Shown here piece by piece: positions 1-64,000 of a stretch of 64,000 nt of DNA. The stretch is from Candidatus Vogelbacteria bacterium (GTDB lineage: Bacteria; Patescibacteriota; Minisyncoccia; Phycocordibacterales; XYD1-FULL-46-19). A model generated the notes under the pieces. That model searched no databases. It was not told where the DNA came from and worked only from the letters and a program-made list of their open reading frames with translations. Within the stretch, counting starts at the first letter, position 1. Each line of letters opens with the position of its first letter. Made by a program: the position numbers and the translations under genes. The stretch covers positions 236,597 through 300,596 of the forward strand of contig JAIOOX010000002.1 of the NCBI GenBank assembly GCA_021414225.1, in the 5' to 3' direction.

Positions 1-1
1 A

Positions 2-1588
2 ATATCTATTTCCTGGGTATATATTTGGTTAATTTTCTGGTTTGTTACCCAACTAAGCATTTATAGTATCGACTCACTCACCAGCCGCAAAAAAAATATC
101 TTAGCCCATAAACTATATGGGGACTATGTCACTCAAGGTTACAATCACTTACTTTTAGTGCCTTTAGAGTTCCACAAGAATAAAAAAATGGGCGCAATTA
201 TGAATGCTATAAACAGGAGTGCTAGTTATCTGCAAGATATTTCATCAAGGGTAGTTGTAGATTTAGCACCTCAATTTATATCTATTATCATCACAGTTAT
301 TTTTACTTTAAGTATCAGTTCTAAGCTGAGTCTAATTATGTTTGTTGGAGTTATTATTTACATCATAGTCCTAACTCAAACAATCGACCAAAGCGCCAAC
401 TTACAACGTAAAATCCAACGAAAATGGAATGTTGCTTGGAGACACGGTTACGATAGTGTTGAAAATATCACCACCGTTAAACAAACAACCTCTGAGGATT
501 ACGCCGAGAAAAAAAATCTCAAAAACTTTTTAATTGGGGCTATTCAGACCAATATAGCCCAAACTCTGCTACTGACTAGAATTTACTGGTATCAAAGAAT
601 GATAATTTTGGGGACACAGTTATCTATTTTTATTATCTCCATCTGGTTGATTAAATCTGGTGGAATGACCCTAGGTCAACTGATTACAATTACCAGCTAC
701 ACTGGGATGATTTTTGCACCCTTTATTGCCCTTGGTGAACAATGGAGAACCATCCAAAACGGCTTTATTTCTCTAGAAGAGTCAGAAAAAACAATGACCT
801 ACCCGGAGGAAAACTACACCCCAGCAGACCATGTGTCATTAGTAAATATTGATGGGAAAATAGAATTTAAAGATGTCAGTTTCGCTTACGAGGCCAACCG
901 GATGGTTCTAAAAAATATAAACTTGCAAATAAACCCCGGTGAAGTAGTGGCTTTAGTGGGTAAGTCCGGTGAAGGGAAAAGCACCCTGATAGATCTCCTG
1001 TCTGGTTACCATTTTGCCAAAAAAGGACAAGTACTAGTTGACGGAATCGATGTTAAAAAACTTGATTTGAAATTTTTACGCTCTCAAATTGGAGTAGTAC
1101 CTCAAGAGGTGGTTCTCTTTAGTGACACTATTGAAACCAATATAAAATACGGTAATTTTAAAGCCACCCAGAAACAAGTAGCTGAAGCCGCTCGAAAAGC
1201 TCACGCTTTAGAATTTATTGAGAAGTTTCCTAAAAAATGGAAACAAGTGGTCGGGGAACGGGGAGTGAAATTGTCCGTGGGCCAAAAGCAACGGGTTGCT
1301 ATCGCTCGGGCCATCCTTAGAAACCCTAGAATCCTAATCTTGGATGAACCTACTTCTGCCCTTGATGCAGAATCAGAAAATTTCATTACCAAATCTTTGG
1401 AGGAACTAATGAGTGGTCGCACCACCTTTATTATTGCTCACCGTCTTAGCACTGTTCGTCGAGCGGATAAAATTTTAGTTTTCAAAGAAGGACAGATAGT
1501 AGAGACTGGTACCCATGACGAATTAGCTGCCAAGGAAAACGGAGTCTATCGCAACCTCTATGAACTTCAAACTGGCCTCCATGCCTAG
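2..1588 (+). CDS. ABC transporter, fused permease/ATP-binding protein (type I exporter, MsbA-like); 5' end lies outside the window
   Basis: The frame is open from base 2 with no start codon in the window. It encodes about 230 aa of hydrophobic TM region followed by an NBD with Walker A GKSGEGKST, ABC signature LSVGQKQRVAIARA, Walker B ILILDEPTSALD and an H-loop (IAHRLS). Confidence 0.85.
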   Translation: MSISWVYIWLIFWFVTQLSIYSIDSLTSRKKNILAHKLYGDYVTQGYNHLLLVPLEFHKNKKMGAIMNAINRSASYLQDISSRVVVDLAPQFISIIITVIFTLSISSKLSLIMFVGVIIYIIVLTQTIDQSANLQRKIQRKWNVAWRHGYDSVENITTVKQTTSEDYAEKKNLKNFLIGAIQTNIAQTLLLTRIYWYQRMIILGTQLSIFIISIWLIKSGGMTLGQLITITSYTGMIFAPFIALGEQWRTIQNGFISLEESEKTMTYPEENYTPADHVSLVNIDGKIEFKDVSFAYEANRMVLKNINLQINPGEVVALVGKSGEGKSTLIDLLSGYHFAKKGQVLVDGIDVKKLDLKFLRSQIGVVPQEVVLFSDTIETNIKYGNFKATQKQVAEAARKAHALEFIEKFPKKWKQVVGERGVKLSVGQKQRVAIARAILRNPRILILDEPTSALDAESENFITKSLEELMSGRTTFIIAHRLSTVRRADKILVFKEGQIVETGTHDELAAKENGVYRNLYELQTGLHA

Positions 1589-1594
1589 CTATTG

Positions 1595-1800
1595 CTTTTC
1601 TGGCTCAACTATTTATACTTTAGTTACACCAGCGATCCGGCTGACACCGGTGAGGTGAAGAAAGAAAACCTGTTAGGTTAGTAGACTCTTCCGGTCCTGC
1701 TCCGACAAGCAGTTCAAAAGTAACAAATCAGGGTGGCACCGCGACGAAGTCGCCCCTGCGAATTTATTAGATTGTTAATAAATTTGGAGGGGCATTTTTG
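1595..1800 (+). promoter_or_regulatory. T-box riboswitch leader upstream of aspS (candidate Asp specifier GAC at ~1643-1645)
   Basis: The conserved T-box 14-mer AGGGUGGCACCGCG (AATCAGGGTGGCACCGCG at ~1726-1743) is followed by a long terminator hairpin (GCCCCT..AATTTATTA/TAATAAATT..AGGGGC) and ATTTTT at ~1752-1799. It lies in the 237-nt gap between the ABC gene stop and the aspS ATG. GAC followed by A in a small loop (ccggCTGACAccgg) fits an Asp specifier. Confidence 0.5.
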
Positions 1801-1825
1801 TTTCTCCAAAAACAAAATATTTATT

Positions 1826-3157
1826 ATGGAAAGAACTTACATAAAAAACTTACAAGGCAAAATTGGCCAGGAGGTTAGTATTTCTGGTTGGGTAGATGTT
1901 CGCCGAGACCAAGGCAAAATGATTTTTATTGACCTCCGCGACGTGACCGGCAAAGTCCAAATGGTCGCTCTCCCAAATCACGAAGAAGCTCTTGCTGTAG
2001 CCAACCAAGTTCGCCCAGAATGGGTGATCCAAGTCACTGGTAAAGTTAACGAACGTCCACCTAAAAATATTAAAGAAGGGGCTCAAAACGGCAATCTAGA
2101 AATTGAAATATTAAACATTGAAATCTTGGGTAAGGCTAAAGAATTACCGTTTGATAAAGATACCGAACTGAATCTAGATACTTACCTAGACAACCTACCC
2201 TTAACTCTACGCACCGACCGATCACGAGCTATTTTTAAAGTTCAATCAGAAATCATCAAAGCCTACAGAGCTTTTCTAAATCAGGAAGGATTTACTGAAT
2301 TTCAAGCTCCAAAACTAATCGGCGATGACGCTGAAGGAAGTGGGGAGGTTTTTGAAGTTAAATATCTCTACGATAAAACAGCTCATCTAGCCACCAGTCC
2401 TCAGTTGTACAAACAGATTATGGTGGGTATTTTCGAGCGAGTTTTCACAACTGGCAACGTCTTTAGAGCAGAAAAACACAGCACCTCTCGCCACTTAAAT
2501 GAGTACACTTCTATCGATATCGAGATGGGCTTTATTAAAGACCACACCGACATCATGTCCATGGAAAACAAATTAATGAAGCATATAACCAACCACCTTC
2601 AAACAACTTGTCAGGCTGAATTTACACTACTAGGAGCAGAGATACCAAACGTGCCTGATAAAATCCCTAGTCTAAAACTACGAGAAGCCCAGGCTTTAAT
2701 TTTAAAAGAAACTGGCAAAGACAAGACTAACGAACCAGACCTTGAACCAGAAGATGAGCGCTGGTTATGTGAGTGGTCTAAAAAAGAACATGACTCTGAC
2801 TTCTGTTTTGTTACTCACTACCCAGTTAGTAAAAGACCTTTTTACACCTTTGAAGATGATCAAGATATCGGCTTCACTAAAAGTTTCGACTTACTGTTCC
2901 GAGGAGTAGAGATAACAACTGGAGGGCAAAGACGCCACGATTACGACAACTTGATCGAGGGGGCCAAAATGAAAGGGCTGAACCCAGACAACTTTTCTTT
3001 TTATTTACAAGCCTTCAAATACGGAATTCCACCGCACGGCGGTTGGGGAATGGGCTTAGAACGTCTAACTGCCAAATTCTTAAACATAGCCAACGTTAAA
3101 GAAGCCACCCTTTTCCCTCGTGATATAAATCGAATCGACACTCTCTTGTCAAAATAA
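1826..3157 (+). CDS. aspS: aspartyl-tRNA synthetase, archaeal/eukaryal-type (class IIb, ~440 aa)
   Basis: An N-terminal OB anticodon-binding fold is followed by class II motif 2 (FRAEKHSTSRHLNEYTSIDIEM) and motif 3 (GGWGMGLERL). The length matches AspRS2/AsnRS-like rather than the ~590-aa bacterial type. The start was chosen at the ATG at 1826 (MERTYIKNLQGK) rather than the ORF-track start at 1733, which would run through the leader. Confidence 0.85.
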   Translation: MERTYIKNLQGKIGQEVSISGWVDVRRDQGKMIFIDLRDVTGKVQMVALPNHEEALAVANQVRPEWVIQVTGKVNERPPKNIKEGAQNGNLEIEILNIEILGKAKELPFDKDTELNLDTYLDNLPLTLRTDRSRAIFKVQSEIIKAYRAFLNQEGFTEFQAPKLIGDDAEGSGEVFEVKYLYDKTAHLATSPQLYKQIMVGIFERVFTTGNVFRAEKHSTSRHLNEYTSIDIEMGFIKDHTDIMSMENKLMKHITNHLQTTCQAEFTLLGAEIPNVPDKIPSLKLREAQALILKETGKDKTNEPDLEPEDERWLCEWSKKEHDSDFCFVTHYPVSKRPFYTFEDDQDIGFTKSFDLLFRGVEITTGGQRRHDYDNLIEGAKMKGLNPDNFSFYLQAFKYGIPPHGGWGMGLERLTAKFLNIANVKEATLFPRDINRIDTLLSK

Positions 3158-3420
3158 ATAAAGGGCGTATTATCAAATAAGTTGAGTTCTTATCGGGTGC
3201 GTGTTCAAAACCAAGCTGGTTTGCGAATTCTGCGTTTGCAAATGAATACGCGCCCGAGATTTACCATCTTCCCCGGTTTACTGCCTCTCTGGGTTGAACT
3301 ACTCAAATTAGCCATTCGGAGCTATGTTGAGCAGACTTCTTGTCTCCTTCCAAACAAGAAACCCTTGAGTGCGGTTTTCCGGGTTTTTCTTTTAACTAAT
3401 AAAAAGTTATTATTACTTCA

Positions 3421-4158
3421 ATGGAACCAGAACCACAATTCACAACTAAAGCTGGCGAATTTGAGGGGCCTTTAGATCTTCTTCTTCAGCTCATCGAAAA
3501 ACGAAAACTGCACATCAGTGAAGTCAGCCTGGCTCAAGTAGCTGATGACTATATTGCCCACCTGAAACAATTTGAACACTTACCTAAACACGAGGTGGCC
3601 AACTTTTTAGTGATCGCTTCTACTTTGATTTTAATTAAATCGATTGCTTTACTGCCTACTCTTGAAACCACCCCGGAAGAAACTCAGGATATTAATGATT
3701 TACAAATTCGCCTAGCCCTTTACGAGAAATTTAAATCGGCTAGCGAACTAATCAAAAACTTGTTTGGTAAAAACAACATCTTTTGGCGGGAAGAAACTAA
3801 ACATACTATTTCTGTTTTTGCACCGTCGACTGATACCAGTTTAGATTCTTTGAGTTTAGCAATGAGAAATGTGCTAGCCAATCTACCAAAACCAGAGAAA
3901 ATTCCCGAAGTGATTGTCAAAAAAGTGATCAGCCTCGAGGAAGTGATCGGTAACCTCACCAAACGTATCCAATCAGCCTTATCAATGAAATTTTCTGACT
4001 TCGCCAAAACGACAGGCGGTGATCGAGTGGGAATTATTGTTAGTTTCTTGGGTATGTTAGAACTCGTCAAACAGGGGATTATTGACGTTAAACAGGATGA
4101 ACTCTACCAGGATATTAATATAGAGAGTTCGAGTACTGGAGTACCTAGATACCAGTAA
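3421..4158 (+). CDS. scpA: segregation and condensation protein A (kleisin)
   Basis: The N-terminus EFEGPLDLLLQLIEKRKLHISEVSLAQVADDYIAHL is a typical ScpA signature. It is immediately followed by scpB. Confidence 0.85.
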   Translation: MEPEPQFTTKAGEFEGPLDLLLQLIEKRKLHISEVSLAQVADDYIAHLKQFEHLPKHEVANFLVIASTLILIKSIALLPTLETTPEETQDINDLQIRLALYEKFKSASELIKNLFGKNNIFWREETKHTISVFAPSTDTSLDSLSLAMRNVLANLPKPEKIPEVIVKKVISLEEVIGNLTKRIQSALSMKFSDFAKTTGGDRVGIIVSFLGMLELVKQGIIDVKQDELYQDINIESSSTGVPRYQ

Positions 4159-4196
4159 TTTGGTGTTAATTTTACAAATTAGCTATACTAAGCAAC

Positions 4197-4745
4197 ATGA
4201 ATTTATCAGCCACCATTGAAGCTATTCTATTTTTTAAAGCTGAGCCGTTGACCATTAAAAAGTTAGCGGAATTAACCAATCAACCAGAAGAAACGATTCA
4301 GCAAGCCCTTGGCGAACTAAAACAAACTCTCCAGGGTAGGGGAATCGCTTTGTTGGAAAAAGATAATACTGTTATTTTAGGGACTGCCCCCGAAGTTAGC
4401 GGGCTAATTGAGTCCATTATCAAAGAAGAATTAAATAAAGATCTTGGTAAAGCTGGGTTGGAAACTCTGGCCATTGTTTTATATAAAGGACCAGTTTCTA
4501 GAGCAGAAATAGACTACATCCGCGGAGTTAATTCTAGTTTTATCCTAAGAAATTTAACTGTCCGAGGCTTAGTAGAAAAAATAAATAAGGAAGGAGATAA
4601 TCGAACCTTCCTATATCGACCCACTTTTGAATTACTAGCTCACCTCGGTTTAACCAGCGTTACTGGCTTGCCAAACTATGATACTTTTCTGGCTGAGTTA
4701 GTTAAAGTCACTAAACCAAGCCAGGATGAAACACCAACCAACTAA
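4197..4745 (+). CDS. scpB: segregation and condensation protein B
   Basis: IEAILFFKAEPLTIKKLAELT is a winged-helix ScpB N-terminus. Size (182 aa) and the operon position after scpA fit. Confidence 0.8.
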   Translation: MNLSATIEAILFFKAEPLTIKKLAELTNQPEETIQQALGELKQTLQGRGIALLEKDNTVILGTAPEVSGLIESIIKEELNKDLGKAGLETLAIVLYKGPVSRAEIDYIRGVNSSFILRNLTVRGLVEKINKEGDNRTFLYRPTFELLAHLGLTSVTGLPNYDTFLAELVKVTKPSQDETPTN

Positions 4746-4751
4746 TCTAGC

Positions 4752-5663
4752 GTGACAATCTCTCCTTTCCAACTTAGACTCGTAGTTTTATTTATTGTTA
4801 TTACAACCCTGTTTGTTGTTTTTGAATATTTACCTTGGGCCAATTTAAAATCATCTATTGATATTATCAATCAGCAACAGCCCGCTTCGACTACTCCACC
4901 AGTTTTTCAAACCCCCAAACTAGAAGCCAAGGGGGTCGTCGTCTATGATTCAAAACAAGACAAAGTTTTATATGGTCAAAATGAAGACAAAGCCCTCCCT
5001 TTAGCTTCGATCACTAAGATAATGACCGCGTTGTTGGGTTATGAATACTTAGACCCTGAACAGAAGATCACTATCACCAATCAAGACCTCATTATGGGTA
5101 GTAATGCGGGACTAGAAGCCAACAAGACTTGGCTCTACCACGATTTGGCCGACTTTATGCTTACCACTTCTTCTAATGGAGCGGCGGTAGCTATAGCCAC
5201 AGCTTTGACATCTAAAACCGGAACATCCTTTGAAACTCTAGCTAACAACAAAGCACGCGAACTTAATCTCAACAGCTTGTCTTATCGCAACCCGACCGGT
5301 TTAGACCAAAACGGTGGACCAGGAGCGATTGGTTCACCCACCGATGTGGCCAAGTTGATGTCTTATGTAGCCACCTACAAAGTAGATTTATTATCGAGCA
5401 CTAAATGGTCTAGCCTCAAAAAAACAACCACCGATGGTTCCACTATTTACGGCACAAACACCAATCTGATAGTAAAAACCATTCCCGGCTTTATTGGTTC
5501 GAAAACCGGTTTTACTGATTTGGCGGGTGGAAATTTAACCACCATCTTTGACGTTAGTATTAATAGACCAGTAGTGGTTGTCGTCTTAGGTTCATCACCA
5601 AACGGGCGATTTACTGACATGCAAAAATTAATTACTGAAACCCTAAATATCTTGGCCAAATAA
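4752..5663 (+). CDS. D-alanyl-D-alanine carboxypeptidase (serine peptidase S11, PBP5/6-like)
   Basis: There is an N-terminal TM/signal segment, an SxxK motif (LASITKIMT), an SxN motif (SSNGAAV) and KTG-like (SKTGFTD). The start codon is GTG directly after the scpB stop. Confidence 0.7.
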   Translation: MTISPFQLRLVVLFIVITTLFVVFEYLPWANLKSSIDIINQQQPASTTPPVFQTPKLEAKGVVVYDSKQDKVLYGQNEDKALPLASITKIMTALLGYEYLDPEQKITITNQDLIMGSNAGLEANKTWLYHDLADFMLTTSSNGAAVAIATALTSKTGTSFETLANNKARELNLNSLSYRNPTGLDQNGGPGAIGSPTDVAKLMSYVATYKVDLLSSTKWSSLKKTTTDGSTIYGTNTNLIVKTIPGFIGSKTGFTDLAGGNLTTIFDVSINRPVVVVVLGSSPNGRFTDMQKLITETLNILAK

Positions 5664-5689
5664 GAGGAATATCGTATACTACAAGTCAT

Positions 5690-6745
5690 ATGTTACTGTC
5701 TGTAATCAAAGTTTTTGCTCCAACAGCCATCGCCTTTTTCGTTGGTATCGCCATGACTCCAGCTTTGACTCATTTTTTATACAAACACAAAATGTGGAAA
5801 AAAAAGGCTGGAAAAATATCACCTGACGGCAAAGAAACACCCATATTTAATCAACTACACAAAGACAAAGAAGTAGGCACTCCTCGCATGGGCGGTATTA
5901 TTATTTGGACTAGTGCTCTATTATCCATTTTAATTATCTCTTTAACGGCCTGGTTATTTCCAACCGATTTAACCACCAAACTAACTTTTGTTAGTCGTAA
6001 TCAAACCTGGCTACCAATTTTTACTCTAATTGTTGCCTCACTGTTAGGCTTACTTGATGATTGGTTACAAATTAGTACCAGTGGCACCCCTCAAGCTGGA
6101 GGCTTATCTTTCTCTAAGAGGTTGGGAGTAGTCTTATTCTTAGGTTTAGCCGGGGGGTGGTGGTTTTATTTTAAACTAGGAGTTGATGCTATTCATATTC
6201 CGTTTTGGGGTGATTTCTTTGTTGGTCTCCTAATCATTCCTATTTTTATGACCGTAATGTTAGCCTTATTCTCCAGTTCCGGTATTGATGGGATAGACGG
6301 TTTATCCGGGGGGATTATGGCTATTATCTTTTCAACTTATGCCGGCATTGCTTTTGTTCAAAATCAAATAGATCTAGCCGCCTTTTGTGCTGTGATTGCT
6401 GGTGGAATTCTCGCTTTTCTATGGTTTAACATTCCGCCAGCCAGATTTTATATGTCTGAGACTGGAATATTAGGTCTAACAACCACCTTGACCGTGGTAG
6501 CCTTCCTAACTGACTCAGTTTTAACGTTACCAATCATCGCTCTGCCTTTAGTTGCTACTTCGGCTTCGGTCGTTATCCAGTTAACTTCTAAAAAAATAAG
6601 GGGTAAAAAAGTGTTCCTTGTCGCCCCACTCCACCACCACTTTGAAGCCCTGGGTTGGCCTCCTTATAAAGTAGTCATGCGTTATTGGGTTATAGGTATT
6701 ATTGTGGCTATTGTAGGTATGATTATAACTATAATCGGAAAATAA
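5690..6745 (+). CDS. mraY: phospho-N-acetylmuramoyl-pentapeptide transferase
   Basis: A polytopic membrane protein with MraY hallmarks (DDxxD-like LLDDWLQ, PLHHHFE). It is followed by ftsW and murG. Confidence 0.9.
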   Translation: MLLSVIKVFAPTAIAFFVGIAMTPALTHFLYKHKMWKKKAGKISPDGKETPIFNQLHKDKEVGTPRMGGIIIWTSALLSILIISLTAWLFPTDLTTKLTFVSRNQTWLPIFTLIVASLLGLLDDWLQISTSGTPQAGGLSFSKRLGVVLFLGLAGGWWFYFKLGVDAIHIPFWGDFFVGLLIIPIFMTVMLALFSSSGIDGIDGLSGGIMAIIFSTYAGIAFVQNQIDLAAFCAVIAGGILAFLWFNIPPARFYMSETGILGLTTTLTVVAFLTDSVLTLPIIALPLVATSASVVIQLTSKKIRGKKVFLVAPLHHHFEALGWPPYKVVMRYWVIGIIVAIVGMIITIIGK

Positions 6746-6747
6746 TT

Positions 6748-7848
6748 ATGTCTGCCCAACATCACCAAAAGCAGGTGAGTCGAGTTTTTTTCTTGATTGT
6801 TCTGTCTTTATTGGTATCTGGTTTTTTTATTTTTAGCTCAGCTTCTTTAGGTAAATTAAATCAAGATGTTAGTATTTTTGCCAAACTGGCTTCAAAACAA
6901 TTAGCTGTCTTACTAACTGGTTTTGTAATCATGTTGGTTGTGAGTAAGATAAATTATAAAAATTGGCGCAAATACGCTTTGCCAATATTAATTACAACAG
7001 TCCTCGTCACTTTGTTGGTTTTTATTCCTGGTATCGGTATTCAATCGGGTGGAGCTAAGCGCTGGATTGATCTATATCTATTTTCACTTCAACCCTCAGA
7101 ATTTTTTAAATTAGGTTTGGTGATTTATTTTGCTGCTTGGATTGCCTCAGTCAAAGATAAAGTGACTACGACCAAATGGGGATTAGTCCCACTTCTAGTT
7201 TTATTAGGTCTATCAGCTGGCGTTTTAATTACTCAACCAGACATTGGAACTTTTCTTGTGGTCGCTATCGCTTTGGTAAGTATGTACTTCGTTAGTGGAG
7301 CTAGTTATCGAGATTTAGCTATTTTAGCCTTAATTGGAGCTATTGGAGCCGGTGGGTTGGCTATTTACAAGCCATACATTAGGGAGCGTATCATAACTTA
7401 TATCCATCCAACCGCCGACACTCTGGCCTCATCCTACCAATTAAACCAATCTCTAATTGCCATCGGTTCAGGCGGTCTATTTGGTCGTGGTTTTGGCCAA
7501 AGTATTCAAAAATTTAGCTTTTTACCAGAACCAATAGGGGATTCAATCTTTGCTGTAGCCTCAGAAGAATTCGGTTTTATTGGTGCTAGTTTACTGATCA
7601 GTCTGTTTTTATTATTTGCTTTGTGGGGTTTCAAAATCGCCGCCAACGCTCCAGACACCTTTGGTAGACTTCTGTCGATGAGTATTGTTATAATGATTTT
7701 AACCCAGTCTTTCATGAATATTTCAGCCATGCTGGGTCTTATACCCCTCACCGGAGATCCTTTGATTTTCGTCAGCCAGGGTGGTAGTTCTTTACTCTTT
7801 GCTCTAACCGGTTCAGGTATTATTCTCAATATTTCAAGATACGCTTAA
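6748..7848 (+). CDS. ftsW: SEDS-family peptidoglycan polymerase (FtsW/RodA)
   Basis: About 10 TM helices with SEDS conserved blocks (PSEFFKLGLVIYFA, DFIFAV-like DSIFAV). The start was moved to the ATG at 6748 (MSAQHHQ), 2 nt after the mraY stop. The ORF-track start at 6685 overlaps mraY. Confidence 0.8.
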   Translation: MSAQHHQKQVSRVFFLIVLSLLVSGFFIFSSASLGKLNQDVSIFAKLASKQLAVLLTGFVIMLVVSKINYKNWRKYALPILITTVLVTLLVFIPGIGIQSGGAKRWIDLYLFSLQPSEFFKLGLVIYFAAWIASVKDKVTTTKWGLVPLLVLLGLSAGVLITQPDIGTFLVVAIALVSMYFVSGASYRDLAILALIGAIGAGGLAIYKPYIRERIITYIHPTADTLASSYQLNQSLIAIGSGGLFGRGFGQSIQKFSFLPEPIGDSIFAVASEEFGFIGASLLISLFLLFALWGFKIAANAPDTFGRLLSMSIVIMILTQSFMNISAMLGLIPLTGDPLIFVSQGGSSLLFALTGSGIILNISRYA

Positions 7849-7853
7849 TTTTT

Positions 7854-8978
7854 ATGAAAATCCTATTTACAGGCGGAGGCACAGGTGGACACTTTTATCC
7901 TATTATTGCTGTTGCTCAAGAAGTAAGAGAGATAGTTTACGAGAAAAAACTCTTAGAACCGGAGTTTTATTTCATGTCAGCTGACATTTATAATGAACGA
8001 GCTTTACTAGAAAATAAAATTACTTTCATTCCAGTTAACGCTGGGAAGATTCGTCGCTACTTTTCAATTGCTAATATCTTTGATGTTGCTAAAACCATCA
8101 TTGGTATTTTCCAAGCGATTATTAAAATCTACAGAATCTATCCTGATGTCATTTTTGCTAAAGGTGGGTACTCGAGTGTACCAGCTTTGTGGGCGGCAAA
8201 AATTCTTAACATTCCAGTTGTTATTCACGAGTCAGACTCCCATCCAGGTCGAGCCAATCTGTGGGCAGCTAAGTTTGCCAAACGGATTGCCGTATCATAT
8301 CCGGAAGCCGTTCAATATTTTCCTAAAGATAAAACCGCTGTCACCGGCAACCCAATTCGTAAAGAAATACTATACCCAATAGCCGAAGGTGCTAAAGAGT
8401 ATTTAAAACTAACCGAGGAATTACCAATCATTTTGGTTTTAGGTGGTTCTCAAGGGGCCGTTCGTATTAATGATCTGGTTTTAGATCTACTCCCAGAATT
8501 AACAAAGCGTTACCAAATAATTCACCAAACAGGTAAAAATAATTTCACTAATGCCGAGATTCGGTCAAAAATTTTACTAGAAGGAACTGGCCGAGAAAAT
8601 CGTTACAAACCCTTTGCATATTTAAACGACCTAGCTTCTCGTATGGCGGCGGGAGCCACCAATCTAGTTGTTTCTAGGGCTGGATCAGCTATTTTTGAAA
8701 TCGCCCAATGGGGAGTACCGTCGATCATTATTCCAATCCCTGAAGCAATCAGTCACGACCAAAGAACCAATGCTTTCACTTACGCCAGATCTGGGGCTTG
8801 TGTAGTTATTGAAGAAAATAACTTATCAGCTTCTGTTTTATTGTCAGAAATCGATCGATTATTTCAAAATCCTAAGTTATTGGAAGATATGAAAAATAAC
8901 GCCAAATCTTTCTCTAGTCCCAACGCCGCCAGAACTATTGCTGATGAGTTAGTTAAAATATCTTTAAGTCATGCCTAA
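7854..8978 (+). CDS. murG: UDP-GlcNAc:undecaprenyl-PP-MurNAc-pentapeptide GlcNAc transferase
   Basis: It carries the N-terminal GGGTGGHFYP motif and GT28 architecture, in dcw context after ftsW. Confidence 0.9.
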   Translation: MKILFTGGGTGGHFYPIIAVAQEVREIVYEKKLLEPEFYFMSADIYNERALLENKITFIPVNAGKIRRYFSIANIFDVAKTIIGIFQAIIKIYRIYPDVIFAKGGYSSVPALWAAKILNIPVVIHESDSHPGRANLWAAKFAKRIAVSYPEAVQYFPKDKTAVTGNPIRKEILYPIAEGAKEYLKLTEELPIILVLGGSQGAVRINDLVLDLLPELTKRYQIIHQTGKNNFTNAEIRSKILLEGTGRENRYKPFAYLNDLASRMAAGATNLVVSRAGSAIFEIAQWGVPSIIIPIPEAISHDQRTNAFTYARSGACVVIEENNLSASVLLSEIDRLFQNPKLLEDMKNNAKSFSSPNAARTIADELVKISLSHA

Positions 8979-10296
8979 TTCTCAACCAGTTATAACTCGC
9001 ATCGCCCCTAGTCCAACCGGCTTCCTACATATTGGTACCGCTAGAGCAGCTTTATTTAATTATCTATTCGCCAAAAAGCATGGCGGGCAATTTATTCTGC
9101 GTATTGATGACACCGATAAAGAACGGTCAACCCAAGAATTTTCTGACAATATTGTCGCCAGTTTAGATTGGTTAAATCTAACTTACGACAATATATATCG
9201 ACAAAGCGAACGGTCAATATTATACCGAGAGAAGCTTGAAGAATTGATCTCCCAAGATAAAGCTTATATTTCCAAAGAAGCCGTACTTAAAGAAGGAGAT
9301 AGGGATGAAGTGATCCGTTTTAGAAATCCAGGCACAATAGTAACTTTTGAAGATTTAGTTCACGGTCCAATCACTTTCGATACTACTGAACTTGGAGACT
9401 TTGTCATTGCAAAAGATCTGGATAATCCGCTCTACCATTTTGCTTCTGTGGTAGATGATATTGATTTAAATATTTCTCACGTAATTCGTGGTGAAGATCA
9501 TATCTCTAATACACCTCGACAGATTTTGATGCTTGAAGCCTTAGGTGGAACACGTCCAACTTATGCCCACATACCGCTCATTTTGGCTCCAGATCGATCC
9601 AAGTTGTCAAAAAGACATGGCGCCGTAGCTGTGACCTCCTATCGCACAGAAGGCTACTTACCAGAAGCCTTTATCAACTTTATGGCCCTACTTGGCTGGT
9701 CACCTCAGGCTAGTACTAGCACCACCGAAGGTACTAATGAAGAAATTTTTAAATTAGATGAACTAGTAAAACGATTTGATATAGCCGCTATTCAAAAAAG
9801 TGGTGCTGTTTTTAATATTGAAAAATTACAATGGCTAAATAGGGAGTATTTAAAACTAAAACCGGCCGCTGAAATGCAAACAGCTATCAAACAATATCTA
9901 CCAATCGGTCGACTGACTGAAGCCCAAATAGGCATCATTAGTAAGATACTACTAGATCGGATCTCAACTATTCACGAAGTAGAACATATTTGGTCTAGTG
10001 GTGAATTTGATTTTCTCTTAACAACACCCCAACCAAGCAAAGAACTTCTAAAGACCACGGAACACCTAACTGGACTGATAGAACTTTTGCAGACTACCGT
10101 AGAAAATAATTTCACTGCCGAAAATATTAAAACAATCGTTTGGGATTTTGCCACCGAGAAGGGGAGGGGTAATGTTTTATGGCCAATGCGAGTCGCCTTA
10201 ACGGGTCAAGAAAAGTCACCAGACCCTTTTACTGTTGCTGAACTGTTAGGTAAAGATGAAACAATCAGCCGTCTAACTTATGCCAACCAACAATAA
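8971..10296 (+). CDS. gltX: glutamyl-tRNA synthetase
   Basis: Class I HIGH motif (PSPTGFLHIGTARAALFNY) and KMSKS (KLSKRHG). It overlaps the murG end by 8 nt. Confidence 0.9.
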   Translation: MPNSQPVITRIAPSPTGFLHIGTARAALFNYLFAKKHGGQFILRIDDTDKERSTQEFSDNIVASLDWLNLTYDNIYRQSERSILYREKLEELISQDKAYISKEAVLKEGDRDEVIRFRNPGTIVTFEDLVHGPITFDTTELGDFVIAKDLDNPLYHFASVVDDIDLNISHVIRGEDHISNTPRQILMLEALGGTRPTYAHIPLILAPDRSKLSKRHGAVAVTSYRTEGYLPEAFINFMALLGWSPQASTSTTEGTNEEIFKLDELVKRFDIAAIQKSGAVFNIEKLQWLNREYLKLKPAAEMQTAIKQYLPIGRLTEAQIGIISKILLDRISTIHEVEHIWSSGEFDFLLTTPQPSKELLKTTEHLTGLIELLQTTVENNFTAENIKTIVWDFATEKGRGNVLWPMRVALTGQEKSPDPFTVAELLGKDETISRLTYANQQ

Positions 10297-10909
10297 AGAA
10301 ATTACTAACGAATCAATAGAACAACATTATGATACTGAAGCGCCTATTTACGATTCTCTCGTTTCTTTTCTGGAAGTTTGGTTTTTAACTCCTTTGCGGA
10401 AAAAATTAATCAGCCAAGCCCAAGGCAAAACTCTGGAAGTAGCGGTTGGGACTGGTATAAATTTTAGCCACTATTCTAGTGGTGTTAATTTAGTTGGGAT
10501 TGATTTAAGTCAGAATATGTTGAAATTGTCTTACAATCGATCCAAAAAACTAGGCTTGGATATTGATTTACAAAAAATGAATAGTGAGAAGTTACTGTTC
10601 GCTGACCACACTTTTGATACAGTGGTATCCACCCTGGCTATGTGCACTTTCGCTGACCCGATTAAAGCTTTGACGGAAATGGCTCGGGTTTTAAAGCCAG
10701 CTGGTCACATCTTACTATTAGAGCATGGTTTAAGTAATTTGAAACCAATAGCTTGGTTTCAAAGACTACGAGCCCCCAAACATCTCCAAAAATACCAATG
10801 CCATCTCAATAGGGACCACCTAGCCACTATTAAACAAGCCGGTTTCACAAATTTTAAATCAACCAAATACTTTTTCGGGATTATTTACTTGATAGATATC
10901 ACCCCATAA
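10280..10909 (+). CDS. class I SAM-dependent methyltransferase
   Basis: Motif I-like LEVAVGTGINF and a Methyltransf_11-like fold. It overlaps the gltX end. Confidence 0.6.
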   Translation: MPTNNKEITNESIEQHYDTEAPIYDSLVSFLEVWFLTPLRKKLISQAQGKTLEVAVGTGINFSHYSSGVNLVGIDLSQNMLKLSYNRSKKLGLDIDLQKMNSEKLLFADHTFDTVVSTLAMCTFADPIKALTEMARVLKPAGHILLLEHGLSNLKPIAWFQRLRAPKHLQKYQCHLNRDHLATIKQAGFTNFKSTKYFFGIIYLIDITP

Positions 10910-10947
10910 ACAGACAAAATAAGTCTTCCAGTGTACAATAAGACTAA

Positions 10948-12240
10948 ATGTTTAATTATCGGCGTTCATTTTGGTCTACCATTGTAACCATTTTAACTTT
11001 GGTTATTTTTTTGAACCCCCATCTGGCCGAAGCCGATCGGGTATCAGACCTGCAAAACCAGATTTCTAATCAGACTAGTGAAATTCAAAAACTTGAGGCG
11101 GAGATAATGAAATATCAAGCCCAGGTTATTTCAACCAACAAGCAAGCCACCACTCTTCAGGGAACCGTCAAACAACTAGAAGCCACCACTAAAAAACTAG
11201 ACGCCGATAGCGCCCTAACGACAAAAAAAATCTCCTCCACTGAGTTACAAATAGAAAAATTAGAACTGGAAATCCAAGCCAGCGCCAAGGGAATTGGTAG
11301 TAATAGGGAAGTCATTGCCGAAACTCTTCGTCGCTTAAAACAAGAAGAAGGGGATACAACACCGCTGACTGCCCTACTACAATGGAAGACAACTGGGGAT
11401 TTTTGGAATAGTCTAGCGTCACTCTCCTCTCTATCCACCAAACTTAAAGATAAGGTTGAGGACCTACGGGATATAAAAACTGAACAGGAAGAAAGAAAAA
11501 AACAAGCCGAAAAAGCGAAAGCGGATTTAATTATTTTAAAAAGTAAATTGGTTGATCAAAAAAAGATTGCTGATGCTAACCGTAAGAGTACAGCGAGTCT
11601 CCTAGCCGAAACCAAAAACCAAGAGGCTAACTACCGCGCTTTGGTTGCCCAAAAACTACAACGAAAACAACAAGTTGAAGCTGAGATTCGTCAGGCCGAG
11701 GAAGCTATCAAGATAACCATCAACCCAAGCAGTGTCCCCAAAACCGGCTCAGGCATCTTACGTTGGCCATTTGATAAGGTGGTAATTACTCAATACTTTG
11801 GCAACACTCCCTTTGCCACAGCCAATGCTCAGGTCTATAAAGGCAATGGCCATAACGCGATAGACTTAGGTGCCCCAGTCGGCACACCTATCAAAGCCCC
11901 ATTGTCTGGTGTCGTAACCGGTGCGGGTGATACCGACCTAGTCTGTAAAGGTGCTTCCTATGGTCGTTGGATCATGATCAAGCACAACAACGGCCTAGCT
12001 ACTATTTACGCCCACCTATCACTAATAAAAGTAGTCGAAGGCCAATCCGTTAATACCGGAGATATTATTGGCTATAGTGGAGCGACTGGTTATGTCACCG
12101 GTCCTCATCTTCATTTTTCTGTCTTAGCTTCAGCTGGAGTTAGTGTTGGCTTTGTGAAGAGTAAAGTCCCGGGTTGTGGTACTTATCGTATCCCTTTATC
12201 ACCACCAAGTGCTTATCTTAATCCACTATCTTATCTTTAA
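10948..12240 (+). CDS. M23 family metallopeptidase with N-terminal signal/TM and long coiled-coil (EnvC-like murein hydrolase activator/peptidase)
   Basis: A coiled-coil of about 250 aa rich in Q/E/K is followed by an M23 domain (HNAIDLGAPVGTPIKAP, GYSGATGYVTGPHLHF). Confidence 0.8.
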   Translation: MFNYRRSFWSTIVTILTLVIFLNPHLAEADRVSDLQNQISNQTSEIQKLEAEIMKYQAQVISTNKQATTLQGTVKQLEATTKKLDADSALTTKKISSTELQIEKLELEIQASAKGIGSNREVIAETLRRLKQEEGDTTPLTALLQWKTTGDFWNSLASLSSLSTKLKDKVEDLRDIKTEQEERKKQAEKAKADLIILKSKLVDQKKIADANRKSTASLLAETKNQEANYRALVAQKLQRKQQVEAEIRQAEEAIKITINPSSVPKTGSGILRWPFDKVVITQYFGNTPFATANAQVYKGNGHNAIDLGAPVGTPIKAPLSGVVTGAGDTDLVCKGASYGRWIMIKHNNGLATIYAHLSLIKVVEGQSVNTGDIIGYSGATGYVTGPHLHFSVLASAGVSVGFVKSKVPGCGTYRIPLSPPSAYLNPLSYL

Positions 12241-12271
12241 AAAACCAGCCTAAGTAAGTTATAATTAAGTC

Positions 12272-12550
12272 ATGTCCACCCAAAAAAACTCTCCAGAACA
12301 AGGCCCTAACGACGGTTTTATTAAGATTATTTTAGCGGTAGTCGTTCTGGTAGTTATTTTGAGTCTATTAAAGATAGATATCCGGTCTTTACTTGAATCT
12401 GAAGCCTTTAAAACTAACTTTGCTTATGTAGGGGATTTAGCCAAGCAAGGCTGGGACTGGTTTTTAGGCTTCTGGAATGACCACCTAAAAGAACCAGCTA
12501 TCTATCTTTGGGACCTAATTCTAACTAATGCTAAAACCACACCACAATAG
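12272..12550 (+). CDS. small hypothetical membrane protein
   Basis: A 92-aa ORF with one TM helix (IKIILAVVVLVVILSLL). There is no recognisable domain. Confidence 0.3.
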   Translation: MSTQKNSPEQGPNDGFIKIILAVVVLVVILSLLKIDIRSLLESEAFKTNFAYVGDLAKQGWDWFLGFWNDHLKEPAIYLWDLILTNAKTTPQ

Positions 12551-12833
12551 TCAACAAAAAGTCCAGTCTGAAATAACCCTTATAATATATAGCTTTTAAA
12601 CCTCTGACCTTGACATTACAATTAGATATATTGCATAGTCATTGACTTTTGATGACAAAACTGCTACTATAAAAAAATTGCAGGGCAAAACGGTGTTATG
12701 GTCAGCCTGCATATTAAGATAACTATTATCAAAAAGATCATTAGCTTGCTGATGATTTTTTTGGTTAAAGCGTATTTTTAAAACTCTACAAATAGGTCTA
12801 GTTGGCCTCATAGCGTTAGGAAATTCATCTCCG

Positions 12834-13241
12834 GTGACTGTTCCTGATTTATCAAACCAAGCTGTAGAAACACCATCAGCTAAAGTGATAGAGCAGGTCA
12901 TCCCAGAACTGATTACTGAACGCGCTGGTACATTTGGAGTTTCTAAAGATCTAGCCTTAGCAATTGCATTCTGTGAGAGTACCAATCGGCAATATGATTC
13001 TACAAAAAAGGCCGAAGATGGTACTCCTGTAGTGCTCCGTGGAGTGCACAATCCTGCCGACGTTGGCGTTTTTCAAATTAATGAAAAATACCACTTAGAG
13101 AAGAGTAAAGAGTTGGGATATGATATTTACACCTCAGAAGGTAATATCGATTACGGCTTATGGCTTCTTAAAAACGAAGGTAGTAAGCACTGGAACTGGA
13201 GCAAACCTTGCTGGAGCCCTAGACTCGATAAAAACGCCTAA
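12834..13241 (+). CDS. lysozyme-like / lytic transglycosylase (GH23-like) small protein
   Basis: An E-S catalytic-type motif (AFCESTNRQYD), a GLMQ-like GVFQINEKYH, and a YD...GNIDYGLWLL block. A hairpin terminator follows at ~13274-13308. Confidence 0.5.
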   Translation: MTVPDLSNQAVETPSAKVIEQVIPELITERAGTFGVSKDLALAIAFCESTNRQYDSTKKAEDGTPVVLRGVHNPADVGVFQINEKYHLEKSKELGYDIYTSEGNIDYGLWLLKNEGSKHWNWSKPCWSPRLDKNA

Positions 13242-13657
13242 GCTCAGATAATGAGAGAGATAGGTACTACGTGAAAAAGCTGACTGGAGTAATCCGTCAG
13301 CTTTTTCCTTTGTTTAATTAAATAGAGAGGAGAATAGAGTTTAGCCAGATTGTTTATAGATATTTAACCTAGGCTTTATTTATAGATCAACGTCGCAAAA
13401 TCTATGTTGTGCGACGTTCTATTGTTCTTACAGCTGGTACTACCCCGGCCTTTAATATCTAAAAAATAGTCTAAACAAAATTGTCCCTGAATTAATTATT
13501 TGTACTCACCTCTACCAAACTCTCAACCTCTCACCCTCTTTAACTCTAATGTGAAACTAATCGATAATTATAAAAAATGACATCAAGCCCTTAACCCCTT
13601 TTTCTCTCCCCCGTTAGGGGAGACTCCCATTTTAAATTTTAGAAAAAATAAAAAAAA

Positions 13658-14137
13658 TTATAACCCAGGGCAGTTAGCGGCGGCGGTGTAGCCAGCCTTC
13701 TGAGCCTCAGCGATAGAATTAAACCAAACTTTGTTTTCCTCTTTAATTCTTTTAGCCCCCGAACACTCTGGTAAATGATACTTGGTGCCATTTTTAGAAA
13801 CTACCACCTTACCAGTATTAGCCAGGGAATTCACGGGTTGTGCCTCCCCTGTTAAATTACCCACCGAGGCAGTCAAATTAACCTTCGGCACCTGATCACT
13901 CACCACCCCCGATCTTTCAGTGGTGACTACCATAGTGGTTTTATCTAAATCCACCTGCTCGATTCGGACCGGTTCTTGAGTGTTAGTTGTGGCCGACAGA
14001 CGTCCCAAACCAAAAGCCCCAACAGCCACCACAATCACCGTCAGGGTCAAAAAGAGGTCTTTTTCGTGTTCTACTAGCTTATTCCAACCCAAAGCCAGAT
14101 AACCCTTGATTTTTTGGCTTAATTCTTTTATACTCAT
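13658..14137 (-). CDS. hypothetical membrane-anchored protein with C-terminal Cys-containing (Ada-like Zn?) motif
   Basis: An N-terminal TM helix (LTLTVIVVAVGAFGLG) is followed by a C-terminal KYHLPECSGAKRIKEENKVWFNSIAEAQKAGYTAAANCP motif. Confidence 0.4.
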   Translation of the reverse strand: MSIKELSQKIKGYLALGWNKLVEHEKDLFLTLTVIVVAVGAFGLGRLSATTNTQEPVRIEQVDLDKTTMVVTTERSGVVSDQVPKVNLTASVGNLTGEAQPVNSLANTGKVVVSKNGTKYHLPECSGAKRIKEENKVWFNSIAEAQKAGYTAAANCPGL

Positions 14138-14177
14138 ACGGTAAATTCAATACGTTAAATTTTAACACTTATAAGCC

Positions 14178-14459
14178 ATGGCAACAAAAAAATCTGGCGG
14201 TACCGCCAAAAACCTACGCGATTCTAACCCTAAGTACCTTGGTACCAAGCTTTATGCTGGCCAGGACGCTAATGCTGGTTCTATTATTGTTCGTCAACGA
14301 GGCACTAAAATCGCTGCTGGTAAAAATGTGAGAGTTGGAAAGGACCACACCCTATACTCAGCTACCGAAGGTCAAGTAAAATTCTCCACTAAACGCAAAA
14401 TGAGTTTTACTGGTAAAGTAAAACGAATCACTGTCGCAAACGTTATTCCAAAGGTTTAA
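14178..14459 (+). CDS. rpmA: 50S ribosomal protein L27
   Basis: [51 protein letters not shown] is a canonical L27 sequence. Confidence 0.9.
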
Positions 14460-14904
14460 TCGAGATATTCAAAGAAGCTTCCAAATGGCGAGTCCCTGAC
14501 TCGCCATTTGTTATTTTAACAGTCACCTCCCCTACTGTTTTTAGTGGTTTGTCTAAAATAATAAACTTGGGATCAATTTTAATACCAGTTTGTTTAGCTA
14601 AGTGTTCAGCTACATCTTTACTGTGTAGACCAGCAAACAAGTGACCTTCTTTACCCACCTTTGCTTCTATAATTAGAACCACCTGTTTAAGACTCTCGGT
14701 TAATTCTTTAAAAACTCTAATATTATGCATATCTGAAGCTTCTTTTTCTTTCTGTAAAGCCTCCACCTTTTTAAGAGCTTCTGGGCTAGCGATCACTGCT
14801 TTATTTTGTTTTAGTAAAACATTACGCGCAAAGCCATCGGCCACCTCTTTCACTTCATATTTTTTACCAACTTTTGGCACATCTTGGAGTAAAACTATTT
14901 TCAT
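14443..14904 (-). CDS. rplI: 50S ribosomal protein L9
   Basis: The N-terminus [31 protein letters not shown] is canonical L9. The size is 153 aa. Confidence 0.85.
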
Positions 14905-14917
14905 ATTTTTATTATAT

Positions 14918-15586
14918 TTATTCGGTCAATTTCTCAATTGCCTCTACTATATCAGCTACCTCATCAAAGGCAATATCACCCCTTCTGCCATATTTATTGA
15001 TTCGTAGATATTCTCCCCAAACGCGCGAAATAGCAACTTCATTTTTAAACCAAGAATCTTCAGTAATAGTAATCCCGTCTTTATATACACCAGGAAATGT
15101 CACTTGTAATAACTCAGTTTTGGGTAATAATTTCTTAAGGGTTAGATAACCTCTTCTGGAATCATGTTTTTTAAAAAGAAATATTATTTTTTTATAGCTA
15201 CTAAAATCTAAAACTTTTAATGCTTCGGTAACATTAGCTAGGGTGTTATCTGAAACAGATTCTATAAAAAACTCTACATCGGGAAACAAGTTAGGGTTAA
15301 TAGAATCCAAAACCAATTGTGATTCTGGCTTAGGGACTATAACACTGTCCTCAAACTTGGGAGTTCCCCCTGTTAGCACCACTTTGGAAACTAATTTCCT
15401 GTTTAAAACTATTTTAGTTAACTCTGCCATTCTCTCAGTCTGACTATTTCCAAACACAAACAACAACTCCGCTGGGGTTAATATATCATCCGGCCTAAAA
15501 CACAACTTCGTAAGTAAGCCTACTACCTCCTTTGTTAATATTGGTGTTTTTGATTGTCTAGAAATTTCCCTCTTTTCTAAAGACAT
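14918..15586 (-). CDS. DUF218 (YdcF/ElyC/SanA-like) family protein
   Basis: ELLFVFGNSQ...VVLTGGT blocks resemble the YdcF Rossmann-like fold. This is a weak call. Confidence 0.4.
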   Translation of the reverse strand: MSLEKREISRQSKTPILTKEVVGLLTKLCFRPDDILTPAELLFVFGNSQTERMAELTKIVLNRKLVSKVVLTGGTPKFEDSVIVPKPESQLVLDSINPNLFPDVEFFIESVSDNTLANVTEALKVLDFSSYKKIIFLFKKHDSRRGYLTLKKLLPKTELLQVTFPGVYKDGITITEDSWFKNEVAISRVWGEYLRINKYGRRGDIAFDEVADIVEAIEKLTE

Positions 15587-15591
15587 AAGAA

Positions 15592-16866
15592 TTATTTAAT
15601 TTTCGGAATACTACTAGTCGCTAACACCTTACCGGTCAATATTTCAATTGCTTTAGCCATTTGGACATCCCGATTAGCTTCTAAATCTTCTTTTGTCATA
15701 GACACTTTGTAATCTGGGTCTAGACCATTACTAGACAAGGAGTGACCACTTGGAGTCAACCAGCGAGCAATAGTCACCTTCAAAGAGGCGTCACCGCCTA
15801 CTGGAATAAGCTCTTGAACCGATCCTTTACCAAAAGACTTCTCACCCACCAAGATAGCTTTGCCCTGCTCTTTCAAGGCGCCCGCTAAAATCTCTGCCGC
15901 TGAAGCACTTCCCTGATCAATTAAAACGACCATCTTTAATCTGTCAGTAAAAATATTGTAACCATGACTACGGTAGGTTTTTTCTGCATCTGTTTTACGA
16001 GTCTCTCTCACAATCACCTTATCAGCCGGTAAAAACCAAGAGGCCATATCGATCGCCGCTTCCATGTAACCGCCAGGATTGCCACGCAAGTCAATAATTA
16101 ACTTGTCACTTTTTGATTCCACAAATTCCCGTAGAGAATTTCTAAATAGATTAGGAGATTGAGCTGAAAAGTTATACAAACTAATCACAAAAACACCATC
16201 TGGTAATTTCTTAGTCGCAATAGTTGGTATCTGGATAATATCTCGAATCAGTGTAAAGTCTTTTAATTCCTTTTCACCTGCTCGGGAAATAGTTAACTTA
16301 ACCACTGTTCCCTCTTTGCCACGAATCTTACTAATCACCTCATCAATAGCTAAACCTGAAATATCTTTATCATCGACTTTAACCACCTTGTCACCAGATT
16401 TTATACCAGCCTTTTTGGCTGGACTATTTGGTAAAGGAGCCACCACGGTAATCTTACCCTCTTTCATTCCCAGTTCCATTCCCACCCCGCCAAAATTACC
16501 AGCAATCTCCTCTTCAAATTTTTTCTTTTCCACTGGAGGCATAAAAACTGTATAAGGGTCCCCCACACTGGCGACCATACCAGAAATAGCTCCCCATACT
16601 CGGTCTTGATCAGTAGCAATTTTGGTTGTTGTCCCATTAGCCCCACCGACAAATTTCTGATCTAATTCTGTCCACACTTCCCAGAAAGGAGAGAAGTCAA
16701 CCTGATCACTAACCGTGTTTTCTTTATTGGTTACCGCCTTCACTTCCTTAATAGCTGATCCGTGATCATAACCATATTGGGCGCCGGCCACAAAACCGAC
16801 ACCAAGAGCTCCAACAATAAGCAAAGCTCCCAAACTACGAGAAAAATTGATGTTCATATGTAACAC
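15592..16866 (-). CDS. ctpA: C-terminal processing peptidase, S41 family (CtpA/Prc-like)
   Basis: An N-terminal TM, a PDZ domain, the catalytic region GNPGGYMEAAIDMASWFL and DQGSASAAEILAGAL (Ser/Lys dyad context). Confidence 0.85.
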   Translation of the reverse strand: MLHMNINFSRSLGALLIVGALGVGFVAGAQYGYDHGSAIKEVKAVTNKENTVSDQVDFSPFWEVWTELDQKFVGGANGTTTKIATDQDRVWGAISGMVASVGDPYTVFMPPVEKKKFEEEIAGNFGGVGMELGMKEGKITVVAPLPNSPAKKAGIKSGDKVVKVDDKDISGLAIDEVISKIRGKEGTVVKLTISRAGEKELKDFTLIRDIIQIPTIATKKLPDGVFVISLYNFSAQSPNLFRNSLREFVESKSDKLIIDLRGNPGGYMEAAIDMASWFLPADKVIVRETRKTDAEKTYRSHGYNIFTDRLKMVVLIDQGSASAAEILAGALKEQGKAILVGEKSFGKGSVQELIPVGGDASLKVTIARWLTPSGHSLSSNGLDPDYKVSMTKEDLEANRDVQMAKAIEILTGKVLATSSIPKIK

Positions 16867-16921
16867 AATTATCGCAAACTATCCACTTGTGGTCAAATAT
16901 TGGCTTAGTATAATAGTCTTA

Positions 16922-17851
16922 ATGATTAAACAACTAAAATACAAAAATATTACTTGGATCGATCTAGAGTCACCAACCAAAGAAGATATTGCTAGTTTAA
17001 CCGACAAATATAAACTTCATTCCTTAGTCGCCGAAGAATTAGTCACTCCTAGTGCTCGTTCTCGGGTCGACTCCTACGAAGACTATATTTATTTAATTCT
17101 CCATTTTCCACCTTGTGCTGTCTGTTATGGACCAAACGAGAAACACACTCTTGATGTAGAAGAAATAGATTTTGTTCTTGGTAAGGATTTTTTAATTACT
17201 ACCCACTACAAGGAAATCCCTCAACTAGAAGAGTTATCCAAGATTTTAGAGGCTCACTTCGGTCCAGAAAAAAATAAAAAAGATATTCACGCTGGTTATT
17301 TGTTTTTCCATATCATGCGGACTATGTACCAACACCTAGAAGAAGGGTTGGAATACATCAATCGCCAACTCCTAGATGTTGAAGGTCATGTTTTTGCTGG
17401 TCGCGAACGAGAAATGGTGTCTCGTTTATCAGACATCAACCGCAGTTTAATCGACTTCCGCTGGTCTCTCAAATCTCACCGCGAAATTCTCGCCTCTCTA
17501 GAGTTGGTAGCTAAAGAGTTTTTTGGCCAAAATTTCAGTTTTCAACTTAGAGTTATCAGTGGTGAATACGAACGTATCTGGAATATGCTCGAAAGCAACC
17601 GAGACACCTTCTACGATATTCGCCAAACCAACGAATCCCTCCTTTCCATTAAAACCAACGAAACTATGCGTGTCTTAACCGCCACCGCTTTTATCTTTTT
17701 CCCTCTAACTTTAATTTCTGGTGTTTTCGGTATGAGTACCACCTTTGTTCCTCTGATGAGTGAGCCTTCTGGCTTCTTTATTGTCTTGGTCTTTATGGCT
17801 GTGGTAGTCTTGGGTATGTACGCCCTAGCCAAGAGAAACCGATGGCTCTAA
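16922..17851 (+). CDS. corA: CorA-like Mg2+/Co2+ transporter
   Basis: A cytoplasmic domain plus two C-terminal TM helices with the GMN-variant loop FGMSTTFVP. The start was moved to the internal ATG at 16922 (MIKQLKYKNITW) to avoid overlapping ctpA on the opposite strand. Confidence 0.7.
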   Translation: MIKQLKYKNITWIDLESPTKEDIASLTDKYKLHSLVAEELVTPSARSRVDSYEDYIYLILHFPPCAVCYGPNEKHTLDVEEIDFVLGKDFLITTHYKEIPQLEELSKILEAHFGPEKNKKDIHAGYLFFHIMRTMYQHLEEGLEYINRQLLDVEGHVFAGREREMVSRLSDINRSLIDFRWSLKSHREILASLELVAKEFFGQNFSFQLRVISGEYERIWNMLESNRDTFYDIRQTNESLLSIKTNETMRVLTATAFIFFPLTLISGVFGMSTTFVPLMSEPSGFFIVLVFMAVVVLGMYALAKRNRWL

Positions 17852-19188
17852 AACTTTACAACACCCTTACTAAAACCAAAACAGACTTTACTCCTCTTCA
17901 AGCTGGAGAAGTGAGGCTATATTCTTGTGGACCAACAGTTTACAACTACGCCCACATTGGCAATTTCCGGGCTTTTATCTTCTCTGATACAGTCCGTCGC
18001 ACTTTTGAGTATTTGGGTTACAAGGTGGACCAAGTCATGAATATTACCGACGTGGATGATAAAACTATTCGCGGTGCTCAAGCGGAAAATTCTTCACTAT
18101 CTGACTTCACTAAAAAATACGAAGCTATTTGGCGGGAAGATCTAAAAAAATTAAACATTCTTGAGCCAACCCACACTCCTCACGCTACTGACTATATTGA
18201 ACAAATGATTACCATGATTGGTAATTTACTAGCCAAAGAGATAGCTTACCAAACCGAAGATGGAATTTATTTCAATATCACTAAGGCTAAAAACTATGGA
18301 CAACTGGTTGATCTAAAACTAGACGCCCACACTCAATCGCGAATTCAAAATGATGAGTATGACAAAACTAATCCTCAAGATTTTGCGTTATGGAAATTTT
18401 ATAAACCTGAAGATGGTGAGGTAGTTTGGGATGCGCCGTTTGGTAAAGGCCGACCAGGTTGGCACATCGAGTGTTCGGCTATGTCCACTTCACTACTAGG
18501 TAATACTATCGATATTCACACCGGAGGTATCGATTTAATGTTTCCCCACCACACTAACGAGATCGCTCAATCCGAAGGGGCGACTGGTGAACACTTTGTG
18601 AATTATTGGTTGCACTCTGGGCATATCAATATCGCCGATGAAAAGATGTCTAAATCCCTCGGTAATATCGTAAATTTGAAAACTCTGGAAGAAGAAAATA
18701 TTTCCCCACTCGCCTTCCGTTATTGGGTCTTAACTTCTCACTATCGCACGACTACTAATTTTACCTTTGAAGCGGTAAACGGGGCTCAAGAAGCTTACAA
18801 AAAATTAGTACGAGTTATGGAAGAATTATCCAATGAACCAACTGGAGAAATAATAGCAACCTATCATGATAAATTTACCCAAAGTTTGGAGGATGATTTA
18901 AATACCGCTCAAACTATCGCTCTCATTTGGGAATTACTATCAGATAGCACTATTTCTAATGCGGATAAAAAAGCGACCTTGCTCGACTTCGACCAAGTCC
19001 TAGGTTTAGGTTTAGTCGACATTAAATCAGAACGAATCCCCGAAAATATCCTAAACCTCATCAACGACCGTGAAGTCGCCCGCCAAGCCCAAAACTGGGC
19101 CGAATCCGACCGCCTCCGGGATGAAATAAGCTCTCTCGGTTTTGAATTAAAAGACACCCCAAATGGGCAGAAAGTTTTCCGCAAATAA
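17842..19188 (+). CDS. cysS: cysteinyl-tRNA synthetase
   Basis: HIGH motif (CGPTVYNYAHIGNFR), a Zn-binding Cys/His set and KMSKS (KMSKSLGN). Confidence 0.9.
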   Translation: MALKLYNTLTKTKTDFTPLQAGEVRLYSCGPTVYNYAHIGNFRAFIFSDTVRRTFEYLGYKVDQVMNITDVDDKTIRGAQAENSSLSDFTKKYEAIWREDLKKLNILEPTHTPHATDYIEQMITMIGNLLAKEIAYQTEDGIYFNITKAKNYGQLVDLKLDAHTQSRIQNDEYDKTNPQDFALWKFYKPEDGEVVWDAPFGKGRPGWHIECSAMSTSLLGNTIDIHTGGIDLMFPHHTNEIAQSEGATGEHFVNYWLHSGHINIADEKMSKSLGNIVNLKTLEEENISPLAFRYWVLTSHYRTTTNFTFEAVNGAQEAYKKLVRVMEELSNEPTGEIIATYHDKFTQSLEDDLNTAQTIALIWELLSDSTISNADKKATLLDFDQVLGLGLVDIKSERIPENILNLINDREVARQAQNWAESDRLRDEISSLGFELKDTPNGQKVFRK

Positions 19189-19217
19189 AAATTCTCCACC
19201 TAGCCACAACACAAAGC

Positions 19218-19469
19218 TTGTTGACTTTTCAATCAAATTATGTTAATATTATAGTTATATACAACCCAGCTGAGAAGCTGACTAATTGGGGAGATCACGA
19301 CATGATTGCCTTACTGTTTTTTATTATTACCAGTTTGTTTATGTATGTCGTCACCGGCAACGAGAGGACCACCTTGGTGGGAATGGTCATGCTTTGGGCT
19401 GGAATGGCATTCATCGAAGAACGGGTAGACCGCATCCTGAAGAAAATCGAAAGTCTTGAGCAGAAGTAA
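19218..19469 (+). CDS. small hypothetical membrane protein
   Basis: An 83-aa ORF with two predicted TM helices. A strong intrinsic terminator follows. Confidence 0.3.
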   Translation: MLTFQSNYVNIIVIYNPAEKLTNWGDHDMIALLFFIITSLFMYVVTGNERTTLVGMVMLWAGMAFIEERVDRILKKIESLEQK

Positions 19470-19484
19470 CCCGCCCACAGCACA

Positions 19485-19521
19485 GCAAACCCGCTGTCAG
19501 TTGTGAGGCGGGTTTGTTGTT
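19485..19521 (+). terminator. rho-independent terminator
   Basis: The stem CAAACCCGC has a 13-nt loop, pairs with GCGGGTTTG, and is followed by TTGTTT. Confidence 0.6.
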
Positions 19522-19604
19522 TATGAAAGTTCTCCACTCCCTATCCCCCTTTCTGTCTCTTTTTCCTAATTCTCCCCCTATATCTAATGTGCTAAAATTG
19601 CTCC

Positions 19605-21026
19605 ATGAGTGACAACAACGACAAACCTTTTGCCTCACCGGGACTAAAGGTACCACCACACGACCTGACTGCTGAACAGGCCTTTTTAGGTTCTGTTATG
19701 CTTCGCCCAGAAGTGATGCACGAGGTGGTCGACGTGGTTTACCCAGACGATATGTATTCCGGTAAACACCGGATTATTTTCAAAACTATTCGCGCTCTTT
19801 ATGACGACCACGATCCGATCGACGCTGTCTCAGTTGGCAACAAGCTAAAAGATAATAAACAACTAGACCAAGCCGGTGGCGCTAGTTATTTGGCGGAATT
19901 AATGAACTCCGTCCCCTCTGCTTCTAACGCCGAGTACTATGGTGAAATTGTCGCCAAGAAATCTGCTCTCCGTCGCCTCATCGCTTCGGCTGATAAAATA
20001 CTGGAACTCGGTTACAACGAACGCGATCACGTTGATAGTATTTTCGACAAAGCCGAACATTTGATTTTCAACCTTGCTAGTTTTACCAAAAAAACTTTTG
20101 CCCCGATTCGCGAAACCTTATCAGAAGTTTGGGAACGATTCGACAAACTCAACGGGACCGATGTCGGTATGCGCGGAGTGCCAACTGGTTACAAAGATAT
20201 CGATAACAAACTTTCTGGTCTCCAAAAATCAGACTTAGTGATTCTCGCCGCTCGACCATCGGTGGGTAAAACTTCTTTTGCTCTCGATATCGCTCGGAAT
20301 GTCTCTTGCCATCAAGGCAAGACAGTCGCTTTCTTCTCATTGGAAATGTCTAAAGATCAATTGGCGGAACGTATGCTCTCTGGTGAAAGTGGTATTGATT
20401 TGTGGCATTTGCGTAATGGCAAAGTTGGCAAAGAAGATGACCTGATTCGCCTGCGCGATGCTTTAGAAACTTTATCTAAAGCTCAACTAATCGTTGATGA
20501 CTCACCTAGTATTAATATTACTCAAATGAAAGCCTCGGCCCGACGTATTAAAGCTGAATTCGGTCTTGATTTAATCATTGTTGATTACTTACAACTAATG
20601 ATTCCAAAACGCGACACGGACTCGATGGTCCAACAGGTAACCGAAATCTCTCGCTCCCTTAAAGCCTTGGCTCGTGAATTAGAGGTCCCGGTTGTGGCTT
20701 TGTCACAACTCTCTCGAGATGTGGAAAAACGTGGCGGTAAGCCTCGTCTATCGGACTTGCGTGACTCTGGTTCGATCGAACAAGACGCCGACGTGGTCAT
20801 GTTTATTCACCGTGAAGACCGTCTCAACGAAGGTTCTGATCGGAAAAATATTGCCGAGATTATTATTGCCAAACACCGCAACGGACCAACTGGTGAAGTA
20901 GAACTCTTCTTCGACGCTGAACGCACTCGCTTCCTAAGTATTGAAAAAGGTGACTTCGGTGGCTTTGGTGGTCCACCAGCCCCAGCTTATACCAACAACA
21001 ACACCAACGGCTTTGGTGGTTTCTAA
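19605..21026 (+). CDS. dnaB: replicative DNA helicase DnaB
   Basis: A DnaB N-terminal domain precedes a RecA-like C-terminal domain with Walker A (ARPSVGKTSFAL) and Walker B (LIIVDYLQLM). There is an unusual Gly/Asn-rich C-terminal tail (GGFGGPPAPAYTNNNTNGFGGF). Confidence 0.9.
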   Translation: MSDNNDKPFASPGLKVPPHDLTAEQAFLGSVMLRPEVMHEVVDVVYPDDMYSGKHRIIFKTIRALYDDHDPIDAVSVGNKLKDNKQLDQAGGASYLAELMNSVPSASNAEYYGEIVAKKSALRRLIASADKILELGYNERDHVDSIFDKAEHLIFNLASFTKKTFAPIRETLSEVWERFDKLNGTDVGMRGVPTGYKDIDNKLSGLQKSDLVILAARPSVGKTSFALDIARNVSCHQGKTVAFFSLEMSKDQLAERMLSGESGIDLWHLRNGKVGKEDDLIRLRDALETLSKAQLIVDDSPSINITQMKASARRIKAEFGLDLIIVDYLQLMIPKRDTDSMVQQVTEISRSLKALARELEVPVVALSQLSRDVEKRGGKPRLSDLRDSGSIEQDADVVMFIHREDRLNEGSDRKNIAEIIIAKHRNGPTGEVELFFDAERTRFLSIEKGDFGGFGGPPAPAYTNNNTNGFGGF

Positions 21027-21029
21027 AAT

Positions 21030-21662
21030 ATGTCCAACCCTATCGTTAAATTATCTGAGTTGTTTGTAAAATTTCCCGGCATTGGTCCTCGCCAAGCTCG
21101 GCGGTTTGTTTACTATTTACTCCACCATGACCGTAAAACAGCCGAAGAAATAATCGAAGCGATTCAAGAATTAAAAGCTTCAACTCTTCAATGCTCTGGT
21201 TGTTTTCGTTTCTTCACCAAAAAGAACTACAACCAAGCTGGGGCTTTGTGTGAGATTTGTAGTGACGAAACCGCTGATCATTCCACTTTAATTATTGTTG
21301 AAAAGGATGCTGATTTAGAAAATGTTCGCAAAGCTGGTAGTTATAACGGCTTGTATTTCGTCCTTGGTGGCTTGGTGCCTATTCTAGACAAAAATCCTGA
21401 AGCTCGGATTCGGATAGGCGCTCTCAAAAAAAGAATCGAGACCTTATTAAAAAACAACCAACTAAAAGAGTTGATTTTAGCCCTCAGTGCTAGCGTTGAG
21501 GGTGACAACACCGCTGACTATGTTCATGCGGAATTGCGGGACCTAGCTACTAAAAATAACCTTACTATTTCCACCCTCGGGCGAGGGTTGTCTACCGGCA
21601 CCGAGCTTGAATACTCTGACCCAGACACGATTCGTGAAGCCCTGCGCGGTCGCAGAGTCTAA
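21030..21662 (+). CDS. recR: recombination protein RecR
   Basis: HhH motif (FPGIGPRQARR), a C4 zinc finger (CSGC...CEIC) and a Toprim domain. Confidence 0.9.
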   Translation: MSNPIVKLSELFVKFPGIGPRQARRFVYYLLHHDRKTAEEIIEAIQELKASTLQCSGCFRFFTKKNYNQAGALCEICSDETADHSTLIIVEKDADLENVRKAGSYNGLYFVLGGLVPILDKNPEARIRIGALKKRIETLLKNNQLKELILALSASVEGDNTADYVHAELRDLATKNNLTISTLGRGLSTGTELEYSDPDTIREALRGRRV

Positions 21663-21664
21663 AG

Positions 21665-21697
21665 AAAAAGCCCCGACTTTACTCAGGGCTTTTTCTT
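21665..21697. terminator. bidirectional intrinsic terminator between recR and rplU
   Basis: AAAAAGCCC-cgactttactca-GGGCTTTTT is a hairpin with an A-run on one side and a T-run on the other. Confidence 0.55.
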
Positions 21698-21704
21698 TAT
21701 TTAA

Positions 21705-22013
21705 TTAAACTTTCTTGATACTAACTTTAGTAAAAGGTTGACGGTGACCTTGCTTTTTACGAGCTCGAGTCTTGTTTTTATATTTAACAATCGTGATTTT
21801 CTTAGCTCGGCCTTCAGCGACAAAATCAGCTTCAATAGTTGCCCCAGCGATAGTCGGAGTACCAACAGTAGTCTTCTTACCATCATCCATCAAAAGCACC
21901 TCAGTAAAGGTAATCTTGCCGTTTTCTGGTTGTGGAAGCTTTTCAATAGTAAGAGCCTCCCCTTCTCGGACCACGTATTGTTTGCCCCCGGTTTTAATAA
22001 CTGCAAATGACAT
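21705..22013 (-). CDS. rplU: 50S ribosomal protein L21
   Basis: The N-terminus MSFAVIKTGGKQYVVREGEAL is canonical L21. Confidence 0.9.
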   Translation of the reverse strand: MSFAVIKTGGKQYVVREGEALTIEKLPQPENGKITFTEVLLMDDGKKTTVGTPTIAGATIEADFVAEGRAKKITIVKYKNKTRARKKQGHRQPFTKVSIKKV

Positions 22014-22055
22014 AATTCCAGTATCCTACCAGAAAAACCCTTTCAAGGCAAGGGA

Positions 22056-23132
22056 TTAATCCTCAATTTGGGGCTTATCAAGCACAATTGGCTCTATTTC
22101 ACCCCCTACCCCTGTCACCCGCAACACATCCTTATCCACCTTCTTAAACTCCTTATAAGCCGTATTATAGTGGCTCACAGTTGTCCCTAAAGCATTCCCT
22201 AGCTTCTTTAAATACTCATCATAGGCCCCAATATGCTTCCCCAGGTCTTCGACTCGCTTCCGGATCTCGACCGCCTGTTCTTCTATCTGGAGGGCTTTTA
22301 GGCCTTGTAGGACGGTCTGTAGATATGCCAAGAAGGAAGTTGGCGAGACAATGATCACGTGTTTTTCTTTAAAAGCATATTCCACCAAATCGCGAGTATT
22401 AACCTTGACCGCCCCCACTTGGGTGACCAGTAAATCATAATAAACCGCTTCGTGAGGAATAAACATGAAAGCAAAGTCCATTGTTTTCTCGTTGGGCTTC
22501 ACATATTTAGCCGTCTCATCAATTCGGTTTTTTAAATCAGTCTTAAATAACTTTTCCAGTCGCTCTCGCTCTAGTGGATCTCGTTCTTCAGCTAACCGGT
22601 TATAATTTTCAAGTGAAAATTTGGAATCAACTGGAATTATTTTATCTTTCACAAACACAACCGCATCCACAATCGTCCCATCAGAAAATGGATACTGCAT
22701 TTGGTAACTACCAGTCGGTAAGACATTTTTTAACAAGGTTTCCAAATAATATTCCCCAATCACTCCACGCTGTTTCGGATTTTTGAAAATATCCTGCATG
22801 TTTTGGAGTTGATCTGCAAAGCCGATCATTTGTTTACCGGTCTCCTCTACTCTGGTCACCTTCTCGGTCATTTTAGTGATCTCCCCCAAAAATTGATTAA
22901 CTAGTTTTTGCGACTCGCCAAATTGCCCCTGCATCGAAGTTTGGATCATGGTCGAAGAATCAGACAATTTTTGATCAACCGTTCTAATCAAATCCTGAAG
23001 TTGATTTTGTAATAAAAGCATGGATTGATCCGCCACCTGACTTCCCTCTTTGGTTTTATTCAACAACAACCAGACCACCACCGCGCCACCCACCACACCA
23101 ACAATAACTCCTAAAGTAATATATAAAATCAT
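22056..23132 (-). CDS. rmuC: DNA recombination protein RmuC
   Basis: An N-terminal TM helix and coiled coil are followed by a RmuC nuclease-like C-terminal domain (VSPTSFLAYLQTVLQGLKALQIEEQ). Confidence 0.8.
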   Translation of the reverse strand: MILYITLGVIVGVVGGAVVVWLLLNKTKEGSQVADQSMLLLQNQLQDLIRTVDQKLSDSSTMIQTSMQGQFGESQKLVNQFLGEITKMTEKVTRVEETGKQMIGFADQLQNMQDIFKNPKQRGVIGEYYLETLLKNVLPTGSYQMQYPFSDGTIVDAVVFVKDKIIPVDSKFSLENYNRLAEERDPLERERLEKLFKTDLKNRIDETAKYVKPNEKTMDFAFMFIPHEAVYYDLLVTQVGAVKVNTRDLVEYAFKEKHVIIVSPTSFLAYLQTVLQGLKALQIEEQAVEIRKRVEDLGKHIGAYDEYLKKLGNALGTTVSHYNTAYKEFKKVDKDVLRVTGVGGEIEPIVLDKPQIED

Positions 23133-23171
23133 GCCAATATCATAACAATAAGCTCCAGTTTAACCAAGATA

Positions 23172-23212
23172 AAAAAAACGGCCGGTCTCGCATTGGAGAC
23201 CAGCCGGTCTAG
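23172..23212 (-). terminator. intrinsic terminator of GC-rich gene 23245-23793
   Basis: On the minus strand, the hairpin CCGGCTGGTCTC-caatgc-GAGACCGGCCG is followed by TTTTTTTT (plus strand aaaaaaaa at 23171-23178). Coordinates are approximate (±2). Confidence 0.55.
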
Positions 23213-23244
23213 ACTACACACAAACAATAGTCAGAGAAAACACC

Positions 23245-23793
23245 TCATAGACACCGAGGGGCGCCTTGATTACGCCGACGACGCCGCGGTTTTGGCGCTT
23301 TTTCTTCCTTAGGTTTCTTCGCCTGACCCCACGGGTAATTCCGCTTATCAGGATTAGAAACCCAAGCAATCACATCAGACAAGAGCTGATTAGCACAGGT
23401 TTTCACCCGAGCCTCTGGCAGAAGATTGCCAATCGCCACAATCCAAGTGTTCCTCGTAGCCCAATCGGGCACCTCCTCCTTTGGTCGGCCATTCCGACGC
23501 CAGGTGAAAGATCTATCCGCCCTTTTAGACTCGTAAACCGCGATCTGGGTGTGGCCAGCAAAACCATTCGCCAGCCCAGATCGAGCATCACCCTCGGACT
23601 CAAACATGGCAACTTCGACTGTCACCTGGTCAGCCAAACCAGACTCCTGGTCATCACGCTCCACCTTACGGGCGATAATCTGATTAAGAACTAACGGCAC
23701 ATTTAAGCCACCACCCCCAACCACGGCAAAAAATAAGACCTTCTTCGACATACCATTCAACCTCCTTAACAAAGACCTAATCAACCCAGACAA
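23245..23793 (-). CDS. hypothetical protein, GC-rich (foreign-looking) gene
   Basis: A 182-aa ORF whose likely start is the internal Met (MSKKVLFFAVVGGGGL...). Local GC is about 55% against about 36% in the flanks. There is a Rossmann-like N-terminal strand-Gly-rich loop and a basic KPKEEKAPKPRRRRR tail. It has its own terminator. Confidence 0.4.
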   Translation of the reverse strand: MSGLIRSLLRRLNGMSKKVLFFAVVGGGGLNVPLVLNQIIARKVERDDQESGLADQVTVEVAMFESEGDARSGLANGFAGHTQIAVYESKRADRSFTWRRNGRPKEEVPDWATRNTWIVAIGNLLPEARVKTCANQLLSDVIAWVSNPDKRNYPWGQAKKPKEEKAPKPRRRRRNQGAPRCL

Positions 23794-24082
23794 TTCTAAA
23801 CTTTGTGTTCAGATGCTGGTATGAGTTCGCCGTCACCATTCTCATATCAGCACCCCAACCAAAAACCTCCCTTGTGGGGAGGCCTGTGCTTGTCTTGATC
23901 TTAAATTATTTTCCTTAAAAATTAGATGAAGTTTTGTACATAGGTATCCCCAATGATTGGCCAAATAGGTGGCGCAAAGTAAAATAGCAAACCTTTGTGA
24001 AGGTTTGTCGTGTGCCAGTCAAAATTTGGGAACCTGTATTACTCATAATTTTAGTGTAACTATTATAAAAAACTTGTCAAAT

Positions 24083-24120
24083 ATAAAAAGAAAGGGCCGT
24101 CCAAACGAATCGGACGGCCC
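24083..24120 (-). terminator. intrinsic terminator of RlpA-like gene
   Basis: GGGCCGTCC-attcgttt-GGACGGCCC followed (minus strand) by a T-rich run (TTTCTTTTTATATTT). Confidence 0.6.
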
Positions 24121-24145
24121 ACATGAGTAACGGTATTGTTGAAGC

Positions 24146-24532
24146 CTAATCGGGTTGAAGGACAACCCTAGACTCCAAACTGGTCACACCCTTGTCTTTA
24201 AAGCCGAGCTTTTCAGCTCCAGCTTCCGACAAGTCAAATGTTCGGCCGCGAGCAAACGGGCCCCGATCTCTAACTTCAACCGTCAAAGTCTGACCGGTTT
24301 CGGGGTTGGTCAGCTCTACGAGCGTCCCAAATGGAAGCTCTTTATGGGCAACTGTCGTTGGATCGCGCTTATCAAAGCGCTCCCCGTTGGCCATAGGGCT
24401 ACCATGTAACTCCTCACCATACCAACTCACCACCACCATCTTGGCCTTTGATTGAGAATCAATTATTGTCTGATCCGAAGAAGCCGGACCTCCGACAAAA
24501 CCAATCCACATCACTAGGAAGAAACTACTCAC
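24146..24532 (-). CDS. RlpA-like double-psi beta-barrel (DPBB) domain lipoprotein, GC-rich gene
   Basis: A signal/TM N-terminus is followed by the DPBB signature VVSWYGEELHGSPMANGERFD...TVAHKELPFGTLVELTNPETGQTLTVEVRDRGPFARGRTFDLSEAGAEKLG. GC is elevated. A near-consensus promoter (TTGACA-17-TAGAAT) lies at about 24656-24684 on the minus strand. Confidence 0.65.
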   Translation of the reverse strand: MSSFFLVMWIGFVGGPASSDQTIIDSQSKAKMVVVSWYGEELHGSPMANGERFDKRDPTTVAHKELPFGTLVELTNPETGQTLTVEVRDRGPFARGRTFDLSEAGAEKLGFKDKGVTSLESRVVLQPD

Positions 24533-24655
24533 GACAAAACACTCCTCAAGACAATCGAGTCGACTATCTTATTTGTTTTTTAACCTGATGAAAAGTTGCG
24601 CGAGACAGTCCGCGACTCTTTTTCTAAGGTCAAATAGGTACTAAGGTCCACTAGT

Positions 24656-24684
24656 ATTCTATAACTAAGTATATCTTTTGTCAA
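24656..24684 (-). promoter_or_regulatory. near-consensus sigma70 promoter for the RlpA-like gene
   Basis: On the minus strand, TTGACA is followed by a 17-nt spacer and TAGAAT, about 120 nt upstream of the start codon. Confidence 0.45.
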
Positions 24685-24743
24685 ATAACAAGAAACCGCC
24701 CTCCAACGGTTCCTTGACGGTTCGTTTGGTTTGAGCGGTTAGT

Positions 24744-25148
24744 TTAGTGCTGAGGAAGTCCGGACTGCCGGACCTCTTCCATAAGGAGATCTTTCGTATT
24801 CCTCGACACGAGCTGCTCGATAACAGCTCGGCCAAGCAGGCCCTCAGCGGCATCAACGGAATCAACCATGATGTCCAGCCGACGGCCACAGCGGCCGTAG
24901 AAATATCCGTAAGTACGGCCGCCCTCCTCCCGCTTTTCAGCCAAGCGGAAAGTATGGTGACCGACATTGGGGGGATTTTCATCCCAAACCATCTGGTCAA
25001 CCAGACGGTTACCCGGCGTGCAACTTGGCGTCGCCAGACGGGGGTCAATCCCTCCAGAGACAAGAACAATATTGTTTCCAACAACGAGAACAATCACGGT
25101 AAACACCCTCCTATCTTGATTCAATACAACAGGATAACTATAGCCCAA
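24744..25148 (-). CDS. hypothetical protein, GC-rich gene (TTG start)
   Basis: The minus-strand frame reads ...VIVLVVGNNIVLVSGGIDP...GHHTFRLAEKREEGGRTYGYF.... The start appears to be TTG, preceded by a GGAGGGGG Shine-Dalgarno and a TTGACT-16-TATAAT promoter. Two alternative overlapping frames (24665-25093 minus, 24747-25214 plus) look less protein-like. Confidence 0.35.
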   Translation of the reverse strand: MGYSYPVVLNQDRRVFTVIVLVVGNNIVLVSGGIDPRLATPSCTPGNRLVDQMVWDENPPNVGHHTFRLAEKREEGGRTYGYFYGRCGRRLDIMVDSVDAAEGLLGRAVIEQLVSRNTKDLLMEEVRQSGLPQH

Positions 25149-25172
25149 TGCTATAGACCCCCTCCACTCTGT

Positions 25173-25200
25173 ATTATAACATTTTATATATTAAAGTCAA
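25173..25200 (-). promoter_or_regulatory. consensus sigma70 promoter for gene 24744-25148
   Basis: On the minus strand, TTGACT is followed by a 16-nt spacer and TATAAT, immediately upstream of the GGAGGGGG RBS and the TTG start. Confidence 0.45.
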
Positions 25201-25236
25201 TAAGTTTGCCCTAATACCCTTTAGCCCGGGCATTTT

Positions 25237-26136
25237 TTACTTCTGAAACTCGCCTACCATATGAACACCTTGTTTGAGTCGGCCGTTGAGACGAAGACCT
25301 AGGTTATAGCTTGTTTGTAAATTTAAACCATACTCCGAGATTAATTTAGTCCAATCTTCCCAAGTCCGGTACTGGCCCGTCCACTGCATGTGTGGATTGT
25401 GGACATTAATTAGCCAGTCGTTAGCAATAATAAATTCCCACCGCTCGGCCGGAGTTAGATCATAAAATCGTCTCGTTAGATCAGCATCTGTTTGCAAACC
25501 AAAATTAGTCACAATATTAGGAATAGTGGAATAATCAAAATCCTTAGTAAATGTTTCTTCCATCAAAACTAACTTCCCACCTGGTTTTAATAAACCACGA
25601 CAAATATTTAACGTATTCCGAATAACTTCTTCATTAGGAAAATGATGAAAGGTATGTTGAATCAAGATCACATCAACGGATCCTGGAGGTATAGGAAACG
25701 AAGTGGCGTCTGGCTCAACCTGATAATATTCTCCCCTATCTGGAAACATGAAATCGCCGTTTTGCGGAATAATATCTACTCCAATAAATTTCACCGCCTC
25801 ATACCGGCGAGCATAGTAGTTAATTGCCGCTAATCGATTGGCTCCGATATCCAAAAAAGTTTCTACACCGTCTAATTTAATTAGGCTAAATTCCTCATTC
25901 TCAGTCACTTTAACTTTAATATCATCCTTTATCTGTAACAACAATTTGGCACATTCTTTCCGTAACACATCAGTATCAATAACCCCCTTTCCTTTCCAGG
26001 CTGTCATCACAAATTCTTCCGCCTGGTCTTTGGGAATCCCCGCCCAAGTGTAGTTAGTCACAAAGAAATCTGCCAGCAGTTTCGTCACAGCTGGACTTTG
26101 CCAAATTTCAAAAGGGTGTTTGTTGAGTATATTCAT
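25237..26136 (-). CDS. class I SAM-dependent methyltransferase-like protein
   Basis: Rossmann-fold MTase blocks (FLDIGANRLAAINYYARRYEAVKFIGVDI; VDVILIQHTFHHF; GLLKPGGKLVLME). It is the first gene of a three-gene minus-strand operon with the P-loop kinase and the HAD hydrolase. Confidence 0.6.
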   Translation of the reverse strand: MNILNKHPFEIWQSPAVTKLLADFFVTNYTWAGIPKDQAEEFVMTAWKGKGVIDTDVLRKECAKLLLQIKDDIKVKVTENEEFSLIKLDGVETFLDIGANRLAAINYYARRYEAVKFIGVDIIPQNGDFMFPDRGEYYQVEPDATSFPIPPGSVDVILIQHTFHHFPNEEVIRNTLNICRGLLKPGGKLVLMEETFTKDFDYSTIPNIVTNFGLQTDADLTRRFYDLTPAERWEFIIANDWLINVHNPHMQWTGQYRTWEDWTKLISEYGLNLQTSYNLGLRLNGRLKQGVHMVGEFQK

Positions 26137-26141
26137 ACCCC

Positions 26142-26747
26142 TTACAAATCCATCTTTTTTATCAGCTTAATAATATCTTCCTTATTTTCAAAATCCATCT
26201 CACTCCGATCAAGGGTAATCAGAGTTGTGGTCGACGGAACAAGATCAAAAACTCTTTCATACTTCTCTTGTAGTGGGACGATAATATCTTTATAAAAGTT
26301 GCCCGTATCAAAATCCCTACCACCCAACTCTATAAATTTTCTAGTTCCTGCTTCATTATTTTTTAAATACAAAATAATATCAGGCCATTGAAGACTTTTT
26401 AAATCTATCTGAGCCATTTCTTGAGCTACACTCTTGTCATAACCTTCCAGTAAGACATCAACATACATTTGGTAATCAATCCAAAATGTATCAAGTAAGA
26501 TTCCTGATTTAGATTCCTGTAGGTCTATTGCTTCTAGAAAATGGTCAATTTGCTTGTTACGAAACCATAAAATCCTTCGTAAGGAATTTTGATTATTTTT
26601 TATATCGTTCTCTATAAAATCTGGGAAAACATCCCCCTGGCCTTCTAAAAATGGGTAGAAATCTAAAGTCTCAGCCAGCTTGTTTACTAAAAATGACTTT
26701 CCACTACGAGGGGCCCCGATGACGGCAACAATCTTACCCTTACTCAT
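26142..26747 (-). CDS. P-loop NTPase, putative (deoxy)nucleoside/nucleotide kinase
   Basis: Walker A IVAVIGAPRSGKSFLVNKL. The size (201 aa) and layout fit the dNK/NMP-kinase fold. Confidence 0.5.
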   Translation of the reverse strand: MSKGKIVAVIGAPRSGKSFLVNKLAETLDFYPFLEGQGDVFPDFIENDIKNNQNSLRRILWFRNKQIDHFLEAIDLQESKSGILLDTFWIDYQMYVDVLLEGYDKSVAQEMAQIDLKSLQWPDIILYLKNNEAGTRKFIELGGRDFDTGNFYKDIIVPLQEKYERVFDLVPSTTTLITLDRSEMDFENKEDIIKLIKKMDL

Positions 26748-27663
26748 GTTCTTCTTCTTGACGTAATTCTTTACTATATGAACGCAAATCTAGTACACCT
26801 TCTAAGTCCTCAACAATATAATCAGGTAGATACATTCCTAATCTTTTATATTCATTGTCTCCTCGAGCTACCGCTATTGTCTTGACCCCTTCAACTCTCT
26901 TGGCATCTTTAATATCACTCGGCAAATCGCCAATCATTACTGTTTTTTCCCGGGTTTCTCCTTTATCCGCAATAATCTGTATCATTCCCGATTTATCATG
27001 ACAGTCTGCATGTATCTCATCAAAATCTTCAGCAATATTCTCTTTCGCTAAAACCTCTTTAATATACTTCTCCGACCCAGCTGAGATTATGTGGATTTTC
27101 AGATTTGGATTATTCTGTTTCGCTTCTTTAAGTTTATTCAAAACATCCTTAACTTCTGGATACAGAGCAGCTGGAGTATGGTGTTCATTATTTACTTGAG
27201 TTTGAACTTCCCGATAGGTATCCTTAAAGTCTGTTAACTCTTCTGGCGTATTTAACGATATACCAAAACGCTTATAGTAATCTTGGAAAGGAGCTTGATA
27301 AGAGTTGGCGATATCCTCAACGCTCGTTGGTGTTGGTATATTTTTATCTGCTTTCTTGTCCAATGTAAGCTCTAAAGCTCGATAAACTGAATATGTACTG
27401 TCATACAAAACGCCGTCAAAATCAAAAATTATATCATTAAAAAGTGTCGTGATTGATCCCTCACGTTCTTGGTGTTCGGAAAAAGATTCTACAGTATCTC
27501 GATATGTAATAGCGTCCTGATAGTCTAAAGGTTGGGTCACCCCTACTGCTCTTTGTTTATCCATAATTGACAGGAGATACAAAAAGTCTTCACGATCTTT
27601 TCGATCTTCTTCTGTTAATTCTGATTGAATTTCATTATCTAATCTTTCCATTTTGTATATCAA
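26740..27663 (-). CDS. HAD-superfamily hydrolase (phosphatase) with ~100-aa N-terminal extension
   Basis: HAD motif I IIFDFDGVLYDS, motif III K (HIISAGSEK) and motif IV MIGDLPSDIKDA. Confidence 0.7.
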   Translation of the reverse strand: MIYKMERLDNEIQSELTEEDRKDREDFLYLLSIMDKQRAVGVTQPLDYQDAITYRDTVESFSEHQEREGSITTLFNDIIFDFDGVLYDSTYSVYRALELTLDKKADKNIPTPTSVEDIANSYQAPFQDYYKRFGISLNTPEELTDFKDTYREVQTQVNNEHHTPAALYPEVKDVLNKLKEAKQNNPNLKIHIISAGSEKYIKEVLAKENIAEDFDEIHADCHDKSGMIQIIADKGETREKTVMIGDLPSDIKDAKRVEGVKTIAVARGDNEYKRLGMYLPDYIVEDLEGVLDLRSYSKELRQEEEHE

Positions 27664-27718
27664 AATACTACCAGGTTACAGCTAAAAATGACAGTCTGAG
27701 GGCAAGGCTCCCTATATA

Positions 27719-28171
27719 CTATATTTGTATTATATACCAAACCAACAAGGCCAGACCACTCCACCAGCCTAGATCAGAAACCACTAAACCAACCATTATT
27801 TTCATCTGCCAACTGTTGGGTAGTAACTCCGCTGATCTACCCTCTTTTTCTCGTTTTAGCAAAAACGGACTAACTATAAAAGACAAAAGCACTCCATTTA
27901 AAATCAATACCACCGCAATCAAAGCATGCAATTGCGGAATTAGTTCACCATAAGATCCGCGATAAAAAATAAACCCGCCAACCACCGCCAAGAAAATACC
28001 CAACCAAATTAATGGTTTGGTCACTTTATGAGTTCTAGTGGTCGCTTCGGTCCAATAAGTAGACTTTCGGCCCAAAAAACCATGCAAATCGATAACTGTG
28101 ACCGCCCCTAAGCCGATAATAAAACCAGCTAATAATGAAAATAGACCAATAAAATCTAAAAGATTAATCAT
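27719..28171 (-). CDS. hypothetical integral membrane protein
   Basis: A 150-aa ORF with 4 predicted TM helices. Confidence 0.4.
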   Translation of the reverse strand: MINLLDFIGLFSLLAGFIIGLGAVTVIDLHGFLGRKSTYWTEATTRTHKVTKPLIWLGIFLAVVGGFIFYRGSYGELIPQLHALIAVVLILNGVLLSFIVSPFLLKREKEGRSAELLPNSWQMKIMVGLVVSDLGWWSGLALLVWYIIQI

Positions 28172-28327
28172 TATTTAATTATAAAATACTTTAGATTATT
28201 AAAACAGTATTTCCTTGTATACCATGATTTTAGTATCCCTGTCGAGCTCTAATAAAAATCAAAAAACAGGGGCGACAGTCCTGTTTTAAAATGGTAGTAT
28301 TTTTAGATTAAAGGAAATAGTTCTCAA

Positions 28328-29356
28328 ATGATGGCGTTCACAAAAATTAATAAAAACTACTTTCGAATTATTTTTGAAGTCCTTATTTTGTGTGCAGGAA
28401 TCACTTTGGGTTTGATTATTAATAAACCAGACGAACCTCAAACAATAGAAAGTGTTCGGGAAACTTCATCAAGTTACAAGTTTATCAATCCCCTCCTGTT
28501 TGTAAAAGTCCCCGAAGATCCAGCTGACTCTGAGTACTCATCACTTAAAAAAATAATCGGCCAGTACGTAGAAAATGTAATTGATCAAAAAAAGGTTAGT
28601 GAAATGTCAGTATATTACCGCAACCTAAACACAAGCCAATGGATCTCCATCAACCCAGAAGAAACTTTCTACCCAGCCAGCATGCTTAAAGTGGCAACTC
28701 TAATTTCTGTTCTTCGAGTGGCCGAATCAGATCCCCACCTTCTTTCTCGCACCGTTAGCTTAAATGGTGATGATAGTTTCCTTAAGGAAGGTCAAACAAA
28801 GTACCAGTCAGAAAACCCAGTAAAAAGCGGTTATTCATACACCATCAAAGAACTAGTTGACCGCCTCGCAATAGACTCAGACAACGCCGCGGACAATGCT
28901 CTTCAAAACATTGTTGGAGAAAATAAAATTTTAAAGACCTATCATGATCTTAAGCTTCCGGAACCAGGACCACGCTCTCAAGGTAATACCTACACCGCCC
29001 GAGAATATTCCCATCTTTGGAGAGCTCTCTATAACGGCACATACCTGTCACGCACTCTTTCAGAACAAGTTTTAGAGCTTCTTAGCCGAACAAAATTTAC
29101 ACAAGGCCTTGTGGCGGGAGTACCAGCTGACATAGTTGTTTCTCACAAATTTGGTGTACGCACTGTCCTGACTGACAACTCTTCAACTTCTCCTTTATAT
29201 CGAGAGCTCCATGATTGCGGTATCGTCTATAATAAAAATGCACCCTATTTTATTTGCGTTATGACTCGCGGAAATGATTTCGACACACTTGAATCAGTCA
29301 TCAAGGATATTTCTAAAATAACCTGGGATCATATTTCAAATCTTAACTCGCAATAA
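28328..29356 (+). CDS. class A beta-lactamase-like serine hydrolase (membrane-anchored)
   Basis: An N-terminal TM, SxxK (PASMLKVAT), SDN (IDSDNAADN) and a KTG-equivalent (SHKFGVRT). Confidence 0.55.
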   Translation: MMAFTKINKNYFRIIFEVLILCAGITLGLIINKPDEPQTIESVRETSSSYKFINPLLFVKVPEDPADSEYSSLKKIIGQYVENVIDQKKVSEMSVYYRNLNTSQWISINPEETFYPASMLKVATLISVLRVAESDPHLLSRTVSLNGDDSFLKEGQTKYQSENPVKSGYSYTIKELVDRLAIDSDNAADNALQNIVGENKILKTYHDLKLPEPGPRSQGNTYTAREYSHLWRALYNGTYLSRTLSEQVLELLSRTKFTQGLVAGVPADIVVSHKFGVRTVLTDNSSTSPLYRELHDCGIVYNKNAPYFICVMTRGNDFDTLESVIKDISKITWDHISNLNSQ

Positions 29357-29396
29357 AAAACACCAAAAAACATAGTCAATAAAATAGGCGGTCAAT

Positions 29397-30161
29397 TTAT
29401 TTTCTAGGCAAAGGAATAAACATACTCGTCTTTTTTTTGTACTCTACAAACTCAGGATTCTCAGCCATCTTTTTCTCTAACATTGGTATGCCAGAAACTT
29501 TTAAAATCAAGGTAGTAATAGTTAGAGGTCCTATTATAGCAAAAGCACCATTTGGGACAGACAACGCGACCAGCCAAATACCCCACCATTGTACCACTTC
29601 CCCAAAATAATTTGGATGGCGTGTGTAAGCCCATAAACCACCTTGCATTAACTTACCCTTGTTTGCTGGGTTTTTAATAAATCGAACCAACTGAGCATCA
29701 CCTACAACTTCAAAATAAAAACCAAGTAACCAGACCAGCACCCCCAAAAAATCCAACACACCTAGGGTTGGTTCTGAATTTTTATTTATCACCAGCACTG
29801 GTAAAACAATCAAGAATAGTAACAGGCCCTGCAAAAGATAAACCTGTAGAAACGAACGTAGATAAAACCACTGACCCCACTCTTTGCGCCACGCCAAATA
29901 GCGATAATCCTCACTCTTTCCCTTATTGCGAGTGTGGATATGCCAAGCGAGGCGCAACCCCCAAATAGTTACTAAGATATTTATTAGAATCTCTCGCGGT
30001 CCAGAATAATCAACAAGAAAAAATGATATCCAACTTATAAGTACAAAACCTAAGCCCCAAGCCACATCAGCCACATCGTTTCTTTTTTTCACTAAAGAAA
30101 CTACGAACCAAAGGCTCATGTAGACAAACAGGATTAGACCAAGGGTTAAATAATAGTTCAT
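29397..30161 (-). CDS. DUF1295 / steroid 5-alpha-reductase-ICMT-like membrane protein
   Basis: A polytopic protein with C-terminal NPANKGKLMQGGLWAYTRHPNYFGEVVQWWG, typical of the DUF1295/ICMT/PEMT superfamily. Confidence 0.6.
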   Translation of the reverse strand: MNYYLTLGLILFVYMSLWFVVSLVKKRNDVADVAWGLGFVLISWISFFLVDYSGPREILINILVTIWGLRLAWHIHTRNKGKSEDYRYLAWRKEWGQWFYLRSFLQVYLLQGLLLFLIVLPVLVINKNSEPTLGVLDFLGVLVWLLGFYFEVVGDAQLVRFIKNPANKGKLMQGGLWAYTRHPNYFGEVVQWWGIWLVALSVPNGAFAIIGPLTITTLILKVSGIPMLEKKMAENPEFVEYKKKTSMFIPLPRK

Positions 30162-30286
30162 TGTTCAATCTTACTAGGGACCAAAGTAGGCACTAGTTGA
30201 AACCGAGTCTATAGTAATAAACACCGGTAAGGCTATTGCCAGTAGTATACAAAAGCCTAACTGATAATTATGTAATTATAGCACAA

Positions 30287-30874
30287 TCATATTTTCATAC
30301 CCCACGAGTTTGCATTTGGATTTCGTTCTTTACGAGAAAGCAGAAACTGCCACATCGAAAACAGAATGAAAGCAAGCAAGGTCACCATCTTGTAGTTAAC
30401 CCACTGCTCCGTCGTAAAATACCACAACGCCAGCTGATTAGAGAAAGCCAATAGAAAAGCAAACACCATCCATCTTATAGAGACAATCCTCCACCCATTA
30501 TCTGTAATATCGAAGATACTAATAAAAAGTTTTTTCAATATCAGAACCCCTTTAAGATAGTATCCAAGTATAATCAGAAATAATAAACCCCAGAATAATG
30601 TGTCTTTAAAGATCAGATAGGTAGGGTTTGATGAGAAAACAGTCACTCCCCCAAAAATAATAATTAAACCAGATGAAAAAAGAGAGAAAATGGCGATTCT
30701 TTTTTCGACATATGTTGATAAAAGAAAAGCAATCAAAACAACAACTACCAGGGCGATAGTTGCGTTTACAAAATCAACCAAATTAAAAATAATAAAGAAA
30801 AGTACTATTGGTCCAAATTCTATAAATAAATTTAGTGCTAATTTGAGTGAGAAGTTTTTTGTCTTGTTTTCCAT
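30287..30874 (-). CDS. intracellular septation protein A family (YciB/IspZ-like) membrane protein
   Basis: A 195-aa, 5-TM protein whose N-terminal LNLFIEFGPIVLFFIIFNLVDFVNATIALVV and IFGGVTVFSSN blocks resemble YciB. Confidence 0.45.
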   Translation of the reverse strand: MENKTKNFSLKLALNLFIEFGPIVLFFIIFNLVDFVNATIALVVVVLIAFLLSTYVEKRIAIFSLFSSGLIIIFGGVTVFSSNPTYLIFKDTLFWGLLFLIILGYYLKGVLILKKLFISIFDITDNGWRIVSIRWMVFAFLLAFSNQLALWYFTTEQWVNYKMVTLLAFILFSMWQFLLSRKERNPNANSWGMKI

Positions 30875-30898
30875 TTTTTGCTCCAGTGAGTCGTAAAT

Positions 30899-31186
30899 CT
30901 ACTTTTTCTTATCAAACCACTTTTGAGCTTTGGGTTTTCGATGAGGACAGCCGGGCCAGCAACAAGGCCGTCTTTTTCCTCTTCGTAAGTCCTCACTTAG
31001 CCTAGCTAAGTGTTCTGTCCGGGTTGCCTCTTTTTTGACTATTGTTACCCAACAAATCCATTCATTACGAGCCAGTGGTGTTAACCCATTCCACAACTCT
31101 AAAATATCTTTATTTGATTGAAGTACTGCTGTGAGATCTTTTGGAACTCGGTGGATAGTATCAGAGTTTGTCGTCTTTTTGGTCAT
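30899..31186 (-). CDS. YdeI/OmpD-associated family (DUF1801-like) small protein
   Basis: LTPLARNEWICWVTIVKKEATRTEHLARL matches the YdeI_or_OmpD-assoc pattern. It has a Cys-rich basic tail. Confidence 0.45.
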   Translation of the reverse strand: MTKKTTNSDTIHRVPKDLTAVLQSNKDILELWNGLTPLARNEWICWVTIVKKEATRTEHLARLSEDLRRGKRRPCCWPGCPHRKPKAQKWFDKKK

Positions 31187-31301
31187 ACTAGTAAGTGTAA
31201 CAAAACATTACAAACTCATCTATTCTACTTACACCACTCTAAAAAGACAGCTCCCAAGAGCATAATAAAATTAATAACACCGGAATAGTAATTATTATAT
31301 A

Positions 31302-31670
31302 TTACTGTCGTAGAATCTTCTCCATCACTTTTCCTTTAGCCAACTCATCAATCAGCTTATCCAAATATCGAATTTCTCTCATCGTTGGTTCTTTAATCTC
31401 TTCTATTCGCACACCGCAAATCACCCCTTTAACCAAAGTCCGTAAAGGATTGAGTTTTGGTGCCTTGGCAAAGAAAGTTTCAAAATCTGTCCGTTTTTTT
31501 AGCTGTTCCTCTAATCCTTTCTGGCTGTAACCTGTCAGCCAGCAGATGATCTCATCGACTTCTTTTTTAGTCCGACCTTTTTTCTCTGCTTTAGCAACAT
31601 AATGGGGGTAGACACTGACAAAACTGGTTGTATAAATACGGTGTTTTTTGGTGGGAGCTTCTGGTTTCAT
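31302..31670 (-). CDS. DUF2200 family protein
   Basis: [39 protein letters not shown] matches my recollection of DUF2200 proteins (~120 aa). Confidence 0.45.
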
Positions 31671-31758
31671 ATTTATTTTATTTTAACAAAATTACAGATA
31701 GACCCGCATCCAGAACTCTTTTCAGGAAACACAAAAAGTGACAAAAGTGACAGAAATT

Positions 31759-32175
31759 TTATAATCCGAAAAAACCAATAAGAACAGACGCCACCCAACC
31801 GCCTCCAGATAGCATCCCTGATAACAACAATAGTCTCCTCTCCTCCTTAGAAAGCTCTATATATGGAGTGATAGTGGCTTTGCGCATCAGCTGGCTAATA
31901 AAAATACCATTAATTAAGAGCGTAGAAACAAAGGCAAGTTTTGCATAAAATAAAGGCTTGGTAAGGATAACCGCCCACATTGGTACCATTACCGCAACAC
32001 CTGTGATAATTAACAAACTTATTCCTAGCATAACCAACCAATGAGACCATTCTACTTTTTTTCGATCGAGAACTAGTTTGCGTCCAGTAAAATACTGAAA
32101 ACCCATATGATCGGCATATAGAATTACCGGAACCGTGATAATAAGAGAGACTAGATGAAGAAAGCCAAAGTCCAT
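31759..32175 (-). CDS. hypothetical integral membrane protein
   Basis: A 138-aa ORF with 4 TM helices. Confidence 0.4.
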   Translation of the reverse strand: MDFGFLHLVSLIITVPVILYADHMGFQYFTGRKLVLDRKKVEWSHWLVMLGISLLIITGVAVMVPMWAVILTKPLFYAKLAFVSTLLINGIFISQLMRKATITPYIELSKEERRLLLLSGMLSGGGWVASVLIGFFGL

Positions 32176-32183
32176 ATTTTTAT

Positions 32184-32696
32184 TTATTGTAATTTTCCTA
32201 TTTTATAATTTTCTAAAATCGCTTCTGGTTTTGACTCACCCCCATGTTGACCTTCAAATAGAGATGACCCGTCTTTACCACAAATTTTTAGAATCTTACC
32301 TGAACCACCTGGATGCTTGGGAATATAAGCGGTTAGATCGTACACATTTCCAGCAATCACGGACCAGCACGAGTCAGCCGAAGCATGAGCCTCTACTTCT
32401 ACCATAGTATAACCAGAAGCAACCACCGGCGACGCAGGGGTGTCAGTACTAGTATTAACCGGAACGACTAGTGGAGCTGTAACAGAAACAGGGCTAGGCG
32501 CCTTTGAAGGCTCTTTGTCTACAGGTTTTTTCTCCAACACTTTTTCAACAACCATAGTGGTTGGAGTACTAGAAGCTTCCTGTTCTACTACCGGACCATC
32601 AAGCTCCTGCTTAGCTATTGGGGATAAAATAAAATAGGCTCCACCAAAAAAAGCAAAAACTAGCACAACAGTAAAGATGAGTATTTTTGTATTCAT
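32184..32696 (-). CDS. membrane-anchored cytochrome b5-like heme-binding domain protein
   Basis: An N-terminal TM and a P/T/V-rich linker are followed by a C-terminal cyt-b5 signature (...VYDLTAYIPKHPGGSGKILKICGKDGSSLFEG, HPGG motif). Confidence 0.6.
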   Translation of the reverse strand: MNTKILIFTVVLVFAFFGGAYFILSPIAKQELDGPVVEQEASSTPTTMVVEKVLEKKPVDKEPSKAPSPVSVTAPLVVPVNTSTDTPASPVVASGYTMVEVEAHASADSCWSVIAGNVYDLTAYIPKHPGGSGKILKICGKDGSSLFEGQHGGESKPEAILENYKIGKLQ

Positions 32697-32741
32697 ACCT
32701 ACTATTTTATACCTAAATTAATAATATAAAAAGAAGTAGTT

Positions 32742-32772
32742 CAGCCTTTTTACAGGCGCGCTTTTGTGACCC
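32742..32772 (+). repeat. direct repeat DR-A (32 bp, 2 mismatches to DR-B at 36236-36267)
   Basis: CAGCCTTTTTACAGGCGCGCTTTTGTGACCC here versus CAGCCTTTTTAAAGGCGCGCTTTTGTGAGCCC at 36236. They are in the same orientation and bracket a ~3.5-kb segment. Confidence 0.6.
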
Positions 32773-32881
32773 TAATTAGACGGAACTGGGACCAACTTAC
32801 CAGAGAACTGGTTGGGTGGTATGGGTTATTGAGGGAGTTTGGAGGTGTGAAGGATTCTAAATGTAACAGCTTAAGATACCA

Positions 32882-32910
32882 TTGACTAAATAGATATTAT
32901 TGTATATAAT
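32882..32910 (+). promoter_or_regulatory. perfect-consensus sigma70 promoter (TTGACT-17-TATAAT) for GC-rich gene 32900-33286
   Basis: TTGACT at 32882-32887, a 17-nt spacer and TATAAT at 32905-32910. If the TSS is just downstream, translation probably starts at the internal Met (MGTIYCLMNHG) rather than at the ORF-track start. Confidence 0.5.
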
Positions 32911-33286
32911 ACTGGTCAGGATTTTTGGTGATTACGTTACTAACTCCATAACAGAAAGGGACGACATGGGTACCATTTATTGCTTGATGAATCATGGTCC
33001 TGGTTTAACAGACTTGATTCGCCAGATCCTCTTCGATACTGCTCAGGAAATGGTCCGCCGTGACCTGAAACGGAAGCTGGTCAGAAATGACGACTTCGAG
33101 GGGGTGGTTACCACGAAGAAAGACTGGGCCCGAATGGGAGGAGTCAGTGGATACGTCTTCAGCGCCGTCGTTGAATCCGAGGCGGGGGTGAAAAACAACG
33201 TCTCCTACCTGGTACGACCGGCCGATCTCGAAGACCTTGAGGGTGGACGTGTCAGTAGTGTAAATTACCACTCGATGCTTAATTGA
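32900..33286 (+). CDS. hypothetical protein, GC-rich gene
   Basis: The ORF is clearly GC-richer than its flanks (...GTIYCLMNHGPGLTDLIRQILFDTAQEMVRRDLKRKLVRNDDFEGVV...). Its own promoter and terminator bracket it, and the true start is probably the internal ATG near 32966. Confidence 0.4.
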   Translation: MYIILVRIFGDYVTNSITERDDMGTIYCLMNHGPGLTDLIRQILFDTAQEMVRRDLKRKLVRNDDFEGVVTTKKDWARMGGVSGYVFSAVVESEAGVKNNVSYLVRPADLEDLEGGRVSSVNYHSMLN

Positions 33287-33321
33287 ACTTTACAATCTGT
33301 GACCCCCGCCCCTCCCGAGAA

Positions 33322-33358
33322 CCGCCCCGCGCAATTCCAGGTGGGGCGGTTTTTCTTT
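33322..33358 (+). terminator. intrinsic terminator
   Basis: CCGCCCC-gcgcaattccaggt-GGGGCGG followed by TTTTTCTTTT. Confidence 0.65.
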
Positions 33359-33511
33359 TACTTTTTTATTATCAAACCTTTTTAGCTTCAGGTTTTTAAT
33401 AGATATTTTGACGAGTGAACCTTTTCGAGATAGAACCCAGCCGATGTGTTACCAAATAAGGTCATTTCGACTATAAATCTAGAGATCCCAATGAGCCTTT
33501 TAGAGCGTTAG

Positions 33512-33811
33512 TTATTCAAGTAGCCTTTTAAAGACTTCTTCATATCCTGTATAGCCACGATTACCACGGTTCCCAGGATTTCCTGGTGAACCGGGACTTC
33601 CTGGGTTCCCTGGATTTCCAATATTCCCATAATTTCCGAGCCTCTTATCTAAAACCATATCTCCTTCGAGTTCACCAACGTATTGACCAGTTAATTTGTG
33701 CACATGGGTACCATTAATTTGACCCACAGGATTACCCTTCATGTCGTAAATGAATTTATCCCTGTAGAAACCTATAGCACTCCCCGATTGTTCATATAAA
33801 TAATTTGTCAT
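33512..33811 (-). CDS. small hypothetical protein with short collagen-like G-N/S-P-G repeat tail
   Basis: The ORF (ORF-track 33512-33856) was trimmed to the Met 7 nt downstream of the RloC-like stop. It contains GNPGNPGSPGSPGNPGNRGNRG. Confidence 0.3.
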   Translation of the reverse strand: MTNYLYEQSGSAIGFYRDKFIYDMKGNPVGQINGTHVHKLTGQYVGELEGDMVLDKRLGNYGNIGNPGNPGSPGSPGNPGNRGNRGYTGYEEVFKRLLE

Positions 33812-33818
33812 AGATAGA

Positions 33819-36029
33819 TTAAATATTATAGGTTGCATAATGGTCTTTATCAACACTTTTTATCACTTCAAAGAAATTTTTAATTCTTTGTGAACTTGCC
33901 TGCAAGACAGTTACATCATATTTATCAAACCCTAAAAATTCATGTGAACCATGATTTATAAATCGATACATCACTTTCTCTTCTTGAGCGACTTCTTGTT
34001 CTATAACATCCTTGTCTGCGGGATTTGAGTTGTCTAGTCTATATTTTTTGTATTTGGCGTACAGCTGAGCAAGTTTGCTTTTCAGGTCGCCGTGTCCATA
34101 CTTAAAGTGTAGAAATGTTTCCAAAGCTCGTCTGAGTAAGTTTGCGGCCAAAATAGCATCGTCTAAGTCTATACTGTCCTTCACTTCATTCAATTTTGTT
34201 ATTGAATATAAATAGTCAGATCTATATTTTTTAAGGTTGTCATCCAACTCTTGAATTGTTGAGCCGGTATTCTTTAGTGAGATTTGAAAAAATTTAACTA
34301 AATCGTCTCTAATTTTTCCGTCTTTTCTGTAACTTTGGAGAAGGTGGCCAAAAATATCTAAATTGTGAGAAAGAATGAAATATTGTCTGTCAGGACGACT
34401 TTCAATTTCTCCCGATAGTATTGCAAACACCTGAAAAAGTGAGTCAGAATCAAGACTTGAAACAGGATCATCAATGACTATAACGGAATTCTTATCAATC
34501 TGATTATCTTCATCATTGATACTTAAAAGAAAATATGCCAAAGCTAAGAAGTTTCTCTCTCCCTCACTCAAGGAACTGAGTTCACACTTAGCACCATCAC
34601 GTTTGAGCACATAACCAACTTCTCCATCTGAATCATCCAAAGATATTTCTTTATATGGGAAAGTCGATTTGAGTAGTCTGTTTATTCTATCTGCAGGAAT
34701 TTGAACATTTTTAGCCACCTTTTTAAGCTCTTTTAAATCTTCTTCAATTAGTTTTATATCTCCTTCGTGCTTTGACTTTTCTGCTTGACAGTCTTCATAC
34801 TCCTTCTTCTTTGAGGTGTATTTTATATATGCCCTTGCGACATAATCTTTTTCGATACTCCAAGCAATTGAACCAACGTCGAAAGTTTCTTCTTCGACAA
34901 AAAGATCATCAAAGGTTATTTTTTCGACTATTTTTTTTATGTCTTTTCTCTTTTTTTCCACTCTAGATCGTAATGTGAGAAATAGAGTCTCTAAGGTTTC
35001 CTTTTTAGTAACGTAAAAACTCTCGCATATTCCAATCTCACTTATTGCGCTCTCAGTTTTTGCACTTATTCCATCCAAGGCGTTACTGAGTTCCATTACA
35101 TCTTCAGAAAAATGTTTCAATAACTCGTCTTCGTTGGTAATTTCTGACTCACAAAAAAGACAGTGGTTTAACTTTTCGGTTTCGTTTAGTTTATGAATAC
35201 CAATTCCTTCCCTTACCCATTTTTCTTCTAGACTTCCGTCAGAATATTTTGCTAGTCTTTTTGATTCTTTGTAAACAGGAATAAAAGTGAGGTATTTATT
35301 AATTTTATCTGTTTTTTCAACCACCCAATCATTCCATTTTTTCAAAGTCTTATACTCTCTCTCCTTTACAGATAGATTAGATAAAGTAGATATTCTTTGT
35401 TTTAGTTCAGATTCCTCACTTATAAAGTCATCAACTTGTTTTCCTTCGATGATTGCTTTTGATAGCCACTCTATTCTTTTTTCAAAAGAAGATTTGATAT
35501 AAGAATTATATAAACCATTACTTTCTACCACAGGATCTTTCCTTAAATGTCCAATTCCACTTATTTTTCGTATGTTTTCAGAAACTTCTTTTGATATGTC
35601 ATCGTACTCGTTCTTGCAGGCCTTTAGTTTACTTAGCTTTTCCTTTGCACCTTCAAGTTCCTTTTCTTTTTTTGAAAAATCAACACCAGCGGAACCAATT
35701 GCTACAACATATGGGAGATGGGTTTGGTCAATTGCCTCTTTTATATAGTCTTCATTAAAAACGCGAATCTTATCAGTGAAACCTGAAAGTTCACTGTGTT
35801 TCTTAGCGCCGGTATCAAATTGAGTAGTAAATTGTGCACCGTTAATTTTATCTTCAGAATTAATTATCCCTTTTTCATATGACCTAATTATTCTAGAAAC
35901 TATTGTTTTTCCAGAACCATTCCATCCCAAAATAATATTTACCTTGTCGTGAAAATCTCCAACGGTCGCATCCCAGATGAAGTTCTTAAATGCACCACAT
36001 TTGATATTTTGGATTTTCTTTATTTTCAC
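33819..36029 (-). CDS. RloC/PrrC-like ABC-type ATPase (AAA_13-like) with coiled-coil CxxC hook and C-terminal candidate anticodon-nuclease motif
   Basis: An N-terminal P-loop (ILGWNGSGKTIVSRI) is followed by a long coiled coil containing HCLFCESE (CxxC, Rad50/RloC-like zinc hook). The ABC signature LSEGERNFLALAYFL, Walker B/D-loop VIVIDDPVSSLDSDS and an H-loop (FILSHN) follow. The C-terminal ~170 aa contains LLRRALETFLHFKYGH...FINHGSHEF, an R-x3-E...H arrangement like the PrrC/RloC ACNase triad. Confidence 0.6.
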   Translation of the reverse strand: MKIKKIQNIKCGAFKNFIWDATVGDFHDKVNIILGWNGSGKTIVSRIIRSYEKGIINSEDKINGAQFTTQFDTGAKKHSELSGFTDKIRVFNEDYIKEAIDQTHLPYVVAIGSAGVDFSKKEKELEGAKEKLSKLKACKNEYDDISKEVSENIRKISGIGHLRKDPVVESNGLYNSYIKSSFEKRIEWLSKAIIEGKQVDDFISEESELKQRISTLSNLSVKEREYKTLKKWNDWVVEKTDKINKYLTFIPVYKESKRLAKYSDGSLEEKWVREGIGIHKLNETEKLNHCLFCESEITNEDELLKHFSEDVMELSNALDGISAKTESAISEIGICESFYVTKKETLETLFLTLRSRVEKKRKDIKKIVEKITFDDLFVEEETFDVGSIAWSIEKDYVARAYIKYTSKKKEYEDCQAEKSKHEGDIKLIEEDLKELKKVAKNVQIPADRINRLLKSTFPYKEISLDDSDGEVGYVLKRDGAKCELSSLSEGERNFLALAYFLLSINDEDNQIDKNSVIVIDDPVSSLDSDSLFQVFAILSGEIESRPDRQYFILSHNLDIFGHLLQSYRKDGKIRDDLVKFFQISLKNTGSTIQELDDNLKKYRSDYLYSITKLNEVKDSIDLDDAILAANLLRRALETFLHFKYGHGDLKSKLAQLYAKYKKYRLDNSNPADKDVIEQEVAQEEKVMYRFINHGSHEFLGFDKYDVTVLQASSQRIKNFFEVIKSVDKDHYATYNI

Positions 36030-36235
36030 ATTTATATTCTAACAAAAATAACCTCAAATGAAGTATATTTTGCATACTTCTCGTGCTAGCTGTTGTTGGT
36101 GATTTTCTATTTGTTGTGGTCCACAATAATTTGTTTTTCGTCAAAAACAAATTTTCCAGACCCGGCCTCGACTTTTTTGTTGCTACAAAAACATGTCTCC
36201 GGCTTCACAAAAGCGAAAAAGCCTGAGGCAGTCCA

Positions 36236-36267
36236 GCCTTTTTAAAGGCGCGCTTTTGTGAGCCCAT
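36236..36267 (+). repeat. direct repeat DR-B (partner of DR-A); embedded in a larger inverted repeat CACAAAAGCG...CGCTTTTGTG
   Basis: See DR-A. The 10-bp arms CACAAAAGCG (36209-36218) and CGCTTTTGTG (36252-36261) flank it. Confidence 0.6.
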
Positions 36268-36443
36268 TGTACTTTGAATGGAACACCATGAAAAGCACCG
36301 TCCTTAGATGGGAGGAGGTTTTCGGAAGCTTGGGTAATTTGCGAGAATTAGTCCTTACTTAGAGGGATTTTCAAGCTTTCGGAATCATTTGAACTTACCC
36401 AAGTGGTATTAGAACAAGAAAGCACGTATCTATGCTTGATTAC

Positions 36444-36464
36444 GTATACCCCCTAGGGGTATAC
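36444..36464 (+). promoter_or_regulatory. candidate CsoR operator (GC-rich palindrome) overlapping csoR promoter
   Basis: GTATACCCCCTAGGGGTATAC is a perfect 21-bp palindrome 9 nt upstream of the csoR ATG. It resembles known CsoR operators (ATACCC-N-GGGGTAT type). Confidence 0.5.
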
Positions 36465-36472
36465 TAGTAGAT

Positions 36473-36745
36473 ATGAGACAAGATATTAAAACAAAAGCCG
36501 CCCGCCGCTTAAAAATCGTTGAGGGTCAGGTGCGGGGACTACAGAAAATGGTTGAGGAGGAAAAATATTGTATAGACATCATCACCCAAGCTTCTGCTAT
36601 TAAGGAAGCATTGACTGGTGTGGAAGATTTAATACTTGAAAATCACCTCACTACCCACGTTATACATCAAATAAAACACGGTAAGGAGCAACAGGCCGCA
36701 ACCGAAATACTTAAAGTTTATAAGCTAGCCCAACGCAAAAAATAA
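36473..36745 (+). CDS. csoR: CsoR/RcnR-family metal-sensing transcriptional repressor
   Basis: A DUF156 four-helix fold (RLKIVEGQVRGLQKMVEEEKYCIDIITQASAIKEAL) with conserved Cys/His ligand positions (C-x...H-x3-C pattern). Confidence 0.8.
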   Translation: MRQDIKTKAARRLKIVEGQVRGLQKMVEEEKYCIDIITQASAIKEALTGVEDLILENHLTTHVIHQIKHGKEQQAATEILKVYKLAQRKK

Positions 36746-36748
36746 TTT

Positions 36749-37372
36749 ATGTATACATGCCCCATGCACCCAGAAGTAGTGAGCGATAAACCGGGCAAAT
36801 GCCCGAAGTGTCATATGGACCTCGTACCGCAAAACTCAACGCCAAAAGTCCACCATATGACCGACGACAAAGGCCTTGGAAATCTCACGTGGAAAAGCTA
36901 CATGCCCCTTATTGCTATTGGAGCCGTTCTTCTCCTTGCATCTGTTACCATTTCAATTCACGATGCTAATTTAGGTGTCTTTGCAATTGAAAAGAGCATG
37001 TCCTATTTCATGATTGGGTTCTTCCTTACGTTTGCCACTTTCAAACTGATGGACCTACCCGGTTTTGCACACGGGTATCAAACCTATGACCTCTTGGCGA
37101 CAAAAGCGCCGTGGTATGGATATGTCTATCCGTTTATAGAATTATTCTTTGGGCTAGCAATGATACTTATACCGTTCTCTCGTGAACTCTTAGTCGCAGA
37201 GTTCGTTGTAATGGCATTTAGTGGTCTTGGGGTAGCAATCAAAATTGCTAAGAAAGAGGAGTTTATGTGTGCGTGTCTCGGTACGTTCCTAAAAGTTCCT
37301 CTCACGAAAGTAACTTTGATTGAAGATTTTGGAATGGCGGCACTTGCAGGGATAATGTTTTTCTTAATGTAG
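36749..37372 (+). CDS. membrane protein with N-terminal heavy-metal-binding motif (MYTCPMHPE...CPKCHMDL), putative Cu-handling protein
   Basis: The YTCPMHPEV...GKCPKCHM motif is typical of the Cu/Ag-efflux-associated heavy-metal-binding domain. Four TM helices follow (DoxX/MauE-like). It sits directly downstream of csoR. Confidence 0.5.
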   Translation: MYTCPMHPEVVSDKPGKCPKCHMDLVPQNSTPKVHHMTDDKGLGNLTWKSYMPLIAIGAVLLLASVTISIHDANLGVFAIEKSMSYFMIGFFLTFATFKLMDLPGFAHGYQTYDLLATKAPWYGYVYPFIELFFGLAMILIPFSRELLVAEFVVMAFSGLGVAIKIAKKEEFMCACLGTFLKVPLTKVTLIEDFGMAALAGIMFFLM

Positions 37373-37373
37373 T

Positions 37374-37745
37374 ATGCAATTTCTAAAACAAACAATTTTA
37401 ACTCTCGCACTCGTTGCCTTTGTAGGAATGGCGGGTTTTGGAATGTTTGCAATGACCGGACATCACCACGAGCCGGGGTGTCCATTCATGCCGGGAGAGC
37501 AAGCAATATGCGAGATGAATATCTTTGACCATATTTCCGCTTGGCAAAGTGCGTTTACAGGAGTTTTGCCGTCCATTTTTATACTTGTTCTTATAGCCGC
37601 TTTATTCTTTGTACATTGGTTTAACTACGACAAACCGCCCGACTTGCGAGGCAAGGTTGGTCCTAGGAGTAGTCCCGGTTTAAACAGACCTAATCTATAC
37701 CAAGAACTATTCTCTAGCGGCATACTTAACCCAAAAGCACCCTAG
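37374..37745 (+). CDS. small membrane protein with His/Cys/Met-rich segment
   Basis: GHHHEPGCPFMPGEQAICEM lies between two TM helices, inside the copper cluster. Confidence 0.35.
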   Translation: MQFLKQTILTLALVAFVGMAGFGMFAMTGHHHEPGCPFMPGEQAICEMNIFDHISAWQSAFTGVLPSIFILVLIAALFFVHWFNYDKPPDLRGKVGPRSSPGLNRPNLYQELFSSGILNPKAP

Positions 37746-37783
37746 CCACTTGTAATCTCTCTTATTAATTAATCTTAAAATAC

Positions 37784-38203
37784 ATGCAAAAAAATACAGG
37801 AATTATTATCGCAATTGTTACTCTCATTGTAGGTCTCGGACTTGGTTATGTCGTAGGTACAAACAAAGCTCCTACGGCCCCACAAAGCGCCGCAGGGGGT
37901 CATATGATGCCTGACGGCTCAATGATGGGTAATGGCGGTGGCTCTATGAGCATGGCCGAAATGATGGCTTCAATGAACGCTGAACTGAACGGTAAGACAG
38001 GCGACGAGTTCGATAAGGCATTTATCAGTGAAATGATAATGCACCATCAGGGGGCGGTAGAGATGGCGCAATTGGCTTTGAAGAACGCTAAGCACGCCGA
38101 GATTAAAACTCTGGCAAACGCAATTATCTCTGCACAAAATAAAGAAATTGCAGATATGAAAGCGTGGCAAGAAGCATGGTATGGGAGCGAGACCAACAAC
38201 TAA
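37784..38203 (+). CDS. DUF305 family protein with Met-rich N-terminal segment (copper-resistance associated)
   Basis: DUF305 blocks (FDKAFISEMIMHHQGAVEMAQLAL; KTLANAIISAQNKEIADMKAWQ) follow an MMPDGSMMGNGGGSMSMAEMMASM Met-rich motif of the kind seen in Cu(I)-binding periplasmic proteins. Confidence 0.7.
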   Translation: MQKNTGIIIAIVTLIVGLGLGYVVGTNKAPTAPQSAAGGHMMPDGSMMGNGGGSMSMAEMMASMNAELNGKTGDEFDKAFISEMIMHHQGAVEMAQLALKNAKHAEIKTLANAIISAQNKEIADMKAWQEAWYGSETNN

Positions 38204-38276
38204 TTAAAAGTAGATAAGGTAAAAATGGCCCTGCAAATTGCGGGGTCATTTTGTTTATTGGGCTAATCCGAGAACA

Positions 38277-39272
38277 CTAAAGCGATGGGTGTTGCCCGTC
38301 TGGCATATCTAATCCCATTTCTCGGACGTAATCGCGGAGTTTTCGATTTTTATGAACGATATCTTTTTCAAACTTATCAATTTTTTCTATCAAGCGATTA
38401 TCAGTTGCCGGATTGGCAATGGCCCTTGCTTCAACAAGAAGTTTATTTGCTCGACGAAAACGCTGGAATGAGGGCATTTTTGTCGCAAGGTTGTAAATAG
38501 TATGTGCTTGTTCCGATGGCTTATTCGCAAGTTTGAACTCTACAATTGCTTTCTCAAAATACTGAATACATTTGTCGCGAGACAGGTTAATTTTTTTGCG
38601 CTCTTCGCGACGATAAAGATAAAGGTCTAGGTTCCACCGACGAACGAAATGTGTATTTGCAATCTTGGCTTTAAATTTTCCGCCTTTCTGAAAATCGAGT
38701 TTATCAGTCAGATATTTGTGGCTGTATACATCTCCAATCGTGGAGAATGCATGACCTCGAAACTCGTGGTCCAGTCCCTGTTCTGCTCTTTCAATAACAA
38801 GTGCAAGGGTCGTGTCTGCCTCACGTTCAAGCTCTTTACGCTTTTCGCCTAACGCTTCATATTCTTTCTTATCTTTCTCGGTCGAAAAACCTATCCATCC
38901 AAAGACCTCTGAAGCAAGCATCAAGTTTTTTTGCCTGTAGATTGCATCAGATAATTTAAGTCCAAGAAAGAAACATTTTTTACCCAACAGGTAGCTTTGT
39001 ACACTTTCGTTTCCCGTCCGCTTAGCAATTTCTATCCCCTCATTTGCGACAGCGAGTAGTTTGTCTCCCTCGGTGACATGGTCTAAAACTCCTAGCATTG
39101 CAAGGAGTACATTAATCCGAACAGAGGGGTCTTGCGTTGTTATTGTCTCAAGCAAGCTTCTCGCTTCATCATATTCGCCGAGGTTATACAGCTCGACTGC
39201 TTTTTTCAGTTTATTTTGGTCTGGCATAGTATTCACGTTGTCGAAATCGCGCGATACGAGCTGGAATTTCAT
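38277..39272 (-). CDS. hypothetical protein with N-terminal TPR-like helical repeat; overlaps upstream DUF4238 gene by 62 nt
   Basis: A 331-aa ORF (...AVELYNLGEYDEARSLLETIT...) with no recognisable catalytic motif. It is co-directional with and overlaps the DUF4238 gene in a different frame. Confidence 0.4.
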   Translation of the reverse strand: MKFQLVSRDFDNVNTMPDQNKLKKAVELYNLGEYDEARSLLETITTQDPSVRINVLLAMLGVLDHVTEGDKLLAVANEGIEIAKRTGNESVQSYLLGKKCFFLGLKLSDAIYRQKNLMLASEVFGWIGFSTEKDKKEYEALGEKRKELEREADTTLALVIERAEQGLDHEFRGHAFSTIGDVYSHKYLTDKLDFQKGGKFKAKIANTHFVRRWNLDLYLYRREERKKINLSRDKCIQYFEKAIVEFKLANKPSEQAHTIYNLATKMPSFQRFRRANKLLVEARAIANPATDNRLIEKIDKFEKDIVHKNRKLRDYVREMGLDMPDGQHPSL

Positions 39273-40128
39273 GCCTTAAAAAGCGTAGTAGGAAAACGGG
39301 GTCAAGTGGCAATCTTCGGAACCAGCGCCTCTTCAACTTTGGCGAGTTTGCAATGAAGTATTGATGTGAGTATCCGTAGACCATTCGATTGTCATTGTGC
39401 ACCATATCTTCGGTAGCAAACAAATATCCACGAACATTGTTTATCCAACTGAAACAAACAGAGATTTCAGGTGAGAGTGGCATTCGCACTTCGACCCCTC
39501 TCTGTCCAAACGCAGGAGGGAAAAAACGTTGAAATTGCATCTGACTGTTGAATAGGTATGCGGGTGCATCTGACGTAATGAAAGACACGCGTTTATTTTT
39601 CGTGCAGAGAAATGCAACATTCATTTTAGATAGGATTTCCGCAATTTTAGGGGCCATTTCTATTACGCTCATTTTGTGAGCATCTTTCTTTGCTTCCTCC
39701 CATTCCTTAGAAGATTTTGCCGGTGCTCCGTGCACTGTTTCGAGTTGCTTTGCCCAACCAATCATTTGGTCCATTTGGTTCTCAACGTGTTCTTTCTGCT
39801 TCAAGGTTCGCTGGAGCATGGCGGCGACAAACGCACAAAAAATAGCGTGCTCGTAAGGTGTAAGCGGGAGCTTGTGCTTAATCTTTTTTTCAAATATGTC
39901 GGCATACTCACTTTCAAGTTGCGCCAACGACTTTTCAATAGAATAGTCACCTTGGAATGTATAAACATCTGTTTCCGTGAGCACGCTACGGATATTCTGC
40001 CTTTTGCCTCGCTTACTTTTACGCTCAAAAATCCAAACACACGGCCCGAAGTTGCTCGGTACTTTTGGGTCTACAAACTGCTTTAAATAACATTTCGGAA
40101 TGGTGTGCTGGTTCTTCGGGTTTGACAT
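39211..40128 (-). CDS. DUF4238 family protein (Rst_DUF4238-like anti-phage candidate)
   Basis: The N-terminal hallmark H-T-I-P-x-x-Y-L-x-x-F (NQHTIPKCYLKQF) and an internal FITSDAP block are characteristic of DUF4238. Confidence 0.6.
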   Translation of the reverse strand: MSNPKNQHTIPKCYLKQFVDPKVPSNFGPCVWIFERKSKRGKRQNIRSVLTETDVYTFQGDYSIEKSLAQLESEYADIFEKKIKHKLPLTPYEHAIFCAFVAAMLQRTLKQKEHVENQMDQMIGWAKQLETVHGAPAKSSKEWEEAKKDAHKMSVIEMAPKIAEILSKMNVAFLCTKNKRVSFITSDAPAYLFNSQMQFQRFFPPAFGQRGVEVRMPLSPEISVCFSWINNVRGYLFATEDMVHNDNRMVYGYSHQYFIANSPKLKRRWFRRLPLDPVFLLRFLRHEIPARIARFRQREYYARPK

Positions 40129-40183
40129 TGTCTCTATATCATAGGGTATTTGCAGAATAATAGATATTTGGCGTTAATTGGAG

Positions 40184-40320
40184 TTAGGCATTTTCAAAAA
40201 ACCTATATCTTTCAATGTATTTTCGACTTTTACGATTTTCTAAAGCCAATAAATCAAGGGTTTTGCATAAATAAAGAGATTTTAAGGTTAGGCATTTTTA
40301 CAAAACCTATATTCTGCAAG
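40184..40320. repeat. two ~30-bp imperfect direct repeats (40184-40216 and 40288-40320) in divergent intergenic region
   Basis: TTAGGCATTTTCAAAAAACCTATATCTTTCAATG versus TTAGGCATTTTTACAAAACCTATATTCTGCAAGC, 104 bp apart. They may be regulator binding sites or iterons. Confidence 0.4.
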
Positions 40321-40371
40321 CTCTTTTAGGAAAGATGCTTTTTCTAACCGTAAGAAAATGGTATAGTAATC

Positions 40372-40496
40372 ATGCGTCCCACAGTAGTCGAATAATGTAC
40401 GAGGTCTTTTGCTTCCTATGGAAGCCCAATTGCGGGCTGAAAGGGGGGCATTCGACCGCCACAATTGGTTGCCTCGTGCAATTCAGTACTGTGGGA
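40372..40496 (+). ncRNA. candidate structured non-coding RNA of unknown class (multi-helix, closed by a 12-bp long-range helix)
   Basis: P1 is CGTCCCACAGTA (40372-40383) paired with TACTGTGGGACG (40485-40496). P2 is GTACGAGG paired with CCTCGTGC, including a G-U that favours the plus strand. P3 is the hairpin GCTTCC-tat-GGAAGC. P4 is CCAATTG(CGG)...(CCG)CCACAATTGG enclosing a purine-rich CUGAAAGGGGGG loop. Only short ORFs without coding character overlap it. Confidence 0.35.
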
Positions 40497-40576
40497 CGCC
40501 GGCTCCGAGTGTCTCCCTTTTTGTATTGTCGAACAGAAAAGGGGTTGGGCTGATTACCCACCTAGTTTTATAAATT

Positions 40577-40831
40577 ATGCTCGTAGTAATTATTGTTCTG
40601 CTCTTACTACTTCTTGCAATCGCCGCCCCTGTGCAAATAATGGCGAACAAAAAGAAGTTGAAGCAAATGGACACGCTAATTGAAGCGTTCGAGGCACAAA
40701 GCTTCGAGACGCCGGAGGCAAAAGAAAATGCCAAGCGTGTGTTAAAGAAAAAGCTCGTTGGATTGAAAGCAAAGATACTTGCTGACAAGAAATCAACGGA
40801 AATCGCGGACGACAAACTCAATATTCTTTAA
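40577..40831 (+). CDS. small hypothetical membrane-anchored Lys-rich protein
   Basis: An 84-aa ORF with an N-terminal TM (LVVIIVLLLLLLAIAA) and a K/E-rich tail. Confidence 0.3.
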   Translation: MLVVIIVLLLLLLAIAAPVQIMANKKKLKQMDTLIEAFEAQSFETPEAKENAKRVLKKKLVGLKAKILADKKSTEIADDKLNIL

Positions 40832-40856
40832 GCTTAGAATAAGCTAGAATTAGAGA

Positions 40857-41525
40857 ATGATAGCGTCCCATAGTCAAAACAAGACCCTTAATCGTCTTGC
40901 AAAAATCTTAGAGTTTGTAGAGACGCAATACAGGTCACACGCGGACAAGGAAACATTCTTTTTGGGTGCCAGTGAGATTTTCCGCTTCGACCCACTTCTA
41001 AGCGATATGGATTTGCTAAAAATGGGTTTTGAGAAAATCACTGACGACACAGGGGGAAATGTAAAGATTGAGTTTCGGCAAGGATTACCCGAACGAAACA
41101 CAGCTGACCCGACCCATGTTAGTTACGAACTTTATGTTTGGTTCTATGTTGAGGACCAAAATAAGTTCAGGGACTATCAAAGCTCTGTGAGGTCAAGAAT
41201 TGAGAGAGAAACCAAGGCGGTCCAATTCATTCTCGACAGTCAGGGCTTCTTCTACCCAGAGGGTACGGGGCCAGAGAATAGGCACTCACTCAAAAGAAAT
41301 AGCAACCGTTACCAGTTGCTTTACTTGTTAGCTAAGGAAAACAGATACATTGCAACAAAGGAACTTGCGGAAAAGCTGAATGTCTCGGCTCCAATAGTGA
41401 GAAAAAGGATAGGTGAGATTAGAAACATTATCGCCAAAAAGTGGGAGTTGTCGCGTGAAGCATTGTTTGAAAGTGACAATGCTTCCGGTTACCGAGTAAC
41501 GAATGTCACTCTCCAAGAAAGCTAA
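40857..41525 (+). CDS. hypothetical protein with C-terminal winged-helix/HTH DNA-binding domain
   Basis: The C-terminus NRYIATKELAEKLNVSAPIVRKRIGEIRNII is HTH-like (DeoR/MarR-type recognition helix). The N-terminal domain is unknown. It lies upstream of the recombinase. Confidence 0.4.
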   Translation: MIASHSQNKTLNRLAKILEFVETQYRSHADKETFFLGASEIFRFDPLLSDMDLLKMGFEKITDDTGGNVKIEFRQGLPERNTADPTHVSYELYVWFYVEDQNKFRDYQSSVRSRIERETKAVQFILDSQGFFYPEGTGPENRHSLKRNSNRYQLLYLLAKENRYIATKELAEKLNVSAPIVRKRIGEIRNIIAKKWELSREALFESDNASGYRVTNVTLQES

Positions 41526-41668
41526 AGAGGTATACCTCACCGAAACTACTACGGCTATAGCTGTTAACAACTTCGCAGAGAACTAAGCAAACAAGGGATT
41601 TTAGGTTTTCTCGTTCCGTACGCACGAGGGATTGCGGAGGTACGGGGTGGCTTCAATAGAGTTAGGGC

Positions 41669-41866
41669 ATGGTATCGTTGCCCGATTTTAAAAAAGCACT
41701 TGGACCTCTTGGCGACAAACTCACAGAAAAAGAGATTGAGCGTCTCAATATTCTTTCAGCTCAACTTGCTGGTTCTCTTTTCAATATGTGGAGCCGAAAA
41801 CTAAAAGAGAGTAGGCAGAATGAGAAACCAATAATTTATGGAAACGACCAAATACGCAATAATTGA
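41669..41866 (+). CDS. small hypothetical protein overlapping recombinase start (possible directionality factor)
   Basis: A 65-aa ORF ending 29 nt inside the recombinase ORF. It has no known domain. Confidence 0.25.
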   Translation: MVSLPDFKKALGPLGDKLTEKEIERLNILSAQLAGSLFNMWSRKLKESRQNEKPIIYGNDQIRNN

Positions 41867-43547
41867 CTGTCGCGTTAGTGACCCGCAACAGTTGAAAGGT
41901 GGAAGCTTGGAAGACCAAGAGGTTATTGGTCGTGCAACAGCAATGCGCTACAACGCAACAGTTGCGCATGTTTTTAGAAAACCACATTCAGCAACAACTA
42001 CAGAAAGAGATGATTTGGATGAAGTCATAGATTTTATTAAGAAATATCCTCATCAAATTCATTACTATATTTTTAAATGCATTGACCGATTTACCCGTGC
42101 CGGCTATCCCGAATACGAAAGAAGAAAAGCAGAATTAGAAAAACTAGGAGTTCAAATTATTGACTCCTACGGCGTAATTCAGCCGATACAAAACACACTC
42201 GACCACCTTGGTCAAAAATATAAATGGAGCATGTATTCTCCAAGTGAAATTGCTGAAATGATTTCGGCATATCAAGGAAAAGCAGAAGCAAGAGAGATTT
42301 TAACTCGAATGGTAGGTGCCGAAATCCGTCTTGTGCAAGAGGGGTTTGCTGTAAGACGCGCACCTGATGGATTACATAACAAGCGTATTTTTATTAATGG
42401 AAAAGATAGGGTCATTAGAGAAGCCGGAGAAAAAGCTCATTATTTTCAAAAGATGTATGAACTCCGAGCAGATGGTATTGATGATACGCAAATCGTCAAC
42501 ATTTTAAATGCCACAGGTTTCAAAACAAATATCTATACACGGTGGGATAGGAGTGACCCAGAACATCCTCGAAAAATTGGAACCAGAGGCGGTAAGGTTC
42601 TTACTGTAAAGCAGATGCAACGATATTTACTCCAAACAGAGTATGCCGGTGTAAGTTGTGAGAAGTGGAATAAACACAAGCCGGTCAGAACGCAGTACTT
42701 TGACGGCATTGTTTCTATAGACACTTTCAATCGAGCCAATCGTGGAAAAGTTTACATAAAAGTATCAGAGGGTGACGAGATTGAAGTGCTCTACAACTAC
42801 TCTCCTTGGGGCCGTGTAAAGCGTCTAAGAGACAATCCGATGTACCCATGGAAATGTATAGCGTGTCCTTTCTGCAATAAATCAATGCTCGGTAGTCCGT
42901 CTACTGGAAAGTCGGGTGCTAAGTTCCATGGGTATCATTGTGGTGGTTCAAAATCAGGCGACAGAGCACATGAATATTTCCGTCTTGATAAGAAAACTTT
43001 TGAGAGTAATGTGAAAAATTACTTAGACAGTTTGAAATTCGAGGATGGATTTTTAGCAGGATTGGAATTGCACCTACTTAGCGAATATCGAGAAAGAGAA
43101 AAAGAAGTTGTACTCGAATCTTCTGCAATAAGCCGAACGGTATCTGATTTAAAAGCAGAGTTGGCCCAAAAGTTGGAAGCATTCGGTTTTGCTGAAAGTC
43201 CAATCACTAGGAAAATGATTGAACAGCAAATTGCTGAACTGGATGAACAGATAAAGGGAGCAGAGAGCCAACGAATGGAAATTGAAGTAAATGAGAAGAG
43301 TATCCGTGTCTTTGTACGCTATGCAAAATACGTAATGGAACACCCGGCGGAAATCCTTACAGAAGCTTGTGATTTACAGGGTCGCCGTGCTCTTTTGGGT
43401 CTGTTCTTTGAACAAACCCCGACCTATAACGAAATACTTAATGGAACACCAAAATTAACGGCTCTTTTCAAGCTTTCTGAAGAGTTTAAGGGTAATAAAA
43501 CCCAACTGGTGACCCTACGGGGAATCGAACCCCGATTTAAGCCTTGA
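41838..43547 (+). CDS. large serine recombinase (phage-integrase type resolvase/invertase family)
   Basis: An N-terminal resolvase catalytic domain (YAIIDCRVSDPQQ...) is followed by a recombinase domain, a zinc ribbon (CIACPFCNKSMLGS...HGYHCGG) and a C-terminal coiled coil. The last 41 nt are antisense to tRNA-Glu. Confidence 0.85.
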   Translation: METTKYAIIDCRVSDPQQLKGGSLEDQEVIGRATAMRYNATVAHVFRKPHSATTTERDDLDEVIDFIKKYPHQIHYYIFKCIDRFTRAGYPEYERRKAELEKLGVQIIDSYGVIQPIQNTLDHLGQKYKWSMYSPSEIAEMISAYQGKAEAREILTRMVGAEIRLVQEGFAVRRAPDGLHNKRIFINGKDRVIREAGEKAHYFQKMYELRADGIDDTQIVNILNATGFKTNIYTRWDRSDPEHPRKIGTRGGKVLTVKQMQRYLLQTEYAGVSCEKWNKHKPVRTQYFDGIVSIDTFNRANRGKVYIKVSEGDEIEVLYNYSPWGRVKRLRDNPMYPWKCIACPFCNKSMLGSPSTGKSGAKFHGYHCGGSKSGDRAHEYFRLDKKTFESNVKNYLDSLKFEDGFLAGLELHLLSEYREREKEVVLESSAISRTVSDLKAELAQKLEAFGFAESPITRKMIEQQIAELDEQIKGAESQRMEIEVNEKSIRVFVRYAKYVMEHPAEILTEACDLQGRRALLGLFFEQTPTYNEILNGTPKLTALFKLSEEFKGNKTQLVTLRGIEPRFKP

Positions 43548-43581
43548 GAAGGCTCCGTCCTAACCGTTAGACGATAGGGCC
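43507..43581 (-). tRNA. tRNA-Glu (anticodon CUC)
   Basis: Reverse complement: GGCCCTA-TC-GTCT-AACGGTTA-GGAC-G-GAGCC-TTCTCAA-GGCTT-AAAT-CGGGG-TTCGATT-CCCCG-TAGGGTC-A-CCA. It folds into a cloverleaf with a 7-bp acceptor stem, GTTCGATTC T-loop, anticodon CTC and encoded CCA. Confidence 0.8.
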
Positions 43582-43637
43582 AAATTGACTTTAACCCTTA
43601 CAAAATAACACATTATTTTATTGACTTCCAGTCAGTA

Positions 43638-43666
43638 TTGACTTTTTATATTATATATGCTATTAT
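43638..43666 (+). promoter_or_regulatory. near-consensus sigma70 promoter (TTGACT-17-TATTAT) for GC-rich gene 43719-44207
   Basis: TTGACT at 43638-43643, a 17-nt spacer and TATTAT at 43661-43666. Confidence 0.4.
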
Positions 43667-43718
43667 TAATATTAGACAACCGGACGACTAGTATAACTAG
43701 CGTCTATAGGAGCGAACA

Positions 43719-44207
43719 TTGTATTACAAAGCCAACCTCGTTACCGGCCAGGTAGAGCCCATCGGGCGCGATCACCAGAGCGTCTGGGATTACCCTGGAG
43801 TCAAGGGCAACGGCCAGCACTTCCAGTTGCCCGGGCACGCCCTGGTCGAGTGGACTGGCGATGATCGCATGAAGCTCTGGCATCCCGAAACCGACCAAAC
43901 CAGCGGCCATGTCGACATTTGGTACGAACACGAGCGCCGCGACGGCAAGAACGGTATCCGGATCGCAAATTACGGCGATCACGAACTGACCTTTTCGTCA
44001 GAAGGGCAGCTGAAGTACAGCTGGCCGTCCGGAGGCTGGAGTTTGATTCGCGTCATCGACGCAGTCGAGTCCCATCTCCAAGAAACGCTTGGTGGCAACC
44101 AACTGCATCTTCGCATGTGGATCGAGCTCAACTTCTACCCGGCCGGCGCGCCGAGCCTGAAGGAGTTGCAGGAAATCCAGCAGCGAAACGAGCAGGCCGC
44201 TGCCTAA
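43719..44207 (+). CDS. hypothetical protein, GC-rich gene
   Basis: A 162-aa ORF that is clearly GC-richer than the flanking AT-rich DNA (MYYKANLVTGQVEPIGRDHQSVWDYPGVKGNGQHFQLPGH...). Its own promoter and a GC-rich terminator bracket it. Confidence 0.4.
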   Translation: MYYKANLVTGQVEPIGRDHQSVWDYPGVKGNGQHFQLPGHALVEWTGDDRMKLWHPETDQTSGHVDIWYEHERRDGKNGIRIANYGDHELTFSSEGQLKYSWPSGGWSLIRVIDAVESHLQETLGGNQLHLRMWIELNFYPAGAPSLKELQEIQQRNEQAAA

Positions 44208-44238
44208 GTCCAACATCGACTTCACCAGCCAACCACAC

Positions 44239-44290
44239 ACCCCGCCCAGCGACACGAGTCGCCGGGCGGGGTAAATTGTTTCTATTTTTT
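44239..44290 (+). terminator. intrinsic terminator
   Basis: CCCCGCCC-agcgacacgagtcgcc-GGGCGGGG followed by a T-rich run (TAAATTGTTTCTATTTTTTT). Confidence 0.5.
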
Positions 44291-44296
44291 TAAAAC

Positions 44297-44650
44297 CTAT
44301 TTAGCTGGTAGGGCTAGAGTGGTGGAGTTTATTATTTTATTAGTTGATGGACGATAAATAATCAACTTTTGTGACTGAATGAAGACCAAAATCTTGTCAC
44401 CATTTTTGGTGCCAGCAAAGAAAGGTTCATTCATTATTTTAGTTTCATCCACAATCGTAGCCACAGCTGGTATTTCAGCTGGCAATTCCATAATCAAACT
44501 AACTCGTTCAACCAGATCGGTCGCTTCTTTGGCGATTAAAGCCTCAGCATTATTGACGTCTTGCTTGGAAGAACCAAAGTAGTATCCCCCACCAATCAAG
44601 ATCAGGATTGCAACCACCACAATAATTATTTTTTTATTTTTTGGACTCAT
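44297..44650 (-). CDS. small hypothetical membrane protein
   Basis: A 117-aa ORF with an N-terminal TM (KIIIVVVAILILIGGGYYF). Confidence 0.35.
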   Translation of the reverse strand: MSPKNKKIIIVVVAILILIGGGYYFGSSKQDVNNAEALIAKEATDLVERVSLIMELPAEIPAVATIVDETKIMNEPFFAGTKNGDKILVFIQSQKLIIYRPSTNKIINSTTLALPAK

Positions 44651-44731
44651 ATAACAATATTCTTATTAATTTTAATTAATCTAATTTTAACACCTCCCCA
44701 CCAAGACTCAAGCTTGACCAAACACCCCACC

Positions 44732-46471
44732 CTAATCTGGGTTTTCGATCACTTTTATTTTCTCGGCCAAGTATTTCTCAGCTTCATCTAGATTCTCGGT
44801 CATTTCAGCCATGATTTTACTCTCTTCTTTGGTTAATTTACGTTTGGTACTAGCTCTTTCAAGCATCTTCAAGTGACGCTTGGTATCACCCTTAAGAATT
44901 TGGAATACTTTATGGACTTCTTGTTCGGTGTGAACCAAGTCACGTCTTAATTTTCGTTTCAGTGAATTTAATTTTTTGATGCCAAGATAAATCATCAGCA
45001 ACAATAGGAAGAGTAGTACCAAGAAGGTGATCGCGATAGAAATTATTTGGATAGCTCTAGTACCTAGAGACATAACCTCAGATTGTTTGACGGTGATGTA
45101 GACCTTACCTGTTGGCAGACTCTTAGCTCCTGAACCACGAACCGTCTCAGCCCAAACATTCAAGATACCGACTGTTTCTATTGAATCACTACTATAGAAG
45201 AAGATTTTATCTTCGTCTGGTCTCACTAAATAACTTTTAGCTTCTTGATCTTCTGCTTGGAACCATAAGACTATCTCGCCATCAGCATAAGGAGACTTAC
45301 CCCTAATCTCTACCGAAGAGCCTACCTTAACAGCTTCTGGGTAATGTGTAATCTTAGGCGCTTGAACTTCTGGTGAGTCGACTAGGACATCTGTACTGTC
45401 ATAATTTCCAGCTCGGTCATAAACTCGCAATTCTAACTTATAACTACCAGCCGCTAGTGGTGGTAAGTTAAACTTGGTTGGTCCATTAGCAGTGGCTGGA
45501 ACCTCGATCAGTTTATCTTCGTTGTTATAAACTACATAACTCTTAACACCGGACAAAGTGTCCTTTGCCCAAGCTTCCAAAGAAATCAAGTCCTCTTCAG
45601 TCTTCTCAGCCTTAACGGTAATGTTTTCCGGAGCGTTAGTATCAATCTTTATTTTACGACTAGTGATCTTGCCCCAACCAGCCTCATTCTTTAATCGGGC
45701 ATTGAGATAGAAGGTTCCCTCAGTTAGGCCGGTCAGTATTTTTTTCTTAATCGGTGGATCATAAGTGACTGTTGGTAAGGTGCTAGCTGATTTTGCCAAC
45801 ACTAGTTGTACCGCGGTGACACCTGAAGATAATTCCCAACTAAAAGTGCCTTCTGTATTGTTATACCAACTATTTTGATCCGACATATCATCAGAAGTGA
45901 TGACTGGAGCACCAGGTACCGCCCCTTGAGAAACAACCGGTAGTGGAACTGGTGTTGTTGGCACAACTACTGGCGGTGGTACCACTACTGGAGTCACACC
46001 AGTAATCGTTACGGAAGAATCTCTAGTTTGCGATAGTACATTGGTACCATTGCCATCATCAGCCCTGATCGCCGAAGAACCAAAAGAGAGCTTAGCCACC
46101 CCCGCTTTTTTGGCTCTAAAATTTATTCGCAATGAATTACCAGCTTGACCAGAGTAACCAGGTGTTGGTAAACCACCATTGAAGTTAACGGTGCCACTGG
46201 TATTAGAAAAAGTTGGCTGTTCGACCCAAATGTTAAAGATAGAGCCAGTGTTGCTAACCGAATCAACACTGACTAAATCGGTTGGGAAATGAATCGTTCC
46301 TTCAGCACTATTGATAGCAACACCGCCAGTCGAGAGATAAACTGTTCCAGAAAAAGTTCCATTTTCAGCTACCTGGGTCTTATCTAAAATAAAATACATA
46401 TCAGCCGCCCAAACTAAACCAGGGGCTAATATTAATCCTAAAGTTAAAATTAAGTTAATTAATTTCCTCAT
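44732..46471 (-). CDS. large cell-surface protein: signal peptide, beta-rich/Ig-like extracellular region, C-terminal TM anchor and cytoplasmic coiled-coil tail
   Basis: The start was trimmed to the Met giving a signal peptide (MRKLINLILTLGLILAPGLVWA). A P/V-rich linker (PVVVPPPVVVPTTPVPLPVV) and a C-terminal TM (IQIISIAITFLVLLFLLLLMIYLGI) are followed by a K/E-rich tail. Confidence 0.55.
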   Translation of the reverse strand: MRKLINLILTLGLILAPGLVWAADMYFILDKTQVAENGTFSGTVYLSTGGVAINSAEGTIHFPTDLVSVDSVSNTGSIFNIWVEQPTFSNTSGTVNFNGGLPTPGYSGQAGNSLRINFRAKKAGVAKLSFGSSAIRADDGNGTNVLSQTRDSSVTITGVTPVVVPPPVVVPTTPVPLPVVSQGAVPGAPVITSDDMSDQNSWYNNTEGTFSWELSSGVTAVQLVLAKSASTLPTVTYDPPIKKKILTGLTEGTFYLNARLKNEAGWGKITSRKIKIDTNAPENITVKAEKTEEDLISLEAWAKDTLSGVKSYVVYNNEDKLIEVPATANGPTKFNLPPLAAGSYKLELRVYDRAGNYDSTDVLVDSPEVQAPKITHYPEAVKVGSSVEIRGKSPYADGEIVLWFQAEDQEAKSYLVRPDEDKIFFYSSDSIETVGILNVWAETVRGSGAKSLPTGKVYITVKQSEVMSLGTRAIQIISIAITFLVLLFLLLLMIYLGIKKLNSLKRKLRRDLVHTEQEVHKVFQILKGDTKRHLKMLERASTKRKLTKEESKIMAEMTENLDEAEKYLAEKIKVIENPD

Positions 46472-47346
46472 GATTTTCGACGTTTTATTTTGATGATCAG
46501 ATATCCGACTAAACCAGCAACTATAACCAAGACTACAAAGATAATTGTTTTTAACCAATTAGAACCACTATTCAGTTTGATTGTTTTAATTCGTTCATTA
46601 CCAGCATTATCAATCGCTTTGACTTTAACTGTGCTGGTTAATTTTTGATTTTGTAAAACGTAAACATTACCCGACTTAACCGTCTCAAATCCACTTTCGG
46701 TCACTTCATAATCTTTTATTCCCGACTCATTGTCCGAACTATAAAAACTAATAAAATATTTACCATCGTAAAGAGTTAGGTCCTTACCTAAATCAATATT
46801 AAAACTCTGAGGAGCCAAGTCATCAGACGATACCAAAGTCGATAACTCGTCATCGTTGTTTGGAGTTTTTAGAACTGATAACTTAACCGGCAAACCCGCC
46901 ACCACCACTTTAGTCCCAAGACCATCATTTAGATAAGCACTGACCCCCTCAAAATCCAACTGAATAGCTTCCGTTGTTTTTGGTTTAATCGCGATCGTAA
47001 AAACATTTAAGGCTCCCCCAAAAACCCCAGATTGAGTACCACCAGCAAAAGCAATTATATTTTTATCTAGAGACGGTTTAATTGGCCACAGATTAAAAAT
47101 TGAGCCACCGGTAATAATAGAGACAACATCATCAGAAGAACTTATTTTTATCTTTCCTTCTAGAGCATTAATTTCTCTAGTTTTATCTTTATTCTCTAAT
47201 AAAATTTTGACCAAACTAGTTTTACCAACTTGTAGTGGTTGTTGAGGTGGTTGAACAGTGATAGTTAGAGCTTGAAGATAAAAAACAGGCAACAAGAAAA
47301 CAGCCAGTAAGCTAGTGAGGTACAAAGTTTTGTTTTTAATATCCAT
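46468..47346 (-). CDS. cell-surface protein with signal peptide and C-terminal TM anchor
   Basis: A 292-aa ORF with an N-terminal signal (LYLTSLLAVFLLPVFYLQALT) and a C-terminal TM plus basic stop-transfer (IIFVVLVIVAGLVGYLIIKIKRRKS). Confidence 0.5.
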   Translation of the reverse strand: MDIKNKTLYLTSLLAVFLLPVFYLQALTITVQPPQQPLQVGKTSLVKILLENKDKTREINALEGKIKISSSDDVVSIITGGSIFNLWPIKPSLDKNIIAFAGGTQSGVFGGALNVFTIAIKPKTTEAIQLDFEGVSAYLNDGLGTKVVVAGLPVKLSVLKTPNNDDELSTLVSSDDLAPQSFNIDLGKDLTLYDGKYFISFYSSDNESGIKDYEVTESGFETVKSGNVYVLQNQKLTSTVKVKAIDNAGNERIKTIKLNSGSNWLKTIIFVVLVIVAGLVGYLIIKIKRRKS

Positions 47347-47358
47347 ATAATTTAAGTA

Positions 47359-49839
47359 TTAAATAGCTCGGCCAGCCGTCCCCCATTGCGACAACAAGAT
47401 AGAGAAGTCGATCGAGTTAACAATATTGTCACGATTAATATCGACACAAGTGTTTTTAAATGGCGCTGGTTTTTTCCAGAACGATAGCAGAATAGAAAAG
47501 TCGACCGAATTAACTTTACTATCACCGTTAAAATCGGCTCCTTTACATGTTCCAGGGGTCACAGTACCACCAGATGGGCCTCCACCACCACCTCCTCCTC
47601 CACCGCCACCAGAACCACCACCTCCCCCACTAGTTGGAGCGGTGGCTGTAAAACTACGTGAAGCTCCAGAACTTTCTGTTCCGAAGTAAACAATCATCTT
47701 GAAGTAATAATTACCAGCGGTCGGCACATCAGCTGTCAAAGTGGTATTGAAGTCTTCACCAGCATTTATGTATTTAGCTGCCACCCCGTGGAAGATGTCA
47801 TCTCCTCCGCCACAGACGTCGCTAGCACCAGAAACTACACACCATTCATATTGATATTCATATCCAGTCGAACCTTCGTTCGTAATAGTGACATTGGCTG
47901 CTACCTGAGGAGTAACAGAATCAGAGATACTATTAATGATCACCTGGGCTGGAGCGGTTACGACAGTCCAATAATCATTACCTGGCAAAGTTTTACCGGT
48001 TTCAACATTGGCTGAGAAGACACTCTCCCATGTACCAGCCGGAGCGTTACCAGCGGTGGTGTAAGAATAACTATAAGTACCAGTCGCTGTTCTGGTCATG
48101 GCTACCGCATTAGCAATCACGTTACGACTAGGATCATAGATAGTAACAGTCGGCACGACGAGTGAGTCTGTTAATGTGCCGTTATAGATAGTAGTAATAG
48201 TTGCTAAGTAATTACTGCCGGCAGTGATACTACCAAAGTCAGAAGTAGAAACTGTCCACGGTGATTGAGATGACAATGTCAGTGAAGTTAGAGTTCTGGT
48301 TGTGGCGTTCCAAACATCTGTAGCTAAAGCACCAAATGAACTTAATGTTCGACTAGAATAACCCCAAACTGAACCTGGTAGGGTCGCCAATAGTGACGAT
48401 GAGGCATTACCTACCACTGTGTTGGTATTAGAATTTACAGATGAAATAACAGAAGCAGTTTGAGTATTGGTATTACTATTTACAACCGCAGCAACACTGG
48501 TCGACGCCGTTAAGATTGAACTGTTAGTGTTGGTATTAATGTTTGATTCACTAGTAGTGATGGCGGCGGCGAGTGATGATGAAGCGGAGTTAACATCAGA
48601 CAAAGTAGCGAGTGATCCAGAAGTTAGACCAGCCCCAGTGAGAAACGGTGTCAGTATTAGCATTCACTGCTGAAGTGACAGCCGCTGTTTGAGAGTTAGT
48701 GTTAGCGTTGATGATGGCCGCTAATGATGAAGACGCAGTTAGGATACCACTGTTAGTGTTGGAGTTGATTGCTGATTGACTGGTAGTGATGGCGGCGGCG
48801 AGTGATGATGAAGCGGAATCGATAGCACTTAGTACCCCACTGTTGTCACCGGCCGCAATTAATGAACCAATTGAAGAAGATGAAGTTAGGATAACTGAGT
48901 TAAGCATCGCGTAGATTGATGACGACGCTGAAGTGACGGTTGGCAAGATAGCAGCTGGAATGGTAGCAAGCAGTGATGACGAAGCGGTTGTGATTTGAGT
49001 AGTGATCACCCCTTGAGAAGTGGTAAGAGCGCCATTTAAGATCGCCACCACACTAGATGAAGCGGAAGCGATAGCTCCATCAACTGTGGTGAAGCGAGTA
49101 CCGAGAGTTGAAGCGAGTGATGATGACGCCGTTAAGATTGAACTGTTAGTGTTGGTATTAATGTTTGATTCACTAGTAGTGATGGCGGCGGCGAGTGATG
49201 ATGAAGCGGAGTTAACATCAGACAAAGTAGCGAGTGATCCAGAAGTTAGACCAGCCCCAGTGAGAAGATAGATCCCGGTAAAGTAGCAAAGAGTGAGGAG
49301 GAAGCGTTATTAATAGTGTCATAAAGAATATTATCATTACTATTTAATTCATCTGTCGTCGCCAATGATCCACCGTTAATAGTGGCGTCAGTCAAAGTAC
49401 GGGTTGAACTCGCCCATACAGCCGAAGAAATTGTACTACTGGATACAATCACCGCCCCTACTGAAAATGTTTTATCAACTTTGACCAATTCCCCACCAGT
49501 ACCACAACTCATACTGGCTGGCCAAATACCTTCCGGACCGATCGCGGGAATAGAATAATCATACCAATGCCATCCACTTGCCGCCTCACTCATCGCCCCG
49601 TTAGTCACAACAGCACCCCCACTTGGATCATAAATATTAGCGACACAATCTTCAGTCGAAGGCGTAAAATCATCTTCATAGACAAACTCCCCTATTGTCG
49701 CAGTGGTACCAGGAGCAAATCTCTCATAAGCCGCATAAACGGTAGTAGAAAAACCAACAATTAAAAATAGAAAAAATATTCCTAGAAAAAATCTGGTTGA
49801 AAAAAGATAACGCAGTTTATTAAATTTTCGGTGAGACAT
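47359..49839 (-). pseudogene. repeat-rich secreted protein with C-terminal dockerin-like domain, interrupted by two frameshifts (three ORFs: 49839-49246, 49225-48596, 48663-47359)
   Basis: The ORF 49246-49839 carries the signal peptide (MSHRKFNKLRYLFSTRFFLGIFFLFLIVGFSTTVYA). The middle and 3' ORFs carry tandem repeats of SASSSLAAAITTS(E/Q)S.INTNTNS.ILTAS. The 3' ORF ends with a Gly linker (GGGGGSGGGGGGGGGGGPSGG) and a type-I dockerin duplicated motif (DFNGDSKVNSVDFSILLS ... DINRDNIVNSIDFSILLS). The frame breaks lie just outside two 142-bp perfect direct repeats. Confidence 0.5.
48503..49266. repeat. two 142-bp perfect direct repeats (48503-48644 and 49125-49266) inside the dockerin-protein gene
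   Basis: The 142 nt gacgccgttaagattgaactgtt...ccagccccagtgagaa are identical at both positions, about 620 bp apart. A further diverged copy lies near 48720-48800. Confidence 0.7.
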
Positions 49840-49956
49840 TTAAATTAGAAATTTAATTACTCATAATAATACTTTATATTGAGTTTGTTATCAACATATT
49901 TTATGTACGAAAATCAAAAAAGTTGGGTATAATTTAAACATTGAATTAATCCCCAG

Positions 49957-50613
49957 ATGCTTAAAAAAATTCCGGAAAAATATTCCTTCAAATTAGTCTC
50001 TCTATCGGAGCTAAAGAATCTTTCTAGTTCGAAAGATTCTTTAGCTGTAAGCAGTGGCCTTGAAATTTCTCCAGAAACAATTCCAGCGACTAGTTCTCCC
50101 GATCAAGAAATAGACAATAATAAAAGAAACTTTCTAAAAATTGCTGGTATTGCTGGTCTTGGTCTAGTTGCCTCACAAATTCTACCCAAAAAAGCTGATG
50201 CACTCATCATGGGTAGCACCCCGTCATCAAGTGTGGTTGGTATCAAAGATGACACCAATACTCGAATTAATCCGGCCACTGAAGAAACTCTGACTTCCCT
50301 ACTCACCGGACAAGGAGTGACCAAATTAACAACCAGTCTCGCCGCTTCCGGCAACGTGCGCACTCCAGCCTCGGGCAAAAAGATTCGCGTCTATGCCTCA
50401 CGCTTCTCCCTCACCGCCGACGCCACTTCAGTTTCTTTTCGCTTCACCGCTGGTGGCACAGATTATGAAAAATATTTAGCCCCAAAAACTGGCGGACTGT
50501 ACGGATCAAATAATCATCCTAATTATGTCGAGGGTGGGGTGGATGAAGTGTTATACTGCAATATTGCAGGAACAACAACCGTGCAGATTAATATTGATTA
50601 TTTAGAAGTTTAG
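49957..50613 (+). CDS. hypothetical protein with internal Tat-like motif (KRNFLKIAGIAGLGLVASQ)
   Basis: A 218-aa ORF. A K-R-x-F-L-K motif followed by a hydrophobic stretch and AxA-like ADA resembles a twin-arginine signal, but it lies about 55 aa from the annotated start. Confidence 0.35.
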   Translation: MLKKIPEKYSFKLVSLSELKNLSSSKDSLAVSSGLEISPETIPATSSPDQEIDNNKRNFLKIAGIAGLGLVASQILPKKADALIMGSTPSSSVVGIKDDTNTRINPATEETLTSLLTGQGVTKLTTSLAASGNVRTPASGKKIRVYASRFSLTADATSVSFRFTAGGTDYEKYLAPKTGGLYGSNNHPNYVEGGVDEVLYCNIAGTTTVQINIDYLEV

Positions 50614-50627
50614 TTTTGTAAATTATT

Positions 50628-53276
50628 ATGGCTATACGCGCTGTTGAACACATCTTTAACGGAGACACGACCCCAATCGCTTCTTACGATTCAACCAAAA
50701 CCAATTTGGGTACTTTGATGATTCAAAAGAGTGGCCCCAACCCAGAAGATAATTTCGTGGGGCCACTACCCGTGGCAGTAGCGAGACCAATGGAAGAATC
50801 AACTGGTGTTGCAATGGTGTTTCCTCATGCTATCACCTACAGTGATACGATAGACTGGGTTTTTCTACTCGAGAACGGTGTTGCCGCCGCGAAACGTATC
50901 TTCCTTTACGAATACAACAAATCACTGGCGACATACAATTGGAAGGGATTTATTACCATGACCACTCCCACAGCTACCAACGTCAACCGTGGCTTCCGCG
51001 CCCTTCGCTACCAACACACCACCGGCACAGTAGCTGTCGCTGCTCCAGTCTCTGTTTATGCTACTGGTACAGTCACAGTTTCTCTCGCGGGCTTGGTCAC
51101 TCACTCTGCTACTGGTTTTTTAGCTACGTACGTTGGTAAAATGATTGGTTTTGGCAGTACCAACGTGGCTCAGATTAATTGTTGGTATCCAATTATTTCT
51201 TTTGCCACCACAGCTACCATGAACATCTTGGGTGCCTCGAGTGCGTATGCCGCTGGTACTGCGTTTGTGATTGCGGATTGTATTGTGACTGGAACCGGAA
51301 CCCTGTTTCAGACAGATGGTATTGCTGCAGGAACCGCTACCACCGCCATCGCCGGTGGTCTCGGGCCACGCATTGGCTTTGGCTCAACTGATCCAACCCA
51401 AATCACACAGTGGTACCATATTGGACAGATTAACAGTGACACTTCAATTGGCCTCACCACTTCACCAGGCGTCATTCCTGCCGGTACCGCTTATGTTATC
51501 GAAGAGCTTCGTTTTGCTCTCACATTAACCAACACCACTGTCGCCAACGGCGGACTCTATCTCCTTAAAGGTGCTGGCTACCATGACTTCACCACTGCCG
51601 GTTCGACTTTTCCTTCAATTACAAGTTCGGTCAATGACCAGAGAGGTGTGTATTGGCTCTCCGACGCCGGCACCACTGGTAACGTTGTTACCAACCAAGC
51701 GGCCTGTGGTCTCGCTATTGATACTGAGCTCAATAAAGGCTTACATTATGCGTACGTTCTGGATGGTATTGGTTCTACATTTATGCGCTGTTTCCGCTAT
51801 AACTTGCGCGCGACTGGTACCATCACCTCAGGTAAAATGTTAATGAGCATTGCTTATACGACCTCGACTTCATCAGCCACAACCGTAACCGTATCAGGCA
51901 CAGGTGTAACTGCTTCAGGCGCCGTCTTTACAGCATCAATGGTAGGCATGCAAATAGGTTTTAGCACCACTAGCCCTGCCAACGTAACCACGTGGTACAC
52001 AATTGCCTCATTTACTTCTTCTACTGTTGTCACCCTTTCTTCTTCTGCCGGAAGTATTGGACCAGGAGCGGCTTTTATTATCGACTCAGCCGACGTGATT
52101 TCGACCGCCCCTCAATTAGTGACTGGTACTGTCGTCGGCGTAAATAATGGTCGTGTTGGGACCCTTACTCATGGCCCAGGCGCCAATGAAAAATCATTGT
52201 ATTTTTTGACCGTAACTCGTATTTATCGAGCGGCAATTTCTAAAATATTTTCCGGCAATTTGGGCTGGATCTCTGACAATCGACCAGAAATTCCACCGGG
52301 CTCAGTGAGCACGTTTGCTGCCACATCTTTACTTAACGTAATTGAAATTTCAGATGCTATTGATCGACTGATTGTGCTTACTACAGGAGCTGCAGGTATA
52401 AAACACTATGTCACTCGCTATCCGGCAGTAGCAGGAGACCAGTTTGACCGGTTTTTTGGACTTGATGATAAACAACAAGACCAATCACTCGCTGATCCTA
52501 ATGCTCCGATTCATTTTAATACCGCCTCTCAAGTAACTTCCATTTGGAGTGAAAATGGCATCGCCCATATCGTAAAACATGGTGCGACAGCAGCCCTCTG
52601 TCAGATGTATGCCCTACCACTTGGTGCTCACTGGTTTTATGCAGAATCAACTAACCAGCGAGTAATAACACCTGAGATATTTACTCCTGATTGTAGCTCA
52701 TTCAGAAGAATGCTAACTTCGGTTGTCGACCACTTAGGGAGCGAGGAATTCCGTATTCCAACAGCGTCAACCTTCTCCTTTTATAGAACGAGTGGAATCA
52801 CCGACAACACTGGTTCTTGGACTCGGTTACCAGAAGATGGCGATTTATCAGGCCTCTCACCTTCAAGTAGTATTCAATTTATGTTTGAATTTACCACCAT
52901 TAGCCTGCTCTGTGTTCCTGGTAGAATTATGTCTCTGGCACTGCTCTATGATGATTACTCAACCGATTCTCATTACCAGCCATCAAGCGGTAAGACGGTC
53001 GAGGCTGATAAACAATTTGCGTGGCGTTTCTCCACTGCTTTTGGTTCAGCCGTACCAACATTACGAATCCGCCTCTTCGACGCAGTTACTGGTGGACTAC
53101 TTGTCGATGACGATTCAGTCACTCAGGCCGGTGATTGGGAAAAAACAGTCGATGGTGGCACTAATTGGATATCGTATGATGCTACCGATAAAGGCAATGA
53201 GATCACCTATATCCGCTACACACCAGCAACTTTGCCAGATAACATTAAAGTCAGATCCTTGCTGACACAGAATTAG
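50628..53276 (+). CDS. large paralog 1 of a tandem triplet (882 aa), novel ~75-aa internal repeats, no signal peptide
   Basis: A conserved N-terminal head (MAIRAVEHIFNGDTTPIASYDSTKTNLGTLMIQKSGPNPEDNFVGPLPVAVARPMEE) is followed by repeated GT.xV.GTAVTG...IGFGST.P..IT.WY.I......I.L.SS.G.I..G.AYVI units. The C-terminal module (HYVTRYP...DDKQQDQS...IQFMFEF...DSHYQ...YIRYTP...VR.LLTQN) is conserved in all three. Confidence 0.6.
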   Translation: MAIRAVEHIFNGDTTPIASYDSTKTNLGTLMIQKSGPNPEDNFVGPLPVAVARPMEESTGVAMVFPHAITYSDTIDWVFLLENGVAAAKRIFLYEYNKSLATYNWKGFITMTTPTATNVNRGFRALRYQHTTGTVAVAAPVSVYATGTVTVSLAGLVTHSATGFLATYVGKMIGFGSTNVAQINCWYPIISFATTATMNILGASSAYAAGTAFVIADCIVTGTGTLFQTDGIAAGTATTAIAGGLGPRIGFGSTDPTQITQWYHIGQINSDTSIGLTTSPGVIPAGTAYVIEELRFALTLTNTTVANGGLYLLKGAGYHDFTTAGSTFPSITSSVNDQRGVYWLSDAGTTGNVVTNQAACGLAIDTELNKGLHYAYVLDGIGSTFMRCFRYNLRATGTITSGKMLMSIAYTTSTSSATTVTVSGTGVTASGAVFTASMVGMQIGFSTTSPANVTTWYTIASFTSSTVVTLSSSAGSIGPGAAFIIDSADVISTAPQLVTGTVVGVNNGRVGTLTHGPGANEKSLYFLTVTRIYRAAISKIFSGNLGWISDNRPEIPPGSVSTFAATSLLNVIEISDAIDRLIVLTTGAAGIKHYVTRYPAVAGDQFDRFFGLDDKQQDQSLADPNAPIHFNTASQVTSIWSENGIAHIVKHGATAALCQMYALPLGAHWFYAESTNQRVITPEIFTPDCSSFRRMLTSVVDHLGSEEFRIPTASTFSFYRTSGITDNTGSWTRLPEDGDLSGLSPSSSIQFMFEFTTISLLCVPGRIMSLALLYDDYSTDSHYQPSSGKTVEADKQFAWRFSTAFGSAVPTLRIRLFDAVTGGLLVDDDSVTQAGDWEKTVDGGTNWISYDATDKGNEITYIRYTPATLPDNIKVRSLLTQN

Positions 53277-53279
53277 TCC

Positions 53280-55706
53280 ATGTCGCTACGCGCTGTCGAA
53301 CACATTTTTAACGGAGATACGACCCCAATCGCTTCTTACGATTCTACCAAAACAAATTTGGGTACTTTGATGATTCAAAAGAGTGGCCCCAACCCAGAAG
53401 ATAATTTCGTGGGGCCACTACCCGTGGCAGTAGCGAGACCAATGGAAGAATCGACAGCGGTGACAATGATTTTCCCATCAGTAATTACTTTTAGCTCAAC
53501 GGTGGACTGGGTTTTTTTGATAGAAAACGTTGCATCAGCAGCAAAACGTATCTTCCTTTACGAATACAATAAATCACTCGCGACCTACAATTGGAAGGGT
53601 TTTATCACAGCTACCACGCCAGCCGCTACCAACGTTGCTCGTGGTTTCCGCGCCCTAAGATACCAACACACGACCGGCACCGTCGCTGTCGCTGCTCCTG
53701 TTTCAGTCTACGCAACTGGAACAGTAACAGTCACGATCGCTGGACTAGTAACTCACTCTGCTACCGGCTTTCTTGCGACGTATGTGGGAAAAATGATCGG
53801 CTTTGGAAGCACGAACGTCGCTCAGATCAATTGTTGGTACCCAATCATCTCTTTTGCTACTACTGCTACAATGAACATCTTGGGCGCCTCGAGCGCGTAT
53901 GCAGCTGGTACCGCGTTTGTGATTGCTGACTGTATTGTGACGGGGACAAGCACTTTATTTACGACTGACTTGGTAGCCGCCGGCACCGGCGCTACCGCAG
54001 TTGCTGGCGGTCTCGGACCGCGTATTGGGTTTGGCTCAACTAACCCCGAGTTGATTACTCAGTGGTATCACATCGGGCAAATTAACAGCGACACCTCCAT
54101 TGGTCTCACCACTTCACCGGGCGTGATACCTGCAGGCACACCCTATGTGATTGAGGAACTTCGCTTTGCTATTGCCCTCACCAACACGACTCCTGCCAAC
54201 GGTGGCCTCTTCCTACTTAAGGGTGCCGGGTATCATGATTTCACTACTGCTGGATCAACATTTCCGTCGATCGCCACCTCAGTCACCAATCAACGTGGCG
54301 TATATTGGCTTTGTGATGCCGGAGCTGGAGCCGTCACCAACACCGCCGCCAACGGACTTGCTGTCGCTACTGAAGTAGATAAGCAAACCCATTTTGCTTA
54401 TGTCTTGAATGGCACCAACACATCAAATGCAGTTATATACAAATATAATCTACGCGCCAACAACACTGTAGCCACTGGAAAAATGCAACTCGCTGGTGCC
54501 AACATTGTTATCAGTGGTACCCAAGCGATAACCGGTACTATCCCCAACCAATCAGCGCAAAACTTGGAAATTGCTACTACGTCGCATGGTCCGGGGTCTG
54601 GCTCATCGTATTTATATTTTGTTACCACCACCCGCCTATACTGCGCCGCAGTCTCTGCCATCACTGCCGGCAACACCCCTTTTGCTGTAGCAGCTGCCGC
54701 TCGACAAGAAATCCCTCCAGGAGGGGTGGCTACTTTCCCCGCCACCGCAACAATGACCAACATCGCCTATCTCAACACTATTGATCGTTTTGTGATTACC
54801 AATTATACCGCCAACACATCACTTCGCCATTACGTTACAAGATACCCCGAGACCGATACAACACCATTTGATCATATTTTTGGTATCGACGACAAACAAC
54901 AAGACCAATCACTTTCTGATCCTCGATTGGCAATTCATTTCAATACTGGCGCTCAACTCTTATCGGTAGCAAGCAGTGAAGGAGTTATGCATATCGTGAG
55001 AATGGGTGCTACCGCCTTATTAAACCAATTATACGCACTGCCATTTGGAGCTCATTGGACATACGCTTCAGCAACTAGCCAGAGAATTATCACCCCATCA
55101 ATTACTACTACGGATTGTGTTAAATTTGATCAAGTACTTACCTACGACATTCATCATCTTGGCGAGGATGTCTTCGGATTACCTCCTGAAACATATCGAA
55201 TATATTATCGCACAGCCGACATCGGGAGCGACGCCACCAGCTCATGGGCACTTGTTGGTGAGGGCGGAGATTTATCGGCCGTGACTCCAGCCAACGCCAT
55301 TCAGTTTATGTTTGAGTTTTTCACCATTGGCGCCCTTTGCTTGCCATCACGCATCATGAAAGTGGCAGTCACCTATGAAGATGGCTCAACCGATTCGCAT
55401 TACCAATTATCAGCTGGCCTATCAGATATCACCAATGAGCACTTCACGTGGAGGTTCGCTCAACCTTTTGGTGGCACGGTGCCGGAATTAAAAATTGAGC
55501 TATTCAACGCCGCTACTAACGCTTCTATTTTTACCGATCCCACCGTCGGGCCAACCAATGGTGCTTGGACAAAATCAATTGATGGTGGCAGCAACTGGAT
55601 AGGCTACAATGATACAGACAAGACCAACGAGATCACTTACATACGCTATACCCCTAACTCCACCCTTGGGAGCATAACTGTCAGGGCACTGCTAACTCAA
55701 AATTAA
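53280..55706 (+). CDS. large paralog 2 of the tandem triplet (808 aa)
   Basis: It has the same head, repeats and C-terminal module. Its first ~170 nt are nearly identical to paralog 1, including a 97-nt block with 100% identity. Confidence 0.6.
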   Translation: MSLRAVEHIFNGDTTPIASYDSTKTNLGTLMIQKSGPNPEDNFVGPLPVAVARPMEESTAVTMIFPSVITFSSTVDWVFLIENVASAAKRIFLYEYNKSLATYNWKGFITATTPAATNVARGFRALRYQHTTGTVAVAAPVSVYATGTVTVTIAGLVTHSATGFLATYVGKMIGFGSTNVAQINCWYPIISFATTATMNILGASSAYAAGTAFVIADCIVTGTSTLFTTDLVAAGTGATAVAGGLGPRIGFGSTNPELITQWYHIGQINSDTSIGLTTSPGVIPAGTPYVIEELRFAIALTNTTPANGGLFLLKGAGYHDFTTAGSTFPSIATSVTNQRGVYWLCDAGAGAVTNTAANGLAVATEVDKQTHFAYVLNGTNTSNAVIYKYNLRANNTVATGKMQLAGANIVISGTQAITGTIPNQSAQNLEIATTSHGPGSGSSYLYFVTTTRLYCAAVSAITAGNTPFAVAAAARQEIPPGGVATFPATATMTNIAYLNTIDRFVITNYTANTSLRHYVTRYPETDTTPFDHIFGIDDKQQDQSLSDPRLAIHFNTGAQLLSVASSEGVMHIVRMGATALLNQLYALPFGAHWTYASATSQRIITPSITTTDCVKFDQVLTYDIHHLGEDVFGLPPETYRIYYRTADIGSDATSSWALVGEGGDLSAVTPANAIQFMFEFFTIGALCLPSRIMKVAVTYEDGSTDSHYQLSAGLSDITNEHFTWRFAQPFGGTVPELKIELFNAATNASIFTDPTVGPTNGAWTKSIDGGSNWIGYNDTDKTNEITYIRYTPNSTLGSITVRALLTQN

Positions 55707-55709
55707 TCC

Positions 55710-58547
55710 ATGCCATACCGCGCCGTAAAACATACATTCACCGGAAGCACCACTCCTATTACTTCCTACGATTACACCAAAACCAATTTGGGAACATTAA
55801 TGGTGCAAAATACTGGATCGCTCGCAACTGACAAATACGTCGGGCCAATTCCAATGGCCGTTGCAACTCCAATGCAAGAAGTAGTCGATACTGTGGGCAC
55901 TGTTTCTGTATCTGGTACAGCAGTTACCGGCAATAGCACCAATTTTCAAACGTCCATGATCGGTATGGCGATCGGATTCGGCTCAACAGACCCTGCAAAA
56001 GTAACAGCGTGGTACAGCATCTCAGCTCGAGCATCAACTACCGGCATCACTCTGGGTTCTTCAGCGGGAACTATCGGCGCCACTACGCCGTATGTTGTCG
56101 TCTATAACACACCCATGATGTATCCCCATGTCATGACATATAGCTCGACTATTGACTGGGTGTTTATGATTGAGAACTTGGCCACCTCTGTTGCACCAAG
56201 AAAGATTTGTCTGTATGAATACAATAAAACTACTTCGGTCTACACTTGGAAAGGTTTCGTTGTCGCAACCCTACTGACCTCAGCCGCAGCGCACACTTTG
56301 CGTGGCTTTCGAGCACTGAGATATCTACACACCACCGGCACCGTTGAAGTCTCAGGCACTGCCGTTACCGGATCAGGCACCGCATGGCTCGACGAAGGTA
56401 TTGCTGTCGGTGCGCGTATTGGTTTTGGATCGACCGACCCAACAGCTATTGTTAGTTGGTATGTTATCTCAGCCATTGGCGGTGAGACAGGAATCACTCT
56501 TGCAAGTTCTGCCGGCACTCTTGCCACTGGCACCGCATACGTAATCGAGGAACTCCGTTTTGCGATCACCTCCACCAACGCCACCGTCGCCAATGGCGGA
56601 TTACACCTCGTCAAAGGAGTAAATTATGATGATTTCGTGCCTACAGGCACCACGATTGCCGTCGCAACGACGACTGACAATATCAAAGCGACGTATTGGC
56701 TCTCTGACGCCGGCACTGCCGGTAACGTCGTTACCAACCAATCAGCGTGTGGACTCACCGTCGCTCCTGAAGTGAGCAAGGGCTTGCACTATGCGTATGT
56801 CCTTGATGGTTTTGGTTCGACTTTTGCGCGCGTCTACCGCTACAACCTCCGCGCCACCGGTACTATCGCTTCAGGCAAAATGACCATGTCGATTGCCTAT
56901 TATACAACTGGCACCGTGCAAGTAGCCGGCACCGCAGTCACTGGATCGGGCACAACATTCACTTCAAGCATGGTTGGAATGAAAATTGGCTTTAATGCGA
57001 CAAGCCCGGCCACGGTCACAACCTGGTATACGATCGCCTCTTTTACTGATGCGGCAAACATTACCCTGACAACATCAGCAGGAACAATTGGTGCTGGCGC
57101 GGTATATATTATTGATACAGCTGATGTTGTCTCTACCGCCCCCCAACTGGTAACCGGTACGTTATCAGGAGTAAATAACGGCCGATACGGCACTCTCAAT
57201 CATGGCCCATGGGCAGGAGAAGCGTCCTTGTTTTTTGTCACTACCACCCGTATTTATCGCGCCAATGTCGCCAAAATATTTGCCGGCAATTTGGGCTGGA
57301 TTTCTGATAACCGCCCAGAAATTCCACCAGGATCAGCAAGCACCTTCCCGGCGACATCACTTTTGAGTAGTGTCGAGATCGCAGACAATATGGATCGACT
57401 TATTGTCGCCACTACTGGCGCTACTGGGGTCAGACACTATATCACCAAATACCCCACTGCAGCCGGAGATCCTTTTGACCACATCTGGGGTGTAGATGAT
57501 AAACAACAAGACCAAGCGTCGTCTCTGGGCAATGCCTACATCTCTTCTGGCACTGTTGCCGTGTCAGGCACGGCAGTCACCGGCACCAACACCTTCTTTG
57601 TCGCCGCCATGGTGGGCTATCGTATCGGATTCGGATCAACCAATCCAACCGCGATTTCTACTTGGTATACCATTTCCGCTTTTACCTCTCTGACATCTAT
57701 TACCCTTTCATCGGGCGCCGGCACAATCGGTGCAGGCTCGGCCTATGTCATTGATTGGAATAGCTATACGGTGCCTCATTTTAATACCGCTTCTCAAATC
57801 ATTTCTCTATGGAGTGAAAATGGTATTGCTCATATCGTCAAACATGGCACCACCACCGCCCTATCACAAATGTATTCATTACCGCTTTCTGCACATTGGA
57901 CATACGCAGCATCGACTAACCAGCGAGTAATCACTCCTGCCTTATATACCCCCGACTGTACTCAGTTTCGTAATGTGGCAGTTACTCATGATGATAGACT
58001 TGGAACAGGAGAATTTGCCATCAATACCGAACCATATCGTATTTATTTTAGAACAAAGGGCATTATCAACAACGCTGGTGAATGGACTCTCATCGATCCT
58101 GATGGTGACTTGACTGGCCTTGTCGGAGCGCCACGCATCCAATTCATGTTTGAATTTTCAACTGTTGGTACGTTCTGCATTCCGGCTCGCATCATGAGTC
58201 TCACGGTCGTCTATGATGATACCGGCACCACCACCGATTCTCATTATCAACCATCACCAGGATTATCAAATGCGAGCAGTAAACAATTTGTGTGGCGCTT
58301 TGCGACGGCTTTTGGTGGAACCGTACCAACCTTAAGAATTAGACTATACAATGCCGTGACTAATGATCTGCTTGTCGACGACTACACTACTTCTACCAAC
58401 AGTGGCACCTGGGCAAAGTCGACCAACAGTGGTGGCGCGTGGGGATCGTACAATACGACCGATAAAGGTAATGAAACCACCTATATTCGCTACACACCAG
58501 CGTCATTAGGTGATAATATAAAAGTAAGAGCAGTATTAACCCAATAA
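55710..58547 (+). CDS. large paralog 3 of the tandem triplet (945 aa) with four clear copies of the ~75-aa repeat
   Basis: The head is MPYRAVKHTFTGSTTPITSYDYTKTNLGTLMVQ. Repeat starts include GTVSVSGTAVTGNSTNF, GTVEVSGTAVTGSGTAW, GTVQVAGTAVTGSGTTF and GTVAVSGTAVTGTNTFF. The C-terminal module is conserved. Confidence 0.6.
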   Translation: MPYRAVKHTFTGSTTPITSYDYTKTNLGTLMVQNTGSLATDKYVGPIPMAVATPMQEVVDTVGTVSVSGTAVTGNSTNFQTSMIGMAIGFGSTDPAKVTAWYSISARASTTGITLGSSAGTIGATTPYVVVYNTPMMYPHVMTYSSTIDWVFMIENLATSVAPRKICLYEYNKTTSVYTWKGFVVATLLTSAAAHTLRGFRALRYLHTTGTVEVSGTAVTGSGTAWLDEGIAVGARIGFGSTDPTAIVSWYVISAIGGETGITLASSAGTLATGTAYVIEELRFAITSTNATVANGGLHLVKGVNYDDFVPTGTTIAVATTTDNIKATYWLSDAGTAGNVVTNQSACGLTVAPEVSKGLHYAYVLDGFGSTFARVYRYNLRATGTIASGKMTMSIAYYTTGTVQVAGTAVTGSGTTFTSSMVGMKIGFNATSPATVTTWYTIASFTDAANITLTTSAGTIGAGAVYIIDTADVVSTAPQLVTGTLSGVNNGRYGTLNHGPWAGEASLFFVTTTRIYRANVAKIFAGNLGWISDNRPEIPPGSASTFPATSLLSSVEIADNMDRLIVATTGATGVRHYITKYPTAAGDPFDHIWGVDDKQQDQASSLGNAYISSGTVAVSGTAVTGTNTFFVAAMVGYRIGFGSTNPTAISTWYTISAFTSLTSITLSSGAGTIGAGSAYVIDWNSYTVPHFNTASQIISLWSENGIAHIVKHGTTTALSQMYSLPLSAHWTYAASTNQRVITPALYTPDCTQFRNVAVTHDDRLGTGEFAINTEPYRIYFRTKGIINNAGEWTLIDPDGDLTGLVGAPRIQFMFEFSTVGTFCIPARIMSLTVVYDDTGTTTDSHYQPSPGLSNASSKQFVWRFATAFGGTVPTLRIRLYNAVTNDLLVDDYTTSTNSGTWAKSTNSGGAWGSYNTTDKGNETTYIRYTPASLGDNIKVRAVLTQ

Positions 58548-58562
58548 TTTTTTTAACTTTTT

Positions 58563-59150
58563 ATGATTTATTTAACTAAAGGTCAGCCATTACTAGATAA
58601 CCCAAACTTGGTAGTTTATGATCCAACTGGTTATTATAACGATGGAGATTCCGTGATCTGTGCCTCAATCGGGTTACCAGAAGAGCCAGTTTGTCGTTAT
58701 GAAGCCAAATATGTTCTTTATGGCGGAATGGTCTATTCTATCTCTAACCCGGATGATTTAATGACTGAAATAATAAAAATAGATCCGGCTAGTTTGTTTG
58801 GTAAGGACAGTCAACAAGTCGCCGTCGACAAAATGGTGGAAAAAATAGTACCCCAAGAACCCGGTGAAGTAGTTGAAGAAGCAACAACAGAGGAGGTTGA
58901 TCCAACAGATACTTTAACCGAAGAAGAAATCATCAATGACCCTTTGATTGAAACTGAAGATAGTGAGATTACCGACCCCACTTCAACTACCACACCAGAT
59001 GCTATTATCCCAGAAGTTATTACTCCTTTAGAGACCACTTCAACCACTTCTCCAACCAACGTAATAGAAGCTACCCAAACCGCAACCACTGACCCAGTCA
59101 CTATTGATTCTGTTGTAGGTACATCGACCGACACCACTAGTAATTTATAA
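58563..59150 (+). CDS. hypothetical protein with acidic T/S/P/E-rich low-complexity C-terminal half
   Basis: A 195-aa ORF. It may be a partner of the triplet locus. Confidence 0.35.
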   Translation: MIYLTKGQPLLDNPNLVVYDPTGYYNDGDSVICASIGLPEEPVCRYEAKYVLYGGMVYSISNPDDLMTEIIKIDPASLFGKDSQQVAVDKMVEKIVPQEPGEVVEEATTEEVDPTDTLTEEEIINDPLIETEDSEITDPTSTTTPDAIIPEVITPLETTSTTSPTNVIEATQTATTDPVTIDSVVGTSTDTTSNL

Positions 59151-59157
59151 ATAACCT

Positions 59158-59340
59158 ATGGCGATTATTGATATTGTTGGACAATCAGGAGACGCTCAGG
59201 ATTTTATTCTAGAAATTCCCACCGGCAATGCTAGTTATGTTCCCGCTGACACCCTCGTTGAAGACGATGGCTCTTTGCTTTGTGTCGAAATACCAGAAGT
59301 GACTGGAGGTGGTGGAAATATCTTTATCATGTCAGAATAA
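59158..59340 (+). CDS. small hypothetical acidic protein
   Basis: A 60-aa ORF immediately upstream of tatC. Confidence 0.25.
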   Translation: MAIIDIVGQSGDAQDFILEIPTGNASYVPADTLVEDDGSLLCVEIPEVTGGGGNIFIMSE

Positions 59341-59343
59341 CTA

Positions 59344-60087
59344 TTGTGTCTGACTGAAGTAATTTCGCCAATGGATGAATTTGAAGAAAAATTAAAAGAA
59401 TACAGTCCCTATCTCGAGGATTTATTCCGCCGAATCTACATCATAACTATTGCTTTTATTGGTTTTTTTGTCGTTGGTTTTTTTCTAGCTGGACCAATCA
59501 TTAAGTTGTTGACCAGTTTTTTTGACTTCAAAGACGTCACCCTAGCCACCACTTCCCCTTTTCAATTTGTCGGACTAGCTATGGATGCCGGTTTGTTTTT
59601 TGCGATGATTTTTTGTATCCCATTATGTGTTTATCATCTCTATAAATTCACTGGGACTGGCTTAAGAAAAAAGGAGCGGACTATGATTTTACTCATCCTA
59701 CCTCTCAGCCTAATACTCTTTTTACTTGGCTTTGCTTATTGTTTCTCTATGCTCTACTTTACAATGCAAACCCTCGCCACCATTAATGTTGGTTTCGGTT
59801 TTACCAATCTCTGGGATATTAGTATGTTTTTATCACAAATAATCTCCACCTCAGTCTTACTTGGCCTCCTCTTTGAATTCCCTATTTTGATGACAGTTTT
59901 GGTTAAATTTGAGATGTTTAATGTTAATTTTTTAAAAGAAAAGAGGCGTCATGTTTTTTTTGTGATGTTTATTTTAACTTCTTTACTTCCCCCAACTGAT
60001 GGTATATCATTATTATTAATGGTATTACCACTTATTGTTATGTATGAAGCAACAATCATTTATAACATGCTTAATACCGGGCGTTAA
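59344..60087 (+). CDS. tatC: twin-arginine translocase subunit TatC
   Basis: A six-TM protein with TatC family blocks (RRIYIITIAFIGFFVVGFFLA...; LSLILFLLGFAYCFSML; PPTDGISLLLM). Confidence 0.8.
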   Translation: MCLTEVISPMDEFEEKLKEYSPYLEDLFRRIYIITIAFIGFFVVGFFLAGPIIKLLTSFFDFKDVTLATTSPFQFVGLAMDAGLFFAMIFCIPLCVYHLYKFTGTGLRKKERTMILLILPLSLILFLLGFAYCFSMLYFTMQTLATINVGFGFTNLWDISMFLSQIISTSVLLGLLFEFPILMTVLVKFEMFNVNFLKEKRRHVFFVMFILTSLLPPTDGISLLLMVLPLIVMYEATIIYNMLNTGR

Positions 60088-60121
60088 AGAAAATTTATAA
60101 ATTAAAACCCATTTAAATAAT

Positions 60122-60298
60122 ATGTTTGGACTTGGAACAAAAGAATTAATTATTATAGCAGTCATTTTTATTTTATTGTTTGGTGCCAAAAGAATTCCGG
60201 AATTAGCTAAAAGTTTAGTTGATGCAATTAAACACATTAGAGGAGCCTTCAAAGATTTAGATGAACCTAAATCAGACACTGATAACAAGAAAAAATAA
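60122..60298 (+). CDS. tatA: twin-arginine translocase subunit TatA/E (58 aa; not in ORF track because <60 aa)
   Basis: MFGLGTKELIIIAVIFILLFGAKRIPELAKSLVDAIKHIRGAFKDL has the classic TatA TM plus amphipathic helix with the FG..K.PE hinge. It is found by manual translation from the ATG at 60122. Confidence 0.75.
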   Translation: MFGLGTKELIIIAVIFILLFGAKRIPELAKSLVDAIKHIRGAFKDLDEPKSDTDNKKK

Positions 60299-60310
60299 TA
60301 ACTCTCTATT

Positions 60311-60351
60311 AAAAAAACAGCCTTAAGTGATCACTTAAGGCTGTTTTTTTT
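60311..60351. terminator. bidirectional intrinsic terminator between tatA and murF
   Basis: AAAAAAA-CAGCCTTAAGTGATCACTTAAGGCTG-TTTTTTTT. The 26-bp palindrome folds as an 11-bp stem with a gatc loop, flanked by an A-run and a T-run. Confidence 0.7.
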
Positions 60352-60362
60352 AATAAAGCACA

Positions 60363-61670
60363 TTATTTATCCTGCCAGATAGTTTCTTGCCGACATAATA
60401 ATTCTTCTCTTCGATTTGGTTCTAACATTACCTCGGCCACCACCTTTTCCATTCTCATACTCTGCGAACCCTTAACAAAAACCAAGTCACCCACTTTTAA
60501 TAATTCTTGGAGTTTTCGACCAGCTTGAACCGAATCATCAAAACTAAAAATTTGATTATCTTTCATCCCTCTTTCTTTGGCACCCTCAATTACAAATTTG
60601 GATCGTAGACCAACCGTCAGCAATAAGTCACAAATGGTGCCGACATGCTCACCAACAGACCGATGGGCTTCGATGGTCCTATCTCCTAACTCCAACATAT
60701 CAGCCAAAACAGCAATTCGACGGCCTTTAGTTTTAATTTTGGACATAGCCATCAACCCAGCTTCCATCGCCGCTGGCGAGGCATTATAGGTATCATCAAT
60801 GATAGTTGTTTCTTTGATCCCTGGAATAACCCGTAATCGCCCAGCTGGGCCAACAAAATTAGCCAAGGCCTGCACTCCTTGCTCAGGACTAATACCATTT
60901 AACTCCCCCACTGCTAAAGCGGTTAAAATAGCATAAATCTGATGCCCCCCTATTAAACCAGGTAAGTGAACTTGGTAACTTTCATTATTATGTTTAATAG
61001 TAAAACCAATTCCTCTGACTGTGTTATTTTGATTATATTCAATTACTTCCGACGACGATTGCCAATCATTATTTTTACCAAAACCAACAGTCGTTATCAC
61101 ACCTTTAAGGTTTGGTAAATATTTCAAAATATTTTTATCATCACCATTGGCTACTGTCTGACCAGAAGTATTTAATTTATAAGCCAACTGAAGGTCCTCT
61201 TCAAACAAAGCCGAGTCTGATGAAAAAAATTCAACGTGGACTGGGTTATCGGGAAAGGCAGTTAGGACTGCTATATTGCAAGGCAACCATTTAGCAATGG
61301 CTTTAATTTCACCTGGCTTATCAGCTCCCACTTCTAACACTAACCATTCAGGAAAATTTCGAGAAAAAACAACTTCATAAGCCCCCCAAATAATATTATT
61401 TAACCATAAACCAAAATTAGACCATCCAGTTTTTAAATTTAAAATAGTCAGCGGAACCCCAAAATCACTATTGTAACTTTTGGCACTCTTTCGTATTTGG
61501 TACTGAGAAGCCATCACAACCGCAATCGCTTCTTTAGTACTAGTTTTACCTACACTCCCAGAGACGCCGATAACCTTCGGTCGATGACGTCTGAGCATTA
61601 ATTTGGCTTCAAAAGTAATAACCCCAATAATTAACGGCTTCAGGAAGTTTTTAAGATATAATTTTATCAT
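60363..61670 (-). CDS. murF: UDP-N-acetylmuramoyl-tripeptide--D-alanyl-D-alanine ligase
   Basis: The Mur ligase ATP-binding P-loop GVSGSVGKTSTKE and central and C-terminal Mur ligase domains. It follows ftsI in dcw order. Confidence 0.85.
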   Translation of the reverse strand: MIKLYLKNFLKPLIIGVITFEAKLMLRRHRPKVIGVSGSVGKTSTKEAIAVVMASQYQIRKSAKSYNSDFGVPLTILNLKTGWSNFGLWLNNIIWGAYEVVFSRNFPEWLVLEVGADKPGEIKAIAKWLPCNIAVLTAFPDNPVHVEFFSSDSALFEEDLQLAYKLNTSGQTVANGDDKNILKYLPNLKGVITTVGFGKNNDWQSSSEVIEYNQNNTVRGIGFTIKHNNESYQVHLPGLIGGHQIYAILTALAVGELNGISPEQGVQALANFVGPAGRLRVIPGIKETTIIDDTYNASPAAMEAGLMAMSKIKTKGRRIAVLADMLELGDRTIEAHRSVGEHVGTICDLLLTVGLRSKFVIEGAKERGMKDNQIFSFDDSVQAGRKLQELLKVGDLVFVKGSQSMRMEKVVAEVMLEPNRREELLCRQETIWQDK

Positions 61671-61672
61671 TG

Positions 61673-63421
61673 TTAAATTGTCGCTGATACTTTATCTCGA
61701 CTAACAGTTTCTCGATCGGGAGGTAATTCATAATAGTTAATCATAAATTTAGCAATATTCATAAATGGATCCGTCAAAGTATCAGAGGCAAATCTGGCCC
61801 CATTTTTAGGATAAACCATGTAAATTAAAGTAACAAATCGGGGTTGATAAGCTGGATAGTAACCAACAAAAGAATGCAAAAAACGATCATCATAATATTT
61901 GCCCCCAGGACCTGCCATTTGAGCAGTTCCGGTCTTAGCCGCTATCGCGTAACGCTCCATCCGCTTAGTCCCATTAAGCAAAGCGTGGTCAACAGCATTA
62001 ACCATTATTTGAGTCATATCATCGGTCGCCTGACGACCAAGCACCTCCCTAGTCACCTTAGGTTGGACAATATAGTTTCCACCATCATTGTATCTAATTT
62101 CCTTAACAACATGGGGTTCAATCAATTTACCCCCGTTAGCTAGTGACGCAAAAGCCTTGATGGTAGCAATAGGAGTTAGAGCGATTCCTTGACCAAAGGA
62201 AACAGTAGCGTAGTTCACTTCTTCCTTACTATTTAAATTCCGTGTCAGGCCTGGAATTTCATCTGGTAGATCAATCCCTGTTTTTTCACCTAAACCATAA
62301 GCCAACATATATTTACGGAAAGTATCTCGACCCAACCTTTGTTCAATAAAAACCGCCCCTGTGTTCATAGATTGATCAATAATAGTTTGCATCGGCACCA
62401 CCCCACGCACTTTTTTGTCGTGGTTCATGATTGTTTTACCATTTAATTTAACAAAACCTTTATCTTCAAAAGTAGTCTCTGGTTTGATCACTCCCGCATC
62501 AAAACCAGCCGCCATCGTCAACGGTTTAATGACTGAACCCATCTCAAATACCCTCTCCACAATTGGGTTTGGTAAGTTTGTGATATCTTTTTGTTTTTCG
62601 TTCGGATTAAAGTTCGGATAAGAAGCCATAGCCACAATAGCGCCAGTATTAGGATCCATCACAATCACCCCGCCAGAATCAGCTTGCCATTTATCTAAAA
62701 CCCCCTTCAATTCTCTTTCAACTGTATTTTGAACGACTGGCTCAATCGATAAGACTAAATCACCTTCCCTGGTAGTTGGCGAATCGCTCAATATACTTTT
62801 TCCTAAACCCATAAAAATCTCAGCAAAAAAACTAGCAAACGATCCTGTCTCTTTGTGATCCAAAACTGGTTGATAATATTTTTCTAGTCCGTAACGACCA
62901 ACATAATCTTCCTCTTTAAAAGCCATAAAACCGAGCACATGCGACGCTGTTGGTCCCGCTGGATAAAAACGAATCTTTTCTTTAATCAAATAAACACCAG
63001 CTAACTCTAAACCTCTAATGGCAGTCGCTTCTTCTTGATTTAAACTATCTTTAATTTCTTCATACAAACTACCTGGCCGATTCAATTTATCCATAAACAG
63101 ATCCTTATCTACAGCGGTTACTTTATTCAGTTCAGTGTAAACCTGTTCTTTGTCTTTAATCATCTTAGGATTTACTGTCAGCAAAAATTCTTGTTTTAAA
63201 GTAGCCGCCGATACTATATCTCCTTTTCTATTTTGAAAATAAATTGACCCTCGATTAAAAAAAGTGGTGGCTGATTTTAAATATTGACGGTCAGATTGTT
63301 CAGCATAATAATCACCCTTAATTACTTGCAGAAAAAACAACCTCACCATAAAAAGACCTCCCATTAAGAGGACTAGACCTAAAACTAGCCTAATTCTGAT
63401 TCTACCTTTTTGTTGTGACAT
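61673..63421 (-). CDS. ftsI: penicillin-binding protein 2x/FtsI-type transpeptidase
   Basis: An N-terminal TM and PBP dimerisation domain are followed by a transpeptidase with SxxK (GSVIKPLT), SxN (SMNTG) and KTG (AKTGTAQ). Confidence 0.85.
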   Translation of the reverse strand: MSQQKGRIRIRLVLGLVLLMGGLFMVRLFFLQVIKGDYYAEQSDRQYLKSATTFFNRGSIYFQNRKGDIVSAATLKQEFLLTVNPKMIKDKEQVYTELNKVTAVDKDLFMDKLNRPGSLYEEIKDSLNQEEATAIRGLELAGVYLIKEKIRFYPAGPTASHVLGFMAFKEEDYVGRYGLEKYYQPVLDHKETGSFASFFAEIFMGLGKSILSDSPTTREGDLVLSIEPVVQNTVERELKGVLDKWQADSGGVIVMDPNTGAIVAMASYPNFNPNEKQKDITNLPNPIVERVFEMGSVIKPLTMAAGFDAGVIKPETTFEDKGFVKLNGKTIMNHDKKVRGVVPMQTIIDQSMNTGAVFIEQRLGRDTFRKYMLAYGLGEKTGIDLPDEIPGLTRNLNSKEEVNYATVSFGQGIALTPIATIKAFASLANGGKLIEPHVVKEIRYNDGGNYIVQPKVTREVLGRQATDDMTQIMVNAVDHALLNGTKRMERYAIAAKTGTAQMAGPGGKYYDDRFLHSFVGYYPAYQPRFVTLIYMVYPKNGARFASDTLTDPFMNIAKFMINYYELPPDRETVSRDKVSATI

Positions 63422-63426
63422 GAAAA

Positions 63427-63759
63427 CTAACGTTGAAGTGAGAGAGTCAAAGTTGTATCAGTGTTACGAGTCGCAAAGTGAGCATTGTCACCAGTTTCCA
63501 TAAAACCCATTTCTTTAGCTCTCTCTAGGTTTATTGTAGCGGAAATTGCCATATAGTCACTAACTAAAGCGGTAATATCCGTCTCAACAGTAGCTATCTT
63601 TTCTTCTGATTCTTTGCGAGCAGCCACATGAAAAATAGAGTCATTTATTAAGTAAACATAACCAAAACCCATCAATACTACTAGCACCCCCAAAACTCCT
63701 ACTATTTTTTGTTCGATATTTTCAACAGCGGCCAAATGATTAAGAGTTTTAGTGTACAT
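63427..63759 (-). CDS. ftsL: FtsL-like small bitopic cell-division protein
   Basis: A 110-aa ORF with a single TM (IVGVLGVLVVLMGFGYVYLI). It sits between rsmH and ftsI. Confidence 0.4.
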   Translation of the reverse strand: MYTKTLNHLAAVENIEQKIVGVLGVLVVLMGFGYVYLINDSIFHVAARKESEEKIATVETDITALVSDYMAISATINLERAKEMGFMETGDNAHFATRNTDTTLTLSLQR

Positions 63760-63780
63760 GGTAATAAAGTTATTAATAAA

Positions 63781-64000
63781 TTATATTTTTTGGATAATCC
63801 GTAATTGAGCACTCCGGGACCGAGGATTACTGAGTTGTTCCTCGCGAGTTGACTTGATGGCTTTTTTGGTAATGATTTGACCAACTTCTTGAGTGTGTAA
63901 TTCTTTGAAAAATTCTTTAACAATTCTAGCCTCAAGACTATGGAAACTGATCACCGCCAACCGACCCCCTTGATCTAATAGTTTAAAACTACCAGCCAAA
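63781..64000 (-). CDS. rsmH: 16S rRNA (cytosine1402-N4)-methyltransferase RsmH/MraW, C-terminal part (N-terminus lies beyond the window end)
   Basis: [23 protein letters not shown] matches the conserved [18 protein letters not shown] block of RsmH. The frame stays open to base 64000. Confidence 0.7.

What the first reader, a model, noticed from the sequence alone, without database searches (positions are those of the whole stretch)
47359..49839. Dockerin-bearing repeat protein broken by frameshifts exactly at 142-bp perfect direct repeats
- A signal peptide, a tandem SASSSLAAAITTS...NTNTNS repeat array, a poly-Gly linker and a duplicated dockerin calcium-binding motif lie on three consecutive minus-strand ORFs.
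- Together they would form one ~820-aa protein.
- The two frame breaks fall immediately after the two identical 142-bp repeats (48503-48644 and 49125-49266).
- Explanations:
  - a genuine recombination-driven on/off or length variation of a surface protein;
  - slipped assembly of a repeat array.
- The linker PPPPPPPPPP ORF on the opposite strand is an antisense artefact of the Gly run.
Basis: seen in the sequence. Interest (0 to 1): 0.5.

Follow-up and report, generated by a model that had tools for sequence, protein, structure and literature searches.

The report
Mis-assembled dockerin surface-protein gene
The "frameshifted" dockerin repeat protein is almost certainly one intact gene of a Candidatus Vogelbacteria (CPR) genome that the assembler stitched together wrongly at a 141-base repeat, so the breaks are an artefact rather than a biological switch.

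Summary
There are three minus-strand ORFs, a perfect 142-nt direct repeat at 48503-48644 and 49125-49266, and a frame break at the gene-sense 5' edge of each copy. There is also a signal peptide, a Gly linker, a Pfam-supported dockerin and an antisense poly-Pro ORF.

The breaks are very probably contig joins with sequence missing.
- An independent Logan assembly of run SRR15633504 is 100% identical to the window up to base 49266. It then continues in frame for 81 nt ("...LPGSI-WSYSARALTTFGTLADDVWSASGRTLS") that occur nowhere in the window.
- A 94%-identical strain (L086) reads through the second break in one ORF. It carries 122 extra nt exactly at 48644|48643, and pasting them in restores the frame.
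- Once the coincidental flanking T is assigned to the upstream sequence, the repeat is 141 nt. That is MEGAHIT's largest default k, but which assembler made this MAG is unknown.
- About 48 of 80 homologous loci are intact, 20 stop at a contig end in the repeat region, and 10 are broken by scaffold N-gaps.
- Recombination between the two copies cannot restore the frame.

The gene itself belongs to a conserved cassette with two membrane-anchored cohesin-like proteins. Interest is low.

The parts
49267..49839 (-). Segment X: the real 5' part of the gene. It holds the signal peptide or N-terminal anchor (49839-49732, MSHRKFNKLRYLFSTRFFLGIFFLFLIVGFSTTVYA|A), the N-terminal beta-sandwich-like domain and the first Ser/Ala/Thr-rich module, ending in ...ASSSLFATLPGSI.
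   Evidence: ORF list and translation. There is a weak MG2 hit. The segment aligns with the N-termini of intact homologues. It is 100% identical to Logan contig L090 down to base 49266.
49265..49266 (-). Junction 1, an artefactual join. Base 49266 (T) is the first base of the Trp codon that follows LPGSI in the independent assembly. From 49265 on, the window jumps straight into the repeat.
   Evidence: L090 matches the window perfectly for 574 nt from the ATG and then continues GGTCTTACAGTGCTCGAGCT... (WSYSARALTTFGTLADDVWSASGRTLS) for 81 nt that are absent from the whole window.
49125..49266 (-). Repeat copy A. It is a 142-nt perfect repeat (141-mer 49125-49265 plus T at 49266) encoding (x)LTGAGLTSGSLATLSDVNSASSSLAAAITTSESNINTNTNSSILTAS.
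48645..49124 (-). Segment Y: 480 nt of diverged Ser/Ala/Thr/Asn-rich modules. It is in frame with copy A and has no internal stop.
   Evidence: It is 90.7% identical to L086 1-536 in one continuous ORF.
48643..48644 (-). Junction 2, an artefactual join or missing sequence. The related strain has 122 extra nt here, encoding (I)VGNASSSLFATLPTAIWSASGRTLSSFGTLVADVWTNGTRT.
   Evidence: DNA alignment of the window with L086. Inserting the 122 nt gives a 677-aa reading frame from copy A to the stop with no internal stop.
48503..48644 (-). Repeat copy B (141-mer 48503-48643 plus T at 48644).
   Evidence: Logan contig L085 (94,473 bp; the 8,065 nt fetched are 100% identical to the window) ends at 48532, inside this copy.
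47359..48502 (-). Segment Z: the last repeat modules, a conserved beta-sandwich region (MG2-like, TVTIYDPSRNV...) and a second conserved domain, the Gly linker (47631-47566), and the type I dockerin (47535-47389) followed by the stop.
   Evidence: Pfam Dockerin_1 33.5 bits and weak MG2. Many invariant columns in the alignment. Coordinates.
47426..47689 (+). Antisense poly-Pro ORF. It is not a gene, only the complement of the Gly-linker codons.
46468..47346 (-). Downstream partner gene (292 aa; NCBI K8Q91_02205). It has a signal or TM segment, a cohesin-like module, an FN3/Ig-like module and a C-terminal TM helix.
   Evidence: AF2 model with mean pLDDT 87.5. Foldseek against PDB returns cohesins as top hits (2w1n E 3e-10; 2xdh TM 0.75). 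Homologues lie directly downstream in 78/80 loci.
44732..46471 (-). Second downstream gene (579 aa). Its N-terminal module is homologous to the cohesin-like module of the 292-aa protein. It also has Ig-like (Big_13) repeats, a TM helix and a charged C-terminal tail.
   Evidence: BLASTP E 3e-7 over residues 54-147. Big_13 33 bits. Homologues downstream in 72/80 loci.

Best explanation
The three ORFs are pieces of one intact gene for a secreted surface protein carrying a C-terminal dockerin. The public assembly of this Candidatus Vogelbacteria MAG reconstructed it incorrectly.

The gene contains several near-identical modules (W..RTL..DVW..TRT, then LTGAGLTSGSLATLSDV..., then NTN-rich stretches). 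I infer that two assembly pieces, each starting with the same 141-nt k-mer, were concatenated without Ns onto the ends of the preceding pieces, and that the short repeat-bounded sequences between them were lost. At least 81 nt are missing at 49266|49265 and about 122 nt at 48644|48643. That would create two out-of-frame junctions, each exactly at the 5' edge of a perfect repeat.

Shown:
- Real sequence is missing at junction 1.
- A 94%-identical strain is continuous and in frame at junction 2.
- The family is normally intact and is often mis-assembled.

Inferred:
- The exact assembler mechanism (a MEGAHIT k=141 graph followed by scaffolding).
- That junction 2 is also an artefact in this strain.

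Functionally (inferred), the protein is exported and held on the cell surface by its dockerin, which would bind the cohesin-like modules of the two membrane-anchored proteins encoded immediately downstream.
For: 1. Same population, independent assembly. Logan contigs of SRR15633504 are 100% identical to the window over 8,065 nt (L085) and 1,467 nt (L090). L090 runs 81 nt past 49266 in the ORF1 frame, encoding the W module, and that sequence is absent from the window. L085 stops at 48532, inside repeat copy B.
2. Related strain. L086 (94% nt identity) has one ORF of at least 649 aa through Y, copy B and Z, with 122 additional nt (= 2 mod 3) exactly at 48644|48643. Inserting them leaves no stop.
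3. Module grammar. In 65 N-free homologues the GSLAT module is preceded by the W..R.L module in about 105/108 cases (my reading of the listed exceptions). SSLxATLPxx is followed by W in 27/28 cases. Both window junctions violate this rule.
4. Family survey of 80 loci. About 48 are intact, 20 are cut by a contig end at or near the repeat region, and 10 are broken by a 100-N gap. Eight of those 10 gaps are flanked by perfect repeats of exactly 55 or 127 nt. Intact genes carry perfect internal repeats of up to 526 nt, always spaced by a multiple of 3.
5. Repeat length. The repeat is 141 nt once the flanking T is assigned to the upstream sequence. From my own knowledge, 141 is MEGAHIT's largest default k. 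The only other N-free broken locus, L007, comes from a MEGAHIT plus IDBA-UD-scaffolded assembly (PMC9875498) and has a 120-nt repeat (119+1).
6. Selection. The gene sits in a strongly conserved cassette (78/80 and 72/80 loci), which argues it is under selection.
Against: - No reads could be mapped, so a minority allele carrying the window's junctions cannot be excluded.
- It is not documented that the deposited MAG was built from SRR15633504, or with MEGAHIT plus a scaffolder. The k=141 match is circumstantial and was noticed post hoc.
- Junction 2 is resolved only in a 94%-identical strain, not in the same population.
- I could not reconstruct step by step how the scaffolder produced joins in which the upstream piece lacks the expected k-mer overlap.
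- In L007 the second frame shift lies about 20 nt upstream of the repeat edge, so the two cases are not identical in detail.
Confidence: 0.88

Rival explanations
1. Real pseudogene or deletion alleles. In this strain, or in a subpopulation, two genuine deletions removed the W modules upstream of both repeat copies and inactivated the gene.
For: The junctions are present in a deposited 409-kb contig with no Ns. Intragenic perfect repeats and variable module numbers are natural in this family, so recombination is frequent. L007 shows another N-free broken copy.
Against: It needs two independent deletions that end at the same base of the only perfect repeat in the gene, both without microhomology. 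The 100%-identical independent assembly carries the undeleted sequence at junction 1 without branching there. None of the three pieces has an additional stop or other sign of decay. The repeat length equals a default assembler k. Among the survey loci whose contig spans the whole gene, 10 of the 11 broken copies contain an explicit 100-N assembly gap.
Confidence: 0.08
2. Phase or length variation. The two 142-nt repeats mediate reversible recombination, or slipped-strand mispairing occurs at the T runs, switching the surface protein on and off.
For: It is a surface-exposed repeat protein, and the perfect repeats flank a 480-nt segment. This is the class of gene in which contingency switching is known (general knowledge).
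Against: The deletion (X-R-Z) and duplication (X-R-Y-R-Y-R-Z) products both still terminate at the same stop after 197 aa. The T runs at the breaks are 2 and 3 nt, far below slippage-prone lengths. No on/off pair of alleles was found: relatives are simply intact.
Confidence: 0.03
3. Programmed ribosomal frameshifting (-1 at the first break, +1 at the second) yields the full-length protein from the sequence as assembled.
For: The two shifts compensate each other: ORF1 and ORF3 are in the same frame and the total length of 2,481 nt is a multiple of 3.
Against: Neither site has a slippery heptamer or a shifty stop (sequence). Both junctions also lack 25-42 residues that homologues and the close relatives encode there. 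Relatives need no frameshift.
Confidence: 0.01

Closest known systems
Non-cellulosomal cohesin-dockerin pairs (e.g. the Clostridium perfringens GH84C cohesin-FN3 module, PDB 2w1n; the Archaeoglobus fulgidus cohesin, PDB 2xdh)
   Same: The gene has a C-terminal type I dockerin with two Ca-binding segments. The neighbouring 292-aa protein is predicted to fold as a cohesin followed by an FN3-like module, and its best structural matches are these entries. No glycoside hydrolase is attached to the dockerin.
   Different: The cohesin-like modules do not hit the Pfam Cohesin HMM. The cohesin carriers are single-module proteins with a C-terminal membrane anchor in a CPR bacterium. The dockerin carrier is a Ser/Ala/Thr/Asn-rich modular protein of unknown activity. 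Binding has not been tested.
Dockerin-domain envelope protein SEML1_0315 of the Saccharibacterium Southlakia epibionticum (PMC10633639)
   Same: It is a dockerin-bearing envelope protein in a Patescibacterium. That paper classes it as essential and speculates that it targets host-cell glycans, either for adhesion or for degradation.
   Different: It comes from a different class (Saccharibacteria versus Paceibacteria/Vogelbacteria). Homology beyond the dockerin was not tested here.
Assembly fragmentation or collapse of repeat-rich genes in short-read metagenome assemblies
   Same: Contig ends, N-gaps flanked by k-length perfect repeats, and gap-free mis-joins all fall inside the repeat region of this gene family. 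[quoted passage not shown]
   Different: Here the join carries no Ns, so it looks like two compensating frameshifts. Three NCBI locus tags (K8Q91_02210 to 02220) fall between the flanking genes, which suggests it was annotated as three features.

Membership tests
Type I dockerin module (Pfam PF00404) | HMM score above the curated gathering threshold | tested here: met
   33.5 bits against a cut-off of 22.9, residues 377-423 of ORF3
Type I dockerin module (Pfam PF00404) | Duplicated ~22-residue F-hand segment with the D-x-N-x-D Ca-binding pattern | tested here: met
   DFNGDSKVNSVDFSILLS and DINRDNIVNSIDFSILLS. D769/N771/D773 and D800/N802/D804 are invariant in the alignment.
Cohesin-dockerin system | A cohesin module encoded in the same genome or locus | tested here: inconclusive
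   The predicted fold of the 292-aa neighbour matches solved cohesins (Foldseek E 3e-10 to 1e-5, target TM 0.65-0.76), and its adjacency is conserved in 78/80 loci. The Pfam Cohesin HMM gives no hit. Only distant relatives are named or scored as cohesin (P0159, P0162).
Cohesin-dockerin system | Ca2+-dependent binding of the dockerin to the cohesin | not testable with these tools
   This needs biochemistry, or at least a complex prediction.
Phase-variable (contingency) surface-protein gene | A reversible repeat-mediated change converts the OFF frame into an intact ON frame | tested here: not met
   The deletion and duplication products of recombination between the repeats both stop after 197 aa. 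The T runs are only 2-3 nt.
Phase-variable (contingency) surface-protein gene | ON and OFF alleles coexist in the population | tested here: inconclusive
   The independent assembly of the same population shows only the in-frame continuation at junction 1. Minor alleles cannot be assessed without reads.
Assembly artefact (gap-free mis-join in a repeat) | Genuine sequence of the same population is missing at the junction | tested here: met
   The 81-nt in-frame tail of L090 is absent from the window, while the other 1,467 nt are 100% identical.
Assembly artefact (gap-free mis-join in a repeat) | Close relatives are continuous and in frame across the junction | tested here: met
   L086 has +122 nt at 48644|48643 and a single ORF of at least 649 aa. 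Junction 1 is not covered by L086.
Assembly artefact (gap-free mis-join in a repeat) | Repeat length equals the assembler's k, and other assemblers break at the same repeat | tested here: inconclusive
   The repeat is 141 nt, which equals MEGAHIT's default maximum k, but the assembler of this MAG is undocumented. The Logan contig ends inside copy B, and the L086 contig starts inside copy A with a 55-nt repeated prefix. Family-wide, most of the 100-N gaps are flanked by 55- or 127-nt perfect repeats.
Assembly artefact (gap-free mis-join in a repeat) | No reads span the junction; reads are clipped on both sides | not testable with these tools
   No read-mapping tool is available.
Genuine pseudogene | Accumulated disabling mutations (extra stops, decay) and loss in relatives | tested here: not met
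   All three pieces are free of internal stops in their own frames. The 94%-identical strain is intact across the region it covers. About 48 of 60 complete homologous loci are intact.

The most novel reading that the evidence does not exclude
Both junctions might be real in a subpopulation. Frequent illegitimate recombination among the W/LTGAG modules of this cohesin-docked surface protein would then generate truncated or length-variant alleles alongside the intact one. That would be a population-level way of varying or silencing a surface protein that may contact the host in an episymbiotic CPR bacterium.
Probability: 0.07. Interest if true: 0.4.

Novelty: not a real feature. Interest (0 to 1): 0.08.

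Why it matters
As biology it matters little. The apparent double frameshift is an assembly error, and the underlying gene is an ordinary member of a widespread Patescibacteria family.

It has practical value:
- Three NCBI locus tags (K8Q91_02210 to 02220) lie on this gene in the public MAG, so it is probably annotated as three fragments of what is really a conserved, probably longer (about 890 aa or more) surface protein.
- About 40% of the 80 surveyed homologous loci are truncated or broken in the repeat region. Counts of pseudogenes, gene lengths or "phase-variable" genes for this family drawn from MAGs are therefore unreliable.
- Gap-free joins that begin with a k-length perfect repeat are a recognisable signature that can be screened for.

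A modest positive by-product is that the dockerin gene is almost always followed by two membrane-anchored proteins with cohesin-like modules. This gives a testable model for how these bacteria display the protein.

Tried and rejected
Searches and checks that led nowhere:
- Exact-sequence look-ups of ORF1 and ORF3 found nothing.
- The fused-protein search returned no hit above 78% identity, so the MAG's own fragments are not in that protein collection.
- The GTDB genome scan and the JGI metagenome scan did not contain the same population. The breakthrough came from searching the intact neighbouring genes instead.
- Tandem Repeats Finder found no array.
- The Pfam Cohesin HMM, a PDB sequence search and NCBIfam gave nothing useful for the neighbours.
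- A literature search for SRR15633504 found nothing, so the MAG's assembly method remains undocumented.
- One search used a wrong reading frame for segment Z. It was discarded and redone.

Ideas considered and rejected:
- A single internal frameshift within the repeat. The two junctions enter the repeat in two different wrong frames.
- The repeat as an inserted mobile element or intron. Removing both copies does not restore the frame.
- A tandem duplication of the 622-nt unit. Only 142 nt are identical.
- One-step gene conversion. That would leave the donor junction intact.
- A DGR template/variable repeat pair. The copies are identical and both lie inside the coding sequence.
- A weak resemblance between the repeat's first 19 nt, read in another frame (SHWGWSNFW), and the W module. 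I judged it coincidental.
Full report
OBSERVATION

The region holds three consecutive minus-strand ORFs: 49839-49246 (197 aa), 49225-48596 (209 aa) and 48663-47359 (434 aa). A perfect 142-nt direct repeat lies at 48503-48644 and 49125-49266, 622 nt apart. In the whole 64-kb window the only other perfect repeat of 45 nt or more is a 98-mer between two paralogues, so this repeat is not chance.

Written in gene orientation the locus is X (573 nt), R_A (142), Y (480), R_B (142), Z (1,144). Both frame breaks sit at the 5' edge of a repeat copy. X enters R_A one base short, and Y enters R_B one base long. The 3' edges are in frame, and ORF1 and ORF3 share a frame.

The domain features are also real. 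Pfam Dockerin_1 scores 33.5 bits against a cut-off of 22.9, and two MG2-like hits are weak. Tandem Repeats Finder sees no strict tandem array. The repeats are diverged modules.

WHAT THE GENE IS

A conceptual fusion of 826 aa finds 106 relatives. All named ones come from Patescibacteria (CPR). Many are single proteins of 761-992 aa covering 97-100% of the query and carrying dockerin and MG2-like domains.

The alignment shows a module grammar...SSLxATLPxx, then W.YS.RTL.SFGTL..DVW.N.TRT, then LTGAxLTSGSLATxSDV..ASSSL..., then NTN-rich stretches. In 65 N-free homologues the GSLAT module is preceded by the W...R.L module in about 105 of 108 cases. The script counted 90; nearly all of the other 18 are RRL/RQL variants by inspection. 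SSLxATLPxx is followed by W in 27 of 28 cases. Both junctions in the window break this rule: LPGSI and NANTDTV run straight into LTGAGLTSGSL. From this I predicted that sequence was missing at both junctions, with lengths of 1 mod 3 and 2 mod 3 respectively.

FAMILY SURVEY

I fetched 80 homologous loci from species-representative genomes and classified them.
- About 48 have the N-terminal domain and the dockerin end in one ORF.
- 20 are cut by a contig end at or near the repeat region.
- 10 are "broken" by a 100-N scaffold gap. Eight of these gaps are flanked by perfect repeats of exactly 55 or 127 nt, which are typical SPAdes k values (my knowledge).
- One, L007 from Lac Pavin, is broken without Ns and has a 120-nt perfect repeat spaced 359 nt apart.

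Intact genes often contain long perfect internal repeats (131-526 nt), and these are always spaced by a multiple of 3. Perfect repeats are therefore natural in this family, and out-of-frame ones go with assembly trouble. The Lac Pavin data were assembled with MEGAHIT at default settings and scaffolded with IDBA-UD (PMC9875498).

DECISIVE COMPARISONS

Searching the intact neighbouring genes identified the source. The 292-aa downstream gene is 100% identical to NCBI K8Q91_02205 (MCE9628787.1) of a Candidatus Vogelbacteria MAG, on a 409,485-bp contig. The upstream 218-aa gene is K8Q91_02225. Three locus tags therefore lie on the broken gene.

Logan's independent assembly of run SRR15633504 contains the same population. 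L085 is 8,065/8,065 nt identical to the window and L090 is 1,467/1,467 nt identical.
- L085, a 94-kb contig, ends at window 48532, inside repeat copy B.
- L090 matches the window without a mismatch for 574 nt from the ATG, that is, through base 49266. It then continues in the same frame for 81 nt, encoding ...LPGSI-WSYSARALTTFGTLADDVWSASGRTLS. This is exactly the predicted W module, and the sequence occurs nowhere in the window. A 92%-identical strain in another run (L092) has the same continuation.

For the second junction, contig L086 of a related MAG (GCA_964651575.1, 94% nt identity over 1,821 aligned nt) carries one uninterrupted ORF of at least 649 aa through Y, copy B and Z. Between the bases aligned with window 48644 and 48643 it has 122 additional nt (= 2 mod 3), encoding (I)VGNASSSLFATLPTAIWSASGRTLSSFGTLVADVWTNGTRT. 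Pasting these 122 nt into the window gives a 677-aa frame from copy A to the stop with no internal stop. L086 itself starts inside copy A, with a 55-nt prefix that is repeated in copy B. That is another contig break in the same repeat.

MECHANISM OF THE ARTEFACT (INFERRED)

Both comparisons place the breakpoints one base inside the 142-nt repeat. The flanking T belongs to the upstream sequence: TGG for Trp after X, and GTT/ATT for Val/Ile after Y. The shared block is therefore exactly 141 nt, MEGAHIT's largest default k (my knowledge). L007's repeat is 119+1.

Two outgoing unitigs of a branching k-mer both begin with that k-mer. If a scaffolder appends them to the preceding contigs without Ns, and the short repeat-bounded unitigs in between were dropped, the result fits what is seen: identical 141-mers, natural in-frame 3' continuations, and abrupt out-of-frame 5' edges with modules missing.

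I could not document which assembler produced this MAG, and I could not reconstruct every step, so this part remains inference.

WHY THE BIOLOGICAL READINGS FAIL

- Recombination between the two copies cannot act as a switch. The deletion and duplication products both still terminate after 197 aa.
- The T runs at the breaks are 2 and 3 nt long.
- There is no slippery heptamer, and both sites lack 25-42 encoded residues, so programmed frameshifting would not give a normal protein.
- A genuine pseudogene would need two independent deletions ending at the same base of the only perfect repeat, with no further decay, in a population whose independent assembly shows the undeleted sequence.
- A minority deletion allele cannot be excluded without reads. 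I give all real-allele readings together about 0.1.

FUNCTION AND CONTEXT

The AlphaFold2 model of the 292-aa neighbour (mean pLDDT 87.5) shows an N-terminal helix, a beta-sandwich (about residues 27-160), a second beta-domain and a C-terminal TM helix (264-291). Foldseek against PDB puts cohesins first: 2w1n (a cohesin-FN3 double module) at E 3e-10, 2xdh at target TM 0.75, and many type I cohesins at TM 0.65-0.76.

The Pfam Cohesin HMM does not hit, so membership rests on the predicted fold only. The N-terminal module of the next gene (579 aa, Big_13 Ig-like repeats, TM helix) is homologous to this cohesin-like module (E 3e-7).

Homologues of both genes lie directly downstream of the dockerin gene in 78/80 and 72/80 loci. 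The most likely function is therefore a secreted modular protein docked by its dockerin onto membrane-anchored cohesin-like proteins. This is a non-cellulosomal cohesin-dockerin display system. Wang et al. (PMC10633639) report a dockerin-domain envelope protein as essential in a cultivated Saccharibacterium and speculate that it targets host glycans. No binding or activity was tested here.

VERDICT

The feature is an assembly artefact in an ordinary, conserved gene. Interest is 0.08.

Noticed in passing
window 44732-47346 (-), with 47359-49839: The dockerin gene is the first gene of a conserved three-gene cassette. It is followed by a 292-aa and a 579-aa membrane-anchored protein whose N-terminal modules are predicted to be cohesin-like, although the Pfam Cohesin HMM does not detect them. 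The cassette is present in 78/80 and 72/80 homologous Patescibacteria loci.
   Followed up: partly
window 50628-58547 (+): Three tandem paralogous genes of 882, 808 and 945 aa lie at 50628-53276, 53280-55706 and 55710-58547. The first has no Pfam or NCBIfam hit; the other two were not scanned. The N-termini of the first two are nearly identical (162 nt at 97%, with a 98-nt perfect repeat at 50703/53355). Logan contig L090 ends at 50732, inside this repeat, so it is another assembly-fragile spot. Homologues of the first gene occur in 42/80 loci, next to the dockerin gene.
   Followed up: partly
window 49957-50613 (+): A divergently oriented 218-aa gene (NCBI K8Q91_02225) has only a sub-threshold TAT-signal-like hit. 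It is very widespread, with 598 relatives at E<=1e-20, and is found near the dockerin gene in 33/80 loci. Its function is unknown.
   Followed up: no
L007 6278-6397 and 6637-6756 (LacPavin_0818_WC40_scaffold_11455, Zambryskiibacteriota): The homologous gene in this MEGAHIT plus IDBA-UD-scaffolded MAG is split into three frames at a 120-nt perfect repeat (spacing 359, = 2 mod 3) with no Ns. The first break skips the W module exactly at the repeat edge. The second is a 1-nt shift about 20 nt upstream of the second copy. It is probably the same kind of artefact.
   Followed up: partly
window 41838-43547 (+): A 569-aa ORF has only a faint Resolvase (PF00239) hit in the precomputed gene table of the Logan contig. 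It lies next to a small HTH_11-like gene and may be a large serine recombinase or mobile-element remnant near the cassette.
   Followed up: no
L005, L006, L011-L015, L018, L023, L025, L030, L036, L044, L059, L076 (genome-contig loci): Fifteen public MAG scaffolds carry a 100-N gap inside this gene. Most gaps are flanked by perfect repeats of exactly 55 or 127 nt. In ten of them the gap puts the two halves of the gene in different frames, so automated annotation will report split genes or pseudogenes.
   Followed up: yes

Follow-up and report, generated by a model that had tools for sequence, protein, structure and literature searches.

CPR bacteria (Patescibacteria) account for a large share of bacterial diversity and live attached to other microbes; to our knowledge, little has been established about how they recognise their hosts. 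They encode TatA and TatC yet are largely devoid of the redox enzymes usually served by the Tat pathway. TatA and TatC of Paceibacteria have been reported with no substrates named (PMC9166423). The 64-kb stretch of Candidatus Vogelbacteria DNA analysed here (the window) contains three large tandem genes located upstream of tatC and tatA, and it raises the question of what their signal-less products are, how they might leave the cell and what they would do outside it.

The locus is an operon of eight tightly packed, co-directional genes in the order sTat, g1, g2, g3, p195, p60, tatC, tatA, separated by 14, 3, 3, 15, 7, 3 and 34 nt. Together with a divergent neighbour it comprises the following features.

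47359 to 49839, minus strand: conserved neighbouring gene, transcribed away from the operon; its product has a membrane anchor or a Sec-type signal and, at the C-terminus, a dockerin-like domain
49957 to 50613, plus strand: sTat, 218 aa; long N-terminal extension, predicted Tat-type signal, linker of about 35 aa (RINPATEETL), jelly-roll domain
50122 to 50202, plus strand: core of the predicted Tat-type signal of sTat; K56-R57-N-F-L-K61, h-region AGIAGLGLVASQIL, c-region PKKADA
50314 to 50610, plus strand: jelly-roll domain of sTat, residues 120-218
50628 to 53276, plus strand: g1, 882 aa; predicted beta-propeller protein with three copies of a 72-aa domain
53280 to 55706, plus strand: g2, 808 aa; two copies of the 72-aa domain; the protein whose structure was predicted
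55710 to 58547, plus strand: g3, 945 aa; four copies of the 72-aa domain
58563 to 59150, plus strand: p195; conserved N-terminal domain of about 100 aa and an acidic Thr/Pro-rich tail
59158 to 59340, plus strand: p60; conserved 60-aa acidic protein immediately 5′ of tatC
59344 to 60087, plus strand: tatC (Pfam TatC 1.3e-36; TIGR00945 1.3e-30)
60122 to 60298, plus strand: tatA (Pfam TatA_B_E 1.1e-13)

The initial annotation had reported three tandem paralogs of 882, 808 and 945 aa on the plus strand, all of which stand, and its positions for tatC and tatA agree with the Pfam matches. The two small acidic ORFs that it placed near the tat genes are p195 and p60, each with a pI of 4.05. In this window p195 is devoid of the basic C-terminal tail carried by most of its orthologues. 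Apart from the Tat-signal model, no Pfam or NCBIfam family matched g1-g3, sTat, p195 or p60; DUF7182 and Adeno_VII gave only weak, below-threshold matches in that search of the operon proteins. No PADLOC defence-system model matched the six proteins, promoter and terminator scans gave a signal no better than in shuffled sequence, and no description of the operon was found in the literature searched. The operon is a candidate Tat-exported cell-surface apparatus that apparently has not been described so far. Mur ligase and PBP genes lie downstream of it, a recombinase and a tRNA gene lie 7 kb upstream, and the GC content is elevated over g1-g3.

The same order recurs in more than 60 species of CPR bacteria of the Paceibacteria group: a signal-bearing small protein, one to three big proteins, an acidic protein of about 200 aa, an acidic protein of 60 aa, TatC and TatA. 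In these species the operon ORFs are intact, including the tat genes, and the housekeeping neighbours vary. The big genes are invariably sited between the signal-bearing sTat gene and tatC.

The absence of a Tat signal from the three big proteins does not extend to the operon as a whole. The ORF just upstream of g1 (sTat) has what its sequence marks as a Tat-type signal of the lysine-arginine kind. Its motif N-K-R-N-F-L-K has KR where the consensus S/T-R-R-x-F-L-K has RR. The h-region, AGIAGLGLVASQIL, is moderately hydrophobic, with a Kyte-Doolittle maximum of 1.58 over 19 residues, and is followed by a basic c-region and an AxA signal-peptidase site, with cleavage predicted after A82 (PKKADA, then L). 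The window protein scores 13.0 bits with TIGR01409 against a cut-off of 16.7, and two orthologues score 17.7 and 18.8 bits. A cleavage site could be placed in 83 of 120 sTat homologues; among these 83 the KRxFLK-type motif and the AxA site are conserved, the latter as AEA, ASA, ADA or ANA in 82. KR prevails throughout the family, a true RR being rare, and the region preceding it is unusually long (50-118 aa). No other Tat-like signal occurs within the window. The protein is 100% identical to P0121 from a Candidatus Vogelbacteria MAG.

Is the neighbourhood of the Tat genes accidental, as the initial annotation allowed? The linkage across genomes refutes this. When loci were found through sTat, tatC lay on the same strand in all 44 species loci that reach the end of the operon, directly after the p195/p60 genes in 42 of them, at a distance from p60 of -21 to +44 nt in 39. 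When loci were found through the big protein, tatC/tatA were present in 13 of 14 of the CPR type. The exception (L147) is a CPR locus with cargo genes and no tat genes within 6 kb. It is also the only case in which a signal-bearing sTat has no Tat genes nearby, and signal-less sTat homologues occur without Tat genes in a phage-like context. The earlier description of the export route as non-canonical or unknown is not supported: the gene upstream has a Tat-type signal, and tatC/tatA are linked in 44/44 loci found through sTat and in 13/14 found through the big protein.

A second conserved locus type begins with a counterpart of the extension, signal and linker at the N-terminus of sTat (an hhalign match with E 3e-27), joined to unrelated cargo. 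Signal-less, phage-like proteins occupy the place of the big proteins, and tatC-tatA stand at the end in all three loci that extend so far. The possibility that this cargo is a diverged big protein was rejected (hhalign probability 0.1). Judged from sequence, the extension, signal and linker of sTat make up a portable targeting cassette.

The big proteins are acidic, rich in Thr, Ala, Gly and Ser, and have masses of 86-100 kDa each. As initially reported, none of the three has a signal peptide; neither has any a membrane segment. An in-frame upstream extension of their genes is impossible because the preceding gaps measure 14, 3 and 3 nt. Alignment bears out the common N-terminal head and C-terminal module: the first 57 or so residues are nearly identical between g1 and g2 and 63% identical in g3, and the C-terminal 260-400 aa share 49-61% identity. 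Their relatedness is mosaic: between g1 and g2 identity is 82% in the first 407 aa and 49% in the C-terminal part, whereas g1 and g3 share 61-63% identity from residue 215 on. The family comprises 546 clusters at 50% identity, and most genomes have a single big gene. This is the ancestral state, and the triplet is a lineage-specific triplication. The description of these proteins as variable needs revision: across candidate CPR lineages, orthologues keep 70-91% identity, which indicates purifying selection, and it is the copy number of the 72-aa domain that varies.

That domain, first noticed as a repeat of about 75 aa, is real, with profile scores of 72-97 bits. It is inserted one to four times per big protein at differing sites, and the extra copies therefore account for the differences in length. 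Every family member has a core copy, which ends YVIEELRF in g1. The copies in the window, all on the plus strand, are as follows.

51060 to 51275, plus strand: g1 copy 1, residues 145-216, profile 77 bits
51291 to 51503, plus strand: g1 copy 2, residues 222-292, core copy, profile 90 bits
51873 to 52085, plus strand: g1 copy 3, residues 416-486, profile 77 bits
53712 to 53927, plus strand: g2 copy 1, residues 145-216, profile 75 bits
53937 to 54155, plus strand: g2 copy 2, residues 220-292, core copy, profile 85 bits
55890 to 56102, plus strand: g3 copy 1, residues 61-131, profile 89 bits
56331 to 56549, plus strand: g3 copy 2, residues 208-280, core copy, where the match to phrog_1591 is strongest
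56904 to 57116, plus strand: g3 copy 3, residues 399-469, profile 87 bits
57543 to 57755, plus strand: g3 copy 4, residues 612-682, profile 97 bits

The repeat had not been recognised at first, and it indeed matches nothing in Pfam. It does match the N-terminal region of the PHROG family phrog_1591, 'tail fiber protein' (repeat of g3, 1.3e-12, profile positions 3-76 of 484). g1 and g2 matched no PHROG, and in g3 the match is confined to the 72-aa domain, leaving most of the protein without a match to a tail-fibre family. A PDB sequence search with the repeat profile gave only chance-level matches (E >= 0.19). In the predicted structure of g2 six four-stranded blades surround a central axis, and by this model the big proteins fold as beta-propellers with six blades. 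Such a fold is generic, and no binding or catalytic site was recognised in it.

Within the triplet, g1 and g2 share an identical block that is 98 nt long and lies about 10 nt from where it had initially been placed.

50703 to 50800, plus strand: 98-nt tract of gene conversion as it stands in g1, identical in g2
53355 to 53452, plus strand: 98-nt tract of gene conversion as it stands in g2, identical in g1

The background around it is 79% identical over 1039 nt, and third codon positions are only 51% identical; an identical run of that length did not arise in any of 20,000 shuffles that preserved codon position. Recent gene conversion had been suspected, and the comparison of genomes agrees: eight of nine triplet genomes have identical g1/g2 tracts, at differing positions and 98-577 nt long. 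The triplet is partly homogenised, in its N-terminal half, by ongoing gene conversion, which explains the 98-nt block. A conserved nucleotide element was rejected as its identity, given that the tracts vary in place and length between genomes, as was an assembly artefact, given that eight independent assemblies show such tracts at differing positions.

Kinship with proteins of the tail-fibre or receptor-binding kind had been suggested from the sequence and is upheld by the match of the repeat to a tail-fibre PHROG and by full-length homologues that adjoin tail-fibre genes in phage contigs. Homologues of the big proteins with 27-46% identity occur in 53 IMG/VR loci. A tblastn search of g2 against 50,697 deposited phage genomes gave no match, and the phage link is seen solely in these metagenomic contigs. 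One contig (L090) encodes a terminase, a portal protein, a protease-capsid protein and a tape measure, with the homologue located between the portal and the protease-capsid gene; in L102, L089 and L111 tail-fibre genes adjoin it. In some loci, profiles of sTat, the p195 N-domain and p60 match ORFs neighbouring the phage homologue. These contigs have neither a Tat signal nor Tat genes, and the homologue is usually in the tail-fibre region. The N-terminal head of the big proteins is conserved in the phage homologues, which speaks against the earlier proposal that the first 60 aa serve as an export signal, given that Tat genes are absent there. The copies in the window are chromosomal, with no phage genes adjacent besides the operon. 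For the direction of transfer the basis is a roughly built neighbour-joining tree, rooted at its midpoint.

The divergent neighbour of sTat has an N-terminal hydrophobic segment, a Dockerin_1 match (4.9e-8) and a weak MG2 match. In the window it is broken into three ORFs (49246-49839, 48596-49225 and 47359-48663) that match a single 710-aa protein of L069 in frames -2/-1/-2. Its homologues adjoin the operon in 56 of 79 CPR loci.

Taken together, the operon can be read as a module of phage kinship that a dedicated Tat system exports, the big proteins probably riding on sTat, a reading to which we give an even chance. In the cytoplasm, sTat would bind the N-terminal head of each big protein; this head, conserved in the phage homologues and homogenised by conversion, fits a shared docking surface. 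The folded complex would then pass TatAC on the signal of sTat (hitchhiking), after which the signal would be cleaved. The complex may be displayed on the cell surface, possibly held there by the flanking anchored protein, and its propellers would bind or process glycans on the surface of a partner cell. Help with assembly or proofreading could come from p60 and p195. In hydrogenase systems, small dedicated chaperones bind long signal peptides. Several points count against the model. Export of the big proteins and their binding to sTat are both inferred, and the phage homologues work without export, which is then not intrinsic to the family. Cargo of 86-100 kDa each, plus sTat, would be at the upper end of the known Tat load. 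The below-cut-off TIGR01409 score of the window's signal, its KR in place of RR behind a long leading region, the L147 locus, the generic nature of the fold and the roughness of the tree used for the direction of transfer also weigh against it. More tentatively, CPR bacteria of the Paceibacteria group may have adopted a receptor-binding module from phages and provided it with a portable KR Tat cassette and a private TatAC. Large folded propellers would then leave on the small jelly-roll adaptor and form part of the apparatus with which these ultra-small cells recognise or attack their hosts, and a second cargo set would share the cassette.

The size of the cargo also favours export of sTat alone, the big propellers remaining cytoplasmic, for instance as enzymes or assembly factors, or being freed by lysis, and the operon link reflecting co-regulation. 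The big proteins are without signal or membrane segment, and their phage homologues need no export. We nevertheless consider it unlikely, for most of the operon consists of the big genes, which always lie between the signal-bearing gene and tatC, the second locus type puts other signal-less, phage-like proteins in the same place, and the conserved neighbour is a surface-anchored protein. It is rather doubtful that the big proteins are exported not as adhesins but as glycan-degrading enzymes, sialidase- or endosialidase-like depolymerases acting on the polysaccharide of the partner: non-catalytic NHL propellers score equally well, and Pfam and NCBIfam give no glycosidase match, including to GH33/GH58.

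Improbable, too, is an S-layer or other envelope lattice with the paralogs as alternative or co-assembling subunits. The acidic, abundant-type character of the proteins, with much Thr, Ala, Gly and Ser, their high conservation within the lineage and the nearby Mur ligase and PBP genes would suit such a lattice, but neither a Sec signal nor an SLH or other wall-anchor domain was found by Pfam and signal searches, most genomes have one copy, and the phage homologues sit in tail-fibre regions. Those same homologues, the raised GC across g1-g3 and the recombinase and tRNA gene could instead point to a decaying prophage fragment with an accidental tatC-tatA adjacency and an identical block produced by assembly. 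This is scarcely credible and already largely refuted by the constant order, with unbroken ORFs and with tat genes, across more than 60 species whose housekeeping neighbours vary, by the absence of further adjacent phage genes, by the eight independent assemblies with differently placed tracts and by the purifying selection evident from orthologue identity (70-91%).

On the preferred reading, the operon is a concrete and conserved candidate substrate set for Tat in CPR bacteria, and several hundred clusters annotated 'hypothetical protein' acquire a role through it. It shows a family in which the KR signal variant is the rule and not the exception, an apparent recruitment of phage structural genes to a cellular export pathway and possibly an extreme case of hitchhiking, with passengers of 86-100 kDa. 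If the more tentative reading is true, cofactor-free surface machinery derived from phages would be a Tat substrate of a new class, and Tat in CPR bacteria would gain a function.

In Bacillus subtilis, a single-membrane bacterium, phoD-tatAd-tatCd pairs a minimal TatAC with its substrate PhoD. Like the operon described here, it joins a two-component TatA-TatC and a substrate, which in the present case is a candidate one; PhoD, however, is a single enzyme with its own RR signal, whereas here an adaptor would serve signal-less cargo and the arrangement is conserved over a whole CPR class. The Tat hitchhikers of E. coli (HybO-HybC, DmsA-DmsB, PaoABC) have the signal on one subunit and signal-less partners encoded alongside, which leave with it as a folded complex. 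Their partners are encoded with the carrier just as the big proteins, without an export signal of their own, are encoded with the carrier sTat. Ternary hitchhiking is established for PaoABC, in which three chains travel on one signal (PMC4273604). The known hitchhikers are redox enzymes with cofactors. In the present operon no cofactor domain turned up, and the proposed complex would have a small jelly-roll protein with a KR motif as carrier and propellers of 86-100 kDa as passengers.

Like phage tail-fibre and receptor-binding modules with their assembly helpers downstream, the big-protein family combines a head conserved at the N-terminus with inserted domains that vary and is followed by small ORFs. 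It differs from them in that the prediction is a globular propeller with six blades instead of a trimeric fibre, the genes are chromosomal and outside prophages, the partner has gained a Tat signal and tat genes have been added. Surface structures with Tat-dependent subunits are represented by the haloarchaeal Tat-fimbriae, 'tafi' (PMC11821415); these are archaeal and filament-forming, and their major subunit TafA has been shown to use the Tat pathway; neither homology to tafi nor a sign of filaments was found here. The mosaic adhesive trimer (MAT) fibres of Bdellovibrio bacteriovorus, which itself lives on other bacteria, are phage-fibre-like, mosaic and multi-copy and recognise prey (PMC10769870). 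Their export route differs, and the function here is inferred; with no kinship of sequence or fold claimed, they are the closest functional analogy to a reading of the big proteins as surface adhesins.

Directly 5' of the three big paralogs lies an ORF that the initial annotation had overlooked. It encodes a small protein, sTat, and heads an operon in which the big genes g1-g3 are followed by genes for two acidic proteins, p195 (~200 aa) and p60 (60 aa), and by tatC and tatA. The features of the region are as follows.

47359-49839, minus strand: divergent neighbour gene; N-terminal membrane or Sec-type segment and C-terminal dockerin-like domain
49957-50613, plus strand: sTat, 218 aa
50628-53276, plus strand: g1, 882 aa
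53280-55706, plus strand: g2, 808 aa
55710-58547, plus strand: g3, 945 aa
50703-50800 (g1) and 53355-53452 (g2), plus strand: identical block, 98 nt

The three consecutive big ORFs (882/808/945 aa) are present as annotated, and the identity of the adjoining tatC and tatA is confirmed. The signal region of sTat (...DNNKRNFLKIAGIAGLGLVASQILPKKADA and then LIMGSTPSSS...) is built like a Tat signal, in that it combines an x-F-L-K motif and a mildly hydrophobic core with a basic c-region and an AxA site, and it carries Lys-Arg where Arg-Arg is expected. A curated Tat-signal model gives it 13.0 bits (cut-off 16.7) and two orthologues 17.7 and 18.8 bits. The cleavage site can be located in 83 of 120 homologues; in these the motif is KRxFLK with few exceptions, and AEA, ASA or ADA comes after it. 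A true RR appears in rare members (SKRRLFLR). The signal is preceded in the homologues by an extension of 50-118 aa with a conserved start, M..K-Y/H-S-F-K/R-L. The mature protein (residues 83-218) comprises a ~35-aa linker with RINPATEETL and a jelly roll of eight predicted strands (residues 120-218, pLDDT ~90). We hold with good confidence that sTat is a Tat substrate. A 100% identical protein is labelled Candidatus Vogelbacteria, and further close homologues carry the labels Zambryskibacteria and Pacebacteria.

Scanning species-representative genomes for sTat yields 79 CPR loci with a common gene order: sTat, big gene(s), a p195-like gene, p60, tatC and tatA (one or two copies). A single big gene of 708-889 aa is present in 35 of the 46 loci having a complete one, and the 880/808/945 triplet is confined to one subclade. 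tatC lies on the same strand in all 44 loci reaching the operon end, directly 3' of the p195/p60 genes in 42 and upstream in two; 39 of these 42 have a p60-tatC gap of -21 to +44 nt, p60 not being detected in the other three. Because this set was found through sTat, the linkage was retested on metagenome loci found through the big protein, and tatC/tatA are present in 13 of the 14 CPR-type loci that extend beyond p60. In the exception, L147, the cargo genes are followed by type IV pilus genes rather than tat. The initial annotation had allowed that the Tat neighbourhood might be coincidental. Since both search routes give the linkage, co-localisation is a property of the system rather than chance, and a functional tie between the operon and Tat is very highly probable.

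Several details of these loci deserve mention. The listed tatC ORF (59344) begins at TTG and its first ATG is codon 10, so that the real start may be 59371. The window p195 (58563-59150) and its closest relatives are without the strongly basic C-terminal tail (e.g. ...AFAKKLVKNKISKKLGL) typical of most orthologues. The pilus genes of L147 (16482-22620) are type IV pilin-like genes and a secretion ATPase on the opposite strand, and a T2SSE-type ATPase lies near the operon in L003 (2888-4570).

The relationship of g1-g3 is a mosaic: identity between g1 and g2 is 82% up to residue 407 and 49% over the remainder, while g1 and g3 share 61-63% from residue 215 on. No Pfam, NCBIfam or PADLOC model matches them. 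A profile search detects copies of a ~72-aa unit, three in g1, two in g2 and four in g3, at 72-97 bits each, and across the family protein length follows copy number exactly:

1 copy: 706-792 aa (706-734 in all except two phage homologues)
2 copies: 797-813 aa
3 copies: 880-896 aa
4 copies: 945-947 aa

Two phage proteins of far greater length (1107 and 1118 aa) hold a single confident copy each. The copy ending YVIEELRF is common to every family member, and the remaining copies are inserted at varied sites (residues ~61, 79, 145, 357, 416, 454 and 612). The repeats described in a 'variable middle' are thus real, while the middle itself, given that length tracks copy number around one universal copy and scattered insertions, is a fixed scaffold into which a domain duplicates. 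Nor is the repeat wholly novel, as had been supposed: in g3 it matches the N-terminal part of phrog_1591, 'tail fiber protein', over three stretches (1.3e-12). The domain has no sequence relative in the PDB. The AlphaFold2 model of g2, built with 67 homologues, is all-beta (pLDDT 87.3, pTM 0.81); the predicted fold is clear and does not name a function. The big proteins are high in Thr, Ala, Gly and Ser, and GC content is 47-50% over their genes (50001-58000) against 37-42% on either side, a contrast that may come from the residue composition or from a foreign source.

The identical block shared by g1 and g2 is likewise real, being 98 rather than 97 nt long and placed ~10 nt from its annotated position. 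Third codon positions of the two genes agree at only 51% overall, and a run as long as the block arose in none of 20,000 codon-position-preserving shuffles. Identical g1/g2 tracts occur in eight of nine triplet-carrying genomes at differing positions and lengths (577, 460, 385, 143, 127, 120+101 and 98 nt), and the g1 and g2 copies of one genome often resemble each other more than orthologues from different genomes do, e.g. 86% against 79%. These observations bear out the proposal of recent gene conversion, which on the sequence comparisons is ongoing and limited to the N-terminal half of the big genes. An artefact of one assembly is unlikely, and a conserved nucleotide element is rejected because tract position and length vary among genomes.

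Full-length homologues of the big proteins are found in 53 IMG/VR loci at 27-46% identity, none of which has tatC/tatA within 10 kb. Real tailed phages are among them: L090 carries genes for a large terminase, portal, protease-capsid fusion, adaptor and tape measure, the pair in L095 lies between an upstream holin-like gene (weak PHROG match) and a downstream endolysin gene, and in L102, L089 and L111 tail-fibre or minor-tail genes lie directly 5' of the homologue. A further one of these phages, L084, encodes a homing endonuclease and a Dam methylase alongside collagen-repeat proteins. Used as profiles, mature sTat, the p195 N-domain and p60 match ORFs adjoining the big homologue in several viral contigs, where the sTat homologues retain the INPAT linker and jelly roll and the KRxFLK motif and hydrophobic core are absent. 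Viral contigs show tandem duplication too, L084 carrying three copies and L093 two. The Tat-linked copies are nested among deeper and more diverse viral sequences in a rough neighbour-joining tree, which suggests, without proving it, a phage-to-cell capture of the family. Searched with a profile, 1.84 billion representative proteins yielded 546 clusters, most of them ~710 aa among the matches listed. Two viral entries stand apart. L084 (2447-4582, 16921-20383) combines its three tandem big paralogs with a type IX secretion sorting-domain protein (Por_Secre_tail) and two collagen-repeat proteins, which hints that some of these phages may infect Bacteroidota rather than CPR. L083, an IMG/VR contig of 5148 nt with 74% identity to g2, clusters with the chromosomal triplet in the tree and probably represents a piece of a CPR genome wrongly filed among the viruses.

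Of the 79 loci, 56 have a homologue of the divergent neighbour gene beside the operon, upstream or just past the tat genes, the N-terminal domain of its product being the near-constant part. The window version is three ORFs in different frames that jointly match one 710-aa protein of another CPR genome, the cause being a frameshift in the gene or else misassembly of a repeat. Farther left, a 569-aa serine recombinase (41838-43581, plus strand) overlaps the 3' part of a minus-strand tRNA-Glu(CTC), beyond which lie an AAA_13 ATPase (33819-36029) and a DUF4238 protein (39211-40128); the region resembles an integrated element or a defence island.

Eighteen further CPR loci (L065-L082, e.g. L069 9737-19439) bear the KR signal cassette on a different protein, sharing only the N-terminal extension, signal and linker with sTat (hhalign E 3e-27, 109 columns). 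Here the genes after that of the cassette protein form a different conserved set: signal-less proteins of 873, 606, 81 and 183 aa come first, then one of 373 aa that weakly matches a glucosaminidase, and tatC-tatA close the locus in all three loci that extend to this point. A glucosaminidase-like domain known from these loci also occurs in the gene at the p195 place of L057 and L060. The 873-aa protein, considered as a diverged big protein, has no detectable relationship to the propeller family. Cassette and TatAC together thus resemble an export device that can be reused for phage-like cargo.

Building on the operon, signal, Tat linkage, folds, phage kinship and conversion, a mechanism can be proposed in which sTat would dock on the conserved 57-aa head of every big protein. 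The folded complex would pass the membrane via TatAC using the sTat signal, which would be cut off after export, and the product would reside on the cell surface, perhaps held by the flanking anchored protein, binding or cutting glycans of a partner cell. Hydrogenase chaperones serve in assembly and signal proofreading, and by analogy p60 and p195 may be such helpers.

The big proteins themselves have no signal peptide, as annotated: their N-termini are not hydrophobic, membrane segments are absent, gaps of only 3-14 nt exclude a missed upstream signal, and sTat is the only ORF of the 64-kb window that bears a Tat-like signal. Nor does the N-terminal head appear to be the export signal that had been suggested; it is conserved in the phage copies also, and by this comparison is the protein's own architecture rather than a CPR export tag. 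Export of sTat alone would fit these data, while the signal-less cargo between cassette and tatC in the second locus type is consistent with co-export, which we regard as nearly balanced, falling slightly on the doubtful side. For the exported product an adhesin-type role is put forward tentatively; a depolymerase or an S-layer component are the competing roles. The phage kinship could also mark the locus as an accidental prophage remnant, a reading largely refuted, given the conserved gene order and Tat linkage.

In B. subtilis, phoD-tatAdCd links a minimal TatAC to its substrate. Hitchhiking of PaoABC is a precedent for co-export (PMC4273604), haloarchaea have surface filaments that depend on Tat (PMC11821415), and phage-fibre-like adhesins are found in a predatory bacterium (PMC10769870). 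Tat has been noted in Paceibacteria, with substrates not given (PMC9166423), and no description of the operon was found in the literature searched. Each precedent covers one aspect of the present operon and none joins all of them in a single system, one that is testable and relevant to CPR biology.
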